Below, piece after piece: positions 1 to 43,078 of a DNA stretch of 43,078 nt. The number at the start of each line of letters is the position of its first letter. Positions within the stretch are counted from its first letter, which is position 1. This stretch comes from a virus, in IMG/VR virus record IMGVR_UViG_3300045988_169798, positions 1 through 43,078 of that record; one strand, 5' to 3'. A program made the position numbers and the translations under genes. The notes beneath the pieces are model-generated. The model saw only the letters and a program-made list of their open reading frames with translations, was not told the origin of the DNA and made no database searches.

Positions 1-55
1 GTCATGTGGAAAACTCCCAAACCTGTGGAAAACCCTGTGGATAACCCTGTGGAAA
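1..55. repeat. Terminal direct repeat copy 1, identical to 43024..43078. Either a circular-assembly overlap or true terminal redundancy
   Basis: nt 1-55 (gtcatgtggaaaactcccaaacctgtggaaaaccctgtggataaccctgtggaaa) match the last 55 nt base for base. Gene order wraps sensibly (HNH ... terL). Confidence 0.95.
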
Positions 56-56
56 A
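5..56 (+). promoter_or_regulatory. Four same-orientation TGTGGA(A/T)AA boxes (DnaA-box-like iterons); candidate terminase, regulator or DnaA binding array
   Basis: TGTGGAAAA at 5-13, 24-32 and 48-56; TGTGGATAA at 36-44. The last three lie on an exact 12-bp register inside CCTGTGGAWAAC units. TGTGGATAA is the reverse complement of TTATCCACA. Confidence 0.6.
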
Positions 57-62
57 CTCCGC

Positions 63-91
63 TAGGCATGAGGTATATCACAGCATATAAT
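63..91 (+). promoter_or_regulatory. Putative sigma70-type promoter feeding a leaderless transcript that starts at ATG 99
   Basis: -35 TAGGCA 63-68, 17-nt spacer, -10 TATAAT 86-91, then exactly 7 nt to ATG 99. Confidence 0.35.
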
Positions 92-98
92 AGGGGGT

Positions 99-380
99 AT
101 GACAACCCACACAAACACCACAATCACCATATACGAACCAAACAGCCCCACACCAATCACAGACGCCACAAACACCAACAACCCCACCCTCATACGCCAA
201 GCACTCGCACACAAAATCGCCACCGTCATAGACGACCCAAGAACAGGCGACACAGCACTCACAAAACTCACAGCACAACTCATACAAATCACAGACCAAC
301 TCGCCACCACACAAAACGAAAACACCACCACACACACCACCGACCTTCCGGACGAAACACAAACCTGGGACGGCATCTAA
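99..380 (+). CDS. Hypothetical 93-aa protein; possible small terminase subunit by position only
   Basis: The ORF ends 1 nt before the terL start. The central part looks helical (PTLIRQALAHKIATVIDD...LTAQLIQITDQLA). The flanks are low-complexity T/N-rich because the DNA is A+C rich. Confidence 0.45.
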   Translation: MTTHTNTTITIYEPNSPTPITDATNTNNPTLIRQALAHKIATVIDDPRTGDTALTKLTAQLIQITDQLATTQNENTTTHTTDLPDETQTWDGI

Positions 381-381
381 A

Positions 382-1875
382 ATGAGCGAAAAACACCTCA
401 GCGAAATCGCCGCCCACCTCACCCTCCCAGAAAACATCACACACACCGCCTGGCCGCCAGTCCAACGCCGCCTCACAGAAATGCAATACCCCCTCGACGT
501 ATGGCAACAAGACTGGCTCAAAGCAATCCTCGCAAAAAGAAAAGACGGCCACTACGCCGCCAGCATCGACGGAATCCAAGCCAGCATCCCCCGACAGGTC
601 GGCAAAACATACACAATCGGCGGCCTCACATTCGCACTCGCCACCCTCCACCCAAACTACTTCGTACTCTGGACCGCACACCGCACACGCACCGCAGACG
701 AAACATTCAACGACATGAAAGGAATGGCACAAATCCCCGACATCGCCCCCTACGTAAACAAAATACGGCAAGCGAACGGTCAACAAGCCATCCTCTTCAA
801 CAATGGATCACGAATCCTGTTCGGAGCCCGTGAAGGCGGATTCGGACGCGGATTCCACGGCGTAGACATGATCCTCTTCGACGAAGCCCAGATCCTAGGC
901 GCCGCCGCACTAGACGACATGATCCCCGCCACAAACACGGCCCCAGACCCGCTCATCATCAAAATCGGAACACCACCAAAACCAAAAGACCCATCCGAAG
1001 CATTCAGCGAATTCCGCAACCTAGCCCTGCAAGGCGAAATAAAAGACGGCCTCTACCTCGAACTGGCCGCCGACTACGACGCTAACAGCGACGACAGGAA
1101 ACAATGGGAAAAAGCCAACCCATCATACCCGCGCCGCACACCCGAATCTGCCATTCTAAGAATGCGACGGCAGCTCGGAGAAGAATCATTCCGACGCGAA
1201 GGCCTCGGAATCTGGGACCGCGCCAACGACAAGCTCGCAATCGACCCAGTCACCTGGAACACCGCCACAATACGACCCGAAAACACGCCGAGCGGTATGC
1301 GATGGTGCGCCGCAATCCGATTCGCACCCGACGGATCAACCTGCGCCCTAGCCAGAGCAGGACACAAAGCCAACACGCCCACACACGTCGAACTATGCAC
1401 ACACCAAGGCGTCCGCCGCATGAACGAAGGCACCCAATGGATCATTGACTACATTGCGGACACCAAAGACAGATGGGCGCAAATCATCGTAGACGGAAAA
1501 TACGGTGCCGGAGACACAATCGAAAGACTACGCACCATCGGAGTACGCCCCCAAGTCATCATCACACCCACAATCACGCAAATCATAGACGCCTACAGCA
1601 TGCTAGACGCCTCACTACGCGAAAACACAATCACACACCTAGACGACATGCAACTGAGAACCGAGGCCGCGTCCGCGACGCCACGCCCAATCGGAACGTC
1701 AGGAGGATGGGCACTACAAGCACCGCCCGGCGCCACCGTAGCCGGCCTAGAAGCCTGCACGCTCGCAATGTGGGCCGCACGCACAACAAAAAGACGGCCC
1801 CGTTACAAGCCCTATGATAAAATCGAGAACGCCAATAATAGTAATGATCGTGGCGGCGGAGTACTGTTCCTATGA
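382..1875 (+). CDS. terL: Terminase large subunit
   Basis: 497 aa. Walker A-like IPRQVGKTY, Walker B-like MILFDEAQ, C-terminal nuclease-type region. ATGA overlap with the portal start. Confidence 0.9.
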   Translation: MSEKHLSEIAAHLTLPENITHTAWPPVQRRLTEMQYPLDVWQQDWLKAILAKRKDGHYAASIDGIQASIPRQVGKTYTIGGLTFALATLHPNYFVLWTAHRTRTADETFNDMKGMAQIPDIAPYVNKIRQANGQQAILFNNGSRILFGAREGGFGRGFHGVDMILFDEAQILGAAALDDMIPATNTAPDPLIIKIGTPPKPKDPSEAFSEFRNLALQGEIKDGLYLELAADYDANSDDRKQWEKANPSYPRRTPESAILRMRRQLGEESFRREGLGIWDRANDKLAIDPVTWNTATIRPENTPSGMRWCAAIRFAPDGSTCALARAGHKANTPTHVELCTHQGVRRMNEGTQWIIDYIADTKDRWAQIIVDGKYGAGDTIERLRTIGVRPQVIITPTITQIIDAYSMLDASLRENTITHLDDMQLRTEAASATPRPIGTSGGWALQAPPGATVAGLEACTLAMWAARTTKRRPRYKPYDKIENANNSNDRGGGVLFL

Positions 1876-3488
1876 CTGAAATTTATCCTGACGACGGACG
1901 ACTCGTTAATGCTACGCCGGCACCGACCCGCATTTCCGGACTCCCCGACGACGACCATGCGACATTCCTGCAACTGTGGCAGAAATGGCAGCAGCACTCA
2001 AATAAAAACAAGCTGCTCTCCGTCTACTATGACGGCCACCGCGCTTTCCAAGATTTGGGTATCAGTATTCCGCCGCAAATGACGCGCACCAAAGCCGCGT
2101 TGGGATGGCCTCAGAAAGTCGTCACCATGCTCGCCCGCCGGCACGTATTCGAAGGCTACTCTCTAAACGGCGCACCCGACGCATTCGAAGCCAACGAAAT
2201 CTTGTCAGCCAACAATTATGATCTTGATCTCGCACAGGCAATAACGTCCGCCTACAAGCATTCTTTCTCACTGCTCACCGTGACACGCGGGGACGAGACC
2301 ATTGGCGAGCCGCCTGTCGTCGTGCAGGCCCGTGACGCAGAATGGTCCGCCGCACTATGGGACACGCGCCGCCGCGTAATCGAAGCCGCCCTCACAATCG
2401 ATCAGACCGACAAGTACGGGCAGCCGGCCGGCGCCATCATGCACACCCCCACCGCCATTTGGCGAATCGACGCCAAAGAGAACGGCAGCGGCTGGAAGGC
2501 CGAAAAGCTTGGCGACACGCCCAACCGCATTTTCGTCGAAGCACTCTGCTACGACCCGCAACTGAACCGGCCACTGGGGCACTCACGAATCACCCGCGAA
2601 GTAAGATATCTCACGGACGCTGCAGTGAGAACAATGGTCCGCGCGGAAACGTCCGCAGAATTCTTCTCCTCACCACAGCGCTACGTGCTCGGCGCAGAAA
2701 GAGCAGATTTCGCCGGCCAAGACAGATGGTCCGCAATCATGGCCCGCGTCCAAGTCCTGGAGCCGAACGAAAACGGCGACATCCCGTCGGTTGGTCAATT
2801 CTCACAAATGACCATGAGCCCTCACCTGGAAATGTACCGTCAGCTGGCCCAGAATTTGTGCGCAGCCACAAACCTCCCCCAGTCCGCTATCGGGGTATTC
2901 GCGGAGAACCCCGCCTCGGCTGAAGCGATGCAAGCGGCTGAGGCGGCGCTCGCGGACGAAGCCGAATACCAATGGCGCATTTTCACCGCACCACTACGGC
3001 GCACACTGCAGAACATCATTATGGTCAGAGACAAACTCGACGAACCTCCTGCCGAGTCGTGGAAAACCTCGGTGAAGTGGACGCCCGCCCGCTACTCCTC
3101 GCCGTCGTCTGCAGCCGATTTCGCGGTCAAAATGGTGTCCGCGTTCCCGTCATTGCAGGAGTCGCAGACTCTCATGCGGCGTGCCGGACTCACTGAGGAC
3201 GATCTCGCAGATATCAACGCTGAGAATCGTAAAAAGAATGCGGTGTCGTTGCTTGATCGCGCTCTCGCCGCCACGAATAACGGGAACACTGCGGACGAGA
3301 ATGACGAGAACGCCGAGAACACTGACAACGATGACGCGGCCAACAATAACGGCGACGACAATGCCAGCAACGCCAGCAACAGCAACGGCAGTGGCAGCAA
3401 TCTGAACCTTAATAACACGCCCAATACAAGGAACAGGGTTAAGCGCAACATTAAACTGCCAGGCGGCACCAAAACACCAATAAACTAA
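1872..3488 (+). CDS. Portal protein
   Basis: 538 aa immediately after terL. Typical portal size and position. Asn/Asp-rich low-complexity C-terminus. Confidence 0.85.
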   Translation: MTEIYPDDGRLVNATPAPTRISGLPDDDHATFLQLWQKWQQHSNKNKLLSVYYDGHRAFQDLGISIPPQMTRTKAALGWPQKVVTMLARRHVFEGYSLNGAPDAFEANEILSANNYDLDLAQAITSAYKHSFSLLTVTRGDETIGEPPVVVQARDAEWSAALWDTRRRVIEAALTIDQTDKYGQPAGAIMHTPTAIWRIDAKENGSGWKAEKLGDTPNRIFVEALCYDPQLNRPLGHSRITREVRYLTDAAVRTMVRAETSAEFFSSPQRYVLGAERADFAGQDRWSAIMARVQVLEPNENGDIPSVGQFSQMTMSPHLEMYRQLAQNLCAATNLPQSAIGVFAENPASAEAMQAAEAALADEAEYQWRIFTAPLRRTLQNIIMVRDKLDEPPAESWKTSVKWTPARYSSPSSAADFAVKMVSAFPSLQESQTLMRRAGLTEDDLADINAENRKKNAVSLLDRALAATNNGNTADENDENAENTDNDDAANNNGDDNASNASNSNGSGSNLNLNNTPNTRNRVKRNIKLPGGTKTPIN

Positions 3489-3496
3489 TAATCATC

Positions 3497-4222
3497 ATGC
3501 TGTCAACCGCAGAAATCGGGGCATACGGTCGAGCAATAGACTCACTCACCACACTCGCCCAAAATGATCTACACACACTATGGGCGCACGCCGCTAGACA
3601 ACGCCCCGAGCAAGCCCGCGATCTTCTACTCGAAATCATGCCCGCCCTCGTCGACCAATACGGCAGTGCAGCCGCCGCAATCGCCGACGAATGGTACCGA
3701 GACATGCGCCTAGACCAACACATCCCCGGAGACGCCCCCGCAGTACAAACATCACTCACACCACAAGGCGAAATAGACGACAGCGTCAGATTCAGCGCAG
3801 GAGCACTATACGCCGGAAACCCCGACATCGCCCTATCCTATCTGACCGGTGCGCTCATCCGATACGTCAGCGACGGCGCCCGCTCGCAAATCGCAGACAT
3901 GACGTGGGCCGACCCGGAAGCAATGGGCTGGGAAAGACGAACACGTAACCCCCAAGCATGCAATTTCTGCGTCATGCTCACAATGAGCGAATGCTACTAC
4001 CGCAGCCAGGGGACCGCATCATTCGGGGCGCACGACAATTGCAAATGTGTTGCAGTCCCCGCCTGGGATCCGACCTCACATGAAGTCCCCGCGAAAGCAT
4101 ACGCGCTCGCAGCCAGACACAAAACTGAGAAAGGTCGCAAACGACATCGCGAACTCGTCTCATCGTGGATAGACACACACCAGGAAGAGCTCGCGGAATG
4201 GCGCACTAGGCCAATCGAATGA
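3497..4222 (+). CDS. MuF / SPP1 gp7-like minor head (head morphogenesis) protein
   Basis: Follows the portal. C-terminal CNFCVML...HDNCKCV cysteine/histidine motif typical of the Phage_Mu_F family. Confidence 0.7.
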   Translation: MLSTAEIGAYGRAIDSLTTLAQNDLHTLWAHAARQRPEQARDLLLEIMPALVDQYGSAAAAIADEWYRDMRLDQHIPGDAPAVQTSLTPQGEIDDSVRFSAGALYAGNPDIALSYLTGALIRYVSDGARSQIADMTWADPEAMGWERRTRNPQACNFCVMLTMSECYYRSQGTASFGAHDNCKCVAVPAWDPTSHEVPAKAYALAARHKTEKGRKRHRELVSSWIDTHQEELAEWRTRPIE

Positions 4223-4225
4223 TTG

Positions 4226-4234
4226 TGCTACAAT
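4226..4234 (+). promoter_or_regulatory. Putative extended -10 element (TGCTACAAT) upstream of the scaffold/capsid genes
   Basis: TGn + TACAAT at 4226-4234 in the MuF-scaffold intergenic region. A GGGCT-gcaa-AGCCC hairpin lies downstream. Confidence 0.3.
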
Positions 4235-4331
4235 GCATAAACAAGGGTCACTGAAGGAGGGCTGCAAAGCCCAAAAGTAGTTGCCTGAAAACATTACAAT
4301 AACCGCACGGTCGAAATATAGGAAACGCCCA

Positions 4332-4817
4332 ATGAGCGACAATGCTGCCAGCGACACGCCGGCCGATAACAGCGCCACTAACAGCAATAACACTTCCCAG
4401 GGGGAGGGCAACGCTGCCGCTAGTAAGCCTGAAATCGACTGGAAGAGTGAGTCCCGTAAGTGGGAGAATCGCGCCAAAGAAAATCGGCGCGCCGCCAACG
4501 AACGAGACGAACTCGCAAAGGCAATCGGCGACAAGGATGCCACGATTGAGGCCCTAAAGGCCAAGGTTGCGGATTTCGAAACCGCCGCTAAAGTACGCGA
4601 ATGGTCCGCCAACGCGGCCGCAGAATACGGTATCAGTGCCGATTTGATTCGAGGGACTACCGAGGAAGAAATCAATGCGCATGCTGCCGCAATCGCCAAA
4701 GCATTGCACGACGCTAAGCCGTCCGTTGCCCCCGTGGTGCCGCAGGCCGGAGCCACGCCCGACAATGATGGCGGCAATCTTGCGGAGTTCGCTCGGAATG
4801 TTTTCGCCGGCGACTAA
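4332..4817 (+). CDS. Scaffolding protein
   Basis: Charged, Ala/Glu/Lys-rich, helical 161-aa protein directly upstream of the capsid gene. ATG 4332 preferred over the TTG at 4281 (AGGAAA 7 nt upstream). Confidence 0.6.
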   Translation: MSDNAASDTPADNSATNSNNTSQGEGNAAASKPEIDWKSESRKWENRAKENRRAANERDELAKAIGDKDATIEALKAKVADFETAAKVREWSANAAAEYGISADLIRGTTEEEINAHAAAIAKALHDAKPSVAPVVPQAGATPDNDGGNLAEFARNVFAGD

Positions 4818-4876
4818 AACACACTAGCCGCTATTCTAAAAAGTAAAACACTAGAAAGAAACGGAAACCAACTAAA

Positions 4877-5809
4877 ATGGCCGTGTTTGATTCAGGCAAG
4901 GCGAAGGTCCTCATGCCTCGGCAGATCGCCGACGGTATCATTGCTCGCACCCAGACTCTCTCCACCGTCGCTAAGCTCAACGGCGGAATCCCCATGACCT
5001 TCGGCGACGTGGACATTATCACGTTCGATAATTTCCCGCGCGCCGAGTTCGTTGACGAGGGTGCTGAAAAGGCGCCCACGTCCGGTGAGTTCGGTTACGT
5101 GACCGCTAAGCCGCACAAGGCGCAGGTCACTATGCGATTTAACGAGGAGGTCCAGTGGGCCGACGAGGACTATCAGCTGGACGTCCTCAACCAGCTCGCC
5201 CAGAAGGGCAGCGAGGCGCTTTCCCGCGCCCTCGACCTCGGCCTTTACCACCGTGTTAACCCCCTGACGGGCGCCGTTATCGACGCGTGGACCAACTACC
5301 TGACCTCCACCACCAAGAGCGTCGAGATCGGCACTACGGAGATGGACCAGGCGATCCGCCAGGCCGCCGGTCTGCTCATTAACGACAATGACGCGCCGAT
5401 TACCCCCACTGGCCTTGCGCTTGCCCCGTCCGCCGTTTGGGCGCTCGGCAGTCTCCAGACCAAGAATGCCGACGGTTCCCCCTCGGGTACGCCGCGTTAC
5501 CCGCAGATCGGCCTCGGCGTCGACATTGACAACTTCATGGGGCTCCCGGTCGCTGCTGGAAACACGGTTGCCGGCAAGCCCGAGGCGACCACCGCCACCA
5601 ATGTCGAGGGCATTGTCGGTGATTTCGTCGACGGTATCCGCTGGGGAATTCAGCGGTACCTGCCGCTCGAGATTATCCGTTTCGGTGACCCGGACGGTCA
5701 GGGCGACCTGAAGCGTCGGAACCAGATTGCTCTGCGTCTCGAGATTCTGTACGCCTGGTACGTTTTCTCGAACAAGTTCGCGACGATTAAGACCAAGGCC
5801 GGCGCCTGA
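4877..5809 (+). CDS. Major capsid protein (HK97-fold type)
   Basis: 310 aa, in the position after the scaffold. Sequence character typical of the Phage_capsid family. Ordinary highly-expressed-gene codon usage. Confidence 0.85.
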   Translation: MAVFDSGKAKVLMPRQIADGIIARTQTLSTVAKLNGGIPMTFGDVDIITFDNFPRAEFVDEGAEKAPTSGEFGYVTAKPHKAQVTMRFNEEVQWADEDYQLDVLNQLAQKGSEALSRALDLGLYHRVNPLTGAVIDAWTNYLTSTTKSVEIGTTEMDQAIRQAAGLLINDNDAPITPTGLALAPSAVWALGSLQTKNADGSPSGTPRYPQIGLGVDIDNFMGLPVAAGNTVAGKPEATTATNVEGIVGDFVDGIRWGIQRYLPLEIIRFGDPDGQGDLKRRNQIALRLEILYAWYVFSNKFATIKTKAGA

Positions 5810-5877
5810 TAAAATCGCCATAAAGAAACAAAACACAACCCATCCAAAACAAGTTTTTCCCAGGGGCGATTTCGGAA

Positions 5878-6087
5878 ATGCGATCCTACAAGCACCGAGA
5901 CCACGACATTGTGATCCATCTCGCAGACGACCACAATGTGGAGCTCGGAGACGAATACACCGAAATCACTCCCGGGAATGATGGCGCTGGCGGGGCAGAC
6001 GAGCCCACCTCCTCCTCCCCTCGTACTGCCCCGCCGGCACCCGCCCCTCGTCGGGGACGAGGCCGCCCCAGAAAGACTGCCAAGTGA
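5878..6087 (+). CDS. Hypothetical 69-aa protein with an AT-hook-like C-terminus
   Basis: Acidic N-terminal half and a PRRGRGRPRKTAK tail. Its stop overlaps the GTG start of the next gene (GTGA). Confidence 0.45.
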   Translation: MRSYKHRDHDIVIHLADDHNVELGDEYTEITPGNDGAGGADEPTSSSPRTAPPAPAPRRGRGRPRKTAK

Positions 6088-6569
6088 TTCCTGAGGATAT
6101 TATTCCGTTCGCCACGGTCGAAGACCTGGAAGCCAGGTGGCGGGCGCTCTCAGACAATGAGCGCATTCGCGCCGACGTACTCCTCGCCGACGCCACCGAC
6201 CTCATCGTGTCGAAATGCCCCCGCTGGGAATCCGCCACGCCTCGCACACGAAAGCGTGTAGCATGCGCCGTGGTGCGTCGCGCAATGCAAGGCGGAGACG
6301 CTATCGGCGGCGTCACAGACAGTGGCGGCGGAATCTACTCCGAGCCCCACGGGATTATCGCGTCAGAATCACACACAACAGGGCCGTTTAGCGATCAATT
6401 CACGTATCAGAACCCCGAGGGCGGCCTTTACCTGAAGCGCGAGGAAAAGGACGCTCTCGGAGGCTCTGGTGGTGCGTTCGAGGTGGACCTCCTGCAAGAT
6501 TATGATGTGCGATCTGCCACGGACCAGTTGATCGAGGACATTAATGCGATTAGCGGGCAGGAACCGTAA
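6084..6569 (+). CDS. Head-tail adaptor (gp6-like connector)
   Basis: 161 aa. The N-terminal FATVEDLEARWRALSDNERIRADVLLADATDLI resembles the Phage_connect_1 family. Position fits. Confidence 0.65.
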   Translation: MIPEDIIPFATVEDLEARWRALSDNERIRADVLLADATDLIVSKCPRWESATPRTRKRVACAVVRRAMQGGDAIGGVTDSGGGIYSEPHGIIASESHTTGPFSDQFTYQNPEGGLYLKREEKDALGGSGGAFEVDLLQDYDVRSATDQLIEDINAISGQEP

Positions 6570-6898
6570 TGCTGTCCGGATATGTGCCCGTTACGCGGCG
6601 TAGGCGAGGCCCCGCGTCAAAGGATCAGTATGGTAATCCCGTGCCGGGGCAGTGGGAGAACGTTTCCTTGCCGCCTGCAGTGTTTGCGCCGGCTACGTCT
6701 ACTGAGCCGATCAGTGCTGGGGCAATGCCCGTCACCGTGCCCGCCGCCCTTTATTGGCGGAATACCACAATCGACGTGACCGCTGAGGATCATCTTATTG
6801 TAGACGGCATAGAATACCGTGTCGAAGGCCGCCCTTCACCCTACCCTAAAGGGATGGTTGCGCAAATTCGCGCCAACGAAGACAAGGTGAGCGAATAA
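6569..6898 (+). CDS. Head closure / head-tail joining protein
   Basis: 109 aa. Size and position match SPP1 gp16-type proteins. Start overlaps the upstream stop. Confidence 0.5.
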   Translation: MLSGYVPVTRRRRGPASKDQYGNPVPGQWENVSLPPAVFAPATSTEPISAGAMPVTVPAALYWRNTTIDVTAEDHLIVDGIEYRVEGRPSPYPKGMVAQIRANEDKVSE

Positions 6899-7155
6899 TG
6901 CCGAAAGTAAAATTCCAGCTCAACCGCGACGGTGTCGCCGATCTTCTGCGCGGCCCCGACGTAGCTCGGACCGTAGCGCTCGAGACAGGGCGTGTAGCCA
7001 ACGCTGCCGGCCGCGGATTCGAGGGTGAGACGACACACGGAAATCGAACCCGCGGATACGTCAGAGCGCGCACCATTGCCGCAATGCGCAGACAGATGAG
7101 GGAGCATACGCTGGAGCGTGCGATCGGCCTCACAATGGGTGGTGGTGGGAAATGA
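6898..7155 (+). CDS. Neck / tail-completion protein (HK97 gp10-like?)
   Basis: 85 aa, translationally coupled, in the connector block. Motif NRDGVADLLRGPDVARTV resembles gp10-family N-termini. Confidence 0.4.
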   Translation: MPKVKFQLNRDGVADLLRGPDVARTVALETGRVANAAGRGFEGETTHGNRTRGYVRARTIAAMRRQMREHTLERAIGLTMGGGGK

Positions 7156-7541
7156 GCCCAACATACGATCGTGCCCCCACGGTGCCGGACATAAAGAAAC
7201 GGCTCATGGACTTCCTGTCTGCGCACACGAGCGTGCCGGTCGTGGCTCGCAGGCCCGAAAGTCCAGACCGCCCCGCCGCATTCATTCGAGTCCTCTCAAC
7301 AGGGGGTACCGGGGTTACACAGAAAGCACTCTGCACCGCACTGGAAACGATCGACGCTTACGCGCAGTCGTCGGGTGAGGCGATGAAAATCGCGTGCGAG
7401 GCCGTGAATGTGGCGCACACAATGCCGAACTATCGGGATGGTATAGTGATGGTACAATCATCCTATCCGATAGAAATGCCCGATCCGGATACGTCTCAGG
7501 CGAGGGCGACTGCAACATTAACAATTACAGCACACAGGTGA
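7152..7541 (+). CDS. Tail terminator-like protein
   Basis: 129 aa immediately upstream of the major tail gene. ATGA overlap with the previous gene. Confidence 0.5.
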   Translation: MSPTYDRAPTVPDIKKRLMDFLSAHTSVPVVARRPESPDRPAAFIRVLSTGGTGVTQKALCTALETIDAYAQSSGEAMKIACEAVNVAHTMPNYRDGIVMVQSSYPIEMPDPDTSQARATATLTITAHR

Positions 7542-7548
7542 ACAAATA

Positions 7549-8133
7549 ATGGCTGTTAACGCTGACAATGCACTCATTTTCTCGTCCGACAATGACGCGC
7601 TCTGGTTGGGCGACTACGTCGAAAAGTTCGGTGAGAAGGTCACGTCACTCACCCAGGACCTCTCCGGCGTGACCGGCCTCACCAACGTTGGGTGGATTAG
7701 TGAGGACGGGTTCAAGCTCACCTCCGACGACTCCGTCACCAAGATCAAGGGGCACCAGGGGCACGGCGTCGTCAAGACATTCCTCGACTCGTCAGAGACG
7801 ACGTTCAGCGCCACTCTCCTGGAGACCATGCTCGCCCCTCTCTCATGGTATTTGGACGCTACCAGCGAGAAGGTTGAGGACGGTGGCGCCACCAAGGGTG
7901 TGAAAATCACCGCGAAGTCGTCCCGTAAGGTCAAGCTCCTCTGCGGTGTTGCCGATTTCTTCGACGTGTCCGGTGTGGGTGCGCAGATTCGTATTGTTTT
8001 CCCGCGTCTGGAGCTCGGTGAGCGCGGCGAGATCACTTTCCAGCAGGCCGAGATCACCGGCTACGAATACAACCTCTCCGTGCTGGGCGACTACATTATC
8101 TACTCCGACCACAAGGCCCTGTTCCCCGCCTGA
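7549..8133 (+). CDS. Major tail protein
   Basis: 194 aa. Lies between the connector block and the G/GT chaperone pair and is followed by a hairpin. Confidence 0.7.
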   Translation: MAVNADNALIFSSDNDALWLGDYVEKFGEKVTSLTQDLSGVTGLTNVGWISEDGFKLTSDDSVTKIKGHQGHGVVKTFLDSSETTFSATLLETMLAPLSWYLDATSEKVEDGGATKGVKITAKSSRKVKLLCGVADFFDVSGVGAQIRIVFPRLELGERGEITFQQAEITGYEYNLSVLGDYIIYSDHKALFPA

Positions 8134-8142
8134 CATATGATT

Positions 8143-8193
8143 CTTCCCCGCTATTTCGTGTTTCGGATGGGTTGTCGCGGAATAGCGGGGAAG
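8143..8193 (+). terminator. Hairpin (attenuator/terminator) after the major tail gene
   Basis: CTTCCCCGCTATT 8143-8155 pairs with AATAGCGGGGAAG 8181-8193 (13 bp). Confidence 0.45.
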
Positions 8194-8250
8194 ATCCAAA
8201 ACAAACACAACCCACCCACTTTATAAAACAAATTTTGAGGACAACCCATT

Positions 8251-8577
8251 ATGTCTGACAAGACCACGAAGAGCAAGGCGAAGGCCGTCGGAGCTAAGGC
8301 GCCGGCTGACAAGCTCGCCAAGGCTGAGGCCACACGCGACCCCATCCACGTGGACTATGAGGGTATCGAGTTTGACATTCCTCCGGAGGCGCTGGAGGAC
8401 TTCCGAGCATTCGAAGCCCTCGACGCCGGTAACCCGTTCCCGCTGTTCCGCCTCATTGTAGGCGACCACAAGGATGAGGTCTACTCTGCTCTGGAGGATG
8501 AGAATGGTCGTGTCCCGATCGACGCGGTGACCGACTTTATGCAGTCAATCGTATCCGAGGTGGGCGCGGGAAACTGA
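8251..8577 (+). CDS. Tail assembly chaperone (G form)
   Basis: 108-aa acidic protein upstream of the tape measure, ending just after the slippery heptamer. Confidence 0.75.
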   Translation: MSDKTTKSKAKAVGAKAPADKLAKAEATRDPIHVDYEGIEFDIPPEALEDFRAFEALDAGNPFPLFRLIVGDHKDEVYSALEDENGRVPIDAVTDFMQSIVSEVGAGN

Positions 8578-8972
8578 CGATTCTCCCACCACTACTCCGC
8601 GAGTATGGGTGGGAGATAGAAGCAGACCTGCAACGATACTACAACACCGATCTTCTCGATCTGTATCGCGGCAGAATAACCCCACGGCGGGTAATGGTAC
8701 TTATCGGCGGGCTTCCGCCAGGGTCGACATTCGACAGGGCGCGAGGCGGAGACAGATACTGGTCCGACGAAGTAGCCGCCACAATAATGTCAGCACACAA
8801 TATCCAGACCGCGCTACTCGCCGTCAATGGCGTCAAGAAAGACAAGTGGCCCGAGGCGCCGAAACCACCGGCTGAAGGATACCGGGAAACCGGTAACCCC
8901 AAGGTGTCAAGCAAGCACGCTAAAGCACAAAAGGCCAAGGGTGAGAAATGGCTCGCCCGATACGGCAGCTGA
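8251..8972 (+). CDS. Tail assembly chaperone GT fusion (via -1 frameshift at 8568-8574)
   Basis: The -1 frame (same frame as track ORF 8694..8972) reads ...LLREYGWEIEADLQRYYNTDLLDLYRGRITPRRVMVLIGGLPPGS, typical of T extensions. Confidence 0.6.
8568..8574 (+). other. -1 programmed ribosomal frameshift site G_GGA_AAC
   Basis: Canonical X_XXY_YYZ heptamer in the zero frame, 1 codon before the G stop. The -1 frame stays open to 8972. Confidence 0.7.
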
Positions 8973-8995
8973 CCCGCGTTTCTATTGGATAGTGT

Positions 8996-9052
8996 AAAAT
9001 GGTTCACGCCAAGACAAACACGAAAAACGGTTTGCTTGGCGTGAACCATTTT
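8996..9052 (+). terminator. Strong hairpin between the chaperone and tape measure genes
   Basis: AAAATGGTTCACGCCAAG 8996-9013 pairs perfectly (18 bp) with CTTGGCGTGAACCATTTT 9035-9052; 21-nt loop. Confidence 0.45.
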
Positions 9053-9080
9053 CGCTACACACGATTTCGGAGAGGTATCG

Positions 9081-12000
9081 ATGGCCGGATATGATCTCGG
9101 GACCGCATGGATTCAGATCAGCCCGTCCGTGCGAGGCCTCGCCCGAAGTATCAATAGCGAAATCGGCAACGTCGACACGGGGCCGGCTGAAAGAAAGATC
9201 ACATCCGGCCTGGGTGGTGCGTTCAAATCGGTAGCGAAAGTTGCCGGCGCCGCGCTCGGAGGACTCGCAATCGGCGGCATCGCCGTCGCGTTCGGCGGCG
9301 TCGCAAAAGAAGCATTCAACGCGGCTGACGCCACGATCAAATTCAAGCAAACGCTCGCATTCGCCGGTAAAAGTGCGGACGAAATCAACGCGCTCACAAA
9401 AAGCACACGCTCCTACGCAGACCGCACGATTTATGAGCTCGACGACATTCAATCCATTACCGCGCAGCTCGCATCCAACGGTGTAAAGGGCTACGATAAG
9501 CTCGCCGAGGCGGCCGGTAACTTGAATGCTGTTGCTGGCGGGAATGCGCAGACGTTTAAAACGGTCGGCCTCGTCATGACACAGACCGCGGGCGCCGGAA
9601 AACTCACCACCGAGAACTGGAACCAGCTTTCCGACGCCATTCCTGGCGCATCCGGTAAATTGCAGGAAGCCATGAAAAAGAATGGCGCCTACACCGGCAA
9701 TTTCCGGGAAGCCATGGAAAAGGGCGAGATCACCGCCGAGGAATTCAACCAAGCAATCCTCGACCTCGGTATGGAGGACGTGGCCATTGAGGCCGCCACA
9801 TCCACCAAAACCCTGGAAGGCGCTTGGGGGAACTTCAAAGCGACCCTTGTGACCGGGGCGCAGGAAATCGCCGAAAAAGCACTCCCATGGATCACCGCAT
9901 CCCTTGACGCCATGAGCAAAGGGTTCGAAAAAGTATTCAACTGGGTGAGCAATTCGTTCATCCCCAGTATCACGAATGCTTTCAACGTTATCCGCAAGGG
10001 TGACTTCACGGGCCCAATCTTCTCGTTCGAGGAAGATTCGAGTTTCGTTGATTTCCTTTTCCGCATGCGTGATGCTGCCGCAGCCGCGGGGGAATGGATC
10101 AATAAGACACTCGTCCCGTCATTGAAGAATCTTAAAGATCTACTTCTGTCCGGTGATTTCACGGGGACGATTTTCGGATTCGACAAAGACTCCGGAATCA
10201 TCTCATACATCACCAACGTTCGTAACAGTTTCGTCGAGCTCGGTAAATTCATTGTCGGGACGCTCGTCCCCGGTATCGCTACCGCTCTCAGCACCATCGC
10301 GAACAGCAGCCTTGTCCAATTCATGGAAAGCTTGACCGTCGCTATTCTCAATAGTAAAGTGGCGGTGTACAGTATTGCAGCTGCGTTTACGGCATGGAAA
10401 GCCGTTATGGTAATGTCTTCAATGCAGCAATGGTTGAATGACATGGAAGGCGTGGCTGGGGTTGCCGGGCGTGTCACCACGGCCATTAACGCAATGACCG
10501 TGGCGAAAGTCAGAGATGTAGTTGAGACCGCGCAACTCAACCTCATGTACGCCGGCGAATTCCTGTCGAATATTGCGCGAGCAACGACGCAGATCACGAT
10601 GCAGGCGGTTGCTTGGGGTAGGGCCACGGCAATGATGGTCCTCCACAAGACAGCGACAATCGCCTCAACGGCGGCGCAGTGGGCATTCAACGCCGCAATG
10701 GACGCCAACCCAATCGGCCTCGTCGTAATCGCTATCGCAGCACTGGTCGCGGCAATCATTGTTGCATGGCAGAACTCCGAAACATTCCGCAACGTCGTCA
10801 TTTCCTGTTGGGAAGCAATCAAAACTGCCGCGGGCGCTGTAGCCGATTGGTTCGCCGCTAACGTATGGCCTCTCATGCAAGTCGCCTGGGACGGAATCGT
10901 GGCAGGCGCCCAATGGATGTGGGGCGTCATGGTATCCGTCTGGCAGGGAATGCAACCTGTTATTCAGGCGGTCATTGATTGGATCGTCGGCACCGCATGG
11001 CCCGCACTTCAGGCGGCCTGGGACGGGATCGTGGCAGGCGCCCAATGGGTATGGGACGGAATCGTCAGCGTCTGGCAAGGAATGCAGCCCGTTATTCAAG
11101 CTGTCGTTGATTGGATTGTAAATACCGCCTGGCCCAATCTTCAGGCCGCCTGGGATGGTATTTCTGCGGGCGCAATGATCGTCTGGAACGGGATGGTCGC
11201 AGCCTGGCAGGGGATCAGCGACATAATCCGACCCGTCGTCGATTGGATCGTCAACGTCGCTGCACTGTACCTCACTACAGCGTGGGATGCGATCAGCTGG
11301 GGTGTGAGTGCGCTCTGGTCCACGATTCAGTGGGCGTGGGACGCCATCTGGGCGGCAATCATGCCCGTCGCCACACAAATCTACAACGACATTTGGCCCA
11401 TGGTGGTCGGTGCGTTCAACGCCATTAAAGACACCGCTTCCATGATGTGGGCCGATATTCAGATCGCTTGGACCGCCATTCAAACCGCAATTCAGCCCGT
11501 TGCGGATTGGATTTACAATACGGTCTGGCCCTGGGTGGTAGGCGCGTTCAATGCGATTAAGGATACGGCCACTAACATGTGGTCTGATATTCAGAGTGCG
11601 TGGGCCGCAATTCAGGCGGCTATGCAGCCCGTCGTGGAATGGATCTACTACACGGCGTGGCCTTGGGTGGTCGACGCGTTCAACACAATTAAGGATGCGG
11701 CGTCCAATCTTTGGGGCACGGTTCAGGCCGCATGGACCTCAATTCAAGCGGCAATGCAGCCAGTGGTCGAATGGATCTACTACACGGCCTGGCCCTGGGT
11801 TGTCGACACTTTCAACACAATCAAAGACACCGCCTCCGCACTTTGGGGCACCATATCGGCGGCATGGAACGGCATTTGGGCCACCATTCAGCCCGTCGTT
11901 GATTGGATCTACAATATTGCGTGGCCGTGGGTGGTCGGAGCATTCAACGCCATTAAAGACACCGCGTCTATTATGTGGGGCTCCCTGTCGGCGACATGGA

Positions 12001-13643
12001 ACGGTATCTGGGCCGTCATGCAGCCGGTAGTGAATTGGATTCAAACCTACGCCGCACCCGTTATTAGCGTGGCCTGGGAAATAATCTCTACGGGCGCGAA
12101 AATTCTAGGCGGAATCATCGCGTTCGTATTCGCGTCCATCATCGCCGCGGTCACTATGGGAGTCGCCGTAATTCAAGGCGCAGCCACCACGATCAGCGCC
12201 GCCTGGAACACCGTTGTTTCGTGGACCAGCTGGCTGAAAAACATGGTCGTCTCCGCATGGAACATCCTGAAAGGCGAAATCCAAATCGTTAAAGATTGGA
12301 TTGCCAACACACTCGTCCCCGCAATTACAAGCGCCTGGGACAGGGTCGTGGCCGCCGCCAATACCATGAAAGATGGTGTTAGGACGGCGTGGGACAAGAT
12401 CAAGGAAGCCGCTGCCAAGCCTGTTAACTTCGTTATCGGCACAGTCTACAACAATGGGCTGCGGAAACTCGTTAACGGGATGATGGAGAAGCTCTCCCTC
12501 GATCTTCGTCTTCCTGAGGCTCCCACGATTGGCGGGTACGCGTCAGGTGGTGTCCTGCCCGGATACTCTCCGGGCCGCGACATTTACCATTTCGTATCAC
12601 CCGACGGTGGCGGCCGGCTCGCGCTTTCCGGCGGAGAAGCTATCATGCGGCCAGAATGGGTGAAAGCCGTTGGTGGGCCTGCAATGGTGAATGCCATGAA
12701 CCGTGCCGCCGCACACGGGGACAGAATCCCCGGCGGCGACGCGGGGTATGCCGCATTCGCCCCCGGCGGTATTTGGGACCCTGTCAAATCAACTGTAGAA
12801 AGGGGTGCGTCTGCTGCTCTTAATTGGATCACCGGGGCGGCCGATGCGGTATCCTCGATCTTCTCAGACCCAATTGGAGCCGTTGAGACTGTCATCAAGG
12901 CTCCGGTTCACAAGCTTCTTGATTCGTGGGGTGGCGACGGGGCAAAACCATTCTTTGACGCCGGGAAAGCTGGCGTTGATAAAACCATTGACGCGCTCGG
13001 CGACTGGATCAAGGATCACATGCCTGTGGTCAGCGGATTCGGTGGTGGAATCGGTGCTATTGGTGCCGCTGCCGGCGACCTCGTGAATACGGCGCGACGG
13101 GCTATCGGTACACCGTATGTTTGGGGTGGCGTTTCCCCGGGCGGCGGGCTCGACTGTTCTGGTCTTGTATATTGGGCGCTCAACGCGATGGGCATTCACG
13201 TGCCGCGTCTTACGGCGGCCGGATATCAAGCAATGTCATCCCCCGGTAACCCCATGGTTCCCGGTACACTCCTGTTCTGGGGGTATCCGGCTCATCACGT
13301 TGCTATCGCCTCCGGTAACGGGATGATGGTTGAGGCGCCAACTTTCGGTATTCCGGTGCGTGAGGTCCCGATCTATGGTGGGCCGTCCGCAGGTAATCTT
13401 CGCTACGATAACGGTGGATTCTTGCAGCCCGGCCTCTCAACAATCGAAAACAAAACTGGTCGCCCGGAGCCCGTTTTCACGTCAGCTCAGTGGGAGAAAA
13501 TGGATAAGCTGATCAGCCTTCTGGAGAATCGTGCGCTCGGCCCGGATGTGCTTGAAATTCGGGACGTGGACAATGATCTTGTGGGGCGTATGCAGGTAGA
13601 AGCGACGTCGGCCATAGTAGACTATGACCGAATGAACCGATAA
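9081..13643 (+). CDS. Tape measure protein with a C-terminal NlpC/P60 peptidoglycan hydrolase domain
   Basis: 1520 aa, GGAGAGG RBS, Trp-rich tandem repeats. C-terminal motif GTPYVWGG...LDCSGLVYWA...HHVAIASGNGMMVEAP. Confidence 0.9.
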   Translation: MAGYDLGTAWIQISPSVRGLARSINSEIGNVDTGPAERKITSGLGGAFKSVAKVAGAALGGLAIGGIAVAFGGVAKEAFNAADATIKFKQTLAFAGKSADEINALTKSTRSYADRTIYELDDIQSITAQLASNGVKGYDKLAEAAGNLNAVAGGNAQTFKTVGLVMTQTAGAGKLTTENWNQLSDAIPGASGKLQEAMKKNGAYTGNFREAMEKGEITAEEFNQAILDLGMEDVAIEAATSTKTLEGAWGNFKATLVTGAQEIAEKALPWITASLDAMSKGFEKVFNWVSNSFIPSITNAFNVIRKGDFTGPIFSFEEDSSFVDFLFRMRDAAAAAGEWINKTLVPSLKNLKDLLLSGDFTGTIFGFDKDSGIISYITNVRNSFVELGKFIVGTLVPGIATALSTIANSSLVQFMESLTVAILNSKVAVYSIAAAFTAWKAVMVMSSMQQWLNDMEGVAGVAGRVTTAINAMTVAKVRDVVETAQLNLMYAGEFLSNIARATTQITMQAVAWGRATAMMVLHKTATIASTAAQWAFNAAMDANPIGLVVIAIAALVAAIIVAWQNSETFRNVVISCWEAIKTAAGAVADWFAANVWPLMQVAWDGIVAGAQWMWGVMVSVWQGMQPVIQAVIDWIVGTAWPALQAAWDGIVAGAQWVWDGIVSVWQGMQPVIQAVVDWIVNTAWPNLQAAWDGISAGAMIVWNGMVAAWQGISDIIRPVVDWIVNVAALYLTTAWDAISWGVSALWSTIQWAWDAIWAAIMPVATQIYNDIWPMVVGAFNAIKDTASMMWADIQIAWTAIQTAIQPVADWIYNTVWPWVVGAFNAIKDTATNMWSDIQSAWAAIQAAMQPVVEWIYYTAWPWVVDAFNTIKDAASNLWGTVQAAWTSIQAAMQPVVEWIYYTAWPWVVDTFNTIKDTASALWGTISAAWNGIWATIQPVVDWIYNIAWPWVVGAFNAIKDTASIMWGSLSATWNGIWAVMQPVVNWIQTYAAPVISVAWEIISTGAKILGGIIAFVFASIIAAVTMGVAVIQGAATTISAAWNTVVSWTSWLKNMVVSAWNILKGEIQIVKDWIANTLVPAITSAWDRVVAAANTMKDGVRTAWDKIKEAAAKPVNFVIGTVYNNGLRKLVNGMMEKLSLDLRLPEAPTIGGYASGGVLPGYSPGRDIYHFVSPDGGGRLALSGGEAIMRPEWVKAVGGPAMVNAMNRAAAHGDRIPGGDAGYAAFAPGGIWDPVKSTVERGASAALNWITGAADAVSSIFSDPIGAVETVIKAPVHKLLDSWGGDGAKPFFDAGKAGVDKTIDALGDWIKDHMPVVSGFGGGIGAIGAAAGDLVNTARRAIGTPYVWGGVSPGGGLDCSGLVYWALNAMGIHVPRLTAAGYQAMSSPGNPMVPGTLLFWGYPAHHVAIASGNGMMVEAPTFGIPVREVPIYGGPSAGNLRYDNGGFLQPGLSTIENKTGRPEPVFTSAQWEKMDKLISLLENRALGPDVLEIRDVDNDLVGRMQVEATSAIVDYDRMNR
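10843..12110 (+). repeat. About nine tandem ~129-bp (43-aa) coding repeats inside the tape measure (boundaries approximate)
   Basis: Recurring ...W(P)xxxxAWDxI...W...[Q/M/R]PVxxWI... unit. The [QMR]PV motif occurs nine times. Neighbouring units share near-identical DNA (gcctgggacggRatcgtggcaggcgcccaatgg). Confidence 0.8.
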
Positions 13644-13670
13644 AACCATTGTGACGGAAAGCATATAGTA

Positions 13671-14450
13671 ATGCCGATTACGGGATGGATTGCTACACAC
13701 ACGGGACTGCCGTCAATAATGGCCACAGGCAAGGAACCCGTCTATGCGGGTGATCGTCTTTTCGCTGTCCCTGGGATGGCTCGCGACAAAAGACCACTCA
13801 CCGGCAGGGCGAAAATGATTCGCGAGCTCGAGGGCCCCAAGCTCACCGAGCCGGTAACAATGATCCTCTCAGACGCTTACGCCGTGCCGGGCACCACAAT
13901 AAAATACGCCCAGGGCGATTCCTCGGTCACGCTGACTCGCCCCGAGGTGGAGTGGTGGCGCGGCATGGTGAGCGGCCTCAACGGGCGCACGGTGCCCGGG
14001 CTCATCTGGGAGGAGGCCCAGGATAAAAGAGAATGGTCCTCCCCAATTTCGAGATATAACTCACTTATCGCCAGGTGGCCGATGCTGGAAGTGGCCCGTA
14101 CTGGAGGCGGGCAATTCGTCCTAGACGACCCGTCCCACGTTAACAATGTTTGGGAGATCTTGCAGAAGCGTGAGCCTCTCATTCTTACGCCCGGTGCCCC
14201 CGCCGACGTTCTCCCGTCGCGATTCATTACTGTGGACAAGGTGGACAGCGCCAGGATCACGGGAGACGGTATTATCCGGTGGAACGTAAAATGGCATGAG
14301 CTCCCCGAGGACTCCCCGATGCTTGTCGGCCCTCACGCCGGCTGGGGAGCAGCGCCTTGTGTCACCTGGGGTGAATGGCGTGAAGTCGACAAGGTCTGGA
14401 AGTCACGCACATACATTGAGATTTGCAAAATGATTGCGGGAATGCCATGA
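13671..14450 (+). CDS. Distal tail protein (Dit-like)
   Basis: 259 aa, first gene after the tape measure. Confidence 0.55.
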   Translation: MPITGWIATHTGLPSIMATGKEPVYAGDRLFAVPGMARDKRPLTGRAKMIRELEGPKLTEPVTMILSDAYAVPGTTIKYAQGDSSVTLTRPEVEWWRGMVSGLNGRTVPGLIWEEAQDKREWSSPISRYNSLIARWPMLEVARTGGGQFVLDDPSHVNNVWEILQKREPLILTPGAPADVLPSRFITVDKVDSARITGDGIIRWNVKWHELPEDSPMLVGPHAGWGAAPCVTWGEWREVDKVWKSRTYIEICKMIAGMP

Positions 14451-15520
14451 GAAACGGCCCCACTCTGGCCGCCCTTTCAGACGGTCTCAGCATCGGCGCA
14501 AGAATCGATATTATTCGCGGCGGCGAAGTCCTCAAAACAGGAATCCCCGCCTCCGAAGTGAAAGTCGAATGGTCCTCGACGAATCGCCAGGTTCCGGGCG
14601 CCCTGTCTTATTCTTGTCCAATGTCGTGGACTCCGGAATGGCCGTTGGACGCGCTCAATAATTTCGGGCAGCGTTCCATGGTGACCGCGCTTTATGAGAA
14701 TCGGCGCGGCGACTATTGGGAAATTCCGCTCGGCGAATTCGTCAACGTGGAATGGTCCGTGTCCAAGGAAAAAGTAAATGTCTCCTGCAAGGATTTGACG
14801 CAGATTCTTGCCGATAATCCGAGGCCGTGGCCGTCCTCACCCGCCGCCGGCGCCACCCTGCTCTCCGAAGCCAACGAACTCGCCGAATATGTGCGAGTAA
14901 AACTAGAGGACGACGTCTGGGACGCGCCCATCCCCCGCACCACACAGTGGGGAAACTCACGAATCGAATCAATCTACAAACTCGTCGAATCGCGAGGCTG
15001 CGGTATTCGTAGCGGAGCCGATGGAATGCTGCACATTTTCAAGCTTCGCGACAAAACTGCGCCTGACGAGATTTACACGTACGAATCCGGCTTCCTTTTG
15101 GAAGCCCCGCGCGCCCCGAGGTCAGGCGGCCGTCGCCCGAACCGGTGGTACGTCACTGGCAGCAAGCAACAGCGGGCTCAGGGCGAGCAGGAGGAGCGTT
15201 GGACTGCGGAACGCGAAATCACTGACCCGCCATATGAGCCGGCCGGCTACGGTTGGGTTACGTCGCACAAAGAATTCAGCGCCGCAAGCTCGGCGAGAGA
15301 GGTATCCGAGGCCGCAGACACGTACATGATTCAGGACATTTCCTCCCGCTCTTCCAGGTCTTTGACGATTATCCCGGACGCCCGTATCGAGGTCGGGGAT
15401 ATTATCGGTGCAATTACCGAGCAGGGTGAGCATATTGCAGGCCGTGTCACGGCTTACAGTCTCCCGTTGTCTGATCCGTCCGCTACAATGAGAGTAGACA
15501 TAGAGATACTGGGAGAATAA
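14447..15520 (+). CDS. Tal-like minor tail protein
   Basis: ATG 14447 overlaps the upstream TGA (ATGA). 357 aa, second gene after the tape measure. Confidence 0.55.
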   Translation: MRNGPTLAALSDGLSIGARIDIIRGGEVLKTGIPASEVKVEWSSTNRQVPGALSYSCPMSWTPEWPLDALNNFGQRSMVTALYENRRGDYWEIPLGEFVNVEWSVSKEKVNVSCKDLTQILADNPRPWPSSPAAGATLLSEANELAEYVRVKLEDDVWDAPIPRTTQWGNSRIESIYKLVESRGCGIRSGADGMLHIFKLRDKTAPDEIYTYESGFLLEAPRAPRSGGRRPNRWYVTGSKQQRAQGEQEERWTAEREITDPPYEPAGYGWVTSHKEFSAASSAREVSEAADTYMIQDISSRSSRSLTIIPDARIEVGDIIGAITEQGEHIAGRVTAYSLPLSDPSATMRVDIEILGE

Positions 15521-15530
15521 ACGGGGCATC

Positions 15531-17447
15531 ATGGTCAGACCGTCACTATTGCTTGACACGGCGCCACGAAACGGCGGCGGCCGCAACAATAACAATGTTA
15601 TTGTTCAACAATCCTCAGTATCGTGGACGTACGGGAAAATCACCGGCACGTCCGCCACCGACAGTACGCTCCCGTCCGGCTGGGTAGAAGTAGGAATCCC
15701 CTACAGTAATCCGACCTCTCACGCTGTCGGCGAATCAGATGGGATTGCCACATGGATAGGCGCCCGCGTACTCGTCATCATTGACTCGTCCGGTCGTGTA
15801 GTCAAGATCAGTGACCCTATCGCCGAGCCGCCTTCAGGCGCGAAAGTTGAAAACCTCGGACATACCGGTAAAATGCTCAGCCAGGCTGCGAAAGACGCCG
15901 AACGCGCTTTCAAGGAAGCCGACGCCATTCGAGACCGCGCCAACAAAGCTGAAGGTGCCGCGAACAAGGCGGCAAAAGACGCGGAAAAAGCCGTTCAGAT
16001 TGCAGAAGCTAACCGGCCGCCCGTGGTGTCCCAGACCGCCCCTGAGAATCCTGTCACAGGGTTGATCTGGTATGTCACCGACAATGCCGGGCACATTACC
16101 GACGTGCGTATCTGGGACGGTACACAGTGGGTGACCAGAACAATGGTCGCTGGCAGCATTCTCGTCCCCTCGTCCGTGGGGAATGTCTCGCTGGCCGACG
16201 GTTCTGTGTCCGCGCGTAACATTTATGCGTCCGGGGAACTCTGGGCGAAAATCGCGGCGTTCGCGTCCGTCACCACGGAAATGTTGACCGCTGGAAACGC
16301 AACATTCAACGCGGCAAAGGTCACTGGCGACCTTATCGGTAACAGGCTTATCGGTGGTGAGCTTTCGCTTGTTGATACTGAGCCGACGTCGGGCGAGAAG
16401 AATATTCGATTCGGTCTCGGTAGCGAATACGGGTTCTGGGAGTCTATCTGGTCCCCCAAAATCGCGACCGTGGAGGAGCTCGAGGGCGGCACAAGGTTTG
16501 TTCTGACTGATAGGGATCGTCCTAATCGTAACGATGGTGCGCAGATGGCAATCTACGATATTGCTGTTGCGAAACCAAAAACATATGGTATTGCCGGTGA
16601 GGGTGTCGGCAAGGTCGAAGGGTATATTCTTTTCACCCCGTCATGGAACGGGCGCGCGATTCTCACAATCAACATTGGTAAGAATAGAATTATTTCTGTT
16701 GATGAGCAGGCGACGGCTGGGCAGAAAATAAGATTCGATTTCACGCTCCCCGATGGTGCGTGGATTCAAGACACGGACACGCCTTTCTATATTAGTGCCC
16801 GCACGAACGATGTTTTTACGCCGGGGATGCAGCTCGGAATCATTTATTCCATGTACGTGTCATGGAAGATGAGTCGCTCCTCCGGTTTGCATATTTTCCG
16901 CGACGACGAGGGCGTGGCGAAGATACAGATCACTGATCGTCAGGGCGGCGAGCTGATCATGGACACGAATGGCGTGTCCTATGATCCGCCCGGGTCGGCT
17001 GCGCCTCACGCGTCGTCTTGGCGTACTTTCACGGAGCCGCCTTTCGCCCACATGGCAACAAACAATGCGCACTTGTGGACTAAAAAAGATGATTGGTCGA
17101 AGGTGCCTGTGGGTTCGCAGGAGAAGATCGTTCGTGGCGGAATGCAGGTAGATGGTGTCGAAATCATTATTCCGCAGAGCGGGCTCTACCGTCTAGACGG
17201 CACAACATGGTACAGGTCATCGTGGGCCGGGTATGTTGGCGGCACTAGGGTTGCTCGCAGTAATGATGTTGAGTATGGCGTTTACATGTATGCTGCGTTG
17301 AACCATGGTTTGTGGACTGCGTTGCAGGTGACTGGTGTTAGGCGTTTGAATGTCGGGGATCGGATCGCGCTTTACACGTATCAGAATATTGACGAGGGTA
17401 CAATTATGGATTGGGGCGAGATGACGGTTAGCTGGCTCACCTACTGA
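15531..17447 (+). CDS. Tail fibre / receptor-binding protein candidate
   Basis: 638 aa with a coiled-coil stretch (AKDAERAFKEADAIRDRANKAEGAANKAAKDAEKAVQIAEA) and a beta-rich C-terminal part. Confidence 0.5.
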   Translation: MVRPSLLLDTAPRNGGGRNNNNVIVQQSSVSWTYGKITGTSATDSTLPSGWVEVGIPYSNPTSHAVGESDGIATWIGARVLVIIDSSGRVVKISDPIAEPPSGAKVENLGHTGKMLSQAAKDAERAFKEADAIRDRANKAEGAANKAAKDAEKAVQIAEANRPPVVSQTAPENPVTGLIWYVTDNAGHITDVRIWDGTQWVTRTMVAGSILVPSSVGNVSLADGSVSARNIYASGELWAKIAAFASVTTEMLTAGNATFNAAKVTGDLIGNRLIGGELSLVDTEPTSGEKNIRFGLGSEYGFWESIWSPKIATVEELEGGTRFVLTDRDRPNRNDGAQMAIYDIAVAKPKTYGIAGEGVGKVEGYILFTPSWNGRAILTINIGKNRIISVDEQATAGQKIRFDFTLPDGAWIQDTDTPFYISARTNDVFTPGMQLGIIYSMYVSWKMSRSSGLHIFRDDEGVAKIQITDRQGGELIMDTNGVSYDPPGSAAPHASSWRTFTEPPFAHMATNNAHLWTKKDDWSKVPVGSQEKIVRGGMQVDGVEIIIPQSGLYRLDGTTWYRSSWAGYVGGTRVARSNDVEYGVYMYAALNHGLWTALQVTGVRRLNVGDRIALYTYQNIDEGTIMDWGEMTVSWLTY

Positions 17448-17481
17448 AGATTGTGCAACAATATTTTTAGGAGAAAACAAT

Positions 17482-18183
17482 ATGCCTAACACTAGGTGGA
17501 CCGGCGGTGTCGTCCCCACAGTAGACGATAATCTTATTGAAGCCTGGGACGCGTACGATGATTCTGCCGGTAGGGTTATGCCGGCTGCGTCCGTGGCTGC
17601 GGCACGGGTTATGCTTGCGGCAGCACCATCCGGGGCAGTATCGAAAGCACGCCCTGCAGTTTTCATTATTGACGACATTCTGTACACGGCTGACGGCTCC
17701 AAGGCCGGTGATGGATCATTCAACATCAACCCTGCGAACTCGTTCAGTGGTGTGCTTTACAGGCATCGTGATAATACGAACGGCCGCGGGCGTCCGACCT
17801 CGGATCATGCCACTTATACGTGGGGTGACGGTATCGTTACCCTGCCTATTAAGAGCCTTATGGAGTTCTCGCTTGACGTGTGCGTGAGTATTGCGCACGA
17901 GGATTATCATTCCGAGGAGGAGAAGGACAGGGCGGTCGGCTCATACTTCTTCGGGTTCAAGCTTGACAACAGGGGTATTTGGCAGACTGAGATTCAGTAC
18001 AATCGCACGTTTATGACGCATCATATGCAGTGGCGCCTTTCCGTGGAAGCCGGTTCACACAGGGTTGCTTACACTACGGCGGGCAGTTATGGTGCGGACC
18101 CGTACTGGCATTACGATGGCGGCGTGTTCCCTGGCACTGTGTTTACGGTGGCTACTCTTGGTGCGACCCGCGTTGACCTGTAA
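17482..18183 (+). CDS. Minor tail protein / fibre-associated protein
   Basis: 233 aa, AGGAGAA RBS, within the tail-tip block. Confidence 0.45.
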   Translation: MPNTRWTGGVVPTVDDNLIEAWDAYDDSAGRVMPAASVAAARVMLAAAPSGAVSKARPAVFIIDDILYTADGSKAGDGSFNINPANSFSGVLYRHRDNTNGRGRPTSDHATYTWGDGIVTLPIKSLMEFSLDVCVSIAHEDYHSEEEKDRAVGSYFFGFKLDNRGIWQTEIQYNRTFMTHHMQWRLSVEAGSHRVAYTTAGSYGADPYWHYDGGVFPGTVFTVATLGATRVDL

Positions 18184-18223
18184 CCTCTAAAATAGTTCAC
18201 TATTAGAAATAGGTGATAATAAT

Positions 18224-18616
18224 ATGACTAAGGTCATAGCGACGGTTGTAAATGCTGCCGGCAAGACAGTCAACGCGACAATGAGTGTCCGCCCCGAAAC
18301 CGTTTACACGTCCGACAATATTACGACAGTCCCCGCCCCGGTGCGCGGCGACGCGAACGACAAGGGCAGGATCGAGGTAGAGGTAGACGCCAGCCACGGC
18401 GGACGATGGGCAATTGTTTTGAATGTCGCCGGCGTGTGGGCGCGCGAAGTCCGAGGTGCGGAGCTGCCGGCCTCCGGCGACGTGCAGGTAACCTCCCTGT
18501 CGGCATGGAACGGCGACAGTTACCCTAATCCCGGCGACCCTGGCGGTGGCGGCCAGAACAATGCTGGCAAGATCACCGTCAGCGACGATGGTCTTACCTG
18601 GACCTACGGAGAGTGA
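18224..18616 (+). CDS. Hypothetical tail-associated protein (beta-sandwich-like)
   Basis: 130 aa, RBS AGGTGA, Gly-rich linker PGDPGGGGQNN. Confidence 0.4.
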   Translation: MTKVIATVVNAAGKTVNATMSVRPETVYTSDNITTVPAPVRGDANDKGRIEVEVDASHGGRWAIVLNVAGVWAREVRGAELPASGDVQVTSLSAWNGDSYPNPGDPGGGGQNNAGKITVSDDGLTWTYGE

Positions 18617-18625
18617 GAAAACACA

Positions 18626-19621
18626 ATGGCAAACATTACTGGCTACACTAAGGCCGGAGTCGACAAGCTGACCGCCCCGCTGTTCTCCGCGATCTCGCCC
18701 TTCACGGTCGGTGGTCATTATTATTCTCCGGTCACATATTTTTGGCCTGATTTCTACAATGAAGGCCAGGCCGGAAAGGTCTCAAAGTGGGCCAAGACAC
18801 TGGCCTACGGGAATGCTCTCGGCTACGTGATTATGAATCGTTCCACGGGTGATTGGTCCGCCAAAGACAACGACTTTCTCACTCAGGCTCAGCGCGCCAA
18901 CGCGGCAGGGGCGAAGAGAATTCTTTGGTACATTCCTACCCGCTACGGTGTGGCATCGCTCGCCAAGGATGATGCCGCTCGGAATGGTGTGCCGGACCCG
19001 GACAAGTTCACGCGCGAATATATTATGCAGCTGTGCGCCAACCTCCGCTCCCAGTACGATGGTCTTTTCCAGGGCGTATTCCTGGACGAGGTAATCAGCG
19101 GCTGGGGCGCCCAGGCGGGACGGGTCGGATGGTACGGTGATCTCATCGGCGAAATTCGACGCACCTACGGCAAGAATTTCACAATCGCTATCAACCCTGG
19201 CAGCAATATTACTGAGGCCGTGTGCGCGCTCGATTTTGACGTGTGCATGAGCTTCGAGAACACTGCCGCCAAGTATTTGACGGACGACCCTAATAACCCG
19301 ATTGCGAATGATGTGATGCGTGCCCAGCCGTCCACCAGGTGGTGGCACGTCATTCACGGTGTTACGAAAGAGAATTTCCGACAGGTAATCGACCGCGCCG
19401 CGTCGTTTGGCGTTTCACATTTGTATGTGACCGACGGCGAGCTGGTGCAGGGTGAGGGCGGCCAATGGGTACCCGAGAAGAACCCTTATCAGAATCCTCC
19501 GTCGGATTGGATCATGGAGCGTGTGATCGCTTGGCATGGCGGCTACCTCGACCTGGCTGAGCGTGTTGCCGCGTTGGAAGCGAAGGCAGCTCCAGCCCCG
19601 TCTCCGCAGCCGGGCGCCTGA
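18626..19621 (+). CDS. Spherulin-4-like (spherulation-specific family 4) putative glycoside hydrolase / polysaccharide depolymerase
   Basis: 331 aa. Motifs match my memory of that family: GYVIMNRSTGDW, RILWYIPTRYG, FQGVFLDEV, FTIAINPGSN, SHLYVTDG. Confidence 0.5.
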   Translation: MANITGYTKAGVDKLTAPLFSAISPFTVGGHYYSPVTYFWPDFYNEGQAGKVSKWAKTLAYGNALGYVIMNRSTGDWSAKDNDFLTQAQRANAAGAKRILWYIPTRYGVASLAKDDAARNGVPDPDKFTREYIMQLCANLRSQYDGLFQGVFLDEVISGWGAQAGRVGWYGDLIGEIRRTYGKNFTIAINPGSNITEAVCALDFDVCMSFENTAAKYLTDDPNNPIANDVMRAQPSTRWWHVIHGVTKENFRQVIDRAASFGVSHLYVTDGELVQGEGGQWVPEKNPYQNPPSDWIMERVIAWHGGYLDLAERVAALEAKAAPAPSPQPGA

Positions 19622-19622
19622 G

Positions 19623-19638
19623 TGTTTCACGTGAAACA
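19623..19638. repeat. Perfect 16-bp palindrome TGTTTCACGTGAAACA (copy 1)
   Basis: Read directly from the sequence. Identical copy at 26794-26809 and a 15/16 copy at 26770-26785. Confidence 0.9.
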
Positions 19639-19678
19639 TTCCCCCTCACCGCAGAAATCGTGGTGAGGGGGAATGTTT
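19634..19678. terminator. Bidirectional terminator hairpin between convergent tail and antisense operons
   Basis: AAACATTCCCCCTCACC 19634-19650 pairs with GGTGAGGGGGAATGTTT 19662-19678 (17 bp). T-run on the + side. Confidence 0.7.
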
Positions 19679-19697
19679 TCATGCCCGACGGAAGAGA

Positions 19698-20165
19698 CTA
19701 CAGTCCCAAGCGCTGATAGTCTCCTCCGTGCTCGCGGGCAATATCGTCCAATACGCCCATGAGATCAGAGCGCGCATCGTCCTGAACGTCGATCGACGGT
19801 GAGTTCAGGATCGAGTGAATCGTGTTATTGATCTCTCGGAATTGGCGAGCGGCGATTGCGTCACACTCTACACTGCTCCATCGTCGCGTTAGACGGCGTG
19901 CAAGATTGCATGTGCTCTCTCCGCTTGTTTCATGGTAAACGCCCACGACGTTCAATGGCCAGCCCCAGACAATCCATTTACTGACAGCGCTGCCGTCGCT
20001 GTTTTCTACGGTGACGTCAATTCCGACACCTTTATAGTGATTGTGCCACTTCAGGCGGGCGACCATGTTCGTTTCGTCGATATCGCACGCGTCGGGCTTC
20101 GGAAGCCACAGCTGTGTGAGGCTAATCTCGTGTTCAATCTCCAGCATTGGGTTATTTGCTGTCAT
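19698..20165 (-). CDS. Hypothetical protein
   Basis: ATG 20165 overlaps the upstream TGA (ATGA). 155 aa, last gene of the antisense operon. Confidence 0.55.
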   Translation of the reverse strand: MTANNPMLEIEHEISLTQLWLPKPDACDIDETNMVARLKWHNHYKGVGIDVTVENSDGSAVSKWIVWGWPLNVVGVYHETSGESTCNLARRLTRRWSSVECDAIAARQFREINNTIHSILNSPSIDVQDDARSDLMGVLDDIAREHGGDYQRLGL

Positions 20166-20416
20166 GAGACGCTCCGCAGAAGTAGGTTGCAACGCATCGC
20201 AGAATGCTCCGGGCCACAGGCTTCCTCGTGAGTCCATCCCGCTGAGACGCCGCGCTTCGTCGTCGCTGTGACACCGCCATCGGTGACCTCGATCTTCCCC
20301 GACGGGGAATCAATGACGGTAACTCCCGCACGGTCTGAAATGCGGGGCGACGGGATCGTGTCCCGCAATTCCTTAACAATCGCCAACGCGATTTCCCGCC
20401 GATCATTCTTGCTCAT
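20162..20416 (-). CDS. Hypothetical protein
   Basis: 84 aa. The ATG shares 1 nt with the dcd stop (TAATG). Confidence 0.5.
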   Translation of the reverse strand: MSKNDRREIALAIVKELRDTIPSPRISDRAGVTVIDSPSGKIEVTDGGVTATTKRGVSAGWTHEEACGPEHSAMRCNLLLRSVS

Positions 20417-20934
20417 TAGTCTACCTCCCGAGCGGACGGCGTAACCCCGGCCTGCCCTTGATAATGTGAGCCCAGACCATTGGTGCCGTACGGCATACTG
20501 GCGGGCCTGTCCAAGTCCTCGAAAGCAATCTGCGCAATCCTATCCCCCGGGAAGAGAAGAGCGGGTTTAGTGGAGTGCAGGTTAGCGATCTCCAGAGTCA
20601 CGTTTCCTTGGAATCCTGGGTCAATGTATCCCGCGGACACGTGGACGAGAATTCCGCGGCGCGCCCACGATGATTTGCCTTCCACCCTAGCTACAAGGTC
20701 GGCAGGCACATTGACTTTCTCCTGGGTGGACGCGAGAATAAACTCACCCGGCAACAGCTCATAACCATTCTCGCCGATGGTGACATTCTCATCACCGTGG
20801 CGGTAGGCGATAATGTTTTCGTCTAGCCGCACTTCCACCGACGCCGGCTGGATAGACAACGGCTTGCGCCAGTCGGAGATGAGCTCACCCCAATCGATTC
20901 TGCGTCGGAGAGTAAAATCACTCAGTGTAGCCAT
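20416..20934 (-). CDS. dcd: dCTP deaminase (possibly bifunctional dCTP deaminase/dUTPase type)
   Basis: 172 aa. Motifs VSAGYIDPGFQGNVTLEIANL and C-terminal SHYQGQ typical of Dcd/Dut-fold enzymes. Confidence 0.8.
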   Translation of the reverse strand: MATLSDFTLRRRIDWGELISDWRKPLSIQPASVEVRLDENIIAYRHGDENVTIGENGYELLPGEFILASTQEKVNVPADLVARVEGKSSWARRGILVHVSAGYIDPGFQGNVTLEIANLHSTKPALLFPGDRIAQIAFEDLDRPASMPYGTNGLGSHYQGQAGVTPSAREVD

Positions 20935-21389
20935 TGCGGTAGTCCCTCGTCTTCGTTTTCCTTGATCACATGGACCGTGTAACCTTTATCGCATAGGATT
21001 GCTTTGGCTTCAAGTGCAAGGGCGAGCTTCTCTCCCGGGATGATTCCTACCGTGTCCTTACCGCGCTCCGACAGTACGATTGCACAGACGTACGTACCAT
21101 CGTCCAGTGAGTCGCTGTAAGTGAGCACATACCCGCTTATCTCATCCGAATATGTGCACCTAGTAAAAGTGATCCTTCCTTCCCGCCATGAACGCAAGGC
21201 GAGTGTTACTCCCTGAACAAATTGAACGGTGTGCATAAGCCCACGGATCGCGCCAGGCGGATCGATAGCGTAACTCCTGATACTGAAGTTACAGTCATGG
21301 GCATGCATAAACGCAGCTGCACCCCACAGTTCACCACATTTTGCCAAATCGACGAAAGCAATATCAACAATATTCTCCACAATACTCAC
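20922..21389 (-). CDS. Hypothetical protein
   Basis: 155 aa. GTG start overlaps the upstream TGA (GTGA). Confidence 0.5.
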   Translation of the reverse strand: MSIVENIVDIAFVDLAKCGELWGAAAFMHAHDCNFSIRSYAIDPPGAIRGLMHTVQFVQGVTLALRSWREGRITFTRCTYSDEISGYVLTYSDSLDDGTYVCAIVLSERGKDTVGIIPGEKLALALEAKAILCDKGYTVHVIKENEDEGLPQWLH

Positions 21390-22390
21390 GCTTCCGGAAT
21401 ATAGCCGTTGAGGCGATCGTATGAAATGGCGGACGTGAACTCTGTGAGCCGGTCTCGAATTTCTCTGGCGCGATCCTCTGGGGTGAGCTGTCTGTTGATA
21501 GTGTCCCAGTGGACGTTTCGCAGAATTGCGATCGCCGTCTGGGCTCCCTGCTTGGCGACGAGTTCACGAAGATACCCCGCCGCCTTTCCCATGTCAATAT
21601 TCTCATCGACACCATCCTTGTGGCCGGCCCTGAGAATGTACTTCAAAGCACTACTGGTCAGATAGTCTTTGTCGCGAATAAAGGCGATGGGGGCGGGGTC
21701 AAGGGCCGCATAATGTGATGAGTGAGTTACCTCATTCTCGTGCACATTATTCTCGGCGCACCCGCCATTCTTCTCTGTGACATAGAGAGTGTCATCGCAC
21801 AAGGTCAACTCATAGCGCTGCTCGTCGAACGTGAGAAACGCTTCTCCCCCATTCTCGCCCTCATACCAAATACACCATTCGCCAGTGAAATACCTGCAAA
21901 CCTTCCTGACAGGCGCATAATAGCTGTCAGAAACACAAAAGCAAACCGGACCGTTCGTGAATTTCAGCTCGCAGCCAGGGTCAGTATGATACCTGCCAAT
22001 ACGCCGCCAACACCAACCATCATACTTCCGCTCCAGAGAAACATAGCGACGGCTCCAGCAATCTACTCGCCATTTACAAAAAGAATTGCGGCGGACGCGC
22101 ACCTCCCAGAAGCCATCATGCGACACTACCTTCAAAACATACTCGTATACGCCACTCGGGTAGTAAATCTTCTCACACTCATCATCTACAGGTGACACTA
22201 CATAATCTCCTTTCTCTGTCTTCGTGATTGAATACTCGTCGTATTTGAAATAGTGTCTTCGCTCTGCACCGCCATGAATAGAATCGAAACCAATCCCTTT
22301 GCTGTCGCCGGTTTGCGATATGATTCTCTCTTTACTGCCGTCCGGCAAGTACAGCCAAACCATTTTCAAAAACACCATGTCCACAGCCAT
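21386..22390 (-). CDS. Two-domain protein: Cys/Trp/Tyr-rich N-terminal region plus a DUF3310-like C-terminal domain
   Basis: 334 aa. C-terminal SHYAALDPAPIAFIRDKDYLTSSALKYILRAGHKDGVDENIDMGKAAGYLRELV fits the HY..I..I....KY..R..K....D..KA..YL pattern. Confidence 0.6.
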   Translation of the reverse strand: MAVDMVFLKMVWLYLPDGSKERIISQTGDSKGIGFDSIHGGAERRHYFKYDEYSITKTEKGDYVVSPVDDECEKIYYPSGVYEYVLKVVSHDGFWEVRVRRNSFCKWRVDCWSRRYVSLERKYDGWCWRRIGRYHTDPGCELKFTNGPVCFCVSDSYYAPVRKVCRYFTGEWCIWYEGENGGEAFLTFDEQRYELTLCDDTLYVTEKNGGCAENNVHENEVTHSSHYAALDPAPIAFIRDKDYLTSSALKYILRAGHKDGVDENIDMGKAAGYLRELVAKQGAQTAIAILRNVHWDTINRQLTPEDRAREIRDRLTEFTSAISYDRLNGYIPEA

Positions 22391-22402
22391 TTCACGTCAT
22401 TT

Positions 22403-22732
22403 TCAGTTGCCGAGAGTGCCAACCGTGGCAAAGTAAGCGAAAAACACCTGAAGCCACCAAAAAACACGCCATGCAAGAGACAGTCCAATAACACCAACGA
22501 TAAGGGCGACTGCGCCCATGGCCATACCCTCACCCGTGGACCGCGGCCTACGAAGCCACGCTACGAAACGATTCGTGGGGCGCGGCGGCGCCATCACACT
22601 GAGTGGCACGGACAATGCGGGGGGCGCCGGGGCAGGCCGAGGCGGCGGAGGAGGAGGCGGCGTAGGTGCACTAGCCGCGGGCGGAGGAGGCGCAGGAGTC
22701 GGTGCCGACGGAGCGCTTGAAAAAGTAGACAT
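22403..22732 (-). CDS. Proline-rich membrane protein
   Basis: 109 aa. N-terminal half is APxPPPP repeats. The C-terminus has two hydrophobic helices (AVALIVGVIGLSLAW, WWLQVFFAYFATVGTL). GTGAGGAA RBS. Confidence 0.55.
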   Translation of the reverse strand: MSTFSSAPSAPTPAPPPPAASAPTPPPPPPPRPAPAPPALSVPLSVMAPPRPTNRFVAWLRRPRSTGEGMAMGAVALIVGVIGLSLAWRVFWWLQVFFAYFATVGTLGN

Positions 22733-22744
22733 AATAGTTGTTCC

Positions 22745-22933
22745 TCACTTTCCGTTCAGTTCTGCCATGAGACGGTTGGTCCAACCGTCACTGTAGTTGA
22801 AATTCGTGCGCTTAGCGTGGCGCATGCCCTTGATTCTCTTCGCCCGATTCCTCTTATGCTCCTGAAACTCAACTGTCTTGCGACGAACCTCGTCCTCGCG
22901 TCCGTCCATACGGCGGATTGCCAGGTATTTCAT
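22745..22933 (-). CDS. Small basic hypothetical protein
   Basis: ATG 22933 overlaps the upstream TGA (ATGA). 62 aa, Arg/Lys-rich. Confidence 0.45.
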   Translation of the reverse strand: MKYLAIRRMDGREDEVRRKTVEFQEHKRNRAKRIKGMRHAKRTNFNYSDGWTNRLMAELNGK

Positions 22934-23325
22934 GATTTGATCCACTCGATCTCATCGCCGAGAAGCCCGCGCAGATCATTGATCAGATTACGAGCGTTCC
23001 CGAATTCCTCCTCGGCGATATCGAAAACTCTGTAAACGTTCCCTTCGGTGCAAATCACAAGGAAGGAATTGTGGGCGCATTCGGGGACGAAAACATTGCG
23101 GACGTTCCCAATGAGTGCGGGCCGCTGAACAGGAATAGCCTGTACGAGATCGGCGCCAGTGAGAATCGCGACGGCGGTCACTCGCTCAACAGGGATTCCC
23201 CGAAATTCGTTCTCGCCTTTCTCGTATCCTTTTGCGGGGAAGTGAATTTTACTGCCTTTCAAATTGGTGAAAACGGCACCTCCGGTAGTTTTGCATGATC
23301 CGTATCCGGTGCGACGGTGTGCCAT
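22930..23325 (-). CDS. Hypothetical protein (first gene of the antisense operon)
   Basis: 131 aa. GAGAAGAGGA RBS upstream of ATG 23325. Confidence 0.55.
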   Translation of the reverse strand: MAHRRTGYGSCKTTGGAVFTNLKGSKIHFPAKGYEKGENEFRGIPVERVTAVAILTGADLVQAIPVQRPALIGNVRNVFVPECAHNSFLVICTEGNVYRVFDIAEEEFGNARNLINDLRGLLGDEIEWIKS

Positions 23326-23368
23326 AATAATCCTCTTCTCAAAATATGTGTATGTGATGGTGGTGGGT

Positions 23369-23402
23369 GGTGGTGGCCCTTCGTCCGTGATGGGCCACCA
23401 CC
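23369..23402 (-). terminator. Hairpin downstream of the 23415..23708 gene
   Basis: GGTGGTGGCCC 23369-23379 pairs with GGGCCACCACC 23392-23402 (11 bp). Confidence 0.45.
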
Positions 23403-23414
23403 GTTATGTGTGTG

Positions 23415-23708
23415 TCAGCGCTCCAGCCACCACTCGGCCAGGTAGGCGATGGTCTCGTCAGTCAGTGCGGAGAGTCCGTCGTGGACGATGGTGAATCCGT
23501 CGGCATCGTACTGCCAGAGTCCCCAGGAGACGACGTCGTCGCACACGTGGAGTCCGAGTGCCTGTCCACCGTCGGTGGTGCGTCGCATGAGGCCGATGGT
23601 CTCGCCGGTCTCGTCCACCCAGTAGTCCGTGTCGCCCCAGGCGTTGGCGGCAGTGCCGACGGCGTAGGCGATGTCGGTGTCGGTGGTGATGTTCGTAGTG
23701 GTGGTCAT
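23415..23708 (-). CDS. Small acidic hypothetical protein in a GC-rich island
   Basis: 97 aa, D/E/T/W-rich, G/C-ending codons, own downstream hairpin. Confidence 0.55.
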   Translation of the reverse strand: MTTTTNITTDTDIAYAVGTAANAWGDTDYWVDETGETIGLMRRTTDGGQALGLHVCDDVVSWGLWQYDADGFTIVHDGLSALTDETIAYLAEWWLER

Positions 23709-23838
23709 TGTCTTGTCCTCTCCGTCCCTGGCTGGAAGCTTGTCCTCCCTGCCGATGTCTTAATCATGCTCTCCCGTGCGTCATGGATCAACCCTACGTG
23801 GTGGTGGCCCATCCCACAAAACCAATGTGTGTGAGGTA

Positions 23839-23868
23839 TTGACAGATACTGGACCAATGTGGTATACG
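23839..23868 (+). promoter_or_regulatory. Putative promoter of the lysis cassette
   Basis: -35 TTGACA 23839-23844, 18-nt spacer, extended -10 TGG-TATACG 23860-23868. Confidence 0.45.
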
Positions 23869-23915
23869 CGCGCGCACGTACCTATATACGCTACGGACGC
23901 ACCCAGGCGCTCATG

Positions 23916-25412
23916 ATAAAATTATCACCACCGAAAACCTTTACGAAAGGCGGTGCAAAATTGGCAGATTCCGTCACAGAATATGCTGCGTCGGAAATGA
24001 AATATTGGTGCACCACAGGCGACTACGGGGGCACTGGATACGCCCAGGACAACCGCTGGACTTGCTACTGGAATTCCAATGATGCCGGTTGGAAAACGGG
24101 CCCTGGCGACATGGATTGCAGTAGCGGCGTAGCGGGCGCCTACAATATTGCATTTCACAATGTTTGGGGAACAGGTTGGGATGATCCGATCATGTTCCCG
24201 CGGACCGGCGAAACATGGACCGAAACCCTGAATTCCCTGGCCGCGAATCGCGGTTTCATGGATATTGGGGACACGTGGTACGGGTCTACGCCGTCGGGAG
24301 GATTCCATGTCGGCGACTTGATCCTGAAGACTACCGGAGACGGCGGACATGTCGCAATGTGCGTGCGCGAAGACGATGGTTCATTCAACGCGGGCGACCC
24401 GCTCCTCGCTGAGGCGTGGATTAATGAGAATGGCGAAATTGCGGAAGGGGCGATGGGGGATCAGACCGGCTACGAGACGCACGTAGTCCGGTACAGTAGT
24501 CACCCGATGACCGTCGCGGCCTCGTGGTCCACGTGCATCCGTTTCGGAAAACGGACCGATGCCGATAGCGGGCATGAGTCTGCCGGCTCATATCGCCTTT
24601 CTTCAATTCAGGAGGCCGTTCTCAGGGCCGCCGATGCGGAGAATTGCCCGTGGTGGGCCGCCCTGGCGTGCCTGTGGATGGAAACCGGCGAGCGTGGTGC
24701 GAACATTTATGGACACGACGCTGGCGGTGCTGGCCCGCACGGTGAGGAAGTGACCGAGGAGAATTTCCGCGAATTTCTTGCGGCGCTTCGAGACGGCGAA
24801 ACCTCAAACGGGGTTGGTCCGTTGCAGATTACGTATCCGGGTTATTTCTTTGATGATCCGGATCGTGAATGGTGGATGCCGGAAAGGTCGTCTGAGGTCG
24901 GATGCCGTATTCTTCGTGATCTTATCAACGCTGAAGGCGATTCTTATGAGGCCTTGAAGCGTGTTGGGTCGCGGTATAATTCAGGAAATCCGTATGACGC
25001 GTATGAGTCTTATGGGATTCTTTTCAGTAATCGTTGCAAGTCTTGGTATGAGTATGGCCGCCCTTCCGGGGGCGCCGGAGAGGAATTTTGGGATATGAGC
25101 GAGGGTGTTGATCTGCTCAGGGAGATTCGCGATCTTTTCCGTAGTGGAAAGGCGGGGGATCACTTCGCGGGCGACATGAATTGGTACGCCAAGGCGACCT
25201 ATGAGGAGGTTAAGTCTATTCACGCGTCCGTGGATCAGATTCTGCATTCTGTGACTCCGGGGCAGGAGAATGTCCGTGAGGCGGGTGCGATTTATGGTGC
25301 CGTGAATGAGATTCGTAAGGCGGTGTCGACGCCGTCGTCTTTGCAGGCGCATGATGGTGTCGCGGAGTCTCCTACTCCGGCTGAGTCTCCTGCTCCGGCG
25401 GAGAATTCTTGA
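23916..25412 (+). CDS. Endolysin: N-terminal Cys/His peptidase (NlpC/P60 or CHAP-like) plus a lytic transglycosylase-like domain
   Basis: DCSSGVAG ... GDGGHVAMCV in the N-terminal domain; WMETGERG ... NGVGPLQITYPGY in the central domain. Start is uncertain: the GTG at 23859 lies inside the predicted promoter, so ATG 23916 is used. Confidence 0.75.
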   Translation: MKLSPPKTFTKGGAKLADSVTEYAASEMKYWCTTGDYGGTGYAQDNRWTCYWNSNDAGWKTGPGDMDCSSGVAGAYNIAFHNVWGTGWDDPIMFPRTGETWTETLNSLAANRGFMDIGDTWYGSTPSGGFHVGDLILKTTGDGGHVAMCVREDDGSFNAGDPLLAEAWINENGEIAEGAMGDQTGYETHVVRYSSHPMTVAASWSTCIRFGKRTDADSGHESAGSYRLSSIQEAVLRAADAENCPWWAALACLWMETGERGANIYGHDAGGAGPHGEEVTEENFREFLAALRDGETSNGVGPLQITYPGYFFDDPDREWWMPERSSEVGCRILRDLINAEGDSYEALKRVGSRYNSGNPYDAYESYGILFSNRCKSWYEYGRPSGGAGEEFWDMSEGVDLLREIRDLFRSGKAGDHFAGDMNWYAKATYEEVKSIHASVDQILHSVTPGQENVREAGAIYGAVNEIRKAVSTPSSLQAHDGVAESPTPAESPAPAENS

Positions 25413-25536
25413 CGCGACATGTTGGTGTTCCATCGTGGCGTATTCGGCTAGTATTATGCTGAGTGTCGTGTCATGATGGGTACGACATGCGGGGAGCTTC
25501 ACTCTCTTCCCTCTCCGTGATCTCCTGTGACAGTGG

Positions 25537-25587
25537 TAGAGCAAGTCTCCGGACGGTCAATGAATGATCGTCCGGAGACTTGCTCTA
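25537..25587 (+). terminator. Hairpin downstream of the endolysin gene
   Basis: TAGAGCAAGTCTCCGGACG 25537-25555 pairs perfectly (19 bp) with CGTCCGGAGACTTGCTCTA 25569-25587. Confidence 0.5.
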
Positions 25588-25743
25588 TGTGTGCTATACT
25601 TTCCTGCGTACCGCTTATATTGGTTAATACACAAATATTTTCCTACGCGTTCCGACGGTGCAATAAGAGAATACTATCGCCCTCATGTTTTCCTACACAC
25701 ATTAACCCGACATGCTCTAGGAATCGGCGTGAGGGCGATGGTA

Positions 25744-25749
25744 TACAAT
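25744..25749 (+). promoter_or_regulatory. Putative -10 box (TACAAT) giving a leaderless mRNA at ATG 25757
   Basis: Exactly 7 nt between the -10 end and the ATG, the same geometry as 86-99. No RBS upstream of the ATG. Confidence 0.3.
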
Positions 25750-25756
25750 CCATCCA

Positions 25757-25987
25757 ATGAAAGTGAAAATTAGGGTGACTAAGTCGCTTTATGTGGCCAC
25801 TATTTTTGCGGCTGCCATGGTGACGGCAAACACTGCGCTCATGGTGTATGAAGATTATACCAATGGCACTATGAATGTGACTCGTGATTCTTTGTGGTGT
25901 GTTGGCGCGATCATTCTTTGGGCCAGCGTACGCACCGTCAGATTCATGCGAACCATTGGGTACCATCCGGGCTTCCACAGAAAGTAA
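25757..25987 (+). CDS. Small two-TM membrane protein (holin-like)
   Basis: 76 aa. Hydrophobic segments SLYVATIFAAAMVTANTALMVY and SLWCVGAIILWASV. Basic C-terminus. Confidence 0.5.
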   Translation: MKVKIRVTKSLYVATIFAAAMVTANTALMVYEDYTNGTMNVTRDSLWCVGAIILWASVRTVRFMRTIGYHPGFHRK

Positions 25988-25994
25988 CTAAAAC

Positions 25995-26041
25995 ATAACA
26001 TTCCCCGCCTAGCATCGTCATTGCTGGGCGGGGAATGTTAT
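25995..26041 (+). terminator. Hairpin with AACATT/AATGTT base
   Basis: ATAACATTCCCCGCC 25995-26009 pairs with GGCGGGGAATGTTAT 26027-26041 (15 bp). The 3' arm overlaps a TATAAT at 26041-26046. Confidence 0.5.
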
Positions 26042-26099
26042 ATAATACCTATTGCAGCCCTGCCAAGCAATCATAACAAAAGAGGACATTAGACATACG

Positions 26100-26468
26100 A
26101 TGATCAATTTCCTGAACAATGTCCTCTCCGACGCCACCCTAGTAGCTTTGGCTGCCCTCACTGGCACAATTTTCTCTAACATAACACAGCGCAAAAACGC
26201 GCGCGACCAGGAACAGATCTCAATCCTAGATATCACTGTTCGTTCTCTTTCCGAGAGAGTGACTGCCCTGGAGGCCAGTCTTGCGGCCGCCGAAAGAGCC
26301 GCAGACATGGCAGAGGACGGCCGCCGACGGGCGGAAGTGAAATGGTGGGAGGCTGTCTCTTTCGCACATACTGTCATCGATTGGGGTAGGTCTCTGAAAA
26401 TTCTGATACCATCTGATAAAGAGGCCTCAATCCCTACTGAGCCTCAAATTCCGGAATCTATGAGGTGA
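26100..26468 (+). CDS. Membrane-anchored coiled-coil protein of the lysis cassette
   Basis: ATG 26100 with an AAGAGGA RBS. N-terminal TM (ATLVALAALTGTIFSNI) then a helical charged region. Confidence 0.5.
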   Translation: MINFLNNVLSDATLVALAALTGTIFSNITQRKNARDQEQISILDITVRSLSERVTALEASLAAAERAADMAEDGRRRAEVKWWEAVSFAHTVIDWGRSLKILIPSDKEASIPTEPQIPESMR

Positions 26469-26477
26469 TTCATAAAC

Positions 26478-26711
26478 ATGTTTACTCCTGAGGTCCGCAA
26501 GGCGCTTTACGCTCTGCTCACTGCCGTTCTCGGCGTCTTTGCGGCGTTCAATGTTATTTCTGCGGATCAGGCGTCTCAGTATGCTGACGCTGCCACCCAG
26601 ATTGTTGGTGCTCTGACTCTGGCGCTGGCTACGTATCACACTCGCCCCGGCGCGGCCACTGGCCGTCACGCCGCCGGTGAGGGTGAGGCCACTGAGGACA
26701 AGGTTGCCTGA
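26478..26711 (+). CDS. Holin
   Basis: 77 aa, two TM helices (ALYALLTAVLGVFAAFNVI, IVGALTLALATY), charged C-terminal tail, last gene of the lysis block. Confidence 0.6.
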   Translation: MFTPEVRKALYALLTAVLGVFAAFNVISADQASQYADAATQIVGALTLALATYHTRPGAATGRHAAGEGEATEDKVA

Positions 26712-26727
26712 CCTTCGCCGTTCATAG

Positions 26728-26773
26728 AACATTACTGCCCCCCGCCGGCTATCCGGTAGGGGGCAGTAATGTT
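26728..26773. terminator. Bidirectional terminator hairpin between the lysis cassette and the convergent replication operon
   Basis: AACATTACTGCCCCC 26728-26742 pairs with GGGGGCAGTAATGTT 26759-26773 (15 bp). Confidence 0.65.
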
Positions 26774-26793
26774 TCACGTAAAACACGGGGGCA

Positions 26794-26809
26794 TGTTTCA
26801 CGTGAAACA
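26794..26809. repeat. Perfect 16-bp palindrome TGTTTCACGTGAAACA (copy 2), preceded by a 15/16 copy at 26770-26785
   Basis: Read directly from the sequence. Abuts the RuvC-like stop codon at 26811. Confidence 0.9.
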
Positions 26810-26810
26810 T

Positions 26811-27296
26811 TCACCGCCGTTCCACGTCGTCTCCGATAATGCGGGCGATCACGGCCTCGTCGTGGCGTTTGGTGACTGCCCACAGGAAAAGATGACGCCC
26901 CGCATCACGTGCGTCGTCCGCATCCGGCTGACCTACACTGGCTCCAGTGGGCCAAAAATCAAGAGACTTCAGAACGTGGTCGGGCATGGTGGTCTTTGCC
27001 ATCGCGGGAGTCTGCCATACAATGTCTCCGATCTCCCATTCCAGCACAGTGTTGATTTTCACTGGGGTGAGGTCTGCGAGAAAATTGTTGCCCGGTCGAA
27101 GATCGAATTGTTCGCATACGAGAATGTCTGGGGCAAATTCGTTTCGTGTAGCCAGAATGTCGTAGACGCTAGCCGTCCAATGCTCATACTTGAATTGCTG
27201 AACATGAATAATTGAGAATTCGTGGTCGTCATGGAAATCTCCGATGACAATTCCCGTTGACTTACCGGGGTCAACGGCCATCACCCGCCGCATCAT
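26811..27296 (-). CDS. RuvC-like Holliday junction resolvase
   Basis: 161 aa. N-terminal MAVDPGKSTGIV catalytic-Asp motif, later acidic residues (CEQFD, DADDARDA). ATGA coupling to the upstream gene. Confidence 0.7.
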   Translation of the reverse strand: MMRRVMAVDPGKSTGIVIGDFHDDHEFSIIHVQQFKYEHWTASVYDILATRNEFAPDILVCEQFDLRPGNNFLADLTPVKINTVLEWEIGDIVWQTPAMAKTTMPDHVLKSLDFWPTGASVGQPDADDARDAGRHLFLWAVTKRHDEAVIARIIGDDVERR

Positions 27297-28348
27297 GCCT
27301 TTCCCTCCTTCCTCTTATTTCGTAGGCTTCGCCGCGACTTGTTCACGGTAGCAATATTTTTCACCGTGTCCGAACGCACTCCGTCTACCTTAAGCCACAG
27401 CGTGTCCGGCGCCATCGGCTTGCCGCGTCCCTTTTTCAGAGTCCACGGCGTATCCGGGTCGTCCGGGAAAGGCAGATTCTTATAGCACCATATTGCACAA
27501 TCCTGCGGGGAATCGAAATGGAAGTCCTCTTTTGGAATGTATCTTTTCAGGTCATAAATGCGTCGCATGAGTGAAGGAGTGAGCCATTTCGGTAGTTCCT
27601 TGTACATGCGAAGCGATGAGCTAGTGCACGGGCAATTCACGGGTTCGTTGCCGCTGAAACGCGAGACACGGATCCACTTCGCTTCCCCGCAATTCACGCA
27701 ACGCATATGAAAATACTTATGGTGATCGCTCATGAACCTGTACTCAGGGGACGTGACTTCCCACTGCCGAAAGCGGCGTCCCATCATTTCCGGTTCCTCC
27801 CCGGTCAAGTTTTTGTTCACCGGCTTGGCCGGATGGAGGATGCGACGGTTGCGACCTTTCTTTCTTGTCTTGGTGCGTATGATAGAGATTTCACCGGGGC
27901 GAAATACTCCGTTCTCGGTCGCGAACTCCCATTCAAATACAACCGATGGGTTGAATACGTTGTAGCACCATTCGATAGCTGACATCATGCCGTCGAACTC
28001 GAAATTATCTACACCGTTCTCTTCTCGCCACGCCCAAATATTGAGGCGAATATCGTTGTAAGAGCGGCTCGGCATGAGCGTCTCGTTTGCTTTGCGATGG
28101 TAACGCAAATACGGCATATCCGGCGTGTGGTCCAGTGCCACGTCAAGGTTGCATGGGGCGATTGGCTTGGTAATGTCAGGGCGCACGAAACGCCATTTCT
28201 TGTCCTCGGGAACCTCCAAATAGGTGAAACACCACTCCAGGGCAGCATCCACGGAAGAAAAAAGGAACTCCCCGCTTGGGACGCTCGTTTGAAGCCGCTC
28301 CAACCTGTTAGCGGCTAGCCTGTACAACTTGTATGAAGGTTGCATCAT
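27293..28348 (-). CDS. Hypothetical protein with a triplicated F-x-S/G-x(3)-A-x(2)-WC motif and a Zn-ribbon-like CxxC...CPC
   Basis: GAGAGGAAA RBS before ATGATG 28348. FSSVDAALEWCFTYL, FDGMMSAIEWCYNVF, FDSPQDCAIWCYKNL. HMRCVNCGEAKW...VNCPCT. Confidence 0.55.
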   Translation of the reverse strand: MMQPSYKLYRLAANRLERLQTSVPSGEFLFSSVDAALEWCFTYLEVPEDKKWRFVRPDITKPIAPCNLDVALDHTPDMPYLRYHRKANETLMPSRSYNDIRLNIWAWREENGVDNFEFDGMMSAIEWCYNVFNPSVVFEWEFATENGVFRPGEISIIRTKTRKKGRNRRILHPAKPVNKNLTGEEPEMMGRRFRQWEVTSPEYRFMSDHHKYFHMRCVNCGEAKWIRVSRFSGNEPVNCPCTSSSLRMYKELPKWLTPSLMRRIYDLKRYIPKEDFHFDSPQDCAIWCYKNLPFPDDPDTPWTLKKGRGKPMAPDTLWLKVDGVRSDTVKNIATVNKSRRSLRNKRKEGKA

Positions 28349-28376
28349 TCGTGTTTCCTCTCTTCTCTTATTTGGT

Positions 28377-28416
28377 TGAATAGCGGGGGCAACAGTATTG
28401 TTGCCCCCGCTATTCA
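28377..28416 (-). terminator. Perfect 18-bp hairpin with a 4-nt loop inside the leftward operon
   Basis: TGAATAGCGGGGGCAACA 28377-28394 / TGTTGCCCCCGCTATTCA 28399-28416. Confidence 0.45.
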
Positions 28417-28435
28417 AATCATGCGATCGTGTGTG

Positions 28436-29026
28436 TCAGAAAACTACCGGCGATGCGGCCGCAGTATTCTTCTTGGCCTCGAAATCAATGGAAGAAATCT
28501 CTGCTCTCGGAGGCCAAAATGCGGGCTTCGGGGCGCCGTCCTCGCCGAGGATGGTGATCCCGTTCTCGTCCTGCTCGTATGCGGGGCGACCGTAATCGTC
28601 CAGACGAGGCCTGGGCTTGCTCATCCTTGTCACCAATGTTGCGTGAGCGCCTTCCAGATTCTCGCACACGCGCTTCACGGTCGCGTCAATCTTCTGTGGC
28701 GAGAGAAGATCGGCCCGCTCCCTGGCGTCAGCCGGCCACAGACCAGCGGCACTGAAGTACTTCGGAATATTGAAGTGAATGTAGGTCTTTCCGTTCTTGT
28801 TAATGGTGAAAACTGTGCGGTCGGTGAGGGCCTTTCCGGCGTCCTCGTCGTCACCGTCAATCATCCAATCGGTGACAAGCATCGGCCTGCCGCTCTTGGA
28901 CGTGGTCATTTCGGCCTTGGTGATGAAAGCGGAATGCTTTCCCGGCTTAGGCGGCTCGAAATTGCCACCGCCAGTAGCGACTTCCAGGGATGAAAGGTCG
29001 GTGCCGAAGTTGAAGCCAGTTGCCAT
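28436..29026 (-). CDS. Putative ssDNA-binding protein (DUF669-like) partnering the Sak4-like ATPase
   Basis: AGGAGC RBS before ATG 29026 (MATGFNFGTDLSS...). Position next to the AAA_24-type ATPase. OB-like beta-rich sequence. Confidence 0.5.
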   Translation of the reverse strand: MATGFNFGTDLSSLEVATGGGNFEPPKPGKHSAFITKAEMTTSKSGRPMLVTDWMIDGDDEDAGKALTDRTVFTINKNGKTYIHFNIPKYFSAAGLWPADARERADLLSPQKIDATVKRVCENLEGAHATLVTRMSKPRPRLDDYGRPAYEQDENGITILGEDGAPKPAFWPPRAEISSIDFEAKKNTAAASPVVF

Positions 29027-29069
29027 AATTATTGTGCTCCTATAAGTCGGTGGTAAAGAATTGCGGAGG

Positions 29070-29183
29070 TCAGTTCTTACCGTCGGTGGGCTTGCTGCGA
29101 AGCGCCTCCCTGACAGCGTCGGCGGCGATAGCGAGAGTCTCAGTGGAGACGCCACGGTCGGCGGTAACAGTGATCTTAGCCAT
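29070..29183 (-). CDS. Small 37-aa ORF below the track length cutoff
   Basis: GGAAGAGAG RBS, then ATG 29183: MAKITVTADRGVSTETLAIAADAVREALRSKPTDGKN, stop at 29070-29072. Fills an otherwise empty 186-nt gap. Confidence 0.35.
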   Translation of the reverse strand: MAKITVTADRGVSTETLAIAADAVREALRSKPTDGKN

Positions 29184-29212
29184 AATATGTTTCTCTCTTC
29201 CTATGTTTTTGG

Positions 29213-29953
29213 TTAGTGGCTAGTGATGTAATTGTGGATCTTGGTCATGTTTGGGTTTCCCATTGCTGGCGGGAAACCGCGCGTCTGTTGCTTTGTCACA
29301 ACGTTGGGTTTGCGAGTGTACAGGACTGGCACGGTGATTTCTTCCCCGTCCCCATTGTCCACGTTCGCCCATTCCATGTAGCCGACGAAGTTAAACAAGG
29401 CGGGGATGCGCTGCCCAGACTTCTGCCCCTCAAATGACGGGGCGATGAAGGTTTCCCCAGTGACTTCATTGCTTTCGCGTGCGGAATGCGTGATAGCAAT
29501 GAATGAAATGTCGGGGGGGTCCAGGAATACGCTGATCGCCTTCAACAGGGAATCGTACACTGCCCGCCATTTCGTCCACGTGTCATTCGACACGGCCTCA
29601 TAGTGAGACAGGATGAGTTCCTGGCACTTGTCTAGCGTGTCGAACACTACAGTTTTGTAGGGGAATTTTGCAAGATTGCGTGCAATATTGTCGCAAAGAT
29701 TGGCGCAATCAACCCACTTGTCGCAATGCACGACAGTGATGTTTGCAGGGTTCCCCCAATCCCGTACTGGGAGCGTGCCGGATTCGAAATCAACGTACAA
29801 GACGGGCGACATGTCGTCCACCTGTGACGCCGTAGCTGCGAGCGATGTTTTGCCGACGCCACTCACACCATGAATAAGCATGTTGAAATGATTATTCTGC
29901 TCCGGGTTCACGACCGTCATTCCGAGACGGGCAAGAGTGTCCTCGAAAGTCAT
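29213..29953 (-). CDS. RecA-fold AAA ATPase (AAA_24 / Sak4-like recombination protein)
   Basis: Walker A HGVSGVGKTS, Walker B VVFDTLD. ATG 29953 preferred because the GTG at 29965 overlaps the AGGAGG RBS. Confidence 0.7.
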   Translation of the reverse strand: MTFEDTLARLGMTVVNPEQNNHFNMLIHGVSGVGKTSLAATASQVDDMSPVLYVDFESGTLPVRDWGNPANITVVHCDKWVDCANLCDNIARNLAKFPYKTVVFDTLDKCQELILSHYEAVSNDTWTKWRAVYDSLLKAISVFLDPPDISFIAITHSARESNEVTGETFIAPSFEGQKSGQRIPALFNFVGYMEWANVDNGDGEEITVPVLYTRKPNVVTKQQTRGFPPAMGNPNMTKIHNYITSH

Positions 29954-29968
29954 ATTATGTTTCACCTC

Positions 29969-30718
29969 CTAACCGTTAATGTTGTAGTTTTTGAAAGCTT
30001 CTGTGTGGCGCTCATGTGAGCAGTACCAACATAGGGGTGACGATTGGAGACTGTCAACCCTATCGTCTTGTGACCTTGCTCTCTCCCAAATGTTTTGGAG
30101 TCTCTCTATGGCCGCGAGCGCAACGTCCTGCCGCCACGGAAAAGAGAACTCGCAAATACTGTCCGGCACGACCTCTACACTACAGTCCCTTGGGAGAGCA
30201 ACAATAGAACAGTGGGCTATGTCATAGCCGAGTTGTGTGAGGCCGTACCCGTAGAGCATGATTTGAATGTAGTATTTACGAAATTGTGCGCCCGCTATCG
30301 TGTTAGCGAACTGAGGCAACTCACCGTCCCATTTGATACCCTTCCGGAATGCGGAAATCTTTTTCCGTGAGAGCAGCTTCCAGTCCAGGACCGTCGCCGC
30401 CGCAATATCGAAGCGATCCACACTCCCAGAAACACTCCCATAGTCTTCAAGATCACATACCTCTACTCTCTGTTCCACTAGAACATTCGGGTCATTCTTC
30501 GTGCGCGATTCCGCGAAAGCATGAAACGCGGTGCCCAGGAAGGGCGCCAACGGTGAGCCCCCACCCTCCATATTGTGCGGGATGCCGAGGAGTTTGTCGG
30601 CAATGCATCGTTCGCAATCATCCCCGATTTCACTTACACCGATGCGCGTTTGTTTGTCACGTTCGGTTGGGGCGAAAACATTACTGACCGCTGTTGTGGC
30701 GGCCGGGCTCAAATTCAA
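29969..30718 (-). CDS. PD-(D/E)XK Cas4/RecB-like exonuclease
   Basis: N-terminal CERC and C-terminal CWYCSH cysteines, VLDWK (D-x-K) and QIMLYGY (QhxxY) motifs. TTG 30718 has an AGGAGG 10 nt upstream. The alternative ATG 30820 would overlap the upstream gene by 140 nt. Confidence 0.7.
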   Translation of the reverse strand: MNLSPAATTAVSNVFAPTERDKQTRIGVSEIGDDCERCIADKLLGIPHNMEGGGSPLAPFLGTAFHAFAESRTKNDPNVLVEQRVEVCDLEDYGSVSGSVDRFDIAAATVLDWKLLSRKKISAFRKGIKWDGELPQFANTIAGAQFRKYYIQIMLYGYGLTQLGYDIAHCSIVALPRDCSVEVVPDSICEFSFPWRQDVALAAIERLQNIWERARSQDDRVDSLQSSPLCWYCSHERHTEAFKNYNING

Positions 30719-30947
30719 ATTTCTCTCCCTCCTGAATTGCGGCGATAGCGGCGAGCCTGACGTCGCGGTGGACTTCAATGTCTCCGCTCGCAATGTCTTC
30801 GACGAAGAATAGTCTTGCATCGCCGGCCGGCATGATTTCGTAGACCGTGCCGCCCAATTCTTCTGCCCGCATTGCGGCCTGTTCGAGATTCGAGTAGACC
30901 CGATAGTCGCCTTTCTGCGACGATTCCCATACTAGGTAGACACCCAT
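30681..30947 (-). CDS. Hypothetical protein
   Basis: 88 aa, ATG start, in the operon. Confidence 0.45.
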   Translation of the reverse strand: MGVYLVWESSQKGDYRVYSNLEQAAMRAEELGGTVYEIMPAGDARLFFVEDIASGDIEVHRDVRLAAIAAIQEGEKFEFEPGRHNSGQ

Positions 30948-30994
30948 TAGTGTTTTTGCCCTCTCTTCCCTGTAATATTAGTTATGATTGCGTG

Positions 30995-31213
30995 TCATTC
31001 GATAATGGTTGCTGTGAGGCCGGCCCGCTCCTCGATCGCCGCGGAAATGACGGCCGCATAGCACTGAATCCGCCAAATGCTCTCCGATCGAATGCTGGGT
31101 ACGTGCAGTCGCATTGTCTTGACGCCGAATTTCGTTGGCCATTTCAGGATGATTGTGCGGCCGGCGATTTCGTCGACTGTGGTGCCCTGCGTAATGCGCA
31201 TAATGTTTTTCAC
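30995..31213 (-). CDS. Hypothetical protein
   Basis: 72 aa. GTG 31213 overlaps the upstream TGA (GTGA). Confidence 0.4.
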   Translation of the reverse strand: MKNIMRITQGTTVDEIAGRTIILKWPTKFGVKTMRLHVPSIRSESIWRIQCYAAVISAAIEERAGLTATIIE

Positions 31214-31530
31214 TCCCCCGCTGTGGTGAGCTCGTAAATGTCGAGGCTATTGTTGGTGGCCATGCTCCGCATGATGTTAATGTTGTCCGTCGCAACATGG
31301 ATGACATTAATGTCCGAGTGTGCATCGTCCACTGGGGTGACGATCAGGAAATTCCTGCCGACCAGCTCGCTGTCGTCGGATACGAGAATGTCCCGAATGG
31401 TGCCTGTCATGCGGCGTCGTACTAGACGAATGGCCGAGCCGCCGTGTGTTTCTGTCTTCATGGCATCTACTGTATTCGTGTGGTGGTGGTGTATGCAACC
31501 CACATGGGCGTGGTCTCTATCACATCTCAT
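31210..31530 (-). CDS. Hypothetical protein
   Basis: 106 aa. ATG 31530 overlaps the helicase TGA (ATGA). Confidence 0.45.
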   Translation of the reverse strand: MRCDRDHAHVGCIHHHHTNTVDAMKTETHGGSAIRLVRRRMTGTIRDILVSDDSELVGRNFLIVTPVDDAHSDINVIHVATDNINIMRSMATNNSLDIYELTTAGE

Positions 31531-32921
31531 ATGAGGCCGCTCTCACGCAGACGCTCATACCCCGCCGCCAACCTGGGCTCCACAGCCGTCACGTCAACAG
31601 TGCCCTCACACTGCAAAAGAAAACGATTCACCCGTTTCGTTTGCCCCTTGCGATTCAAACGAGCAGACGCCTGCAAATTCAAAATCACACTATTATCTTC
31701 GCTCAACCAAATCTCAGTGTTGCAAACGTTCTGCAGACCGTCAATCCCTTCGGCAGCGGCCGCAATGACGGCACAGAGAATCCGTGGCCCATCGGGCTCC
31801 AAAAATCGTCGCCACTCATCCCTGTAATCGCTGGACAATTCAACACTCTGATAGCCAGCATCGGCCAATCGCTCTCTCAGAGGCGCCATGAATTTACGTG
31901 AATGACACCACAGAACAACTCTCTCGTCCGGGGGCAGATCAGACAGAATATCGAGGGTGGCGTCAATCTTCGAAGATTCTCGCTCCTCGAACTCGACACT
32001 ATCGCCCACGATCCTCAACGGTCCGAGAGTGACCTGTCTGAGGCGCCCGTCGAGAACGGCGGCGGACGAGGCCACACTGGCCCCACCATCCATAACCGCC
32101 AAACGATAATCCACGAACTCCCGGTACATCCTCTTCTGTTCACACCGCATCCCACAAGCAACGCGTTGAACATTCACAGGGGGAAGATCACCAAAAACCT
32201 CACTACCCCGCATCGCAGACCAAACATCACCCACAGAATCGCGGAGGACGCCAGGAGTCTTTTCGCCACCATAAATCCTGGCATACGGGGACGCCGCAAA
32301 AGGATTGAGCTGAGAGACAAAAAACTCATCCGCAAACCGGTAGAAACTACGGTCAACACTATCCGAGTTCAGAAATTTGAGAACACCATAAATGTTGACG
32401 GGTTTATTGCCGGCGGGCGTACCCGACAAACCAAGACGATATTTCGACTTCAATGCTTTCACTGCCCGGAAAGACTGGGTGCGGTGATTCGCAATGCGGT
32501 GAACCTCGTCCACTACCACCATGTCGAACGATTTCTTCGAGAAGGAAGCATTCGGCCACTTCCCCGCGTCCACGGCCTTTCCCAGTGAAACCAACAGCTC
32601 GAAATTAATGACCCACCAACCGTCCTCGCCGTTCAGCATGCTCTCAATGTTGGCGCGCCCCGCCTTAGTAGAGCGCGACAGTACTTTCGCTTCCCGGCCG
32701 GCAATGACCTTGACGCTGGCCTGCCATGACGGAATGACGCGCTTCGGGCACACAACAATGACACGCCTGGCAGCATTAAGTTTTTGTGTGACCCAGATGG
32801 CCCCGTATGTTTTGCCGCACCCCGGTTCCCATGCCAGCAAAGCACCACCACCGCCTCGAATCGCGGCGACGGTGCGGTTGATTTCTCTTTCCTGCGCCCC
32901 AGTGGGTTGAATATTAATCAT
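31527..32921 (-). CDS. SNF2-family (SF2) helicase
   Basis: Motif I EPGCGKT, motif II DEVH (VVVDEVHRI), motif III LSGTP, motif VI QASARLNRKGQ. ATG 32921 (MINIQPTG). Confidence 0.85.
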   Translation of the reverse strand: MINIQPTGAQEREINRTVAAIRGGGGALLAWEPGCGKTYGAIWVTQKLNAARRVIVVCPKRVIPSWQASVKVIAGREAKVLSRSTKAGRANIESMLNGEDGWWVINFELLVSLGKAVDAGKWPNASFSKKSFDMVVVDEVHRIANHRTQSFRAVKALKSKYRLGLSGTPAGNKPVNIYGVLKFLNSDSVDRSFYRFADEFFVSQLNPFAASPYARIYGGEKTPGVLRDSVGDVWSAMRGSEVFGDLPPVNVQRVACGMRCEQKRMYREFVDYRLAVMDGGASVASSAAVLDGRLRQVTLGPLRIVGDSVEFEERESSKIDATLDILSDLPPDERVVLWCHSRKFMAPLRERLADAGYQSVELSSDYRDEWRRFLEPDGPRILCAVIAAAAEGIDGLQNVCNTEIWLSEDNSVILNLQASARLNRKGQTKRVNRFLLQCEGTVDVTAVEPRLAAGYERLRESGLI

Positions 32922-32982
32922 TGAAATTCGTCCAAACAATCACTAGTAGGCAAATGATAAGCATGAACACGAGACGTGTCAT
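32914..32982 (-). CDS. 22-aa hydrophobic peptide ORF overlapping the helicase start
   Basis: GGAAAGGAAAGGG RBS, then ATG 32982: MTRLVFMLIICLLVIVWTNFND. Its last codons contain the helicase ATG (AATGATTAA). Confidence 0.4.
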   Translation of the reverse strand: MTRLVFMLIICLLVIVWTNFND

Positions 32983-33006
32983 CTGCCCTTTCCTTTCCAA
33001 TATGAG

Positions 33007-33042
33007 GAACCCCGCCCCATCATTGCTAACGGGGCGGGGTTC
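33007..33042 (-). terminator. GC-rich hairpin downstream of the 33053..33265 gene
   Basis: GAACCCCGCCCC 33007-33018 pairs with GGGGCGGGGTTC 33031-33042 (12 bp). Confidence 0.5.
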
Positions 33043-33052
33043 GTCGTGGTGG

Positions 33053-33265
33053 TCAGTGGGCGATGACGTGACGCTGCACGGCGTCCCAGTAGGCGTCCTC
33101 GTCCACGTCCACCACATAGTAGGGGGTTCCAGTGGCGGAGAAGTACTGTCCGATCACGTCGTCGGCGATCGCGGCAACATCGTAGCCGTCCATCTGGTCG
33201 AGCGTGGGGATGATGTCGTACATGATGACGTCGTCCCGGGTGCTGCGGCGAGCGATAGTGTCCAT
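33053..33265 (-). CDS. Small acidic hypothetical protein in a GC-rich island
   Basis: Polypurine RBS (GAAGAGAAG) before ATG 33265. 70 aa, Asp-rich, G/C-ending codons unlike its neighbours. Confidence 0.5.
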   Translation of the reverse strand: MDTIARRSTRDDVIMYDIIPTLDQMDGYDVAAIADDVIGQYFSATGTPYYVVDVDEDAYWDAVQRHVIAH

Positions 33266-33373
33266 GACTTCTCTTCTCTCTTCTCTTCGTGTCGGTGCCA
33301 CCGTTCCTCGGTGACGACCCTAGTATAGGCAGACCGTACGCTCTCCAGCCACCCCAAAATGGCGTGACCCTGC

Positions 33374-34276
33374 TCACATCTCCAGTTGGAGGAGAGATAG
33401 CGCCTTACCCACGGCCACACCCACGTCGCCACCGCACTCCAGTAGCCTCATACAATCGAAAACAGTGTGCGCCCGGCCATCCGCGAGCGGATCATCCGCA
33501 TGATGCGAGTAGACCAGACCACTGTCCAGCATCGTCACGCCCGGAGCCGTGCCACCACCACGCGCATACCGCCACCGCCGCCCCACCGACTCGTAAGGCC
33601 AACCAAACAAACCGACAAGATCATTAAACCCATACTTTGAATTGAATTCCCCAATCACACCACCATAACCACCATCAGGCACAGAAGACAAAGAAACACC
33701 ACCATCGCCTTTCTCCTCATACCCGATATTCTCCAACCACTTATCAACATTCAAACGAGCACCATCAATGAGCCAATTGCGTACCCTCAAACCAAGACGA
33801 TGTGACGGTAGGAAAAAAGCTCGAGACGCCTCAGCGCACGACCCATCCCACTGGGCCACGGGCCCCAACACACTGAAGCACGTCCGGCTAATCGACTCGC
33901 ACTCCCCCACGGTCATGCTGCGAGTACAAGGCAGAACGACGCGGAAACGCGGAGACGGAAAAGACGACGACGCCGTCTCCCACACAATACCGGCGAGATT
34001 CGCCGCACGCATACGATCCCCGACAAAATCTTTCCGCGACCCATGATCCGCGTCCAAAACAATAGCGGACCGGGACACGAAATTCCTCTTCTGCCGCCTG
34101 CCCCCCGAAAGAATGCCAGCAAAAAAAGCTGGAGCATCATTCTTCTCACATTTCGAGGGCACCTCACACAAGGCAGCAAAATCACTCAAATTTACGTTGG
34201 TAGCACGCCACCCTGTGACGGAACGGACATTGCCCGCTACCATCGCAGGAAAACGCACACCGAAAACATCACTCAC
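33374..34276 (-). CDS. Putative primase / replication initiation protein (AEP/Prim-Pol-like; weak motif evidence)
   Basis: 300 aa. D-x-D-like IVLDADHG, RFRVVLPC, FFLPSH. GTG start overlaps the upstream stop (GTGAGTGA). Adjacent to the helicase-like gene. Confidence 0.4.
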   Translation of the reverse strand: MSDVFGVRFPAMVAGNVRSVTGWRATNVNLSDFAALCEVPSKCEKNDAPAFFAGILSGGRRQKRNFVSRSAIVLDADHGSRKDFVGDRMRAANLAGIVWETASSSFPSPRFRVVLPCTRSMTVGECESISRTCFSVLGPVAQWDGSCAEASRAFFLPSHRLGLRVRNWLIDGARLNVDKWLENIGYEEKGDGGVSLSSVPDGGYGGVIGEFNSKYGFNDLVGLFGWPYESVGRRWRYARGGGTAPGVTMLDSGLVYSHHADDPLADGRAHTVFDCMRLLECGGDVGVAVGKALSLLQLEM

Positions 34277-35840
34277 TGTACGACGGTTCCGCTATCTGAT
34301 CCCGCAAAATCGCTTCCACGAGATCATTATCCACAATAGCGCCTTCCGTCCGAAACTTCACGCCCCGACGAAGAATATACTGCCGATACTCTTCCACGCT
34401 ACGCGGGGACAGATTTTTCGCCTCCAGCACTTGGTAAAGGCGCGTCTCGGTCGGCGGATTACTACTGAAATTATCCACCATACGCGTCAAATCCGGAACA
34501 AAAACATAATCGACCATTTTCAGCGCGTCGGGAAGCCAGAAATCGGCGGCTAGGCTGAAAGCTTTCCGAACGGCGGACGATGACACGCTCATCTGCTGCT
34601 CGAAAAGAGATAGAATAGCGGCCACGCGCATAATGTGATTCCCCATGCGGTCAATGACCGCCTGTACTGCCCGCTGGAAAGGCGACTCGCGAGCCGCCTC
34701 CCTACCCCAGTCTCGCATTGTTTCCACCCAAACATTCCGGGCCGACTCAGTCACAGTCATAGTAGCCGGCGTATTAACAGGCCAAAATTCGGTGGCGCAA
34801 GTGACAGTGCCACGGAATTCGTGCTGCATCATACCCAGCATCGTGGAAATGCGCTCGGAAGCATGCTCAACAAAACCATCACCACCATGCGCATTCCGGT
34901 CGTTGTTGGTGATCCATCCGAAAGACGACGGATCAGACTGGTGATTCTCCTCGTCCAACGCGAAAAGAATGCGCGGTCCCCACCCAGTCTCGAATAGGGA
35001 CTGTGACATGTTATCGACTACGTCGCCGAGGATTCCGGTGCCGCAGAAAGCAAAAGAATGAGGAACCCTATCACTGTCAGCCCGCTTGACACCATCGTCG
35101 CCAACACGCACAGACTCGACAGTCCTACCCGAGTAGACGTCGGTCAAGAAACCGATAAGCCCGCTACGATAACCCTCACCCTGTGACGCGGAATACATAT
35201 TCTGTAGTTCGTCTACGAACATGATAGACGCCCCACCAGGCCGCTGCGCCATCCGCAAATTCAAGCCTTCGGCCGTTACGTTCGACCCGAACAAAACATT
35301 CGCCATAAGGGACCGCTCGCACGGACTATTGTCGATACTGTTCAGCAAATCCTTACGATCAGCCTCGAACTCGGCGATGCGACTATTGATATCGTCCCGC
35401 TCGACACGATACTCATCAATATCAATACGCCCACTCCTCTTTTCCAGGGATTCCAGGCGACGATACAGCATGCGGAGTGCCGAATCACACTCCCGTACGG
35501 CCGCCAAAAGCGCTGACGAATCCCACCGGAACGCCTCCACACAATCGTCAAAAAACCCGCGCACCAAAGACTGTGCCGTCGTCTTCCTCGACAAAGTAGA
35601 CGCCCCAAGACAATGCGAATACAAAGTCAACGGCACCATACTCTGCGCGCTCGCAGACAGATGAGTTCTCGCAGACAACGGGGCAGACACCATCGTCAAG
35701 AAAGTCGTCCACAAAAACCTGGGAGGCGTCTCCGGCGACTTAGACTGCAAATAGTCAATGATCCTGTCAGCGAACCAATCATAATGCACACCCCCACACG
35801 GGAACGCAAACTCGTAATCCGCAACCCTCTCAACACTCAA
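34269..35840 (-). CDS. Putative primase-associated helicase/ATPase (DUF3987-like)
   Basis: 523 aa. Walker B-like IMFVDEL, degenerate P-loop GASTLSRKT. TTG start coupled to the upstream TGA. Confidence 0.4.
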   Translation of the reverse strand: MSVERVADYEFAFPCGGVHYDWFADRIIDYLQSKSPETPPRFLWTTFLTMVSAPLSARTHLSASAQSMVPLTLYSHCLGASTLSRKTTAQSLVRGFFDDCVEAFRWDSSALLAAVRECDSALRMLYRRLESLEKRSGRIDIDEYRVERDDINSRIAEFEADRKDLLNSIDNSPCERSLMANVLFGSNVTAEGLNLRMAQRPGGASIMFVDELQNMYSASQGEGYRSGLIGFLTDVYSGRTVESVRVGDDGVKRADSDRVPHSFAFCGTGILGDVVDNMSQSLFETGWGPRILFALDEENHQSDPSSFGWITNNDRNAHGGDGFVEHASERISTMLGMMQHEFRGTVTCATEFWPVNTPATMTVTESARNVWVETMRDWGREAARESPFQRAVQAVIDRMGNHIMRVAAILSLFEQQMSVSSSAVRKAFSLAADFWLPDALKMVDYVFVPDLTRMVDNFSSNPPTETRLYQVLEAKNLSPRSVEEYRQYILRRGVKFRTEGAIVDNDLVEAILRDQIAEPSYSE

Positions 35841-36151
35841 TTGTCTTCCGCCTCCACATGGGCAAGAAAACTATTGAAAGCGTCAATAATTTCATCGCCG
35901 TCGAAAGTATAACCGACGTCGAACATGAGGCCCCAGTATCGGTTTGTTTGTTCGAAAATCGTCGCCTTGTAGCCGCGGACAGTATCCGCTTCGAAAACGA
36001 ATCTATGCCCAGGCGATGCGACGACAATGCGGATGCTATTGTTCCAGGCGCTTACTTCCAGGCCGAGCGAATCGTTCCCGCCCTTGCTGGCGTAATTCTT
36101 GCACGCCTCGGTGACATGCTTCAGGAATTCCCAGTCGAATAGCTTGATCAT
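35837..36151 (-). CDS. Hypothetical early protein
   Basis: ATG 36151 overlaps the upstream TGA. 104 aa. Confidence 0.5.
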   Translation of the reverse strand: MIKLFDWEFLKHVTEACKNYASKGGNDSLGLEVSAWNNSIRIVVASPGHRFVFEADTVRGYKATIFEQTNRYWGLMFDVGYTFDGDEIIDAFNSFLAHVEAEDN

Positions 36152-36456
36152 TTGTCCTCCCACAGTTTTGTCTTGATTTCGTCGAGCAACTCCTGAAATC
36201 CCCATCCCCCGTCTCCATTCACTGTTGTTATCGTTTCGTCCATGTCGACCTCTCGAACACTCACCGAATACTCGCCACCCACAATGGAGAGAGTGCACCC
36301 ATATTGTTTCCCGGTGACGTCCAAGTAGAGGACAGACAGATCACTGTCCAGTATGGCGTCCTCCCCAGTATCCAATAGGATGGACTTGCAGCGCGGGTCA
36401 TTGAGCATCTCCGCAATGAACTCAGTCACAATATGACGTAGCTCGTCGTCAATCAC
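36148..36456 (-). CDS. Hypothetical acidic early protein
   Basis: 102 aa, D/E-rich. GTG 36456 overlaps the upstream TGA. Confidence 0.5.
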   Translation of the reverse strand: MIDDELRHIVTEFIAEMLNDPRCKSILLDTGEDAILDSDLSVLYLDVTGKQYGCTLSIVGGEYSVSVREVDMDETITTVNGDGGWGFQELLDEIKTKLWEDK

Positions 36457-36788
36457 GATTCTCGCCCTTCCACCATGCCAGCCAGCTCCATGAAGTTATT
36501 CACAGCATGAACGATCATGCCCTGGTCAGCATCACGCTCGTCCGAGAGGACATGATTCGACAGTTGAATAACGCGAACCCGCCATTCATCATCCTTCGTG
36601 ACAACAATTCTGAAGACGGTCCTATCGACAGGATTCATAGCCCGCGCTTTGAAACGAACCACGGAAAGATCGCCGTTGTCACTGTAGCAACGCAAGCCAA
36701 CAGACCCGCAGTGAGACCACCTAACAAAATCGCCAACACAGCTAGCGAGGAAAGCGAACACCGCCCTGTCAATGCTGGAGTCACTCAT
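36453..36788 (-). CDS. Hypothetical early protein
   Basis: ATG 36788 in an ATGAGTGA overlap with the upstream stop. 111 aa. Confidence 0.5.
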   Translation of the reverse strand: MSDSSIDRAVFAFLASCVGDFVRWSHCGSVGLRCYSDNGDLSVVRFKARAMNPVDRTVFRIVVTKDDEWRVRVIQLSNHVLSDERDADQGMIVHAVNNFMELAGMVEGRES

Positions 36789-37062
36789 TGCCAGCCCCCT
36801 TGCCGCGGTTCGCCGCGACAATCAAAGCACGGTGGACGAACTCACCAACACTCTCCGGAGGAATCGCCGTGCTCTTCCGCTTAACATGCCTTGCCCTCAC
36901 CGTGTCGCCGGCGACCACGATACGGCAGGTGCTGCCGATAGTGATGATGCCGCCGTCGTAAACCTTGCGGGCAGGCGCATGCACGTTGAACTCATGGCGG
37001 CGCCCGTCATCATTCCACTCACGAACCGCCTGAGCGATAACCGTCTCGAAAACTGTACCCAT
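36781..37062 (-). CDS. Hypothetical early protein
   Basis: 93 aa. GGGAAGAGAGAG RBS upstream of ATG 37062. Confidence 0.5.
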   Translation of the reverse strand: MGTVFETVIAQAVREWNDDGRRHEFNVHAPARKVYDGGIITIGSTCRIVVAGDTVRARHVKRKSTAIPPESVGEFVHRALIVAANRGKGAGNE

Positions 37063-37124
37063 AATATACTCTCTCTTCCCAAATATTGTGATGAACGCTA
37101 CTGTCCTGTTAATTGTGGAGGGGA

Positions 37125-37613
37125 TTAAATATCGAAGCCGATCACTTCCTCCACGGGCACGCCCACCAAATCACACAAATCAACCAGCCTGTCCCGCGCA
37201 TCAGACCAGGCGCACTCCCATATCGGCGAACCCTTATCACTGTCCCGCATTTCTTCCAGGCAAAGAATGAAATCATTCACCAAGCGACTACTTTCTTCTT
37301 TCCTCTCGTGGCGCTTAATGTGCTTGCAAATCCACCTGGCCGCAACCCCGGTATTCTCACCGACAGTGACAATTTTCTGCCACCAAGCATCCGCCGTCGT
37401 CTCTTTCGAACTGAAATACCACGCCGTCGGCCTACCACTATCAAACACGTACGTTTCAACAGTACCAACCTTAGTGTCCCAAATAATGACAGTGAAATCA
37501 TCGCCGTCATAATGGGACGTGGCAGGCGGCATATTCTCCCGAATAAACCCCATCTCAATATCCCGATCAGTTACCCCTTCATCGTTGGGGCCATCATATT
37601 CAAACCATAACAT
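37125..37613 (-). CDS. Hypothetical early protein
   Basis: 162 aa, Trp/Asp-rich, ATG start. Confidence 0.5.
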   Translation of the reverse strand: MLWFEYDGPNDEGVTDRDIEMGFIRENMPPATSHYDGDDFTVIIWDTKVGTVETYVFDSGRPTAWYFSSKETTADAWWQKIVTVGENTGVAARWICKHIKRHERKEESSRLVNDFILCLEEMRDSDKGSPIWECAWSDARDRLVDLCDLVGVPVEEVIGFDI

Positions 37614-37649
37614 TATTCTCTCCTCTCGTTTCCTTGGAATTGCGGTGGG

Positions 37650-38564
37650 TCAGACGATCACACTGTCAGGAATCTCCCGGATACGAACACAGAACCATCC
37701 CCACACCTCCTCCACAGCATCCGACCGGTCAGGAGAATCCAATCTGCCAGGGATAAGCTCGACACCACCCCTACCCGCGCCCTCAACAATCTGCCCAATA
37801 ATTTCACCATTGAAATAGGCGACAATCAAAGAATCCTCCGCCATTGCAAGAGTAATACCACAAGCGTCCGCCGCTGAAGTGAGACCCTCTATGACCGAGG
37901 CACCTACAACAAGACGGTCGAACATTTCCTGCACCTTGTCCGCAATATTCTCAGTACGGACCACGCCAATATTGGTCCCCCACTGGAGAGTCTCAATATT
38001 GTCCACGGTCAACGCGACCTCGCCGGAAACGAACATCATCTCACCAATCGGTGCCGTGTAAACGTGGAACCGCATTGAATGTGTGAGCGGCCTCTTCGGC
38101 CTTACCCCAATAGCATCCCCAACGGGAGTGCGGGAATGCGAAACAATGGGATCATGGGAGATGTCATCCACGAACTTGTCCCAGATGGGGCGTTTCGACG
38201 CGTCCTCCCCAATAAGCGGGTCAATATCCAGCTCGACGCCGCTCCGCCTCATAGCAACCATCATGGTGCCAATCGCCATCCCGCCGGACGACACTGTCAG
38301 AGCCGAAAACTCGTCCTCGTCAACATAGAGACCATGCTCATCGGCCAGGGTAAGAATGCGGTCATAAATCCTCGCCGCAGCCACCATGGAAGCCAGTCCC
38401 TCATTAGCAGAACGGCGGTCGTCCGGAAAATCGGGGAAATAGGCGGGTATGAGGCGATCGGACAGAAGAATATCCTCCCCGTCCATGATCTGCGTTGTGC
38501 CGTCCAACCAAATACCCCGCGACCAATTCGTGATGTCAATTGTGAAATGCGCGGCATAAAACAT
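37650..38564 (-). CDS. Hypothetical early protein
   Basis: GAAGGGGAAGAGGA RBS before ATG 38564 (MFYAAHFTIDITNW...). 304 aa. Confidence 0.5.
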   Translation of the reverse strand: MFYAAHFTIDITNWSRGIWLDGTTQIMDGEDILLSDRLIPAYFPDFPDDRRSANEGLASMVAAARIYDRILTLADEHGLYVDEDEFSALTVSSGGMAIGTMMVAMRRSGVELDIDPLIGEDASKRPIWDKFVDDISHDPIVSHSRTPVGDAIGVRPKRPLTHSMRFHVYTAPIGEMMFVSGEVALTVDNIETLQWGTNIGVVRTENIADKVQEMFDRLVVGASVIEGLTSAADACGITLAMAEDSLIVAYFNGEIIGQIVEGAGRGGVELIPGRLDSPDRSDAVEEVWGWFCVRIREIPDSVIV

Positions 38565-38611
38565 GATGTCCTCTTCCCCTTCAGTGTTTGTGTTGCCCGA
38601 ATTGCGGGGGG

Positions 38612-38794
38612 TTACCGTACTCCCAGCGTCCCCCATAGGACCCAGATAGCCGCCACGAAACCGAGCGTCCCGACGACGGCGAGACATGACGCGGTCAGGT
38701 AGATGATGGCGGCGAAGATGATTTCGCTGCTCCGCCTCAAAGGGCGGCGGGTCGCGGCGTTGGTGCGCTTCGGCGCCGCATGCCTCATGCTCAT
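38612..38794 (-). CDS. Small membrane protein
   Basis: 60 aa. Basic N-terminus then hydrophobic IIFAAIIYLTASCLAVVGTLGFVAAIWVLW. GGAAAGAGAG RBS. Confidence 0.5.
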   Translation of the reverse strand: MSMRHAAPKRTNAATRRPLRRSSEIIFAAIIYLTASCLAVVGTLGFVAAIWVLWGTLGVR

Positions 38795-39077
38795 GATCTA
38801 CTCTCTTTCCATGGTTTGGATTGTGTTGCGGGCTGCTGTCTTGCTCCCGATGGACTTAACTCTAGGGCCCCGATGGTAGCCCTGTCCACCCTCCCAGGGT
38901 GAGACGTCCGCCACACTTCCGGGGTTTGGTTCCCGACACGCAGCCCACCATCCCAGGAACACCACGAAAGGCGGATGGGTGATGGGCTACATGTGACCGC
39001 ATCCCCCATCCCGTGCGATCGCGAGACGGAGGATGCGATACCAGTCCGAGCGGCGGGCCACCCAGTGTCACGCTGTC

Positions 39078-39515
39078 TTAGATGACGTCAATACCGTTCT
39101 CCTCCAGTACACCCCCGATCTCTTCAACATTATCCACATTCACGCCAGCAACGCTAATGCCACACTCAATCTCGCCGTCACCGTGCTCAATGACCTCGAG
39201 CTCAAGCGTGACACGGTCCAGACCGAAAATGATTTGCCTGCCCAATAGTGCAATGGGGTGCGTGTCTACGTATCCGATAGTACGGAGAATGTCGAGGGCG
39301 CGGAACATTAAGTCGGCGCCGCGTGCGACGGTGGCGAACAGTTCCGTCAAATGTTCGGGCGTCTCTCTTTTATCGGCGACGCTCATCATGTAGTTTGTGC
39401 CGTCCATGTGCTCGACCATGATCGAGAACCGGGCCGGGGTGTCGTCTGACGGCTTCGTGACCCTACGCAGGTCTATGTGTCGGACGAGCATTCCCTCGCC
39501 CACCGCGTTGCTCAT
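39078..39515 (-). CDS. Hypothetical early protein (first gene of the leftward operon)
   Basis: GAAGAGAGGA RBS before ATG 39515. 145 aa. Confidence 0.5.
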   Translation of the reverse strand: MSNAVGEGMLVRHIDLRRVTKPSDDTPARFSIMVEHMDGTNYMMSVADKRETPEHLTELFATVARGADLMFRALDILRTIGYVDTHPIALLGRQIIFGLDRVTLELEVIEHGDGEIECGISVAGVNVDNVEEIGGVLEENGIDVI

Positions 39516-39678
39516 TTGTGTTCCATCCTCTCTTCGTGCGCCGACCTTCGGTGGTGTGTCCACCGTAGAAGAGCGGTGGTGGTGCTGTCAACCCACAGCA
39601 TGTGTGTGCTGTGTCTCAGTGGGTTCCGGGGGCTCCCATGGACTTGCGCTGCCACACCATCCGTGTCATACCGTGGAC

Positions 39679-39999
39679 ATGAACACCTCGACCGCTCCGC
39701 ACATCTCACCCGTCCTCGAGCCCGAGACCATGATGGCCCTCATCCTCCGCTACGTCGAAGACAATGAGAAGGCCGCCGACCAGTACCTGCGTGCGATGCT
39801 GCGTCTCTTCATGTTCGACCTCTACCCCGACGAGGGGTTCCAGCTGGTGCGCGACTTCGCCGTCGAGTCCACGAACGACATCCGAAACTTCGAGGGTGTG
39901 GAGATGTCGAGCCGGATCAACGTCGCACTGCGGCGGCTGATCGACCGTGCCAAGGCTGACGAGGCCTTCGTGGCCGAGCTGACCGAGTTGGCCGGCTGA
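39679..39999 (+). CDS. Hypothetical protein, divergent from the early operon
   Basis: 106 aa, helical, GC-rich codons. Start uncertain (no clear RBS). Confidence 0.45.
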   Translation: MNTSTAPHISPVLEPETMMALILRYVEDNEKAADQYLRAMLRLFMFDLYPDEGFQLVRDFAVESTNDIRNFEGVEMSSRINVALRRLIDRAKADEAFVAELTELAG

Positions 40000-40121
40000 G
40001 CCGCTCACCCCACCCACACACTGCGGCAGAGGATACCCCCCCTGGGTCTTGTGCCAGCCAAGGCCCGGGGGGCATTCTTATATCAACAGAACGCCCCAAC
40101 CGACCAGGGAGGAAAGAGGAA

Positions 40122-40466
40122 ATGAACAGCACCATCCACCGTACCGAGGACCTGGCCCTCGAGACCGTCGAGCTCGGCGTCATCTACCGGGTCCACGCCC
40201 CCCGTACCGGTGACCCGTGGACCCTCTACCCGACGGGCGACGAATGCGGCGTCGAATCCATCGAGCCGCTGGACGTCCCCGACGGATGGGACGACGCCTA
40301 CGAGTACGCGATGGGCGACGTGTGCATCTGGCCTCGCCTCGCCCGCCTCGCCATGGACGCCTATCTCGCTCATGCCATCCTCGAGGTCGCTTTCGTCCCC
40401 ATCGTCGACGAGGAGGCGGATACCGACTCGCGCGCCCTGCTGTACCGCTCCGTCTGGCCCTACTGA
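40122..40466 (+). CDS. Small acidic hypothetical protein
   Basis: GGAGGAAAGAGGAA RBS. 114 aa. Very GC-rich codons (40201-40260 has 41 G+C of 60). Confidence 0.55.
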   Translation: MNSTIHRTEDLALETVELGVIYRVHAPRTGDPWTLYPTGDECGVESIEPLDVPDGWDDAYEYAMGDVCIWPRLARLAMDAYLAHAILEVAFVPIVDEEADTDSRALLYRSVWPY

Positions 40467-40486
40467 TCCGACTGCCCTGAAGCCGG

Positions 40487-40521
40487 CGAGGCCCCACCTT
40501 CAACGAGGAGGTGGGGCCTCG
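40487..40521 (+). terminator. Rho-independent terminator
   Basis: CGAGGCCCCACCT 40487-40499 pairs with AGGTGGGGCCTCG 40509-40521 (13 bp), followed by T/G-rich tcgttgtggtgtgtt. Confidence 0.65.
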
Positions 40522-40542
40522 TCGTTGTGGTGTGTTCACTGT

Positions 40543-40558
40543 GGAATGGCGGTGTGTG
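40543..40558. repeat. Left arm of a 16-bp perfect inverted repeat (GGAATGGCGGTGTGTG)
   Basis: Exact reverse complement of 41746-41761. Confidence 0.85.
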
Positions 40559-41192
40559 GTGGGGTGAGTAGTGTCGGTTCTGCACGCCGATCTCTCACCG
40601 TTTCCGTTCATCTTTCGTTTACTTTGTTCACCTCCCGTTTACTTTCTACGCATGTGGGTTGTTTGCTAACAACTGGTTTTCTAGGGTTAAAACACCCGTT
40701 TGTGTTAGTACAATGTTGGTGCGTGTCGTCACACTTTCTGCCCTTGTAGCAAGGGATCGTGTCGATGCTTTTGGTGGGATTGCAACGTTTAGTCCCTGTT
40801 GGAGTGCCTTTGTTGGCAGTGTTTGTTGTGGTGACTTTGGTCCCGTATGCTACACTCGAGTAGACGAATCGTCGAAGACGATCACGGCGTAGCCGCCGAG
40901 GAGCCCTAGCGACGCAGGCGAGCGTTACGCCGTGGGTGTTTTCGAAGAGCTCGCCACTGTGTTGGGCCCAACCTATACTCTTAAAAGAGTACTAGAATTG
41001 GACAGTGTCTAGCTGTGTTAGACGGTGTCTAATTGGGAAACAGTTGTTATAACGTAATTGGTGTTCAATGGTGAACATGACGGTCGTTAATAGTGAACAG
41101 TGTGTGGTGTAAACAACAGACACTGCGTGGTGGTAAACAACACACCCAATAAGAAGACACGCAACACAAAACACAAAGGCGCGTGTTGCGTT

Positions 41193-41225
41193 ACGTGCGT
41201 GCTCGCAAAGCTGCGCGCGCACTAC
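41193..41225 (+). repeat. 33-bp perfect direct repeat, copy 1 (acgtgcgtgctcgcaaagctgcgcgcgcactac)
   Basis: Identical to 41878-41910. Internally self-complementary (GTGCGTGC / GCGCGCAC). Confidence 0.9.
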
Positions 41226-41399
41226 GCAACACACGCCAATCCAAAACAAAAAGAAAGCGAAGAAGAGAAAGAAGAAGAAAAGGAAAGGAGAGGAGAGAAG
41301 AGAGTAGTGTTAGACGGTGGAGGCGCTCGTCTCGCTGACGCTGCGACGCGCCACCACCTAACACAAACATAAACAAAGAAAAGGAAGAGAAAAATAGCG

Positions 41400-41744
41400 G
41401 TGAGCAGAACAAGCACCAGGGAACACAAACAATTCAGAAAACAAGTACTCGCCAGAGCACAAGCCATGGGCATCACACACTGCCCAGCATGCGGGATCAA
41501 ACTCCAATACAACAACAACGGACAACGCAAACCCAACAGCGCCGAAGCAGACCACATAATCCCAGCATCACTAGGCGGAACCAACCACCCAGACAACGGC
41601 AGAGTGTTATGCGCCAAATGCAACAGCAGACGCGGCAACGGACGACACGGCAAAGGAAGAGCACGCCACTACCAGAAAAACGATAACGAACGAGACAGAC
41701 TACCAATCGCCGTCATGCCCACCGAACACTCCGACACATGGTAG
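41400..41744 (+). CDS. HNH endonuclease
   Basis: 114 aa. CPACG ... EADHIIPASLGGTNHPDNGRVLCAKCNSRRGNG (H-N-H with CxxC pairs). GTG start. Confidence 0.8.
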   Translation: MSRTSTREHKQFRKQVLARAQAMGITHCPACGIKLQYNNNGQRKPNSAEADHIIPASLGGTNHPDNGRVLCAKCNSRRGNGRHGKGRARHYQKNDNERDRLPIAVMPTEHSDTW

Positions 41745-41745
41745 G

Positions 41746-41761
41746 CACACACCGCCATTCC
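41746..41761. repeat. Right arm of the 16-bp perfect inverted repeat (CACACACCGCCATTCC)
   Basis: Exact reverse complement of 40543-40558. Begins 2 nt after the HNH stop. Confidence 0.85.
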
Positions 41762-41877
41762 GTAACAGAAGAAAAGACGAAAAGACGAAAAAACAAAGAA
41801 GGGCGGGGCGCAAAGAGAAGACAGGAGAAGACAAGAGAAACAACAGGAAGAGGAAGACACAGTGGTGTTCGGGGATA

Positions 41878-41910
41878 ACGTGCGTGCTCGCAAAGCTGCG
41901 CGCGCACTAC
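41878..41910 (+). repeat. 33-bp perfect direct repeat, copy 2
   Basis: Identical to 41193-41225. Confidence 0.9.
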
Positions 41911-42482
41911 CCCGAACACCACACACAAAAGACAAGACAGGAGAAAACACGAAGAAGAGCAGGACAACGCAAGAGGGACAAAGACAATACGAAAGGGGGA
42001 GACCCAACCCAAAGACAGGGACAACACAGTACACCCCTCCCGCCATTCAACGAGACCACCATGCAAACAGAAAGGGGGACACCACACACAAGACGGGGAG
42101 TCAGTAACACTGCCACCCTTCCCCCGTCATGCCACCCCGTCTCACCATGCCACCCCACCATCCACGATGGCCCCACCCACCACCAACGTGAGGGGGGTGC
42201 AAGTGAAGGATACCCCACCACACGAACAGCACAGACAGATACATGCACCGCCACACGCCACACACCTGGCAACGAACAGTAGCATGACATGATCGCAGTA
42301 CTGATGAGTACTGCACCGGGATGGACAGGGCAAGGACTACACCACTGGACCGGGCGGACCGGTAGCAGTACACACCACCGCCATTCCACACACCACACAC
42401 AAACGAGGAGAGACGGACACCATCCACTCATCCACTCTCACACTGTTCACGTTCACACACACCAACGAACAATCACGATCAA

Positions 42483-42516
42483 CGTTGATCAATCATCGTT
42501 CAATGATTGATCAACG
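42483..42516. repeat. 14-bp perfect inverted repeat with a 6-nt spacer in the AT-rich island
   Basis: CGTTGATCAATCAT cgttca ATGATTGATCAACG. Confidence 0.9.
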
Positions 42517-42672
42517 AACAATGAATGATGAACATGATGATGATCAATGTTCATCATGATCATGAACATGATGAACATGATGATGATCATGTGATGATGA
42601 TGTGATGCATGACATGCATACCAATACCATGCACCATGCATGGTGCCAACGCATGCCACAAGGCAAGCACAA

Positions 42673-42696
42673 CGCACAAACGCACAAACGCACAAA
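42673..42696 (+). repeat. Tandem 8-mer (CGCACAAA) x3 leading into phased A-tracts
   Basis: cgcacaaacgcacaaacgcacaaa read directly from the sequence. Confidence 0.85.
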
Positions 42697-42971
42697 AATG
42701 CATAAAAACAAAAGAAATGTTACAAAAAAATGCAAAAACATTCAAAGCACGAACAAACAATGGCGTTCAAAAAAACCATGGCAACATTTCAGGGCGAACA
42801 CGAAGGGGGCCCCAACACAATAAGGGATCCCTTAAAGTAGGACCCACGTCACAAAACAAAACAGGAGACACAACAAAACGAGACGCACACCACACAATTC
42901 ATGTGACGGGGGCCCCCCCCCTCCCCCATCCGGCCACGAACACCCCGAAGGTCTGCCCATCCCTCCCTGCT

Positions 42972-42992
42972 TGTGGAAAACCCTGTGGATAA
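42972..42992 (+). promoter_or_regulatory. Two further boxes of the same iteron array
   Basis: TGTGGAAAA 42972-42980 and TGTGGATAA 42984-42992, 12 bp apart, same orientation as the boxes at 5-56. Confidence 0.6.
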
Positions 42993-43023
42993 CTCCAGTA
43001 ACCCACATCACAATGTGACCGTC

Positions 43024-43078
43024 GTCATGTGGAAAACTCCCAAACCTGTGGAAAACCCTGTGGATAACCCTGTGGAAA
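43024..43078. repeat. Terminal direct repeat copy 2, identical to 1..55
   Basis: Exact 55-nt identity with the window start. Confidence 0.95.

Follow-up and report, generated by a model that had tools for sequence, protein, structure and literature searches.

In an abundant, uncultured phage whose host is probably a mouth Actinomyces, G and T are almost absent from the sense strand of the packaging genes and of the non-coding sequence flanking the genome ends. The window analysed, a 43,078-nt stretch of DNA, is a circular assembly, the final 54 nt being identical to the first 54 nt. Bias was expressed as AC3, the A-or-C fraction among third codon positions, and the comparison set comprised 52 related genomes at ~9% sequence difference, with polymorphism counted over 53 genomes. 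The biased DNA forms one block from ~41100 through the cos end (~42954) to ~1650, together with a second stretch at 3446-4400 (Table 1). In AC3, terL (497 codons) lies ~15 binomial SD over the genome mean, and the per-gene values are the same in the 52 relatives; thus neither chance nor faulty assembly accounts for the pattern. The explanation favoured here, which is judged to have about an even chance of being correct, is ongoing selection on nucleotide content that bars G and T (U) from the sense strand and so yields a strand that does not pair with itself.

Table 1. Features of the biased regions and their neighbours
Feature	Position	Strand	Remarks
Direct repeats CTGTGGAAAAC/CTGTGGATAAC	1-60	+	Run on from 42970-43078
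Promoter-like site TAGGCA-17-TATAAT	63-91	+	10/12 match; 7 nt before terS ATG
terS, terminase small subunit	99-380	+	PHROG 1459; AC3 0.96
terL, terminase large subunit	382-1875	+	Pfam Terminase_6N; AC3 0.85
Portal	1872-3488	+	Pfam SPP1_portal; AC3 0.60; outside the regime
VG15/MuF-like head protein gene	3497-4222	+	Pfam VG15; AC3 0.77
Replication genes: SNF2 helicase, primase, DUF3987 helicase	31527-35840	-	Mirror-image bias
Non-coding leader upstream of HNH; block start	41100-41399	+	T ~0.11, A ~0.40
Hairpin copy 1	41178-41237	+	Invariant core ACGTGCGTGCTCGC..GCTGCGCGCGCAC
HNH endonuclease gene	41400-41744	+	Pfam HNH/HNH_5, PHROG; AC3 0.92
Non-coding spacer	41745-42450	+	A+G patches and A+C patches
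Hairpin copy 2, downstream of HNH	41862-41922	+	Core as in copy 1, outer stem different
Conserved non-coding region, ~90% identity	42451-42953	+	Ends at the cos cut
cos site	42940-42970	.	Virion DNA left end ~42954 (5'-TGCCCATCCCTCCC)

The bias is most extreme in terS, where AC3 ranges from 0.94 to 0.98 among 50 relatives, G3 and T3 are near 0-3%, and the N-terminus contains many Thr, Asn, His and Pro residues. Third positions in terL consist of A3 0.34, C3 0.50, G3 0.11 and T3 0.04. The base shift of the bias relative to other genes amounts to +0.19 for A3, -0.17 for G3, +0.12 for C3 and -0.16 for T3. At 4-fold sites terL has a GC skew of ~-0.65 and an AT skew of ~+0.8; terS reaches ~-1 and +1. 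An earlier note on this DNA had counted 52 A+C among the 60 nt at positions 121-180, which a recount confirms, and had described the opening terL codons as ending in A or C throughout, as indeed do all of the first 21. It had also rightly placed the MuF-like and HNH genes with terL, and the 5' half of the portal, the scaffold and the capsid among genes with ordinary codons (AC3 0.50-0.60 in portal, scaffold and capsid, against 0.85 in terL). Scaffold AC3 is 0.54, that of the tape measure 0.53, and that of the capsid, here of the HK97-type Phage_capsid family, 0.50 with A3 ~0.04.

Compositional regimes alternate along the genome at roughly module scale, with terS/terL, MuF/VG15 and HNH in one regime and portal, scaffold and capsid outside it. 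The mosaic at module resolution that had been proposed is therefore sound in outline, but not all of its steps lie at gene borders. Change-point analysis of AC3 averaged over the population returned segments at 101-714 (0.93), 717-1647 (0.82), 1650-2807 (0.61), 2810-3443 (0.44) and 3446-4397 (0.73), beyond which AC3 takes values of 0.37-0.75 in short stretches and then falls to 0.43. The change points are thus near gene borders rather than on them. Of the switches that the earlier note had placed within tens of bp at borders, the one at ~3490, between portal and VG15, is real and sharp (change point at 3446) and alone lies within tens of bp of a border, that at ~4230 is present but diffuse (4180-4700), and that at ~1870 is in fact a step at ~1650, within terL and 225 nt ahead of its stop. 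This last step follows a gradual fall through terS-terL; within terL, AC3 starts at 0.93-0.94, is 0.82 mid-gene and drops to 0.61-0.7 beyond ~1650. The portal is itself heterogeneous (0.61 in its 5' two thirds and 0.44 further on), and the profile is not monotonic, dipping in the portal and rebounding in VG15. The biased block also extends past the region outlined in the earlier note.

This A+C-rich, T-poor block runs unbroken from ~41100 over HNH, 1.2 kb of non-coding DNA and then terS/terL. The leader upstream of HNH contains polypurine tracts and two strong hairpins, and its variation is without codon periodicity, that of the HNH gene having a periodicity of 2.9. The outer stem of hairpin copy 1 covaries among relatives. 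The spacer, 706-1120 nt long and 20-30% divergent among relatives, has T at 0.06-0.10 in 16 of 16 genomes. Since this fast-evolving spacer is low in T, and since A+C is raised at first codon positions of terL (0.56 vs 0.44-0.46 in six orthologues), the bias is not codon-specific. In the conserved region that follows there are AT-rich repeats, both iteron-like and inverted, at 42483-42591, as well as a homopolymer run of G/C. About ten independent contigs begin at the cos sequence or a few bases away, and in one relative (L022) an Illumina adapter remnant is joined directly to the cos-end sequence. The direct repeats on either side of the window junction are probably the terS binding region. 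The TATAAT of the promoter-like site is conserved in relatives, and this putative promoter would produce a leaderless or near-leaderless terS-terL mRNA. The order HNH - cos - terS - terL - portal, with HNH at the very right-hand end of virion DNA, resembles the HNH-terminase cos modules of the HK97 gp74 type. This likeness concerns gene content and not composition, and no description of a compositional peculiarity of such modules was found in the literature searched.

Polymorphism points to active maintenance of the regime by selection. In a site-frequency test based on major and minor alleles that were not outgroup-polarised, in a structured metagenomic sample, 49% of the synonymous G/T minor alleles in biased genes had ≤2 carriers, compared with 23% of A/C minor alleles at G/T-major sites (Fisher p=1.3e-4) and 37% in an A<->C control (p=0.02 vs the G/T value); unbiased genes were symmetric (36% vs 33% rare minor alleles, p=0.42). 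Variants of the C>T type occur at 60% of C sites in biased genes and at 91% in unbiased ones (p=1e-19), and C>A variants are commoner in biased genes (56% vs 32%, p=1e-5), hence total diversity is not lowered. At synonymous sites of the biased genes, A<->C exchange is thus free, and G/T alleles are fewer and lower in frequency. Some of this signal can also arise from biased gene conversion or from mutation with a strong bias, and selection against G/T appears weak, variants being suppressed only ~2-fold. The selection reading is further supported by recurrence across the wider phage family, in which A/C bias marks the cos-adjacent HNH gene at genome GC contents of 52-71% (AC3 0.76 in L066, 0.90 in L068, 0.76 in L069, 0.80 in L072, 0.79 in Arthrobacter phage MrSmee and 0.64 in Rothia phage Spartoi), and an unannotated HNH ORF in L070 has third positions that are nearly pure A/C.

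The predicted folding energy of the sense RNA per 120 nt is -6 for terS, -18.5 for HNH, -23 for terL and -28 for VG15, against -31 for the portal and -43 for the capsid among unbiased genes. The leaders fold better than shuffles (z -5.0 for 41100-41399, and -2.7), only through discrete hairpins. Compared with their own synonymous-codon permutations, terS, terL and VG15 were no less structured (z about 0); composition accordingly explains the low structure in full, and avoidance of structure is indistinguishable from avoidance of G/U for another reason. In the leader and first genes of the block, start triplets, SD-like motifs and TANNNT motifs of the -10 type are depleted ~threefold, and internal stop triplets only ~1.7-fold. 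In being C-rich, G-poor and predicted almost unstructured as RNA, with a C/G ratio of 1.8-1.9 across terS-terL (1.3-1.7 in the leader), the block resembles rut regions. Rut sites, however, are untranslated and ~80 nt long, and U depletion is not among their features, whereas the property seen here spans ~4 kb, is mostly translated and includes loss of U.

Selection might instead act on the DNA, keeping the block free of self-complementarity and palindromes, either for structure-free single strands when the cos flanks are resected or unwound, or for the avoidance of palindromic restriction sites, or inversely oriented asymmetric ones, next to the genome ends. This is considered doubtful. The block is roughly symmetric about the cos cut (~1850 nt on the right-end side and ~1720 nt on the left), the phage has genes for a Sak4 annealing protein and for an exonuclease, and in MrSmee and L068 composition flips exactly at cos, a property of the physical end and not of a transcript; yet the left genome end in relatives has the opposite sign, and no consistent end rule emerges. 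Although 6-bp palindromes number 4.5/kb in terS-terL against 11-19/kb elsewhere, the block has no shortage of them on its right-end side (15.6/kb), strong, deliberate hairpins lie inside it, VG15 is 3.5 kb from cos with the unbiased portal between, and avoidance of restriction sites in only ~12% of the genome would give little protection. The minus-strand replication genes have a coding-sense AC3 of 0.24-0.36, hence an A+C-rich plus strand, and their polymorphism indicates selection favouring G/T in the coding sense. This mirror image would fit a cause at the level of the DNA strand, against which count the G/T-rich coding strands found on both strands, plus-strand genes included.

Alternatively, the minus strand of the block may more often be single-stranded, through strand-displacement replication, end resection or another cause, such that C>T and A>G deamination drives the plus strand towards A/C. 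The base changes do look like GC3-conserving transitions, non-coding DNA is affected, terS-terL contains a gradient, and a two-arm skew extends around the circle with switches near 9900 and 31500. In vertebrate mitochondria such a bias is mutational, arising from single-strandedness of the H strand, and is genome-wide and graded. The mitochondrial L strand is likewise A+C-rich (PMC1794132, PMC3269015), with very low G at third positions of the sense strand of most genes, an effect on amino-acid composition and a positional gradient. Unlike in mitochondria, the phage bias is confined to stepped blocks, its depletion of T exceeds even that of G, and the asymmetry required by the terS values exceeds the mitochondrial level. 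Were mutation alone to hold the base ratios, asymmetries of roughly 4-fold (A/G) and 12-fold (C/T) would be needed; among rare non-synonymous variants in the 53 genomes, the per-site G>A/A>G ratio is 1.06 in terS, terL and VG15 and 1.30 in portal, scaffold and capsid, and the T>C/C>T ratio 0.56 and 0.34, respectively. As the spectra of biased and unbiased genes are alike, there is no regional mutation bias. Moreover, non-coding linkers retain G at 0.17-0.24, in polypurine tracts, where synonymous sites have 0.10, which speaks against mutational pressure from G to A and is in line with selection for any non-pairing alphabet. Together with the raised A<->C polymorphism, the suppressed transitions to G/T and the non-monotonic profile, this makes the mutational account decidedly unlikely. 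The strand skews of bacteria and phages (T7, adenovirus-type end-initiated) share the strand-specific asymmetry, the two-arm pattern and the flip at the ends in relatives, but the asymmetry in this phage is much stronger and bounded in blocks, it runs the other way from the usual G+T richness of coding or leading strands, and the rare-variant spectrum does not indicate a mutational origin.

Tuning at the codon or tRNA level is also improbable. A- and C-ending codons, which U34 and G34 tRNAs would read by strict Watson-Crick pairing, would set how strongly low-copy enzymes (terminase, HNH, MuF) are expressed relative to structural proteins from the same late transcript, or make the biased genes independent of particular tRNAs. 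The biased genes do encode enzymes or minor proteins and the unbiased ones abundant structural proteins, much as in expression-linked phage codon heterogeneity, where structural genes are host-optimal and enzyme genes differ. Capsid, scaffold and major tail genes use host-type optimal codons (C/G/T-ending, A3 ~0.05), and choice within purine-ending families is exactly opposite, with Lys AAA at 0.94 and Gln CAA at 0.86 in biased genes against AAG at 0.89 and CAG at 1.00 in the capsid set, which also avoids the ATA, AGA and CTA used by the former. This choice runs against translational optimisation, so that the enzyme genes are not merely unadapted but at the opposite extreme. C-ending codons are nevertheless optimal too, and the genes are uniformly neither rare-codon nor optimal; T-ending codons, which the capsid set readily accepts (T3 0.19), are nearly missing from terL (0.04). 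The extreme extends over first positions and non-coding DNA, no tRNA genes were found in the phage genome, and change points within genes (1650, 2810) are awkward for a gene-by-gene expression rationale, a weakness that the favoured explanation shares.

Phage genomes are mosaic, and the earlier note had implied different evolutionary origins for the biased modules. Change points that disregard gene borders resemble recombination breakpoints, some terL relatives carry SU10_MCP in place of Phage_capsid, and G/T is slightly commoner in tip genomes than in the consensus (0.81 vs 0.85), compatible with some decay. Nevertheless, terL and portal share the same nearest outgroups, Actinomyces and Schaalia prophages, at equal identity of 57-65% aa (terL/portal 59/60% in Schaalia sp. 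ZJ405, 60/57% in S. hyovaginalis and 57/57% in Actinomyces sp. MRS3W), the relatives retrieved are as far from VG15 as from the portal, and no donor phage with a biased terL was found, outgroup terL genes having AC3 of 0.25-0.58 (0.77 in L071, through C3 only). As the regime is also actively maintained rather than neutrally decaying, and the HNH bias recurs whatever the genome GC, unameliorated modules from a compositionally different donor lineage are scarcely credible, and for terL versus portal largely refuted; separate origins are not supported by the sequences compared.

Under selection against G/T on the sense strand, the selected block would begin in the rightward leader at ~41100, pass through HNH, cos and terS, fade in terL at ~1650 and return over VG15/MuF, selection acting wherever the protein or a required hairpin can do without these bases. 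In coding DNA the alphabet would be A+C, since a codon that ends in a pyrimidine must take either C or U and, once C is taken, G becomes the base to avoid; either A+C or A+G would serve in non-coding linkers. The sense strand would thereby be written in alphabets unable to self-pair, with T and G concentrated solely in a few conserved hairpins. We infer that non-pairing of the sense RNA is the selected property and that the late sense transcript is the most likely beneficiary: its leader and first genes would be almost without secondary structure, it would be depleted in U/G-dependent signals and palindromes, and its designated hairpins may be insulated against mispairing. The A/C-only packaging block is a new, extreme form of compositional and codon bias.

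The packaging genes of this phage are written on a sense strand that avoids G and T; the pattern described in the earlier note is confirmed, and it extends further than was reported there. The counts quoted in that note were correct on recount of the sequence, and its division of the genes holds when the A+C fraction at third codon positions (AC3) is taken gene by gene, with 0.77-0.96 in the biased genes (terS 0.96, HNH 0.92, terL 0.85, VG15 0.77) versus 0.50-0.60 in portal (0.60), scaffold (0.54) and capsid (0.50); the tape measure gene stands at 0.53. Base fractions at the four-fold sites of terL are A 0.39, C 0.47, G 0.10 and T 0.04, and those of terS hold neither G nor T (0.00 each). Gene by gene, the same AC3 values recur in 50-52 relatives, for biased genes (terS 0.94-0.98, terL 0.77-0.86, VG15 0.65-0.81) and unbiased ones (portal 0.48-0.61, capsid 0.38-0.56). 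From about 41100 the plus strand is A+C-rich, and foremost T-poor, across HNH, a 1.2-kb non-coding stretch and the cos site and on into terS and terL, without a break.

Change-point analysis, run on the population-averaged AC3 signal, returned segments at 101-714 (0.93), 717-1647 (0.82), 1650-2807 (0.61), 2810-3443 (0.44) and 3446-4397 (0.73), with lower values beyond. The switches had been described as sharp and placed at gene borders, which stands for the portal/VG15 step but not for terL, where the step falls 225 nt inside the gene after a gradient, nor for the third step, which is diffuse. The profile is thus a mixture of gradient and steps rather than a set of clean module borders. The C-terminal part of the portal (3290-3430) encodes a low-complexity tail rich in Asn, Asp, Gly and Ser, with repeated AAC, GAC, AAT and AGC codons that raise A+C locally, outside the regime. 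A sequencing or assembly artefact is ruled out by more than 60 independent assemblies with common intact reading frames, and the block's long minus-strand ORFs are likewise rejected as overlapping antisense genes, since the periodicity of variation follows the plus-strand frame or is absent.

The last 54 nt of the window repeat its first 54 nt, indicating a circular assembly, and the genome is that of a tailed phage, a circle of 43,024 bp with a GC content of 55%. The minus strand carries most of the early and replication genes. None of the ORFs searched was recognised as an integrase, an Rfam scan of the whole window returned no family at gathering score, and a tRNA/tmRNA scan found zero genes.

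Principal genes of the phage and their positions in the window
Feature	Position	Strand	Remark
terS	99-380	+	
terL	382-1875	+	
Portal	1872-3488	+	
VG15/MuF-like	3497-4222	+	
Scaffold		+	Followed by capsid
Capsid	4877-5809	+	
Tail genes	up to 19621	+	
dCTP deaminase homologue	20416-20934	-	
T7 gp1.7-like kinase	21386-22390	-	
Lysis cassette	23406-25412	+	
Sak4 annealing protein	29213-29965	-	
Exonuclease	29969-30820	-	
SNF2 helicase	31527-32939	-	
Primase	33374-34276	-	
DUF3987 helicase	34269-35840	-	
HNH endonuclease	41400-41744	+	1.2 kb upstream of genome end; Pfam and PHROG matches

IMG/VR holds more than 60 relatives, many from Human Microbiome Project-type samples, whose terL proteins are 94-98% identical. 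Pairwise distance over the first 6 kb is 7.7-12.2% among 53 aligned genomes, and close pairs are absent. When the loci of these relatives (L001-L062) are compared with window 1-6200, intermediate-frequency polymorphism is seen at most four-fold sites; this looks like a star-like or freely recombining population, unless it reflects dereplication of the source collection. The next relatives are prophages and phages of Actinomyces and Schaalia at about 60% terL identity, and the closest cultured phages by terL are Arthrobacter phage MrSmee and Rothia phage Spartoi (49%); no cultured phage exceeded 50% terL identity in the protein search, and the nucleotide search of cultured phages gave short capsid matches only. 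The host is therefore probably an oral member of the Actinomycetaceae. A scan of a genome collection with terL returned only 40% relatives, Leucobacter prophages whose terL bias is opposite (AC3 0.27-0.31).

Two side features of the gene content concern nucleotide supply and the head. The minus-strand region 20416-22390 encodes a protein of the dCTP deaminase/dUTPase family (PHROG 1663, E=1.5e-47) and a T7 gp1.7-like nucleotide kinase together with DUF3310; as judged from gene content, the deaminase homologue and kinase suggest a nucleotide pool reshaped toward dTTP, and the phage has a lower GC content than its likely hosts. Within the capsid gene, two parts (5084-5326 and 5437-5767) are 75-79% identical in nucleotide sequence to Mycobacterium phages Avocado and Cambiare and to Brevibacterium phage Rousseau, and some terL relatives (L066, L068 and L069, more distant family members) carry a different capsid family, SU10_MCP. 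Both observations are evidence that the head module is mosaic, a matter unconnected with the A/C bias.

Synonymous polymorphism differs between the gene sets as expected with A and C favoured. The site-frequency comparison rests on major and minor alleles and is not outgroup-polarised. In the biased genes, A/C-to-G/T variants number 315 versus 62 in the reverse direction, and the former are skewed to low frequency and suppressed about two-fold relative to the unbiased genes: 154 of the 315 G/T minor alleles have two carriers or fewer, as against 14 of the 62 A/C minor alleles at G/T-major sites (Fisher p=1.3e-4) and 56 of 150 A<->C polymorphisms (p=0.02). Allele-frequency classes in the unbiased genes are symmetric (p=0.42). 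C>T variants occur at 60% of C-major sites in biased genes versus 91% in unbiased ones (p=1e-19), and A>G variants at 52% versus 80% (p=4e-5). Biased genes have more C>A variants (56% versus 32%, p=1e-5), and the region is therefore not simply less diverse. Since suppression is only about two-fold, selection per site appears weak. Biased gene conversion is a possible source of the same polymorphism pattern.

The composition is not confined to codons. Non-coding DNA at 41745-42450 varies without codon periodicity, diverges by 20-30% and ranges from 706 to 1120 nt in length among 16 genomes, with T at 0.06-0.10 in 16/16. First codon positions of terL have an A+C fraction of 0.56 versus 0.44-0.46 in six orthologues, and the N-terminus of terS is composed of Thr, Asn, His and Pro. 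The non-coding linkers keep G at 0.17-0.24, often in polypurine tracts, whereas synonymous sites lose it, which argues against a G>A drive. Both behaviours would follow from a rule by which any alphabet unable to pair with itself is acceptable: free sequence would permit A+G or A+C, and in codons the obligatory pyrimidine endings would force C, with G avoidance following.

The predicted folding energy of the sense RNA, in kcal/mol per 120 nt, is -6 for terS, -18.5 for HNH, -23 for terL and -28 for VG15, set against -31 for portal and -43 for capsid, and antisense RNAs of the block have normal predicted folding. T and G are concentrated in three strong hairpins; because of this clustering, the leaders fold better than their shuffles while being mostly unpaired along their length. 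Two hairpins of about 60 nt (41178-41237 and 41862-41922) flank HNH as direct repeats. Both hold an invariant core, ACGTGCGTGCTCGC-ARRGC-TGCGCGCGCAC, with differing outer stems, and across 16 genomes the two sides of the first copy's outer stem vary in a compensatory way (TTGCG/CGCAA, TTGTG/CACAA, TCGTG/CACGA). Neither hairpin matches an Rfam family; each may be a processing site, an attenuator or a cassette boundary. The third hairpin (41306-41362) is almost invariant in all relatives, and its 5' arm, GTGTTAGACGGTG, recurs at 41015-41027 in a divergent regulatory region.

Within terS-terL, 6-bp palindromes are three-fold fewer, start-codon triplets three- to four-fold fewer, and TANNNT and Shine-Dalgarno-like motifs three-fold fewer, and C/G is 1.9; all of these are side effects of composition. 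The excess of C over G at that ratio and the unstructured RNA (-6 to -23 kcal/mol per 120 nt) are properties shared with Rho-utilisation regions. Terminator-like motifs (a hairpin followed by a T-run) in window 1-6000 lie on the minus strand in 12 of 13 cases, eight of them within terS-terL; they are a by-product of the A-rich sense strand and would terminate antisense transcription. A promoter-like site at 63-91 ends 7 nt before the terS ATG, which suggests a leaderless terS message.

The best-supported reading is one of weak, persistent selection on the sense-strand nucleotide alphabet across the cos-spanning packaging block. Most plausibly, the outcome of such selection would be a late leader and a terS/terL/HNH/MuF message that stay unpaired and carry no signals outside designated hairpins. 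The leading rival is a version of this constraint acting on DNA rather than RNA. Synonymous-codon permutation of terS, terL and VG15 gave z of about 0, with no structure avoidance beyond composition and no discriminating power, so that non-pairing and avoidance of G/U for other reasons are inseparable computationally. In the minus-strand replication genes the bias is mirrored (coding-sense AC3 0.24-0.36), and so is the signature of selection in the minus-strand helicase (p=9e-4); this could reflect a constraint on a DNA strand. Because some plus-strand genes also have G/T-rich coding strands (tail gene 17482-18183, AC3 0.38; lysin, 0.39), the mirror bias may instead be a separate, commoner regime.

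The genome ends bear on the same question. About 10 independent contigs have their first base at, or only a few bases away from, 5'-TGCCCATCCCTCCC (window ~42954), and in one relative, L022, an Illumina adapter remnant, CTGAACCGCTCTTCCGATCT, is joined to TGCCCATCCCTCCC; these starts and the adapter junction therefore place cos, the physical left end of the genome, at about 42954, between HNH and terS. Contig starts in L019 and L056 are inverted, hairpin-like chimeras of the TGCCCATCCCTCCC end. The arrangement is that of an HNH-terminase cos packaging module, in which HNH adjoins terS/terL with defined cohesive ends between them. In L068 (~9750), a more distant family member, and in MrSmee (L074, genome ends), plus-strand composition flips abruptly at the HNH/terS gap, which is cos, from A+C-rich on the left (the right genome end) to G+T-rich on the right, and MrSmee terL has an AC3 of 0.25; the 3'-ending strand is therefore A+C-rich at both termini. 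End protection of a Chi-like kind or a telomere-like end asymmetry is rejected from first principles, as the sign of the skew suits one genome end only.

Several elements lie in the DNA around cos. The motif CACACACCGCCATTCC / CCGCCATTC has three copies in the A+C-rich leader (41746-41761, 42040-42051 and 42376-42400) and one inverted copy (40530-40558) in a G+T-rich block beyond the divergent region, and is a candidate for a regulator binding site or for an RNA motif common to two divergent transcripts. That block, about 380 nt at 40520-40900, has the opposite composition (plus-strand T 0.31-0.35 and G 0.27-0.30 in 16/16 genomes), directly follows a strong hairpin terminator (40484-40524) and shows no coding periodicity; read leftwards, it would give an A+C-rich RNA. 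The segment 42440-42620 is AT-rich and well conserved, with iteron-like repeats ATGATGAACATGATGATGATCA and perfect inverted repeats CGTTGATCAATCAT/ATGATTGATCAACG, and could be a replication origin or part of the terminase recognition region.

Next in weight is regional mutation. Its input was approximated, not directly measured, by rare non-synonymous variants (two carriers or fewer among 53 genomes, codon positions 1 and 2), on the premise that protein-level selection on such variants should be independent of membership in the biased set. Per-site rates for A>G, G>A, C>T and T>C are 0.117, 0.124, 0.075 and 0.042 in terS, terL and VG15, and 0.097, 0.126, 0.071 and 0.024 in portal, scaffold and capsid. 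G>A/A>G and T>C/C>T are thus 1.06 and 0.56 in the biased genes and 1.30 and 0.34 in the unbiased ones; mutation alone would require about 4 and 12 to produce the third-position ratios. As the rare-variant spectra of both sets are essentially the same, present-day mutational input, by this proxy, is without regional asymmetry. The A+C-rich sense strand and low G at four-fold sites are shared with the single-strand deamination skew of mitochondrial type, but such skew is expected to bring an asymmetric spectrum, absent here by the rare-variant proxy, and a monotonic positional gradient, whereas AC3 runs 0.93, 0.82, 0.61, 0.44 and then 0.73, and a neutral stretch (38700-41000) interrupts the right arm. 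Replication skew would give two arms of opposite sign that switch at origin and terminus, with a G+T-rich leading strand; a weak genome-wide pattern does switch near 9900 and 31500, about 180 degrees apart, and leaves the extreme values and steps of the block unexplained. The dCTP deaminase homologue was set aside as a DNA mutator, since it is a member of the dCTP deaminase/dUTPase family, which acts on the nucleotide pool, and the variant data show no mutational asymmetry.

Tuning at the level of tRNAs comes next. Translational adaptation predicts the codons of highly expressed genes. Pyrimidine-ending codons of the biased genes do take the optimal C, with T nearly excluded (0.04 of third positions, where the capsid set accepts 0.19), but in the purine-ending families the preference is the reverse of that in the capsid set: AAA 0.94, CAA 0.86, GAA 0.89, ATA 0.19 and AGA 0.26, against AAG 0.89, CAG 1.00 and GAG 0.71, with ATA and AGA absent, in capsid, scaffold and major-tail genes. 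Adaptation should also be confined to synonymous sites, whereas here non-coding DNA and first codon positions are biased. The bias is not a codon phenomenon, and the codon choice is not translational optimisation.

Weakest is mosaic origin, the reading implied in the earlier note by which biased and unbiased modules came from different sources; it is not supported, as terL and portal have the same outgroups at the same identity. Their nearest are common Actinomyces/Schaalia prophages at 57-65% (terL/portal: Schaalia sp. ZJ405 59%/60%, S. hyovaginalis 60%/57%, Actinomyces sp. MRS3W 57%/57%), portal and VG15 are equidistant from six retrieved relatives (~32-35%), and biased and unbiased modules do not differ in phylogenetic affinity as a mosaic island would. 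Outgroup terL genes lack the A/C bias (AC3 0.25-0.58; one, at 0.77, is pure C3 enrichment). Selection-mutation balance is a better fit to the variant counts and frequencies than free decay (amelioration).

The bias has a wider counterpart at HNH. The HNH gene adjoining cos is A/C-biased in every family member examined, with AC3 of 0.76 in L066, 0.90 in L068, 0.76 in L069, 0.80 in L072 and 0.63 in L071 (all more distant members), 0.79 in MrSmee (T3 0.01) and 0.64 in Spartoi, across genomes of 52-71% GC. In L070, an HNH ORF nearly purely A/C at third positions (5599-5928) is uncalled in the source annotation, probably because extreme composition defeats gene callers. A T-poor stretch lies upstream of or over HNH in several relatives (L066, L068-L070), and in L066 and L070 it is a non-coding leader with G/C hairpins. 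The lineage of the window stands at the extreme, with the regime extended past cos to cover terS, terL and VG15 as well.

Synonymous sites and spacers of phages are usually viewed as products of mutation bias and of the host's codon preference. In this phage, a block of several kilobases is nearly 100% A/C at synonymous sites against a host-type codon optimum, and its composition outlasts turnover of sequence and length and bears a population-genetic signature of selection; no description of an A/C-only packaging block was found in the literature searched. Genes of this kind escape gene callers, as did the L070 ORF, give long spurious ORFs in all six frames, and distort composition-based host prediction, detection of horizontal transfer and origin finding. 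We propose, tentatively, that the block is written in non-pairing alphabets (A+C in codons; A+C or A+G in spacers) through selection on the nucleic acid itself, yielding a structure-free message or DNA single strands largely stripped of U/G-dependent signals, with a few insulated, conserved hairpins kept; this would be a new design principle for control of the expression, processing or survival of messages for DNA-cleaving enzymes, recurring around the HNH of many cos actinophages. If confirmed, selection on this block would be among the most clear-cut natural examples in which the target is the bulk nucleotide alphabet and not codons or motifs, and it would offer a tractable system, with over 1000 metagenomic genomes and with cultured relatives carrying the HNH version.

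Follow-up and report, generated by a model that had tools for sequence, protein, structure and literature searches.

Strand-Locked A+C Enrichment Indifferent to Coding Sense in the Genome of an Oral Actinophage

How can one strand of a phage genome be extremely rich in A+C over about 12 kb, whatever the direction of its genes? The question is raised by a stretch of 43,078 nucleotides (IMG/VR record IMGVR_UViG_3300045988_169798; hereafter the window), which belongs to an oral actinophage common in the human mouth, a cos-type siphovirus that is double-stranded and carries primase/helicase genes. From ~31.5 to 43.0 kb and on from 0 to 1.9 kb, and again at 3.5–4.2 kb, the − strand is keto-rich (G+T) and the + strand amino-rich (A+C), whichever of them codes. 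The skew resembles a trace left by replication, repair or recombination acting unequally on the two strands rather than an outcome of codon choice.

Extent of the Skew

In sliding windows, the + strand contains 57–72% A+C at 31.5–38.7 kb (GC skew −0.14 to −0.31, AT skew up to +0.28) and 62–83% at 41.1–43.08 kb and 1–1.9 kb (AT skew ≤ +0.59); the value for the remaining genome is ~45–55%. Patches with a G+T-rich + strand also exist, at 40.5–41.05 kb (A+C 36–37%), 24.5–25.5 kb (38–40%) and 17.0–17.5 kb (37–42%). The original prediction, made from the sequence alone, had claimed a + strand A+C excess over the − strand genes of 31527–38687 and had proposed AT/GC skew windows and third-position counts per gene as a check. 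Both were run, with gene orientations in the biased regions checked by homology (Pfam, PHROG), and both confirm the asymmetry, independently of sense.

Third codon positions of the − strand genes at 31.5–38.7 kb are 64–76% G+T in sense, and those of the + strand genes at 41.1–43.0/0–1.9 kb and 3.5–4.2 kb are 77–96% A+C, in agreement with the A+C-rich sense foreseen for the opposite arc. Unbiased genes of both orientations mostly have a third-position A+C of 0.44–0.57. Pooled over the population, + strand A+C amounts to 68% of third positions in the replication arc (31.5–38.7 kb; n = 1731) and to 50% of those in − strand genes without bias (n = 1555). The bias peaks at third positions and 4-fold sites (A.38, C.47, G.105 and T.047 at 4-fold sites of the left arc, which carries the terminase genes); therefore, it reflects genuine evolution under purifying selection, and a read or assembly artefact is excluded. 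The same protein was also found on contigs assembled independently. The steps of the skew are sharp and coincide with gene borders, and no positional gradient was found within the biased arcs.

Gene Organization of the Domain

The replication arc begins with an SNF2-family helicase gene on the − strand (31527–32939; Pfam SNF2-rel_dom 6e-22, PHROG 62 5e-81; + strand third-position A+C 0.64, the measure given for the genes below), the sense of which is G+T-rich in the C-terminal two thirds (31527–32350). The step at the border 31527/31530 is sharp, with 73–83% at the 3′ end of this gene and 37% in the adjoining gene 31210–31530. The next − strand gene (32979–33377; 37–53%) is small, of ordinary composition and found across relatives. 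The primase-like gene (33374–34276, −; PHROG 256/9765) is the most biased of the − strand genes (0.76), with A 6, C 18, G 38 and T 39% at sense third positions; its opening, GTG AGT GAT GTT TTC GGT..., had been quoted exactly in the original prediction. The DUF3987 helicase/primase-type gene (34269–35840, −; Pfam DUF3987 4e-17) also has a G+T-rich sense (0.71), and a homologue search gave none below 86% identity. Beyond another sharp step at 35840, two small overlapping − strand ORFs of ordinary composition (35837–36298 and 36148–36456; 0.47 and 0.53) are followed by four hypothetical − strand genes with a G+T-rich sense (36453–36821, 36781–37062, 37125–37613 and 37650–38687). Their values range over 0.61–0.71 (0.63, 0.71 and 0.66 for the first, third and fourth), and they are kept in relatives with DNA differing by up to 25%.

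Only 38.8–41.05 kb parts the two arcs. This segment comprises a higher-GC island (38800–40500; GC 58–64%) and a non-coding piece with a G+T-rich + strand (40520–41050; 36–37% A+C). The island varies between relatives, being covered in only 17–34 of ~50, and carries the + strand ORFs 39397–39999 and 40122–40466 with a GC3 of 0.79–0.89. Polarity switches at ~41.05–41.1 kb. The T-poor right end of the domain (41100–43078, +; AT skew +0.43 to +0.59) includes the HNH gene (41400–41744, +; Pfam HNH 2e-10; 0.91) and ~1.4 kb of non-coding DNA, in which A/C-only and A/G-only tracts are found with GC hairpins between them. An iteron cluster (42972–57) is also located inside the A+C-rich domain, and in this phage the skew keeps its sign across it.

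The terminase genes TerS (99–380, +; PHROG terminase small subunit; 0.96) and TerL (382–1875, +; PHROG terminase large subunit; 0.85) have an A+C-rich sense, with up to 90–100% in 30-codon windows and a weakening toward the TerL 3′ end. A VG15/head-maturation-protease-like gene (3497–4222, +; Pfam VG15 5e-39; 0.77, windows up to 100%) forms an outlying patch. Rather than two separate cases, the arcs are best regarded as a single domain of ~12 kb with an interruption. The genome also encodes a Sak4-like single-strand annealing protein (29213–29965, −; PHROG 124 1e-31), and a dCTP deaminase, which acts on the nucleotide pool, was the sole deaminase detected.

Distribution among Related Phages

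In oral metagenomes, the same skew map recurs in some 76 close relatives to within ~3 points, despite a mean pairwise third-position divergence of 17–29%, and the bias is retained in bins with a 21–25% DNA difference between relatives. In the sister phage L271, all genes are co-oriented and + strand A+C passes from 56–81% to 29–50% just upstream of TerS; in TerL codons common to both phages, the window has a third-position A+C of 0.90 and L271 one of 0.20. The TerL proteins of this pair are only 34% identical and the portals 56%, so an exchange of the packaging module took place. Relative to the family consensus, TerL has 16 amino-direction vs. 4 keto-direction replacements; hence, the shift arose within this lineage.

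In prophages with a related TerL, A+C in TerL plus 3 kb was subtracted from A+C upstream of TerL. The mean difference was 0.092 in 35 non-bifidobacterial prophages, with 16 of the 35 above 0.10 (p = 2.6e-5), and 0.017 in 27 Bifidobacteriaceae. Since the sign flips among the co-oriented genes of L271 and, to a smaller extent, in about half of the related non-bifidobacterial prophages, a strong amino/keto skew indifferent to coding sense is a family trait. Bifidobacterium prophages contain verified − strand exonuclease genes with a mildly A+C-rich sense, so in the wider family slight skews may track the sense.

The bias is tied to the physical strand, as had been proposed: it spans divergent genes here and flips among co-oriented genes in L271. 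This sense independence and the flip exclude codon preference, tRNA adaptation and simple transcription-coupled effects as a common cause. The proposal that patches of ordinary composition are recent imports is plausible for the 38.8–40.5 kb island only; outside relatives are no closer for the unbiased portal (57–58% aa identity) than for the biased TerL (60–63%), and the small unbiased genes are species-wide. A literature search found no description of such a strand-locked regime in a phage group, as had been supposed, but the trait itself is widespread in related Actinomycetota phages and prophages.

Polymorphism and Frequency Spectra

Under neutral mutational equilibrium, changes in the two directions are expected at 1:1. 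Among rare variants (MAF ≤ 5%) at 4-fold sites of the left arc, A/C>G/T and G/T>A/C numbered 55 vs. 2. Rare transitions at all third positions of this arc gave 164 vs. 14, and those of the replication arc 199 vs. 64. Rare variants thus go mostly from A/C to G/T, the reverse of the pressure that had been claimed, so the skew does not represent a mutational equilibrium under neutrality. Present-day mutation does not sustain it, and it behaves like a fixation bias rather than a mutation bias. The suggestion that saturating C>T plus A>G change on the − strand produced the pattern fits the composition, but the rare variants contradict an ongoing pressure. The single-strand hydrolytic deamination that had been invoked predicts C>T far above A>G and a positional gradient. 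It is not supported by the data, given that A<->G changes equal C<->T changes in frequency and that the arcs end in steps at gene borders.

Amino<->keto transitions of the left arc have a folded spectrum shifted toward rare variants (178/112/72 rare/mid/common), with 46/25/37 for A<->C transversions in the same genes and 434/599/456 for transitions in unbiased + strand genes. The replication arc (263/309/274 vs. 249/323/274 in unbiased − strand genes) lacks a selection-like spectrum, and a decaying relic could be present there. Third-position diversity is lowest in TerS+TerL (0.168; 0.21–0.29 in other full-length genes). The A/C>G/T rate per left-arc 4-fold site is 0.156 vs. 0.14 in unbiased genes, and there is hardly any flux in the reverse direction. 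Of the 53 common 4-fold polymorphisms in the left arc, 27 are A<->C transversions, vs. 9 of 153 in unbiased genes.

Linked Variants

A new result is that minor alleles linked within ~150 bp strongly agree in amino/keto direction. Signed LD for pairs of the same vs. different amino/keto type is 0.209 vs. 0.044 at <20 bp, 0.123 vs. 0.018 at 20–60 bp and 0.080 vs. 0.023 at 60–150 bp (z = 13–15 against a block-permuted null). Pairs of C/T with A/G match same-type pairs in concordance, and the GC axis, tested as a control, gave no signal. This short-range coupling is genome-wide, unbiased regions included, and coordinated tracts are still segregating. Single genomes hold tracts with 19–33 changes in one direction and 0–3 in the other, and the alleles in them, at a frequency of ~20%, are for the most part shared polymorphisms rather than private mutations. 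A weak coupling also links G<->C and A<->T transversions with transitions that have the same amino/keto direction (z = 2.7 for pairs up to 100 bp apart, 1.4 at 30 bp), as predicted by a filter against keto mismatches and not by deamination. No deaminase context motif was detected, the polymorphic fraction across 5′ neighbours being 0.64–0.77 for C and 0.66–0.81 for A.

Possible Origin of the Skew

Actinobacteria have no MutS/L and possess NucS/EndoMS instead, which acts only on G·T, G·G and T·T mismatches (PMC11551767) and never on A·C, A·A or C·C. In M. smegmatis, RecT oligonucleotide recombineering drops more than 500-fold for exactly G-T, G-G and T-T mismatches (PMC11551767), and in mutation-accumulation lines of C. 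glutamicum the leading strand favours C>T and A>G (PMC6159521). From the absence of MutS/L, the specificity of NucS and the Sak4-type annealing protein of the phage, we infer the involvement of NucS and Sak4; the direction of fork movement is likewise inferred. The explanation that we tentatively prefer is a NucS-linked asymmetry of G·T vs. A·C mismatches during replication and recombination on host machinery, combined with gene mosaicism. A short single strand of a co-infecting relative would anneal at the fork and would survive only with A or C at all differing sites. The strand of lagging polarity would thereby be converted steadily toward A+C, a strand-specific, gBGC-like "amino-biased" conversion in addition to the C>T and A>G errors already known to be more frequent on the leading strand. 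Gene-by-gene patchiness would arise from phage mosaicism, with genes of different histories side by side, and part of the pattern, especially TerS/TerL, may be a relic now eroding.

Mismatch asymmetry is favoured by the sense independence, the family-wide occurrence, the stability of the map, the fixation-like behaviour, the coordinated tracts, the transversion coupling, the literature and Sak4. Several observations oppose it. The spectrum of the replication arc is like that of unbiased − strand genes. The iterons lie inside the A+C domain, and with no sign switch at them, the sign of TerS/TerL is "wrong" relative to the sister phage and most relatives. The strand-coordinated LD could reflect old bursts since broken by recombination, and the − strand exonuclease genes of Bifidobacterium prophages also count against it, as does the weakness of the transversion test. 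The small unbiased genes of the arc, present there species-long, have acquired no bias, which argues against a strong present process in the arc.

The initial idea can be shifted to the past, with strand-asymmetric mutation on the ancestral − strand (ssDNA exposure or G·T errors) having left a relic that decays neutrally, and patches due to mosaic gene replacement. The equal 4-fold A/C>G/T rates with a tiny reverse flux, a major/minor ratio that fits a constant flux ratio over allele frequencies (spectrum folding considered), the normal spectrum and diversity of the replication arc, the unbiased inserts without drift toward bias and the derived shift in TerL agree with such a history. It is possible, but we regard it as rather unlikely: by extrapolation, a near-saturating regime in TerS/TerL would have stopped at most about three coalescent depths ago, the surplus of rare keto variants and lowered diversity of the left arc are unexpected under neutrality, bias is kept in the strongly diverged bins, and strand-coordinated tracts segregate everywhere still. 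Selection at the nucleotide level, for non-self-pairing strands or transcripts ({A,C}, {A,G}, {G,U}) or against + strand T near the packaging/replication region, with a polarity arbitrary per lineage, would explain the synonymous-site constraint indicated by the left-arc spectrum and diversity, the A<->C share of about half of the common polymorphisms, the T-less A/C and A/G tracts with conserved-looking GC hairpins in non-coding 41.1–43 kb and the opposite polarity of orthologues in different phages. It appears unlikely, as it leaves the genome-wide short-range coupling unexplained, the replication arc has no selection signal, and in relatives, neighbouring arms with opposite polarities would form duplexes on co-transcription; selection on transcripts is also hard to square with gene-border steps and unbiased small genes in the same operon.

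Steps at gene borders, the presence of both gene kinds in relatives and the exchanged packaging module are compatible with a coincidence of mosaicism, in which an inverted G+T-sense replication module happens to adjoin an A+C-sense packaging module, both types circulating in the family; with effectively two arcs, polarity would match by chance about half the time. This seems quite improbable to us, for the question is merely shifted to donors whose skew also ignores sense, the arcs join directly if the variable island is left out, no donor was found, the DUF3987 gene having no homologue below 86% identity, and strand-coordinated LD is left unexplained. Episodic enzymatic hypermutation by a host or phage DNA deaminase on exposed ssDNA (APOBEC-like C>U plus adenine deaminase activity) would generate strand-coordinated clusters cumulating into skew. 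Strand-coordinated C>T and A>G changes clustering within ≤ ~150 bp and the one-directional tracts of individual genomes would match, but with no 5′ context motif, an equal effect on A and C, tract alleles that are shared rather than private bursts, rare variants opposite to the skew and only a nucleotide-pool deaminase found, this origin is very hard to credit.

Comparison with Known Systems

The vertebrate mitochondrial heavy and light strands are similarly enriched in G+T and A+C, with C>T-type and A>G-type changes implied on one strand. That asymmetry is due to single-strand deamination in strand-displacement replication. The present domain differs in its gene-border steps without a gradient, its equal A/G and C/T changes, the absence of a current excess of the implied substitutions and its location in a double-stranded cos-type siphovirus. 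APOBEC-type clusters (kataegis, retroviral G>A hypermutation) share the short-range clustering of same-strand changes, whereas here both C and A are involved, without a context motif, and the alleles are population-shared. The replication asymmetry of bacterial chromosomes (leading strand G+T-rich; C. glutamicum, PMC6159521) resembles the skew in its amino/keto axis, orientation independence and mostly synonymous nature, and the sister phage is likewise two-armed with a sharp sign switch. Unlike in bacterial chromosomes, the skew of the phage family is far larger (third-position A+C as high as 0.96 and as low as 0.12–0.25); in this phage, it is patchy by gene with no comparably strong complementary G+T arm, and the polymorphism flux is unbalanced rather than at equilibrium.

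In GC-biased gene conversion, a heteroduplex transmission bias holds composition off equilibrium and mimics selection in spectra, and the left arc behaves in the same way. The axis here is amino/keto instead of GC/AT, as the silent GC control indicates, and the bias would be specific to one physical strand. To our knowledge, a conversion bias of this kind has not been described, and we know of no work linking the NucS effect to phage genome composition. The NucS/EndoMS block was shown with synthetic oligonucleotides in mycobacteria, so its role in this phage would be by extension; its specificity for G-T, G-G and T-T falls exactly along the amino/keto axis of this skew (PMC11551767).

Genome Organization and Non-Coding Repeats

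The first 55 bases of the window recur at its end, and this terminal repeat indicates that the window is a circularly assembled genome of approximately 43.0 kb. An identical TerL protein is encoded on 43.1-kb contigs of human oral metagenomes; no close named phage was found in the INPHARED/GenBank phage collection. The Pfam and PHROG map assigns packaging, head and tail genes to a + strand block at 99-19621, including TerS (99-380), TerL (382-1875), the portal (1872-3488), a VG15/protease (3497-4222), the capsid (4877-5809) and the tape measure (9081-13643) with other tail genes. A - strand block (19698-23325) is followed by lysis genes on the + strand (23406-25412) and by early and replication genes on the - strand (25643-38797), among them Sak4-like (29213-29965), SNF2 (31527-32939), primase-like (33374-34276) and DUF3987 (34269-35840) genes. 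A higher-GC island (38.8-40.5 kb, GC 58-64%) lies at the junction of both operons, followed by non-coding DNA (40.5-41.4 kb), an HNH gene (41400-41744, + strand) and about 1.4 kb of non-coding DNA between HNH and TerS. No integrase was found in the window by Pfam and PHROG annotation, and Rfam and tRNA scans of the window gave no match.

The first - strand block contains a dCTP deaminase (20416-20934, Pfam DCD 2.6e-32), which adjoins a DUF3310/nucleotide-kinase-like protein (21386-22390, - strand). This pair could shift the dNTP pool (dCTP down, dUTP/dTTP up) in favor of G.T mispairs or, alternatively, could be part of a thymidine-modification pathway.

The repeat TGTGGA(A/T)AAC is present in six direct copies that span about 110 bp and all lie on the + strand, at 42972-43078 and 5-57, where the window ends overlap (9 matches including the duplicated end, against 0.16 expected). 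Its reverse complement, TTATCCACA, corresponds to the classical DnaA-box consensus. The cluster may mark a replication origin or represent terminase/TerS binding repeats. Directly upstream, degenerate repeats (GATGAACATGAT, TGATCA and similar) form a block richer in A+T at 42440-42620, which could serve as a DNA-unwinding element. The motif CCGC(A/C)ATTC occurs at 16 sites against 1.3 expected, for example at 41752, 42040 and 42378 on the + strand and at 37637, 38599 and 40544 on the - strand. Several copies, in both orientations, stand in intergenic leaders on the sense strand, directly after a stop codon and ahead of a long purine-rich ribosome-binding stretch; the motif may have a promoter, processing or regulatory role.

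In the non-coding DNA of 41.1-43.0 kb, T-free, C-poor purine tracts and A/C tracts (41240-41300, 41760-41850, 41930-42020) alternate with GC-rich inverted repeats that retain G and T (hairpins at about 41180-41235, 41310-41360 and 41865-41910). The arrangement looks like unstructured RNA or single-stranded DNA interrupted by defined hairpins; no Rfam match was found for these tracts. The 38800-40500 island carries + strand ORFs with a GC3 of 0.79-0.89, and ends near 40490-40525 at a strong hairpin-plus-T-run-like sequence; many relatives lack it or differ there. Lying between divergent operons, it is probably a variable moron or a hotspot of insertion. The GC-rich and apparently non-coding stretch 38800-39080 (- strand), which precedes the first small gene of the leftward operon, has many short inverted repeats and looks structured; it matched no tRNA, tmRNA or Rfam family.

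The Compositional Skew Follows the Physical Strand

The original prediction described an A+C excess on the + strand regardless of gene orientation. Composition profiles and per-gene codon-position counts confirmed this excess over the - strand genes of 31.5-38.7 kb (the replication arc), and it was likewise confirmed over + strand genes at 41.1-43.0/0-1.9 kb and 3.5-4.2 kb. The third-position A+C content of the + strand is 0.96 in TerS, 0.91 in HNH, 0.85 in TerL and 0.77 in VG15, all + strand genes. Among - strand genes it is 0.76 in the primase, 0.71 in DUF3987 and g37125 and 0.63-0.66 in SNF2, g36453 and g37650; the remaining genes mostly show 0.44-0.57. At four-fold sites, the + strand frequencies of A, C, G and T are.38,.47,.105 and.047 in the left arc, which includes TerS and TerL, and.32,.37,.24 and.07 in the replication arc, T being the most depleted base in both.

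Within one domain, - strand genes thus have G+T-rich and + strand genes A+C-rich sense strands; the bias follows the physical strand and not the coding sense, as had been claimed. Read on the sense strand, third positions are A/C-ending in TerS, TerL and HNH and G/T-ending in the primase and DUF3987. Counted gene by gene at third positions, the A+C versus G+T asymmetry is present and sense-strand tracking is not seen. Codon preference and translational selection are ruled out as the common cause, since the bias does not track the sense strand.

In third-position profiles with 30-codon windows, the steps of the skew coincide with gene borders. At 31.53 kb, A+C rises from 37% in gene 31210-31530 to 73-83% at the SNF2 3′ end, and at the DUF3987 5′ end 83-93% stands against 40-57% in the neighboring gene. 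Two regions of small genes with ordinary composition (32979-33377 and 35837-36456) are located within the replication arc. The sign switches sharply at two places (31.53 kb, about 41.05 kb), and the skew fades out by 1.9-4.5 kb, with no sign switch at the iteron cluster (42972-57).

The bias peaks at synonymous sites while the proteins remain recognizable members of their families, so the skew is a product of sequence evolution. Artefacts such as chemical conversion libraries or modified-base miscalls were ruled out by the third-position focus, by intact ORFs homologous to known families and by the concordance of independent assemblies and about 76 relatives.

Distribution in the Species and the Phage Family

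These relatives, same-species contigs of oral metagenomes, were retrieved by viral contig scans and share 94-98% (TerL) and 90-94% (DUF3987) amino acid identity with the window. Projected onto window coordinates, the A+C map is kept within about 3 points in all of them. This holds even though third positions diverge by 17-29% on average between pairs and DNA differences amount to 21-25% in some bins. A one-off hypermutation of the window genome was rejected, as the map is common to all relatives. Coverage of the 38.8-40.5 kb island is limited to 17-34 of about 50 relatives, so that the two arcs are more aptly regarded as a single interrupted domain.

Outside the species, TerL identity drops abruptly to at most 63%; the matches include prophages of Actinomyces and Schaalia, which are the closest TerL relatives, and portal identity is 57-58%. 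For the DUF3987 protein (34269-35840, - strand), a word-seeded search of 5.8 billion proteins detected no homologue below 86% identity, so that such homologues could not be used to see if the bias moves along with its gene. Similarity may have been lost through amino-acid drift driven by composition (many G, V, W, F and C codons). The L138 primase/helicase shows no detectable homology either.

The sister phage L271 (IMGVR_UViG_2547132155_000001), with a portal 56% identical to that of the window, carries practically all of its genes on a single strand. The L271 + strand contains 56-81% A+C over 7 kb upstream of TerS and 29-50% over more than 13 kb downstream, with third-position values of 0.19 in TerL, 0.24 in the portal and 0.25 in the tape measure. 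The sign thus flips between co-oriented genes, and the physical-strand claim holds in this phage too. At codons shared by the two TerL genes, third-position A+C is 0.90 in the window versus 0.20 in L271. Around 7150-7400, L271 shows a two-arm pattern even cleaner than that of the window, with the genes all on one strand: third-position A+C is 0.90 in the genes immediately preceding TerS, against 0.12-0.25 in TerL, portal, tail genes and tape measure.

For 35 non-bifidobacterial prophages carrying a related TerL, upstream A+C minus TerL A+C averages 0.092, with 16 of them above 0.10 (p = 2.6e-5); the average in 27 Bifidobacteriaceae is 0.017. The flip at or directly upstream of TerS/TerL is found in L271 and in 16 of the 35 relatives. 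Testing orientation across the family by GC3-based gene finding proved unreliable, as antisense ORFs in skewed + strand genes were called as - strand genes (six of seven such candidates had no PHROG match). Extreme amino/keto (A/C versus G/T) skew independent of coding sense is recurrent in this phage family, and both the observation and the physical-strand inference are right and general there; the window is peculiar in having TerS/TerL on the A+C side. No relevant earlier description of such skew turned up in literature searches.

Polymorphism within the Species

At neutral equilibrium, amino-to-keto and keto-to-amino fluxes balance, and the minor allele is equally often of either type. Among rare variants (MAF ≤5% within the species population), A/C>G/T changes outnumber the reverse in the left arc by 55 to 2 at four-fold sites and by 164 to 14 among third-position transitions, and in the replication arc by 199 to 64; the same comparison in unbiased regions gives 246 versus 188 and 106 versus 143. 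The per-site A/C>G/T rate at four-fold sites of the left arc (0.156) equals that of unbiased genes (0.14). The flux balance predicted if mutation bias maintained the skew is thus missing, and this imbalance means that present-day mutation does not sustain it. Current saturating C->T plus A->G change on the - strand, the cause originally envisaged, finds no support, the rare variants running A/C>G/T on the + strand. The skew is either held by fixation bias (selection or biased conversion) or an eroding relic.

Evidence for fixation bias comes from the left arc only. Its folded spectrum of amino/keto transitions (rare/mid/common) is 178/112/72, compared with 46/25/37 for A<->C transversions in the same genes and 434/599/456 for transitions in unbiased + strand genes. 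About half of its common four-fold polymorphisms are A<->C, and TerS plus TerL have the lowest synonymous diversity among the full-length genes measured. Biased conversion is expected to keep disfavored alleles rare, and this is seen in the left arc together with reduced diversity. The replication arc shows an ordinary spectrum (263/309/274 versus 249/323/274) and ordinary diversity. The ratio of major to minor alleles across frequencies was withdrawn as proof of selection, since folding of the spectrum alone reproduces the trend; the selection inference uses folded spectra compared between mutation classes instead. Of 16 amino-direction replacements in TerL, 10 are V>I.

The species is highly diverse and mosaic, with about 27% of sites polymorphic in a 400-bp sample (10600-11000) and alleles near linkage equilibrium beyond a few hundred bp at the population level, which implies very frequent recombination among co-infecting relatives.

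Strand-Coordinated Short Tracts

Individual genomes differ from the consensus in stretches of 300-400 bp where nearly all differences are transitions in one direction, for example G>A 24 and T>C 9 versus 3 reverse, or C>T 18 and A>G 9 versus 1 reverse. Pairwise runs tests gave z = -4.1 on average, and same-direction transition runs of at least 14 numbered 362 against 24 after shuffling (150 genome pairs). The correlation exists on the amino/keto axis only, being absent on the GC axis, and decays over about 150-400 bp; C/T and A/G sites are coupled with each other as strongly as within type. In a site-level test that preserved allele frequencies and local composition, signed LD of minor alleles of the same versus opposite amino/keto type was 0.209 versus 0.044 below 20 bp, 0.123 versus 0.018 at 20-60 bp and 0.080 versus 0.023 at 60-150 bp (z = 13-15 at all distances). 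No region lacked the signal, and it held for both directions. For G<->C and A<->T transversions, coupling along the same amino/keto direction was also seen, though weakly (z = 2.7 within 100 bp). The tract alleles are mostly shared polymorphisms of a highly mosaic population. Taking the most extreme genome pair per region tiled the genome, largely as a multiple-testing effect, and was replaced by the runs and site-level permutation tests. This amino/keto-coordinated linkage signal is previously undescribed.

Possible Origin of the Skew

Single-strand deamination of the mitochondrial type, as originally invoked, predicts an exposure gradient. This gradient is missing, the borders being abrupt and unbiased genes lying inside the arc; a simple two-origin exposure model fails to reproduce the plateau and sharp edges, and models based on end resection predict the wrong sign at one of the ends. 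In hydrolytic deamination, C>T is expected to predominate over A>G. The longest directional runs and the cross-type coupling show no such predominance, A/G and C/T contributing about equally. Enzymatic deaminase hypermutation is expected to leave strand-coordinated clusters, and these are present (signed LD z = 15; 362 versus 24 runs); no 5′ context motif was detected, the polymorphic fraction by 5′ neighbor ranging over 0.64-0.77 for C and 0.66-0.81 for A. Neither current saturating deamination nor the reading of ordinary-composition patches as recent imports is supported as stated.

The amino/keto axis is the one that separates the two transition mismatches, G.T errors making the nascent strand keto and A.C errors making it amino. 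The host of the phage is most likely an actinobacterium, probably of the genera Actinomyces, Schaalia or Rothia. Actinobacterial NucS/EndoMS acts on G-T, G-G and T-T only (PMC11551767, PMC6159521), and with phage RecT in M. smegmatis the incorporation of annealed oligonucleotides drops more than 500-fold for exactly these mismatches in a NucS-dependent manner (PMC11551767). In C. glutamicum, C>T and A>G accumulate preferentially on the leading strand (PMC6159521). From the NucS specificity and RecT data, the Sak4-type protein and the highly recombining population, amino-directed conversion is proposed. Host NucS would reject keto (G/T) mismatches only, so short annealed strands would survive only with A or C at every differing site. 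The lagging-polarity strand would then be converted towards A+C in highly recombining phage populations, and strand-locked domains could arise, strong enough to alter protein sequences. Such conversion is the preferred reading, held with less than even confidence; that amino-biased, strand-specific conversion by NucS-filtered annealing drives the domains as an evolutionary force of its own is suggested tentatively, and we consider it rather unlikely. The model would require forks moving leftward from 43 to 31.5 kb and would place TerS/TerL in the opposite arm today. The proposal would account for the strand lock, the selection-like spectrum, the rare-variant imbalance, the short same-direction tracts built from pre-existing alleles, the equal contribution of A/G and C/T and the transversion hint. 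Taken alone, it leaves unexplained why the skew is patchy from gene to gene, which is attributed here to a mosaic past, why the replication arc has an ordinary spectrum, why small genes long resident there are unbiased and why the TerS/TerL sign is opposite to that of relatives. A relic of a past regime, now eroding, is a serious alternative, above all for the replication arc.

Significance and Comparison with Known Systems

Strand compositional asymmetry usually amounts to a few percent and is taken as a passive trace of replication. The asymmetry of the window is near-saturating at synonymous sites, changes amino acids, takes different signs in orthologous genes of related phages and is a trait of a very abundant human oral phage. 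If NucS causes it by acting, with its keto-only specificity, on intermediates of replication or recombination, host repair would directly shape phage composition and codon usage, and in metagenomic phage genomes amino/keto skew could reveal which way forks move, how intense recombination is and what type of repair the host has. In such skewed regions, gene calling and host prediction from codon usage will go wrong.

Amino-biased strand-specific conversion, if true, would be a new evolutionary force. It is analogous to gBGC, but would act on another axis (amino/keto) and be tied to one strand. Compared with ordinary strand compositional asymmetry, the phenomenon seen in the window is a strong and unusual variant.

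Follow-up and report, generated by a model that had tools for sequence, protein, structure and literature searches.

The genome junction and its genes

The window, by which the whole analysed stretch of DNA is meant here (43,078 nucleotides, IMG/VR virus record IMGVR_UViG_3300045988_169798), represents a complete genome of the siphovirus type with actinophage-like genes, in which the plus strand up to approximately 19.6 kb carries a small-terminase-like gene (terS), the large terminase gene (terL) and the portal, protease, capsid, tail and lysis genes, and the early genes (Sak4, exonuclease, helicase, prim-pol and a DUF3987 primase-helicase) occupy the minus strand from approximately 19.7 to 39.6 kb. 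Neither an integrase nor a repressor domain was found in the genome with Pfam. As the end of the record duplicates its beginning, the unique circle comprises 43023 bp and the count of six boxes given below holds; when it is read across the junction, 1.35 kb without genes separate an HNH endonuclease gene from the ATG at position 99. The features of this part of the genome are:

41400..41744, plus strand: HNH endonuclease gene (PHROG HNH families, E 1.6e-16; Pfam HNH/HNH_5, E 2e-10)
42420..42903 (about to 42950): conserved non-coding block left of cos, with AT-rich palindromes and repeats (42483-42600) and an A-rich tract (42691-42780, 23-37% GC)
42904..42953: right-end cos flank, a G5C9TC5 tract and then CCGGCCACGAACACCCCGAAGGTC, nearly invariant in the family
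42954..42968: physical left end, the 15-nt TGCCCATCCCTCCCT, a possible cohesive-end segment
42972-42980 and 42984-42992, plus strand: predicted DnaA-box pair 1, TGTGGAAAA and TGTGGATAA, with a 3-bp spacer
43008..43018: palindrome TCACAATGTGA, present once in the genome, between pair 1 and box 3
43024..43078: 55-bp terminal overlap, identical to 1-55, being an assembly artefact of a circular/concatemeric read graph and not a biological repeat
43028..43036 (window 5-13), plus strand: predicted DnaA box 3, TGTGGAAAA
24-32, 36-44 and 48-56, plus strand: predicted DnaA boxes 4-6, exact CCTGTGGAWAAC units on a 12-bp register
63..91, plus strand: promoter-like site TAGGCA-17-TATAAT (-35 at 63-68, -10 at 86-91), the sole consensus promoter match in 1-400 versus 0.1 expected
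99..380, plus strand: small-terminase-like gene, 93 aa (weak phrog_1459 match, E 7e-5)
382..1875, plus strand: large terminase gene (phrog_9 match, E 1e-45)

The HNH gene is the last one before the cos region, which is typical of HNH-dependent cos phages, and its frame is intact in all of the relatives compared (23/23; codon-position variation 0.064/0.023/0.139). TerL is 46-50% identical to the TerL proteins of cos phages of Arthrobacter, Rothia and Propionibacterium freudenreichii, which are the closest cultured ones and whose genomes likewise end with an HNH gene; a guess at the host, made from these TerL relatives together with human-sample identifiers, would be Rothia or some other member of the Micrococcaceae. 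The 93-aa TerS is 17-22% identical to the product of gene 1 or 2 of phages MrSmee, Spartoi, G4 and AbbyDaisy, with the length and pattern being alike, and a database of 5.8 billion proteins contained close homologues of it only. Its AF2 model (pLDDT 56) consists of two helices with no confident HTH and is too poor for a fold search. Upstream of this gene, the -10 element (CATATAAT) is kept in the relatives at a fixed distance of 7 nt before the terS ATG, the -35 is not conserved, the bases between the -10 and the ATG vary, and no consistent Shine-Dalgarno sequence is seen in the relatives; the fixed -10 distance and the lack of a consistent Shine-Dalgarno sequence make it likely that the terS mRNA is leaderless.

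The non-coding block left of cos is 0.83-0.96 identical to that of the relatives, as opposed to 0.4-0.8 for 41745-42420, and it is not coding, as its variation is spread evenly over codon positions and most of the relatives have broken frames there. It is regarded as a candidate origin or packaging element. The open reading frames at 42609-42992, 42602-42823, 42289-42510 and 41884-42282 were rejected as genes due to showing no codon-position pattern, the first two of them (the two checked in this respect) also having their frames broken in relatives. No RNA families were found in the window with Rfam.

At least eight IMG/VR contigs and one independent Logan assembly start at the base homologous to 42954, and, furthermore, one contig (L088) has an Illumina adapter remnant fused to that very base and another (L100) has an extra T at it, as adapter ligation would leave. 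The right-end layout, in which a G-run/C-run is followed by ..ACGAACACCCC.. and then the end, is common to Rothia phage Spartoi, MrSmee, G4 and Tiff81. Taken together, the contig starts and the layout of the end flanks place the cos cut at 42953/42954 and the first box 18 nt inside the left end. A 15-mer (TGCYCATCCCTCCCY) present at both ends in one contig (L059 and L245, a single case) may be the cohesive end. The enrichment of arrays at contig ends as such was rejected as evidence of termini, since tandem repeats break assemblies (L016, L252).

The array (42972 to 56) thus lies between the cos cut and the start of terS at 99, and the cosB-type position that the initial annotation had raised among its readings is supported by the contig starts and adapter remnants. 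In phage lambda, cosB is located between cosN and Nu1 and has the gpNu1 R sites interleaved with the IHF sites I1/I2. The likeness of the two regions extends to the position between the cos cut and the small terminase gene, to the span (~120-170 bp) and to the presence, among the host-factor sites, of a candidate site for a phage protein, represented here by the palindrome TCACAATGTGA, which is kept in the family while its neighbouring bases vary and may be bound by a dimeric phage protein. The differences are that predicted DnaA boxes stand in place of the IHF sites and that the terminase has an HNH partner.

Identity and conservation of the boxes

Read across the junction, TGTGGAWAA occurs on the plus strand at 42972, 42984, 43028 (=5), 24, 36 and 48, with TGTGGAAAA starting at 42972, 43028 (=5), 24 (=43047) and 48, and TGTGGATAA at 42984 and 36 (=43059), so that six same-strand boxes lie within 127 bp once the 55-bp assembly overlap is removed. 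Four of the six are held by exact CCTGTGGAWAAC units and two by units with one mismatch (CTTG.., CATG..), and the start-to-start spacing of 12 bp is seen for boxes 24/36/48 and also for 42972/42984. All of what had been annotated beforehand, i.e., the box coordinates, plus orientation, 12-bp register and count of six, as well as the promoter-like pair (63-91) and ATG 99, was re-found in the sequence. The only other TGTGGAWAA in the genome are two on the minus strand (34327 and 39130), and dinucleotide shuffles lead one to expect 0.61 per window, with a maximum of 2. With just these two other boxes genome-wide, both on the opposite strand, and no repressor among the Pfam hits, the array does not look like the operator array of a phage repressor (e.g., stoperators).

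The accepted DnaA-box consensus, as quoted in bioRxiv 10.1101/866236, is TT(A/T)TNCACA, and all six 9-mers match it, even if this consensus may not be the host's own preference. TGTGGAAAA (TTTTCCACA), which had been described as one mismatch away from the canonical box, is consequently not a defective version of it. The 12-mer CCTGTGGATAAC is identical to box R1 of the E. coli oriC together with the bases flanking it, and is present in the mnmG-mioC spacer of 5417 out of 5426 complete E. coli genomes. A scan for the tandem 24-mer, employing one genome per bacterial species, gave at least 120 loci in Proteobacteria, Cyanobacteria, Deinococcus-Thermus, Acidobacteria, Clostridia, Saccharibacteria, Actinobacteria and others; among the matches listed, 42 of 120 lie at most a few hundred bp from dnaA and/or dnaN (as confirmed by Pfam and tblastn), with recF, gyrB and yidC also found nearby, and no prophage copy of this phage was seen among the 120 listed loci. 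At the oriC-type loci, the 24-mer sits inside longer GTTATCCACAGG arrays on a 10-12-bp register, and many of these bacterial loci have CTACTACTA-type DnaA-trios further downstream.

The proposed comparison with oriC boxes covered E. coli R1 and the dnaA/dnaN loci, which match, and the DnaA-box identity is strongly supported by the occurrence of the same 12-mer and tandem 24-mer at bona fide oriC across many phyla: the six 9-mers look like genuine high-affinity oriC-grade DnaA boxes arranged head-to-tail with 3-bp spacers. Host DnaA would probably bind the array in the infected cell, and no phage protein with a DnaA domain-IV-like or another matching DNA-binding domain was found by Pfam among the 68 ORFs.

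The array is also conserved. Scanning IMG/VR for the exact pattern yielded more than 118 contigs, 29 of which (and more from a second scan) are relatives of 42-43 kb that are 85-93% identical to the phage. Several of the samples from which these relatives came carry IMG identifiers resembling those of the Human Microbiome Project. The alignment of relatives, suggested previously as a check, indicates that the boxes and the spacing within pairs are kept while the number of boxes varies: 37 distinct arrays have 5-9 boxes each, with seven being the commonest number, and 246 of their 251 boxes are perfect. Departures fall almost exclusively (61/64) at box position 7 (A190/T59/C2), corresponding to the third, degenerate position of TT(A/T)TNCACA; the last box base also departs in five boxes, and the flanking C residues are retained across the 37 arrays. 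In the relatives covering pair 1, no column is variable within the boxes (0/18), in comparison to 23 of the 46 neighbouring non-box columns.

Counted from the left end, pair 1 occupies nucleotides 19-27 and 31-39 in 36 of the 37 arrays (being shifted by 1 nt in L029), and box 3 is found at nucleotide 75 in nearly all of the relatives. The part of varying number is the distal cluster (the triplet in the window), which has two to six boxes in relatives, mostly in pairs, with most relatives having two distal pairs 19-20 or 29-32 bp apart; the boxes of the family are, on the whole, mostly paired at 12 bp. The array is a real, conserved feature, far from what chance would yield.

As clusters of DnaA boxes classically mark origins, a DnaA-assisted origin spanning cos has to be considered, at which the array and the AT-rich region at 42480-42780 would open the DNA and load the helicase, necessarily on circularised or concatemeric DNA only. 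This would be in line with TGTGGAWAA having AT-rich DNA on its left, as in E. coli, where the unwinding element is left of R1, with the conserved non-coding, repeat-rich, AT-rich block of 540 bp adjoining cos, with box pairs elsewhere adjoining O-like initiator genes or AT-rich repeats (L021, L061) and with no phage DNA polymerase gene having been found by Pfam and PHROGs scans. However, the array is flanked by DNA of 43-77% GC instead of an adjacent AT-rich unwinding element, the nearest DNA of at most 37% GC being ~190-280 bp away, past a tract of 65-77% GC and the cos cut, and no DnaA-trios (at least three CTA/TTA or TAG/TAA, or at least four NTA or TAN, such runs being obvious in bacterial oriC loci) are present within ~700 bp to the left or 250 bp to the right of the array. 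The phage, furthermore, has its own helicase, prim-pol and primase-helicase ~8 kb away, and such initiators normally use an origin of their own; the boxes of Arthrobacter phage Tiff81 and of lineage L080 (see below) are squeezed between coding sequences with no unwinding element; and the GC skew does not switch at the junction, although skew is a weak guide in phages.

Consequently, of the DnaA-cluster reading put forward by the initial annotation, the identity of the boxes stands, and its phage-origin part is weakened by the lack of an adjacent unwinding element and trios and by the phage's own helicase-primase module; we consider such an origin unlikely. The comparison with known origins is along the same lines. 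Chromosomal oriC arrays (E. coli R1/R4-type and the dnaA-dnaN boxes of many phyla) share the 9-mer, its flanks, the head-to-tail arrangement and the 3-bp spacers with the phage array, which, however, has no adjacent unwinding element, DnaA-trios or dnaA/dnaN and is located 18 nt from a cohesive end. The origins of plasmids and phage-plasmids (P1 oriR, pSC101, F, RK2) are similar in that a mobile element recruits host DnaA to boxes, but there the boxes adjoin iterons, an AT-rich region (~100 bp) and a Rep gene, whereas the replication genes are ~8 kb off here.

Boxes near the terminase genes of other phages

Cultured phages whose TerL is 46-50% identical (MrSmee, AbbyDaisy, Spartoi and the G4 group) have one exact TTTTCCACA each, starting 19-23 nt from the left end, and so does MargaretKali, found through its similar left end. 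This single box is at the position of the first box of the window, in the opposite orientation, and the terminal bases and TerS of MrSmee-type phages have diverged from those of the window. At the same place, only TGTGG is left in P. acnes phage PA6, and the box of Fionnbharth contains a single mismatch. In Arthrobacter phages Tiff81 and Auxilium, TerS is of another kind (184 aa), and 3-4 boxes are found between the HNH stop codon and the G/C tract, ~45 nt before the right end, so that the boxes of Tiff81 are left of cos and those of the window phage right of it.

Among viruses at large, box pairs were found in ~54 unrelated IMG/VR lineages of 34-73% GC, and two classes of neighbours recur next to them, large terminases and O-like replication initiators. 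In L080, a Pfam HNH gene is followed, after 16 nt, by a box pair overlapping the start of a Terminase_4 small subunit, and then by TerL; in the L007 group, the box pair precedes an HNH-TerL fusion by 91 bp; and in L003, L115 and L061 (the last one with 12 boxes), box pairs are located 250-900 bp upstream of TerL. Judging by these gene orders, the succession of HNH, boxes and terminase has arisen repeatedly with different TerS families. Two reservations apply to such associations: non-coding DNA of phages is concentrated around cos and the terminase genes, which inflates any association of boxes with that region, and the box pairs next to O-like initiators elsewhere imply that phage DnaA boxes have more than one use. 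A “protein cluster” of ~451 aa beside the box pairs of Nocardiopsis turned out to represent spurious high-GC ORFs and was discarded.

The comparison bears directly on the proposal that the boxes are iterons for the phage small terminase (or HNH/TerL), wrapped on the 12-bp register, with their DnaA likeness being a coincidence or mimicry. Repeated in-phase sites suit ring-shaped small terminases, which, along with the cosB position, speaks for it, as does the fact that a T-run followed by CCACA, at a similar distance from the end, is common to phages with related terminases, the degenerate PA6 and Fionnbharth included, with the exact TTTTCCACA being kept in the closer relatives. Yet the DnaA consensus is matched at 11 of 12 positions, with variation only where DnaA boxes vary; the same boxes accompany unrelated small terminases (the 184-aa one of Tiff81, Terminase_4 in L080) and persist where TerS is only 17-22% identical, and the 93-aa TerS itself has no confident DNA-binding domain, albeit in a poor model. 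An unrelated protein would have had to reproduce this consensus, degeneracy included, in several TerS families. Small-terminase iterons are not favoured in view of such shared boxes and are held to be improbable, which means that the cosB/pac iteron reading of the initial annotation survives in its cosB-type position and not in its view of what the boxes are.

The third reading proposed initially, an operator array for the late promoter, can be recast as DnaA-responsive control (activation or repression) of a late terS promoter without a conserved -35, which would tie the expression of packaging genes to the state of host DnaA. DnaA is a known transcription factor (dnaA, nrdAB, lambda pR), and the arrangement would suit one: the last box ends 29 nt before the conserved -10, its distance to the -10/ATG differs by no more than 1 nt among 37 arrays, in contrast to the otherwise variable distal array, and the -10 is conserved and the -35 is not. 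Nevertheless, the boxes of Tiff81, Auxilium, L080 and the MrSmee-type phages leave no room for a promoter or differ in relative position, 5-9 boxes over 110-170 bp exceed the needs of an operator, and the promoter is a consensus match only, with the reading not generalising beyond the family; promoter control is, on balance, rather unlikely to be what the array is for.

Another possibility is that of a DnaA sink, with hundreds of phage copies having 5-9 strong boxes each titrating host DnaA and blocking rounds of host replication, and with the near-cos position merely reflecting the availability of non-coding DNA. The titration of DnaA by box clusters is established in bacterial chromosomes (datA), the boxes are of the highest-affinity type and vary freely in number between relatives, and box pairs occur in very diverse viral contigs (34-73% GC) in many contexts, all of which would agree with a sink. 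What it leaves unexplained is why the first box keeps its distance from the end in diverged lineages and why boxes are present in tight HNH-terS junctions, and it is, accordingly, given a low probability.

Possible role of the array in packaging

Going by its sequence and location, the array is an oriC-grade DnaA-box array in a cosB-like position, and our preferred, albeit tentative, reading, which we would put at somewhat below an even chance as a functional whole, is that host DnaA could be an accessory/architectural factor of the cos complex together with HNH, TerS and TerL. That the boxes recur beside cos, HNH and terminase genes would be best accounted for if bound DnaA took part in the cos or packaging complex. 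Both the constant spacing between the first box and the end in diverged lineages and the tight junctions with no room for an origin or promoter (Tiff81, L080) point to this same role. What speaks against it is that the geometry is not conserved, considering the side of cos in Tiff81 and the orientation in MrSmee-type phages. From the shifting geometry, the TGTGG of PA6 and the mismatch in Fionnbharth, it follows that the element nearest to the end could also be an ancestral terminase/HNH contact resembling a DnaA box. A variant in which DnaA would assist in the melting of the cohesive ends, as the geometry here is oriC-like, was dropped because the orientation is reversed in Tiff81 and the MrSmee-type phages.

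As for how such a complex might operate, the order along the DNA is HNH gene, non-coding DNA, G/C tract, cos (42953/42954), box pair, palindrome, box, triplet, -10, terS and terL. Host DnaA would load on the array, which fills the first ~125 bp inside the left cohesive end, and, once bound, would bend or otherwise organise the DNA in a way that allows the assembly of, and cutting by, the small helical TerS, TerL and HNH, with the palindrome TCACAATGTGA presumably serving as the phage protein's own site; the part played by DnaA might then be likened to that of IHF at lambda cosB. That DnaA fills this IHF role in many HNH-dependent cos phages, of Actinobacteria as well as other hosts, is a broader and still more doubtful proposition.

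DnaA as a packaging factor has, to our knowledge, never been reported, and nothing to this effect was found in the literature searched; neither did that literature contain anything relevant on cos- or terminase-adjacent DnaA boxes beyond T5. Away from oriC, DnaA boxes are known to help origins, to titrate DnaA and to act as operators, and those of phages have been noted mainly in T5, where their function is hypothetical. Found here are perfect oriC-type pairs fixed 18 nt inside a cohesive end, as well as their recurrence between the HNH and terminase genes of unrelated phages whose hosts range from 34 to 73% GC. Were DnaA indeed involved in cos recognition or cleavage, this would represent a new dependency of packaging on a host factor, and virion production would be coupled in a new way to the replication status of the host; it would also account for the ability of very small, helix-only small terminases to locate their site and for the repeated presence of oriC-grade box pairs between HNH and terminase genes. 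Even if the array is an origin or serves titration, it would still be a clear-cut and readily testable example of how a universal host protein is exploited by a phage.

The T5 precedent calls for one more comparison. The terminal repeat of T5-like phages contains eight DnaA boxes, paired with 3 bp in between, for which a role in the injection stop is a hypothesis (Davison, bioRxiv 10.1101/866236). The T5 iss/LTR region resembles the array in having phage-borne pairs with a 3-bp spacer near a terminus and in being judged an unlikely origin (bioRxiv 10.1101/866236). The T5 boxes, however, are 5-9 kb inside a 10-kb terminal repeat, in inverted repeats, and approximately half of them are non-consensus, as opposed to the direct array of perfect boxes 18 nt from the cos end; in the window, the 55-bp assembly overlap is the only terminal duplication, all boxes are direct and no A1/A2-like gene families are seen among the Pfam hits.

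By analogy to T5, membrane-associated DnaA might hold the box-bearing end during or after injection, an idea that gains something from the paired boxes in the terminal repeat of T5-like phages and from box pairs near the record ends of several cultured phages. It is, however, very improbable, as the boxes are at the terS-proximal end (by analogy to lambda, the last one to enter), those of Tiff81 lie at the other end, the genome has neither terminal repeats nor genes for two-step injection, and the T5 model is itself a hypothesis. The box-pair scans suggest that the use of DnaA boxes by phages is widespread, with tandem boxes in cultured phages being found in T5-like phages (in the terminal repeat), some T7-like Klebsiella phages, cyanomyoviruses, Microviridae and Microbacterium phages.

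Repeats and the non-coding block between the HNH gene and cos

The HNH gene, the last one before the cos region, is bracketed by a 53-nt direct repeat whose two copies are 83% identical (sequence ACGTGCGTGCTCGCAAAGCTGCGCGCGCACTAC...), each being overlapped or adjoined by an inverted repeat, and whose downstream copy stands out by its conservation (0.94) from the variable DNA around it. The repeat may represent a terminator or a remnant of a mobile HNH cassette.

Repeat and non-coding features left of cos (window coordinates)
41178-41237: inverted repeat at the upstream 53-nt copy
41193-41245: 53-nt repeat, upstream copy
41400-41744 (+): HNH gene
41862-41874 and 41910-41922: perfect 13-nt arms of the inverted repeat at the downstream copy
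41878-41930: 53-nt repeat, downstream copy
42420-42903: non-coding block
42483-42496 and 42503-42516: perfect 14-nt palindrome arms, an example of the TGATCA type
42691-42780: A-rich tract, 23-37% GC

The 480-bp block left of cos, in which no coding signal was seen, is as conserved as the adjacent HNH gene, contains repeated ATGATGAACATGATGATGATCA units and is densely packed with TGATCA-type palindromes, especially at 42483-42600. It could be an origin, or an element acting in packaging termination or in regulation.

Strand composition and putative nucleotide-metabolism genes

An extreme A+C bias of the + strand is seen at about 41150-43078, at 1-6000 and also at 32000-38000, with AT skew reaching +0.9 and GC skew falling to -0.4. 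In the last of these regions the genes are on the - strand and the bias still holds, so the orientation of the coding strand does not simply account for it. Because of the bias, proteins such as TerS are enriched in T, N, P and H, and the - strand, being poor in A, contains long ORFs that are spurious.

Among the - strand genes, adjoining the lysis region, there is a dCTP deaminase/dUTPase-like gene which, together with a nucleotide-kinase-like ORF, hints at nucleotide-pool manipulation or DNA modification.

Nucleotide-metabolism features (window coordinates)
20416-20934 (-): dCTP deaminase/dUTPase-like gene (Pfam DCD, E 2.6e-32)
21386-22390: nucleotide-kinase-like ORF

Box arrays and genome ends elsewhere

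Five TGTGGATAAC boxes lie downstream of a RusA gene in viral contig L021 (8970-9150, - strand), of a 51% GC lineage also comprising L004, L011, L064, L106 and others, and next to them come GATC-rich TAAGATC/TAAGAC repeats that extend over about 75 bp beyond the boxes, the whole looking like a DnaA-dependent phage origin. Squashvirus-type Microbacterium phages (L272, Microbacterium phage Judebell, 340-500) have a GTTTTCCACAGGATTATCCACAGGG box pair at a distance of about 340 bp from their left end and, about 110 bp beyond the pair, a TTACTACTA motif, an arrangement reminiscent of box-plus-trio origins.

In positions 1-35 of L239, L240, L241, L267 and L275, a common left-end pattern, AGCGAT(A/C)T...C-rich...T-run then CCACA, is seen among cultured cos phages of Arthrobacter, Rothia and P. 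freudenreichii; MargaretKali departs from this terminal sequence but keeps TTTTCCACA.

Actinobacteria of high GC content also have an exact copy of the box pair CCTGTGGATAACCCTGTGGAAAAC on the chromosome, at a conserved locus that does not adjoin dnaA or dnaN (Nocardiopsis spp. L127, L131, L144, L163, L180 and L198; Micromonospora L130 and L155), flanked as ..GCTACCCACAG[pair]CTGATCAAGGC... The pair may there constitute a non-origin DnaA site, e.g., a regulated promoter or a datA/DARS-like element.
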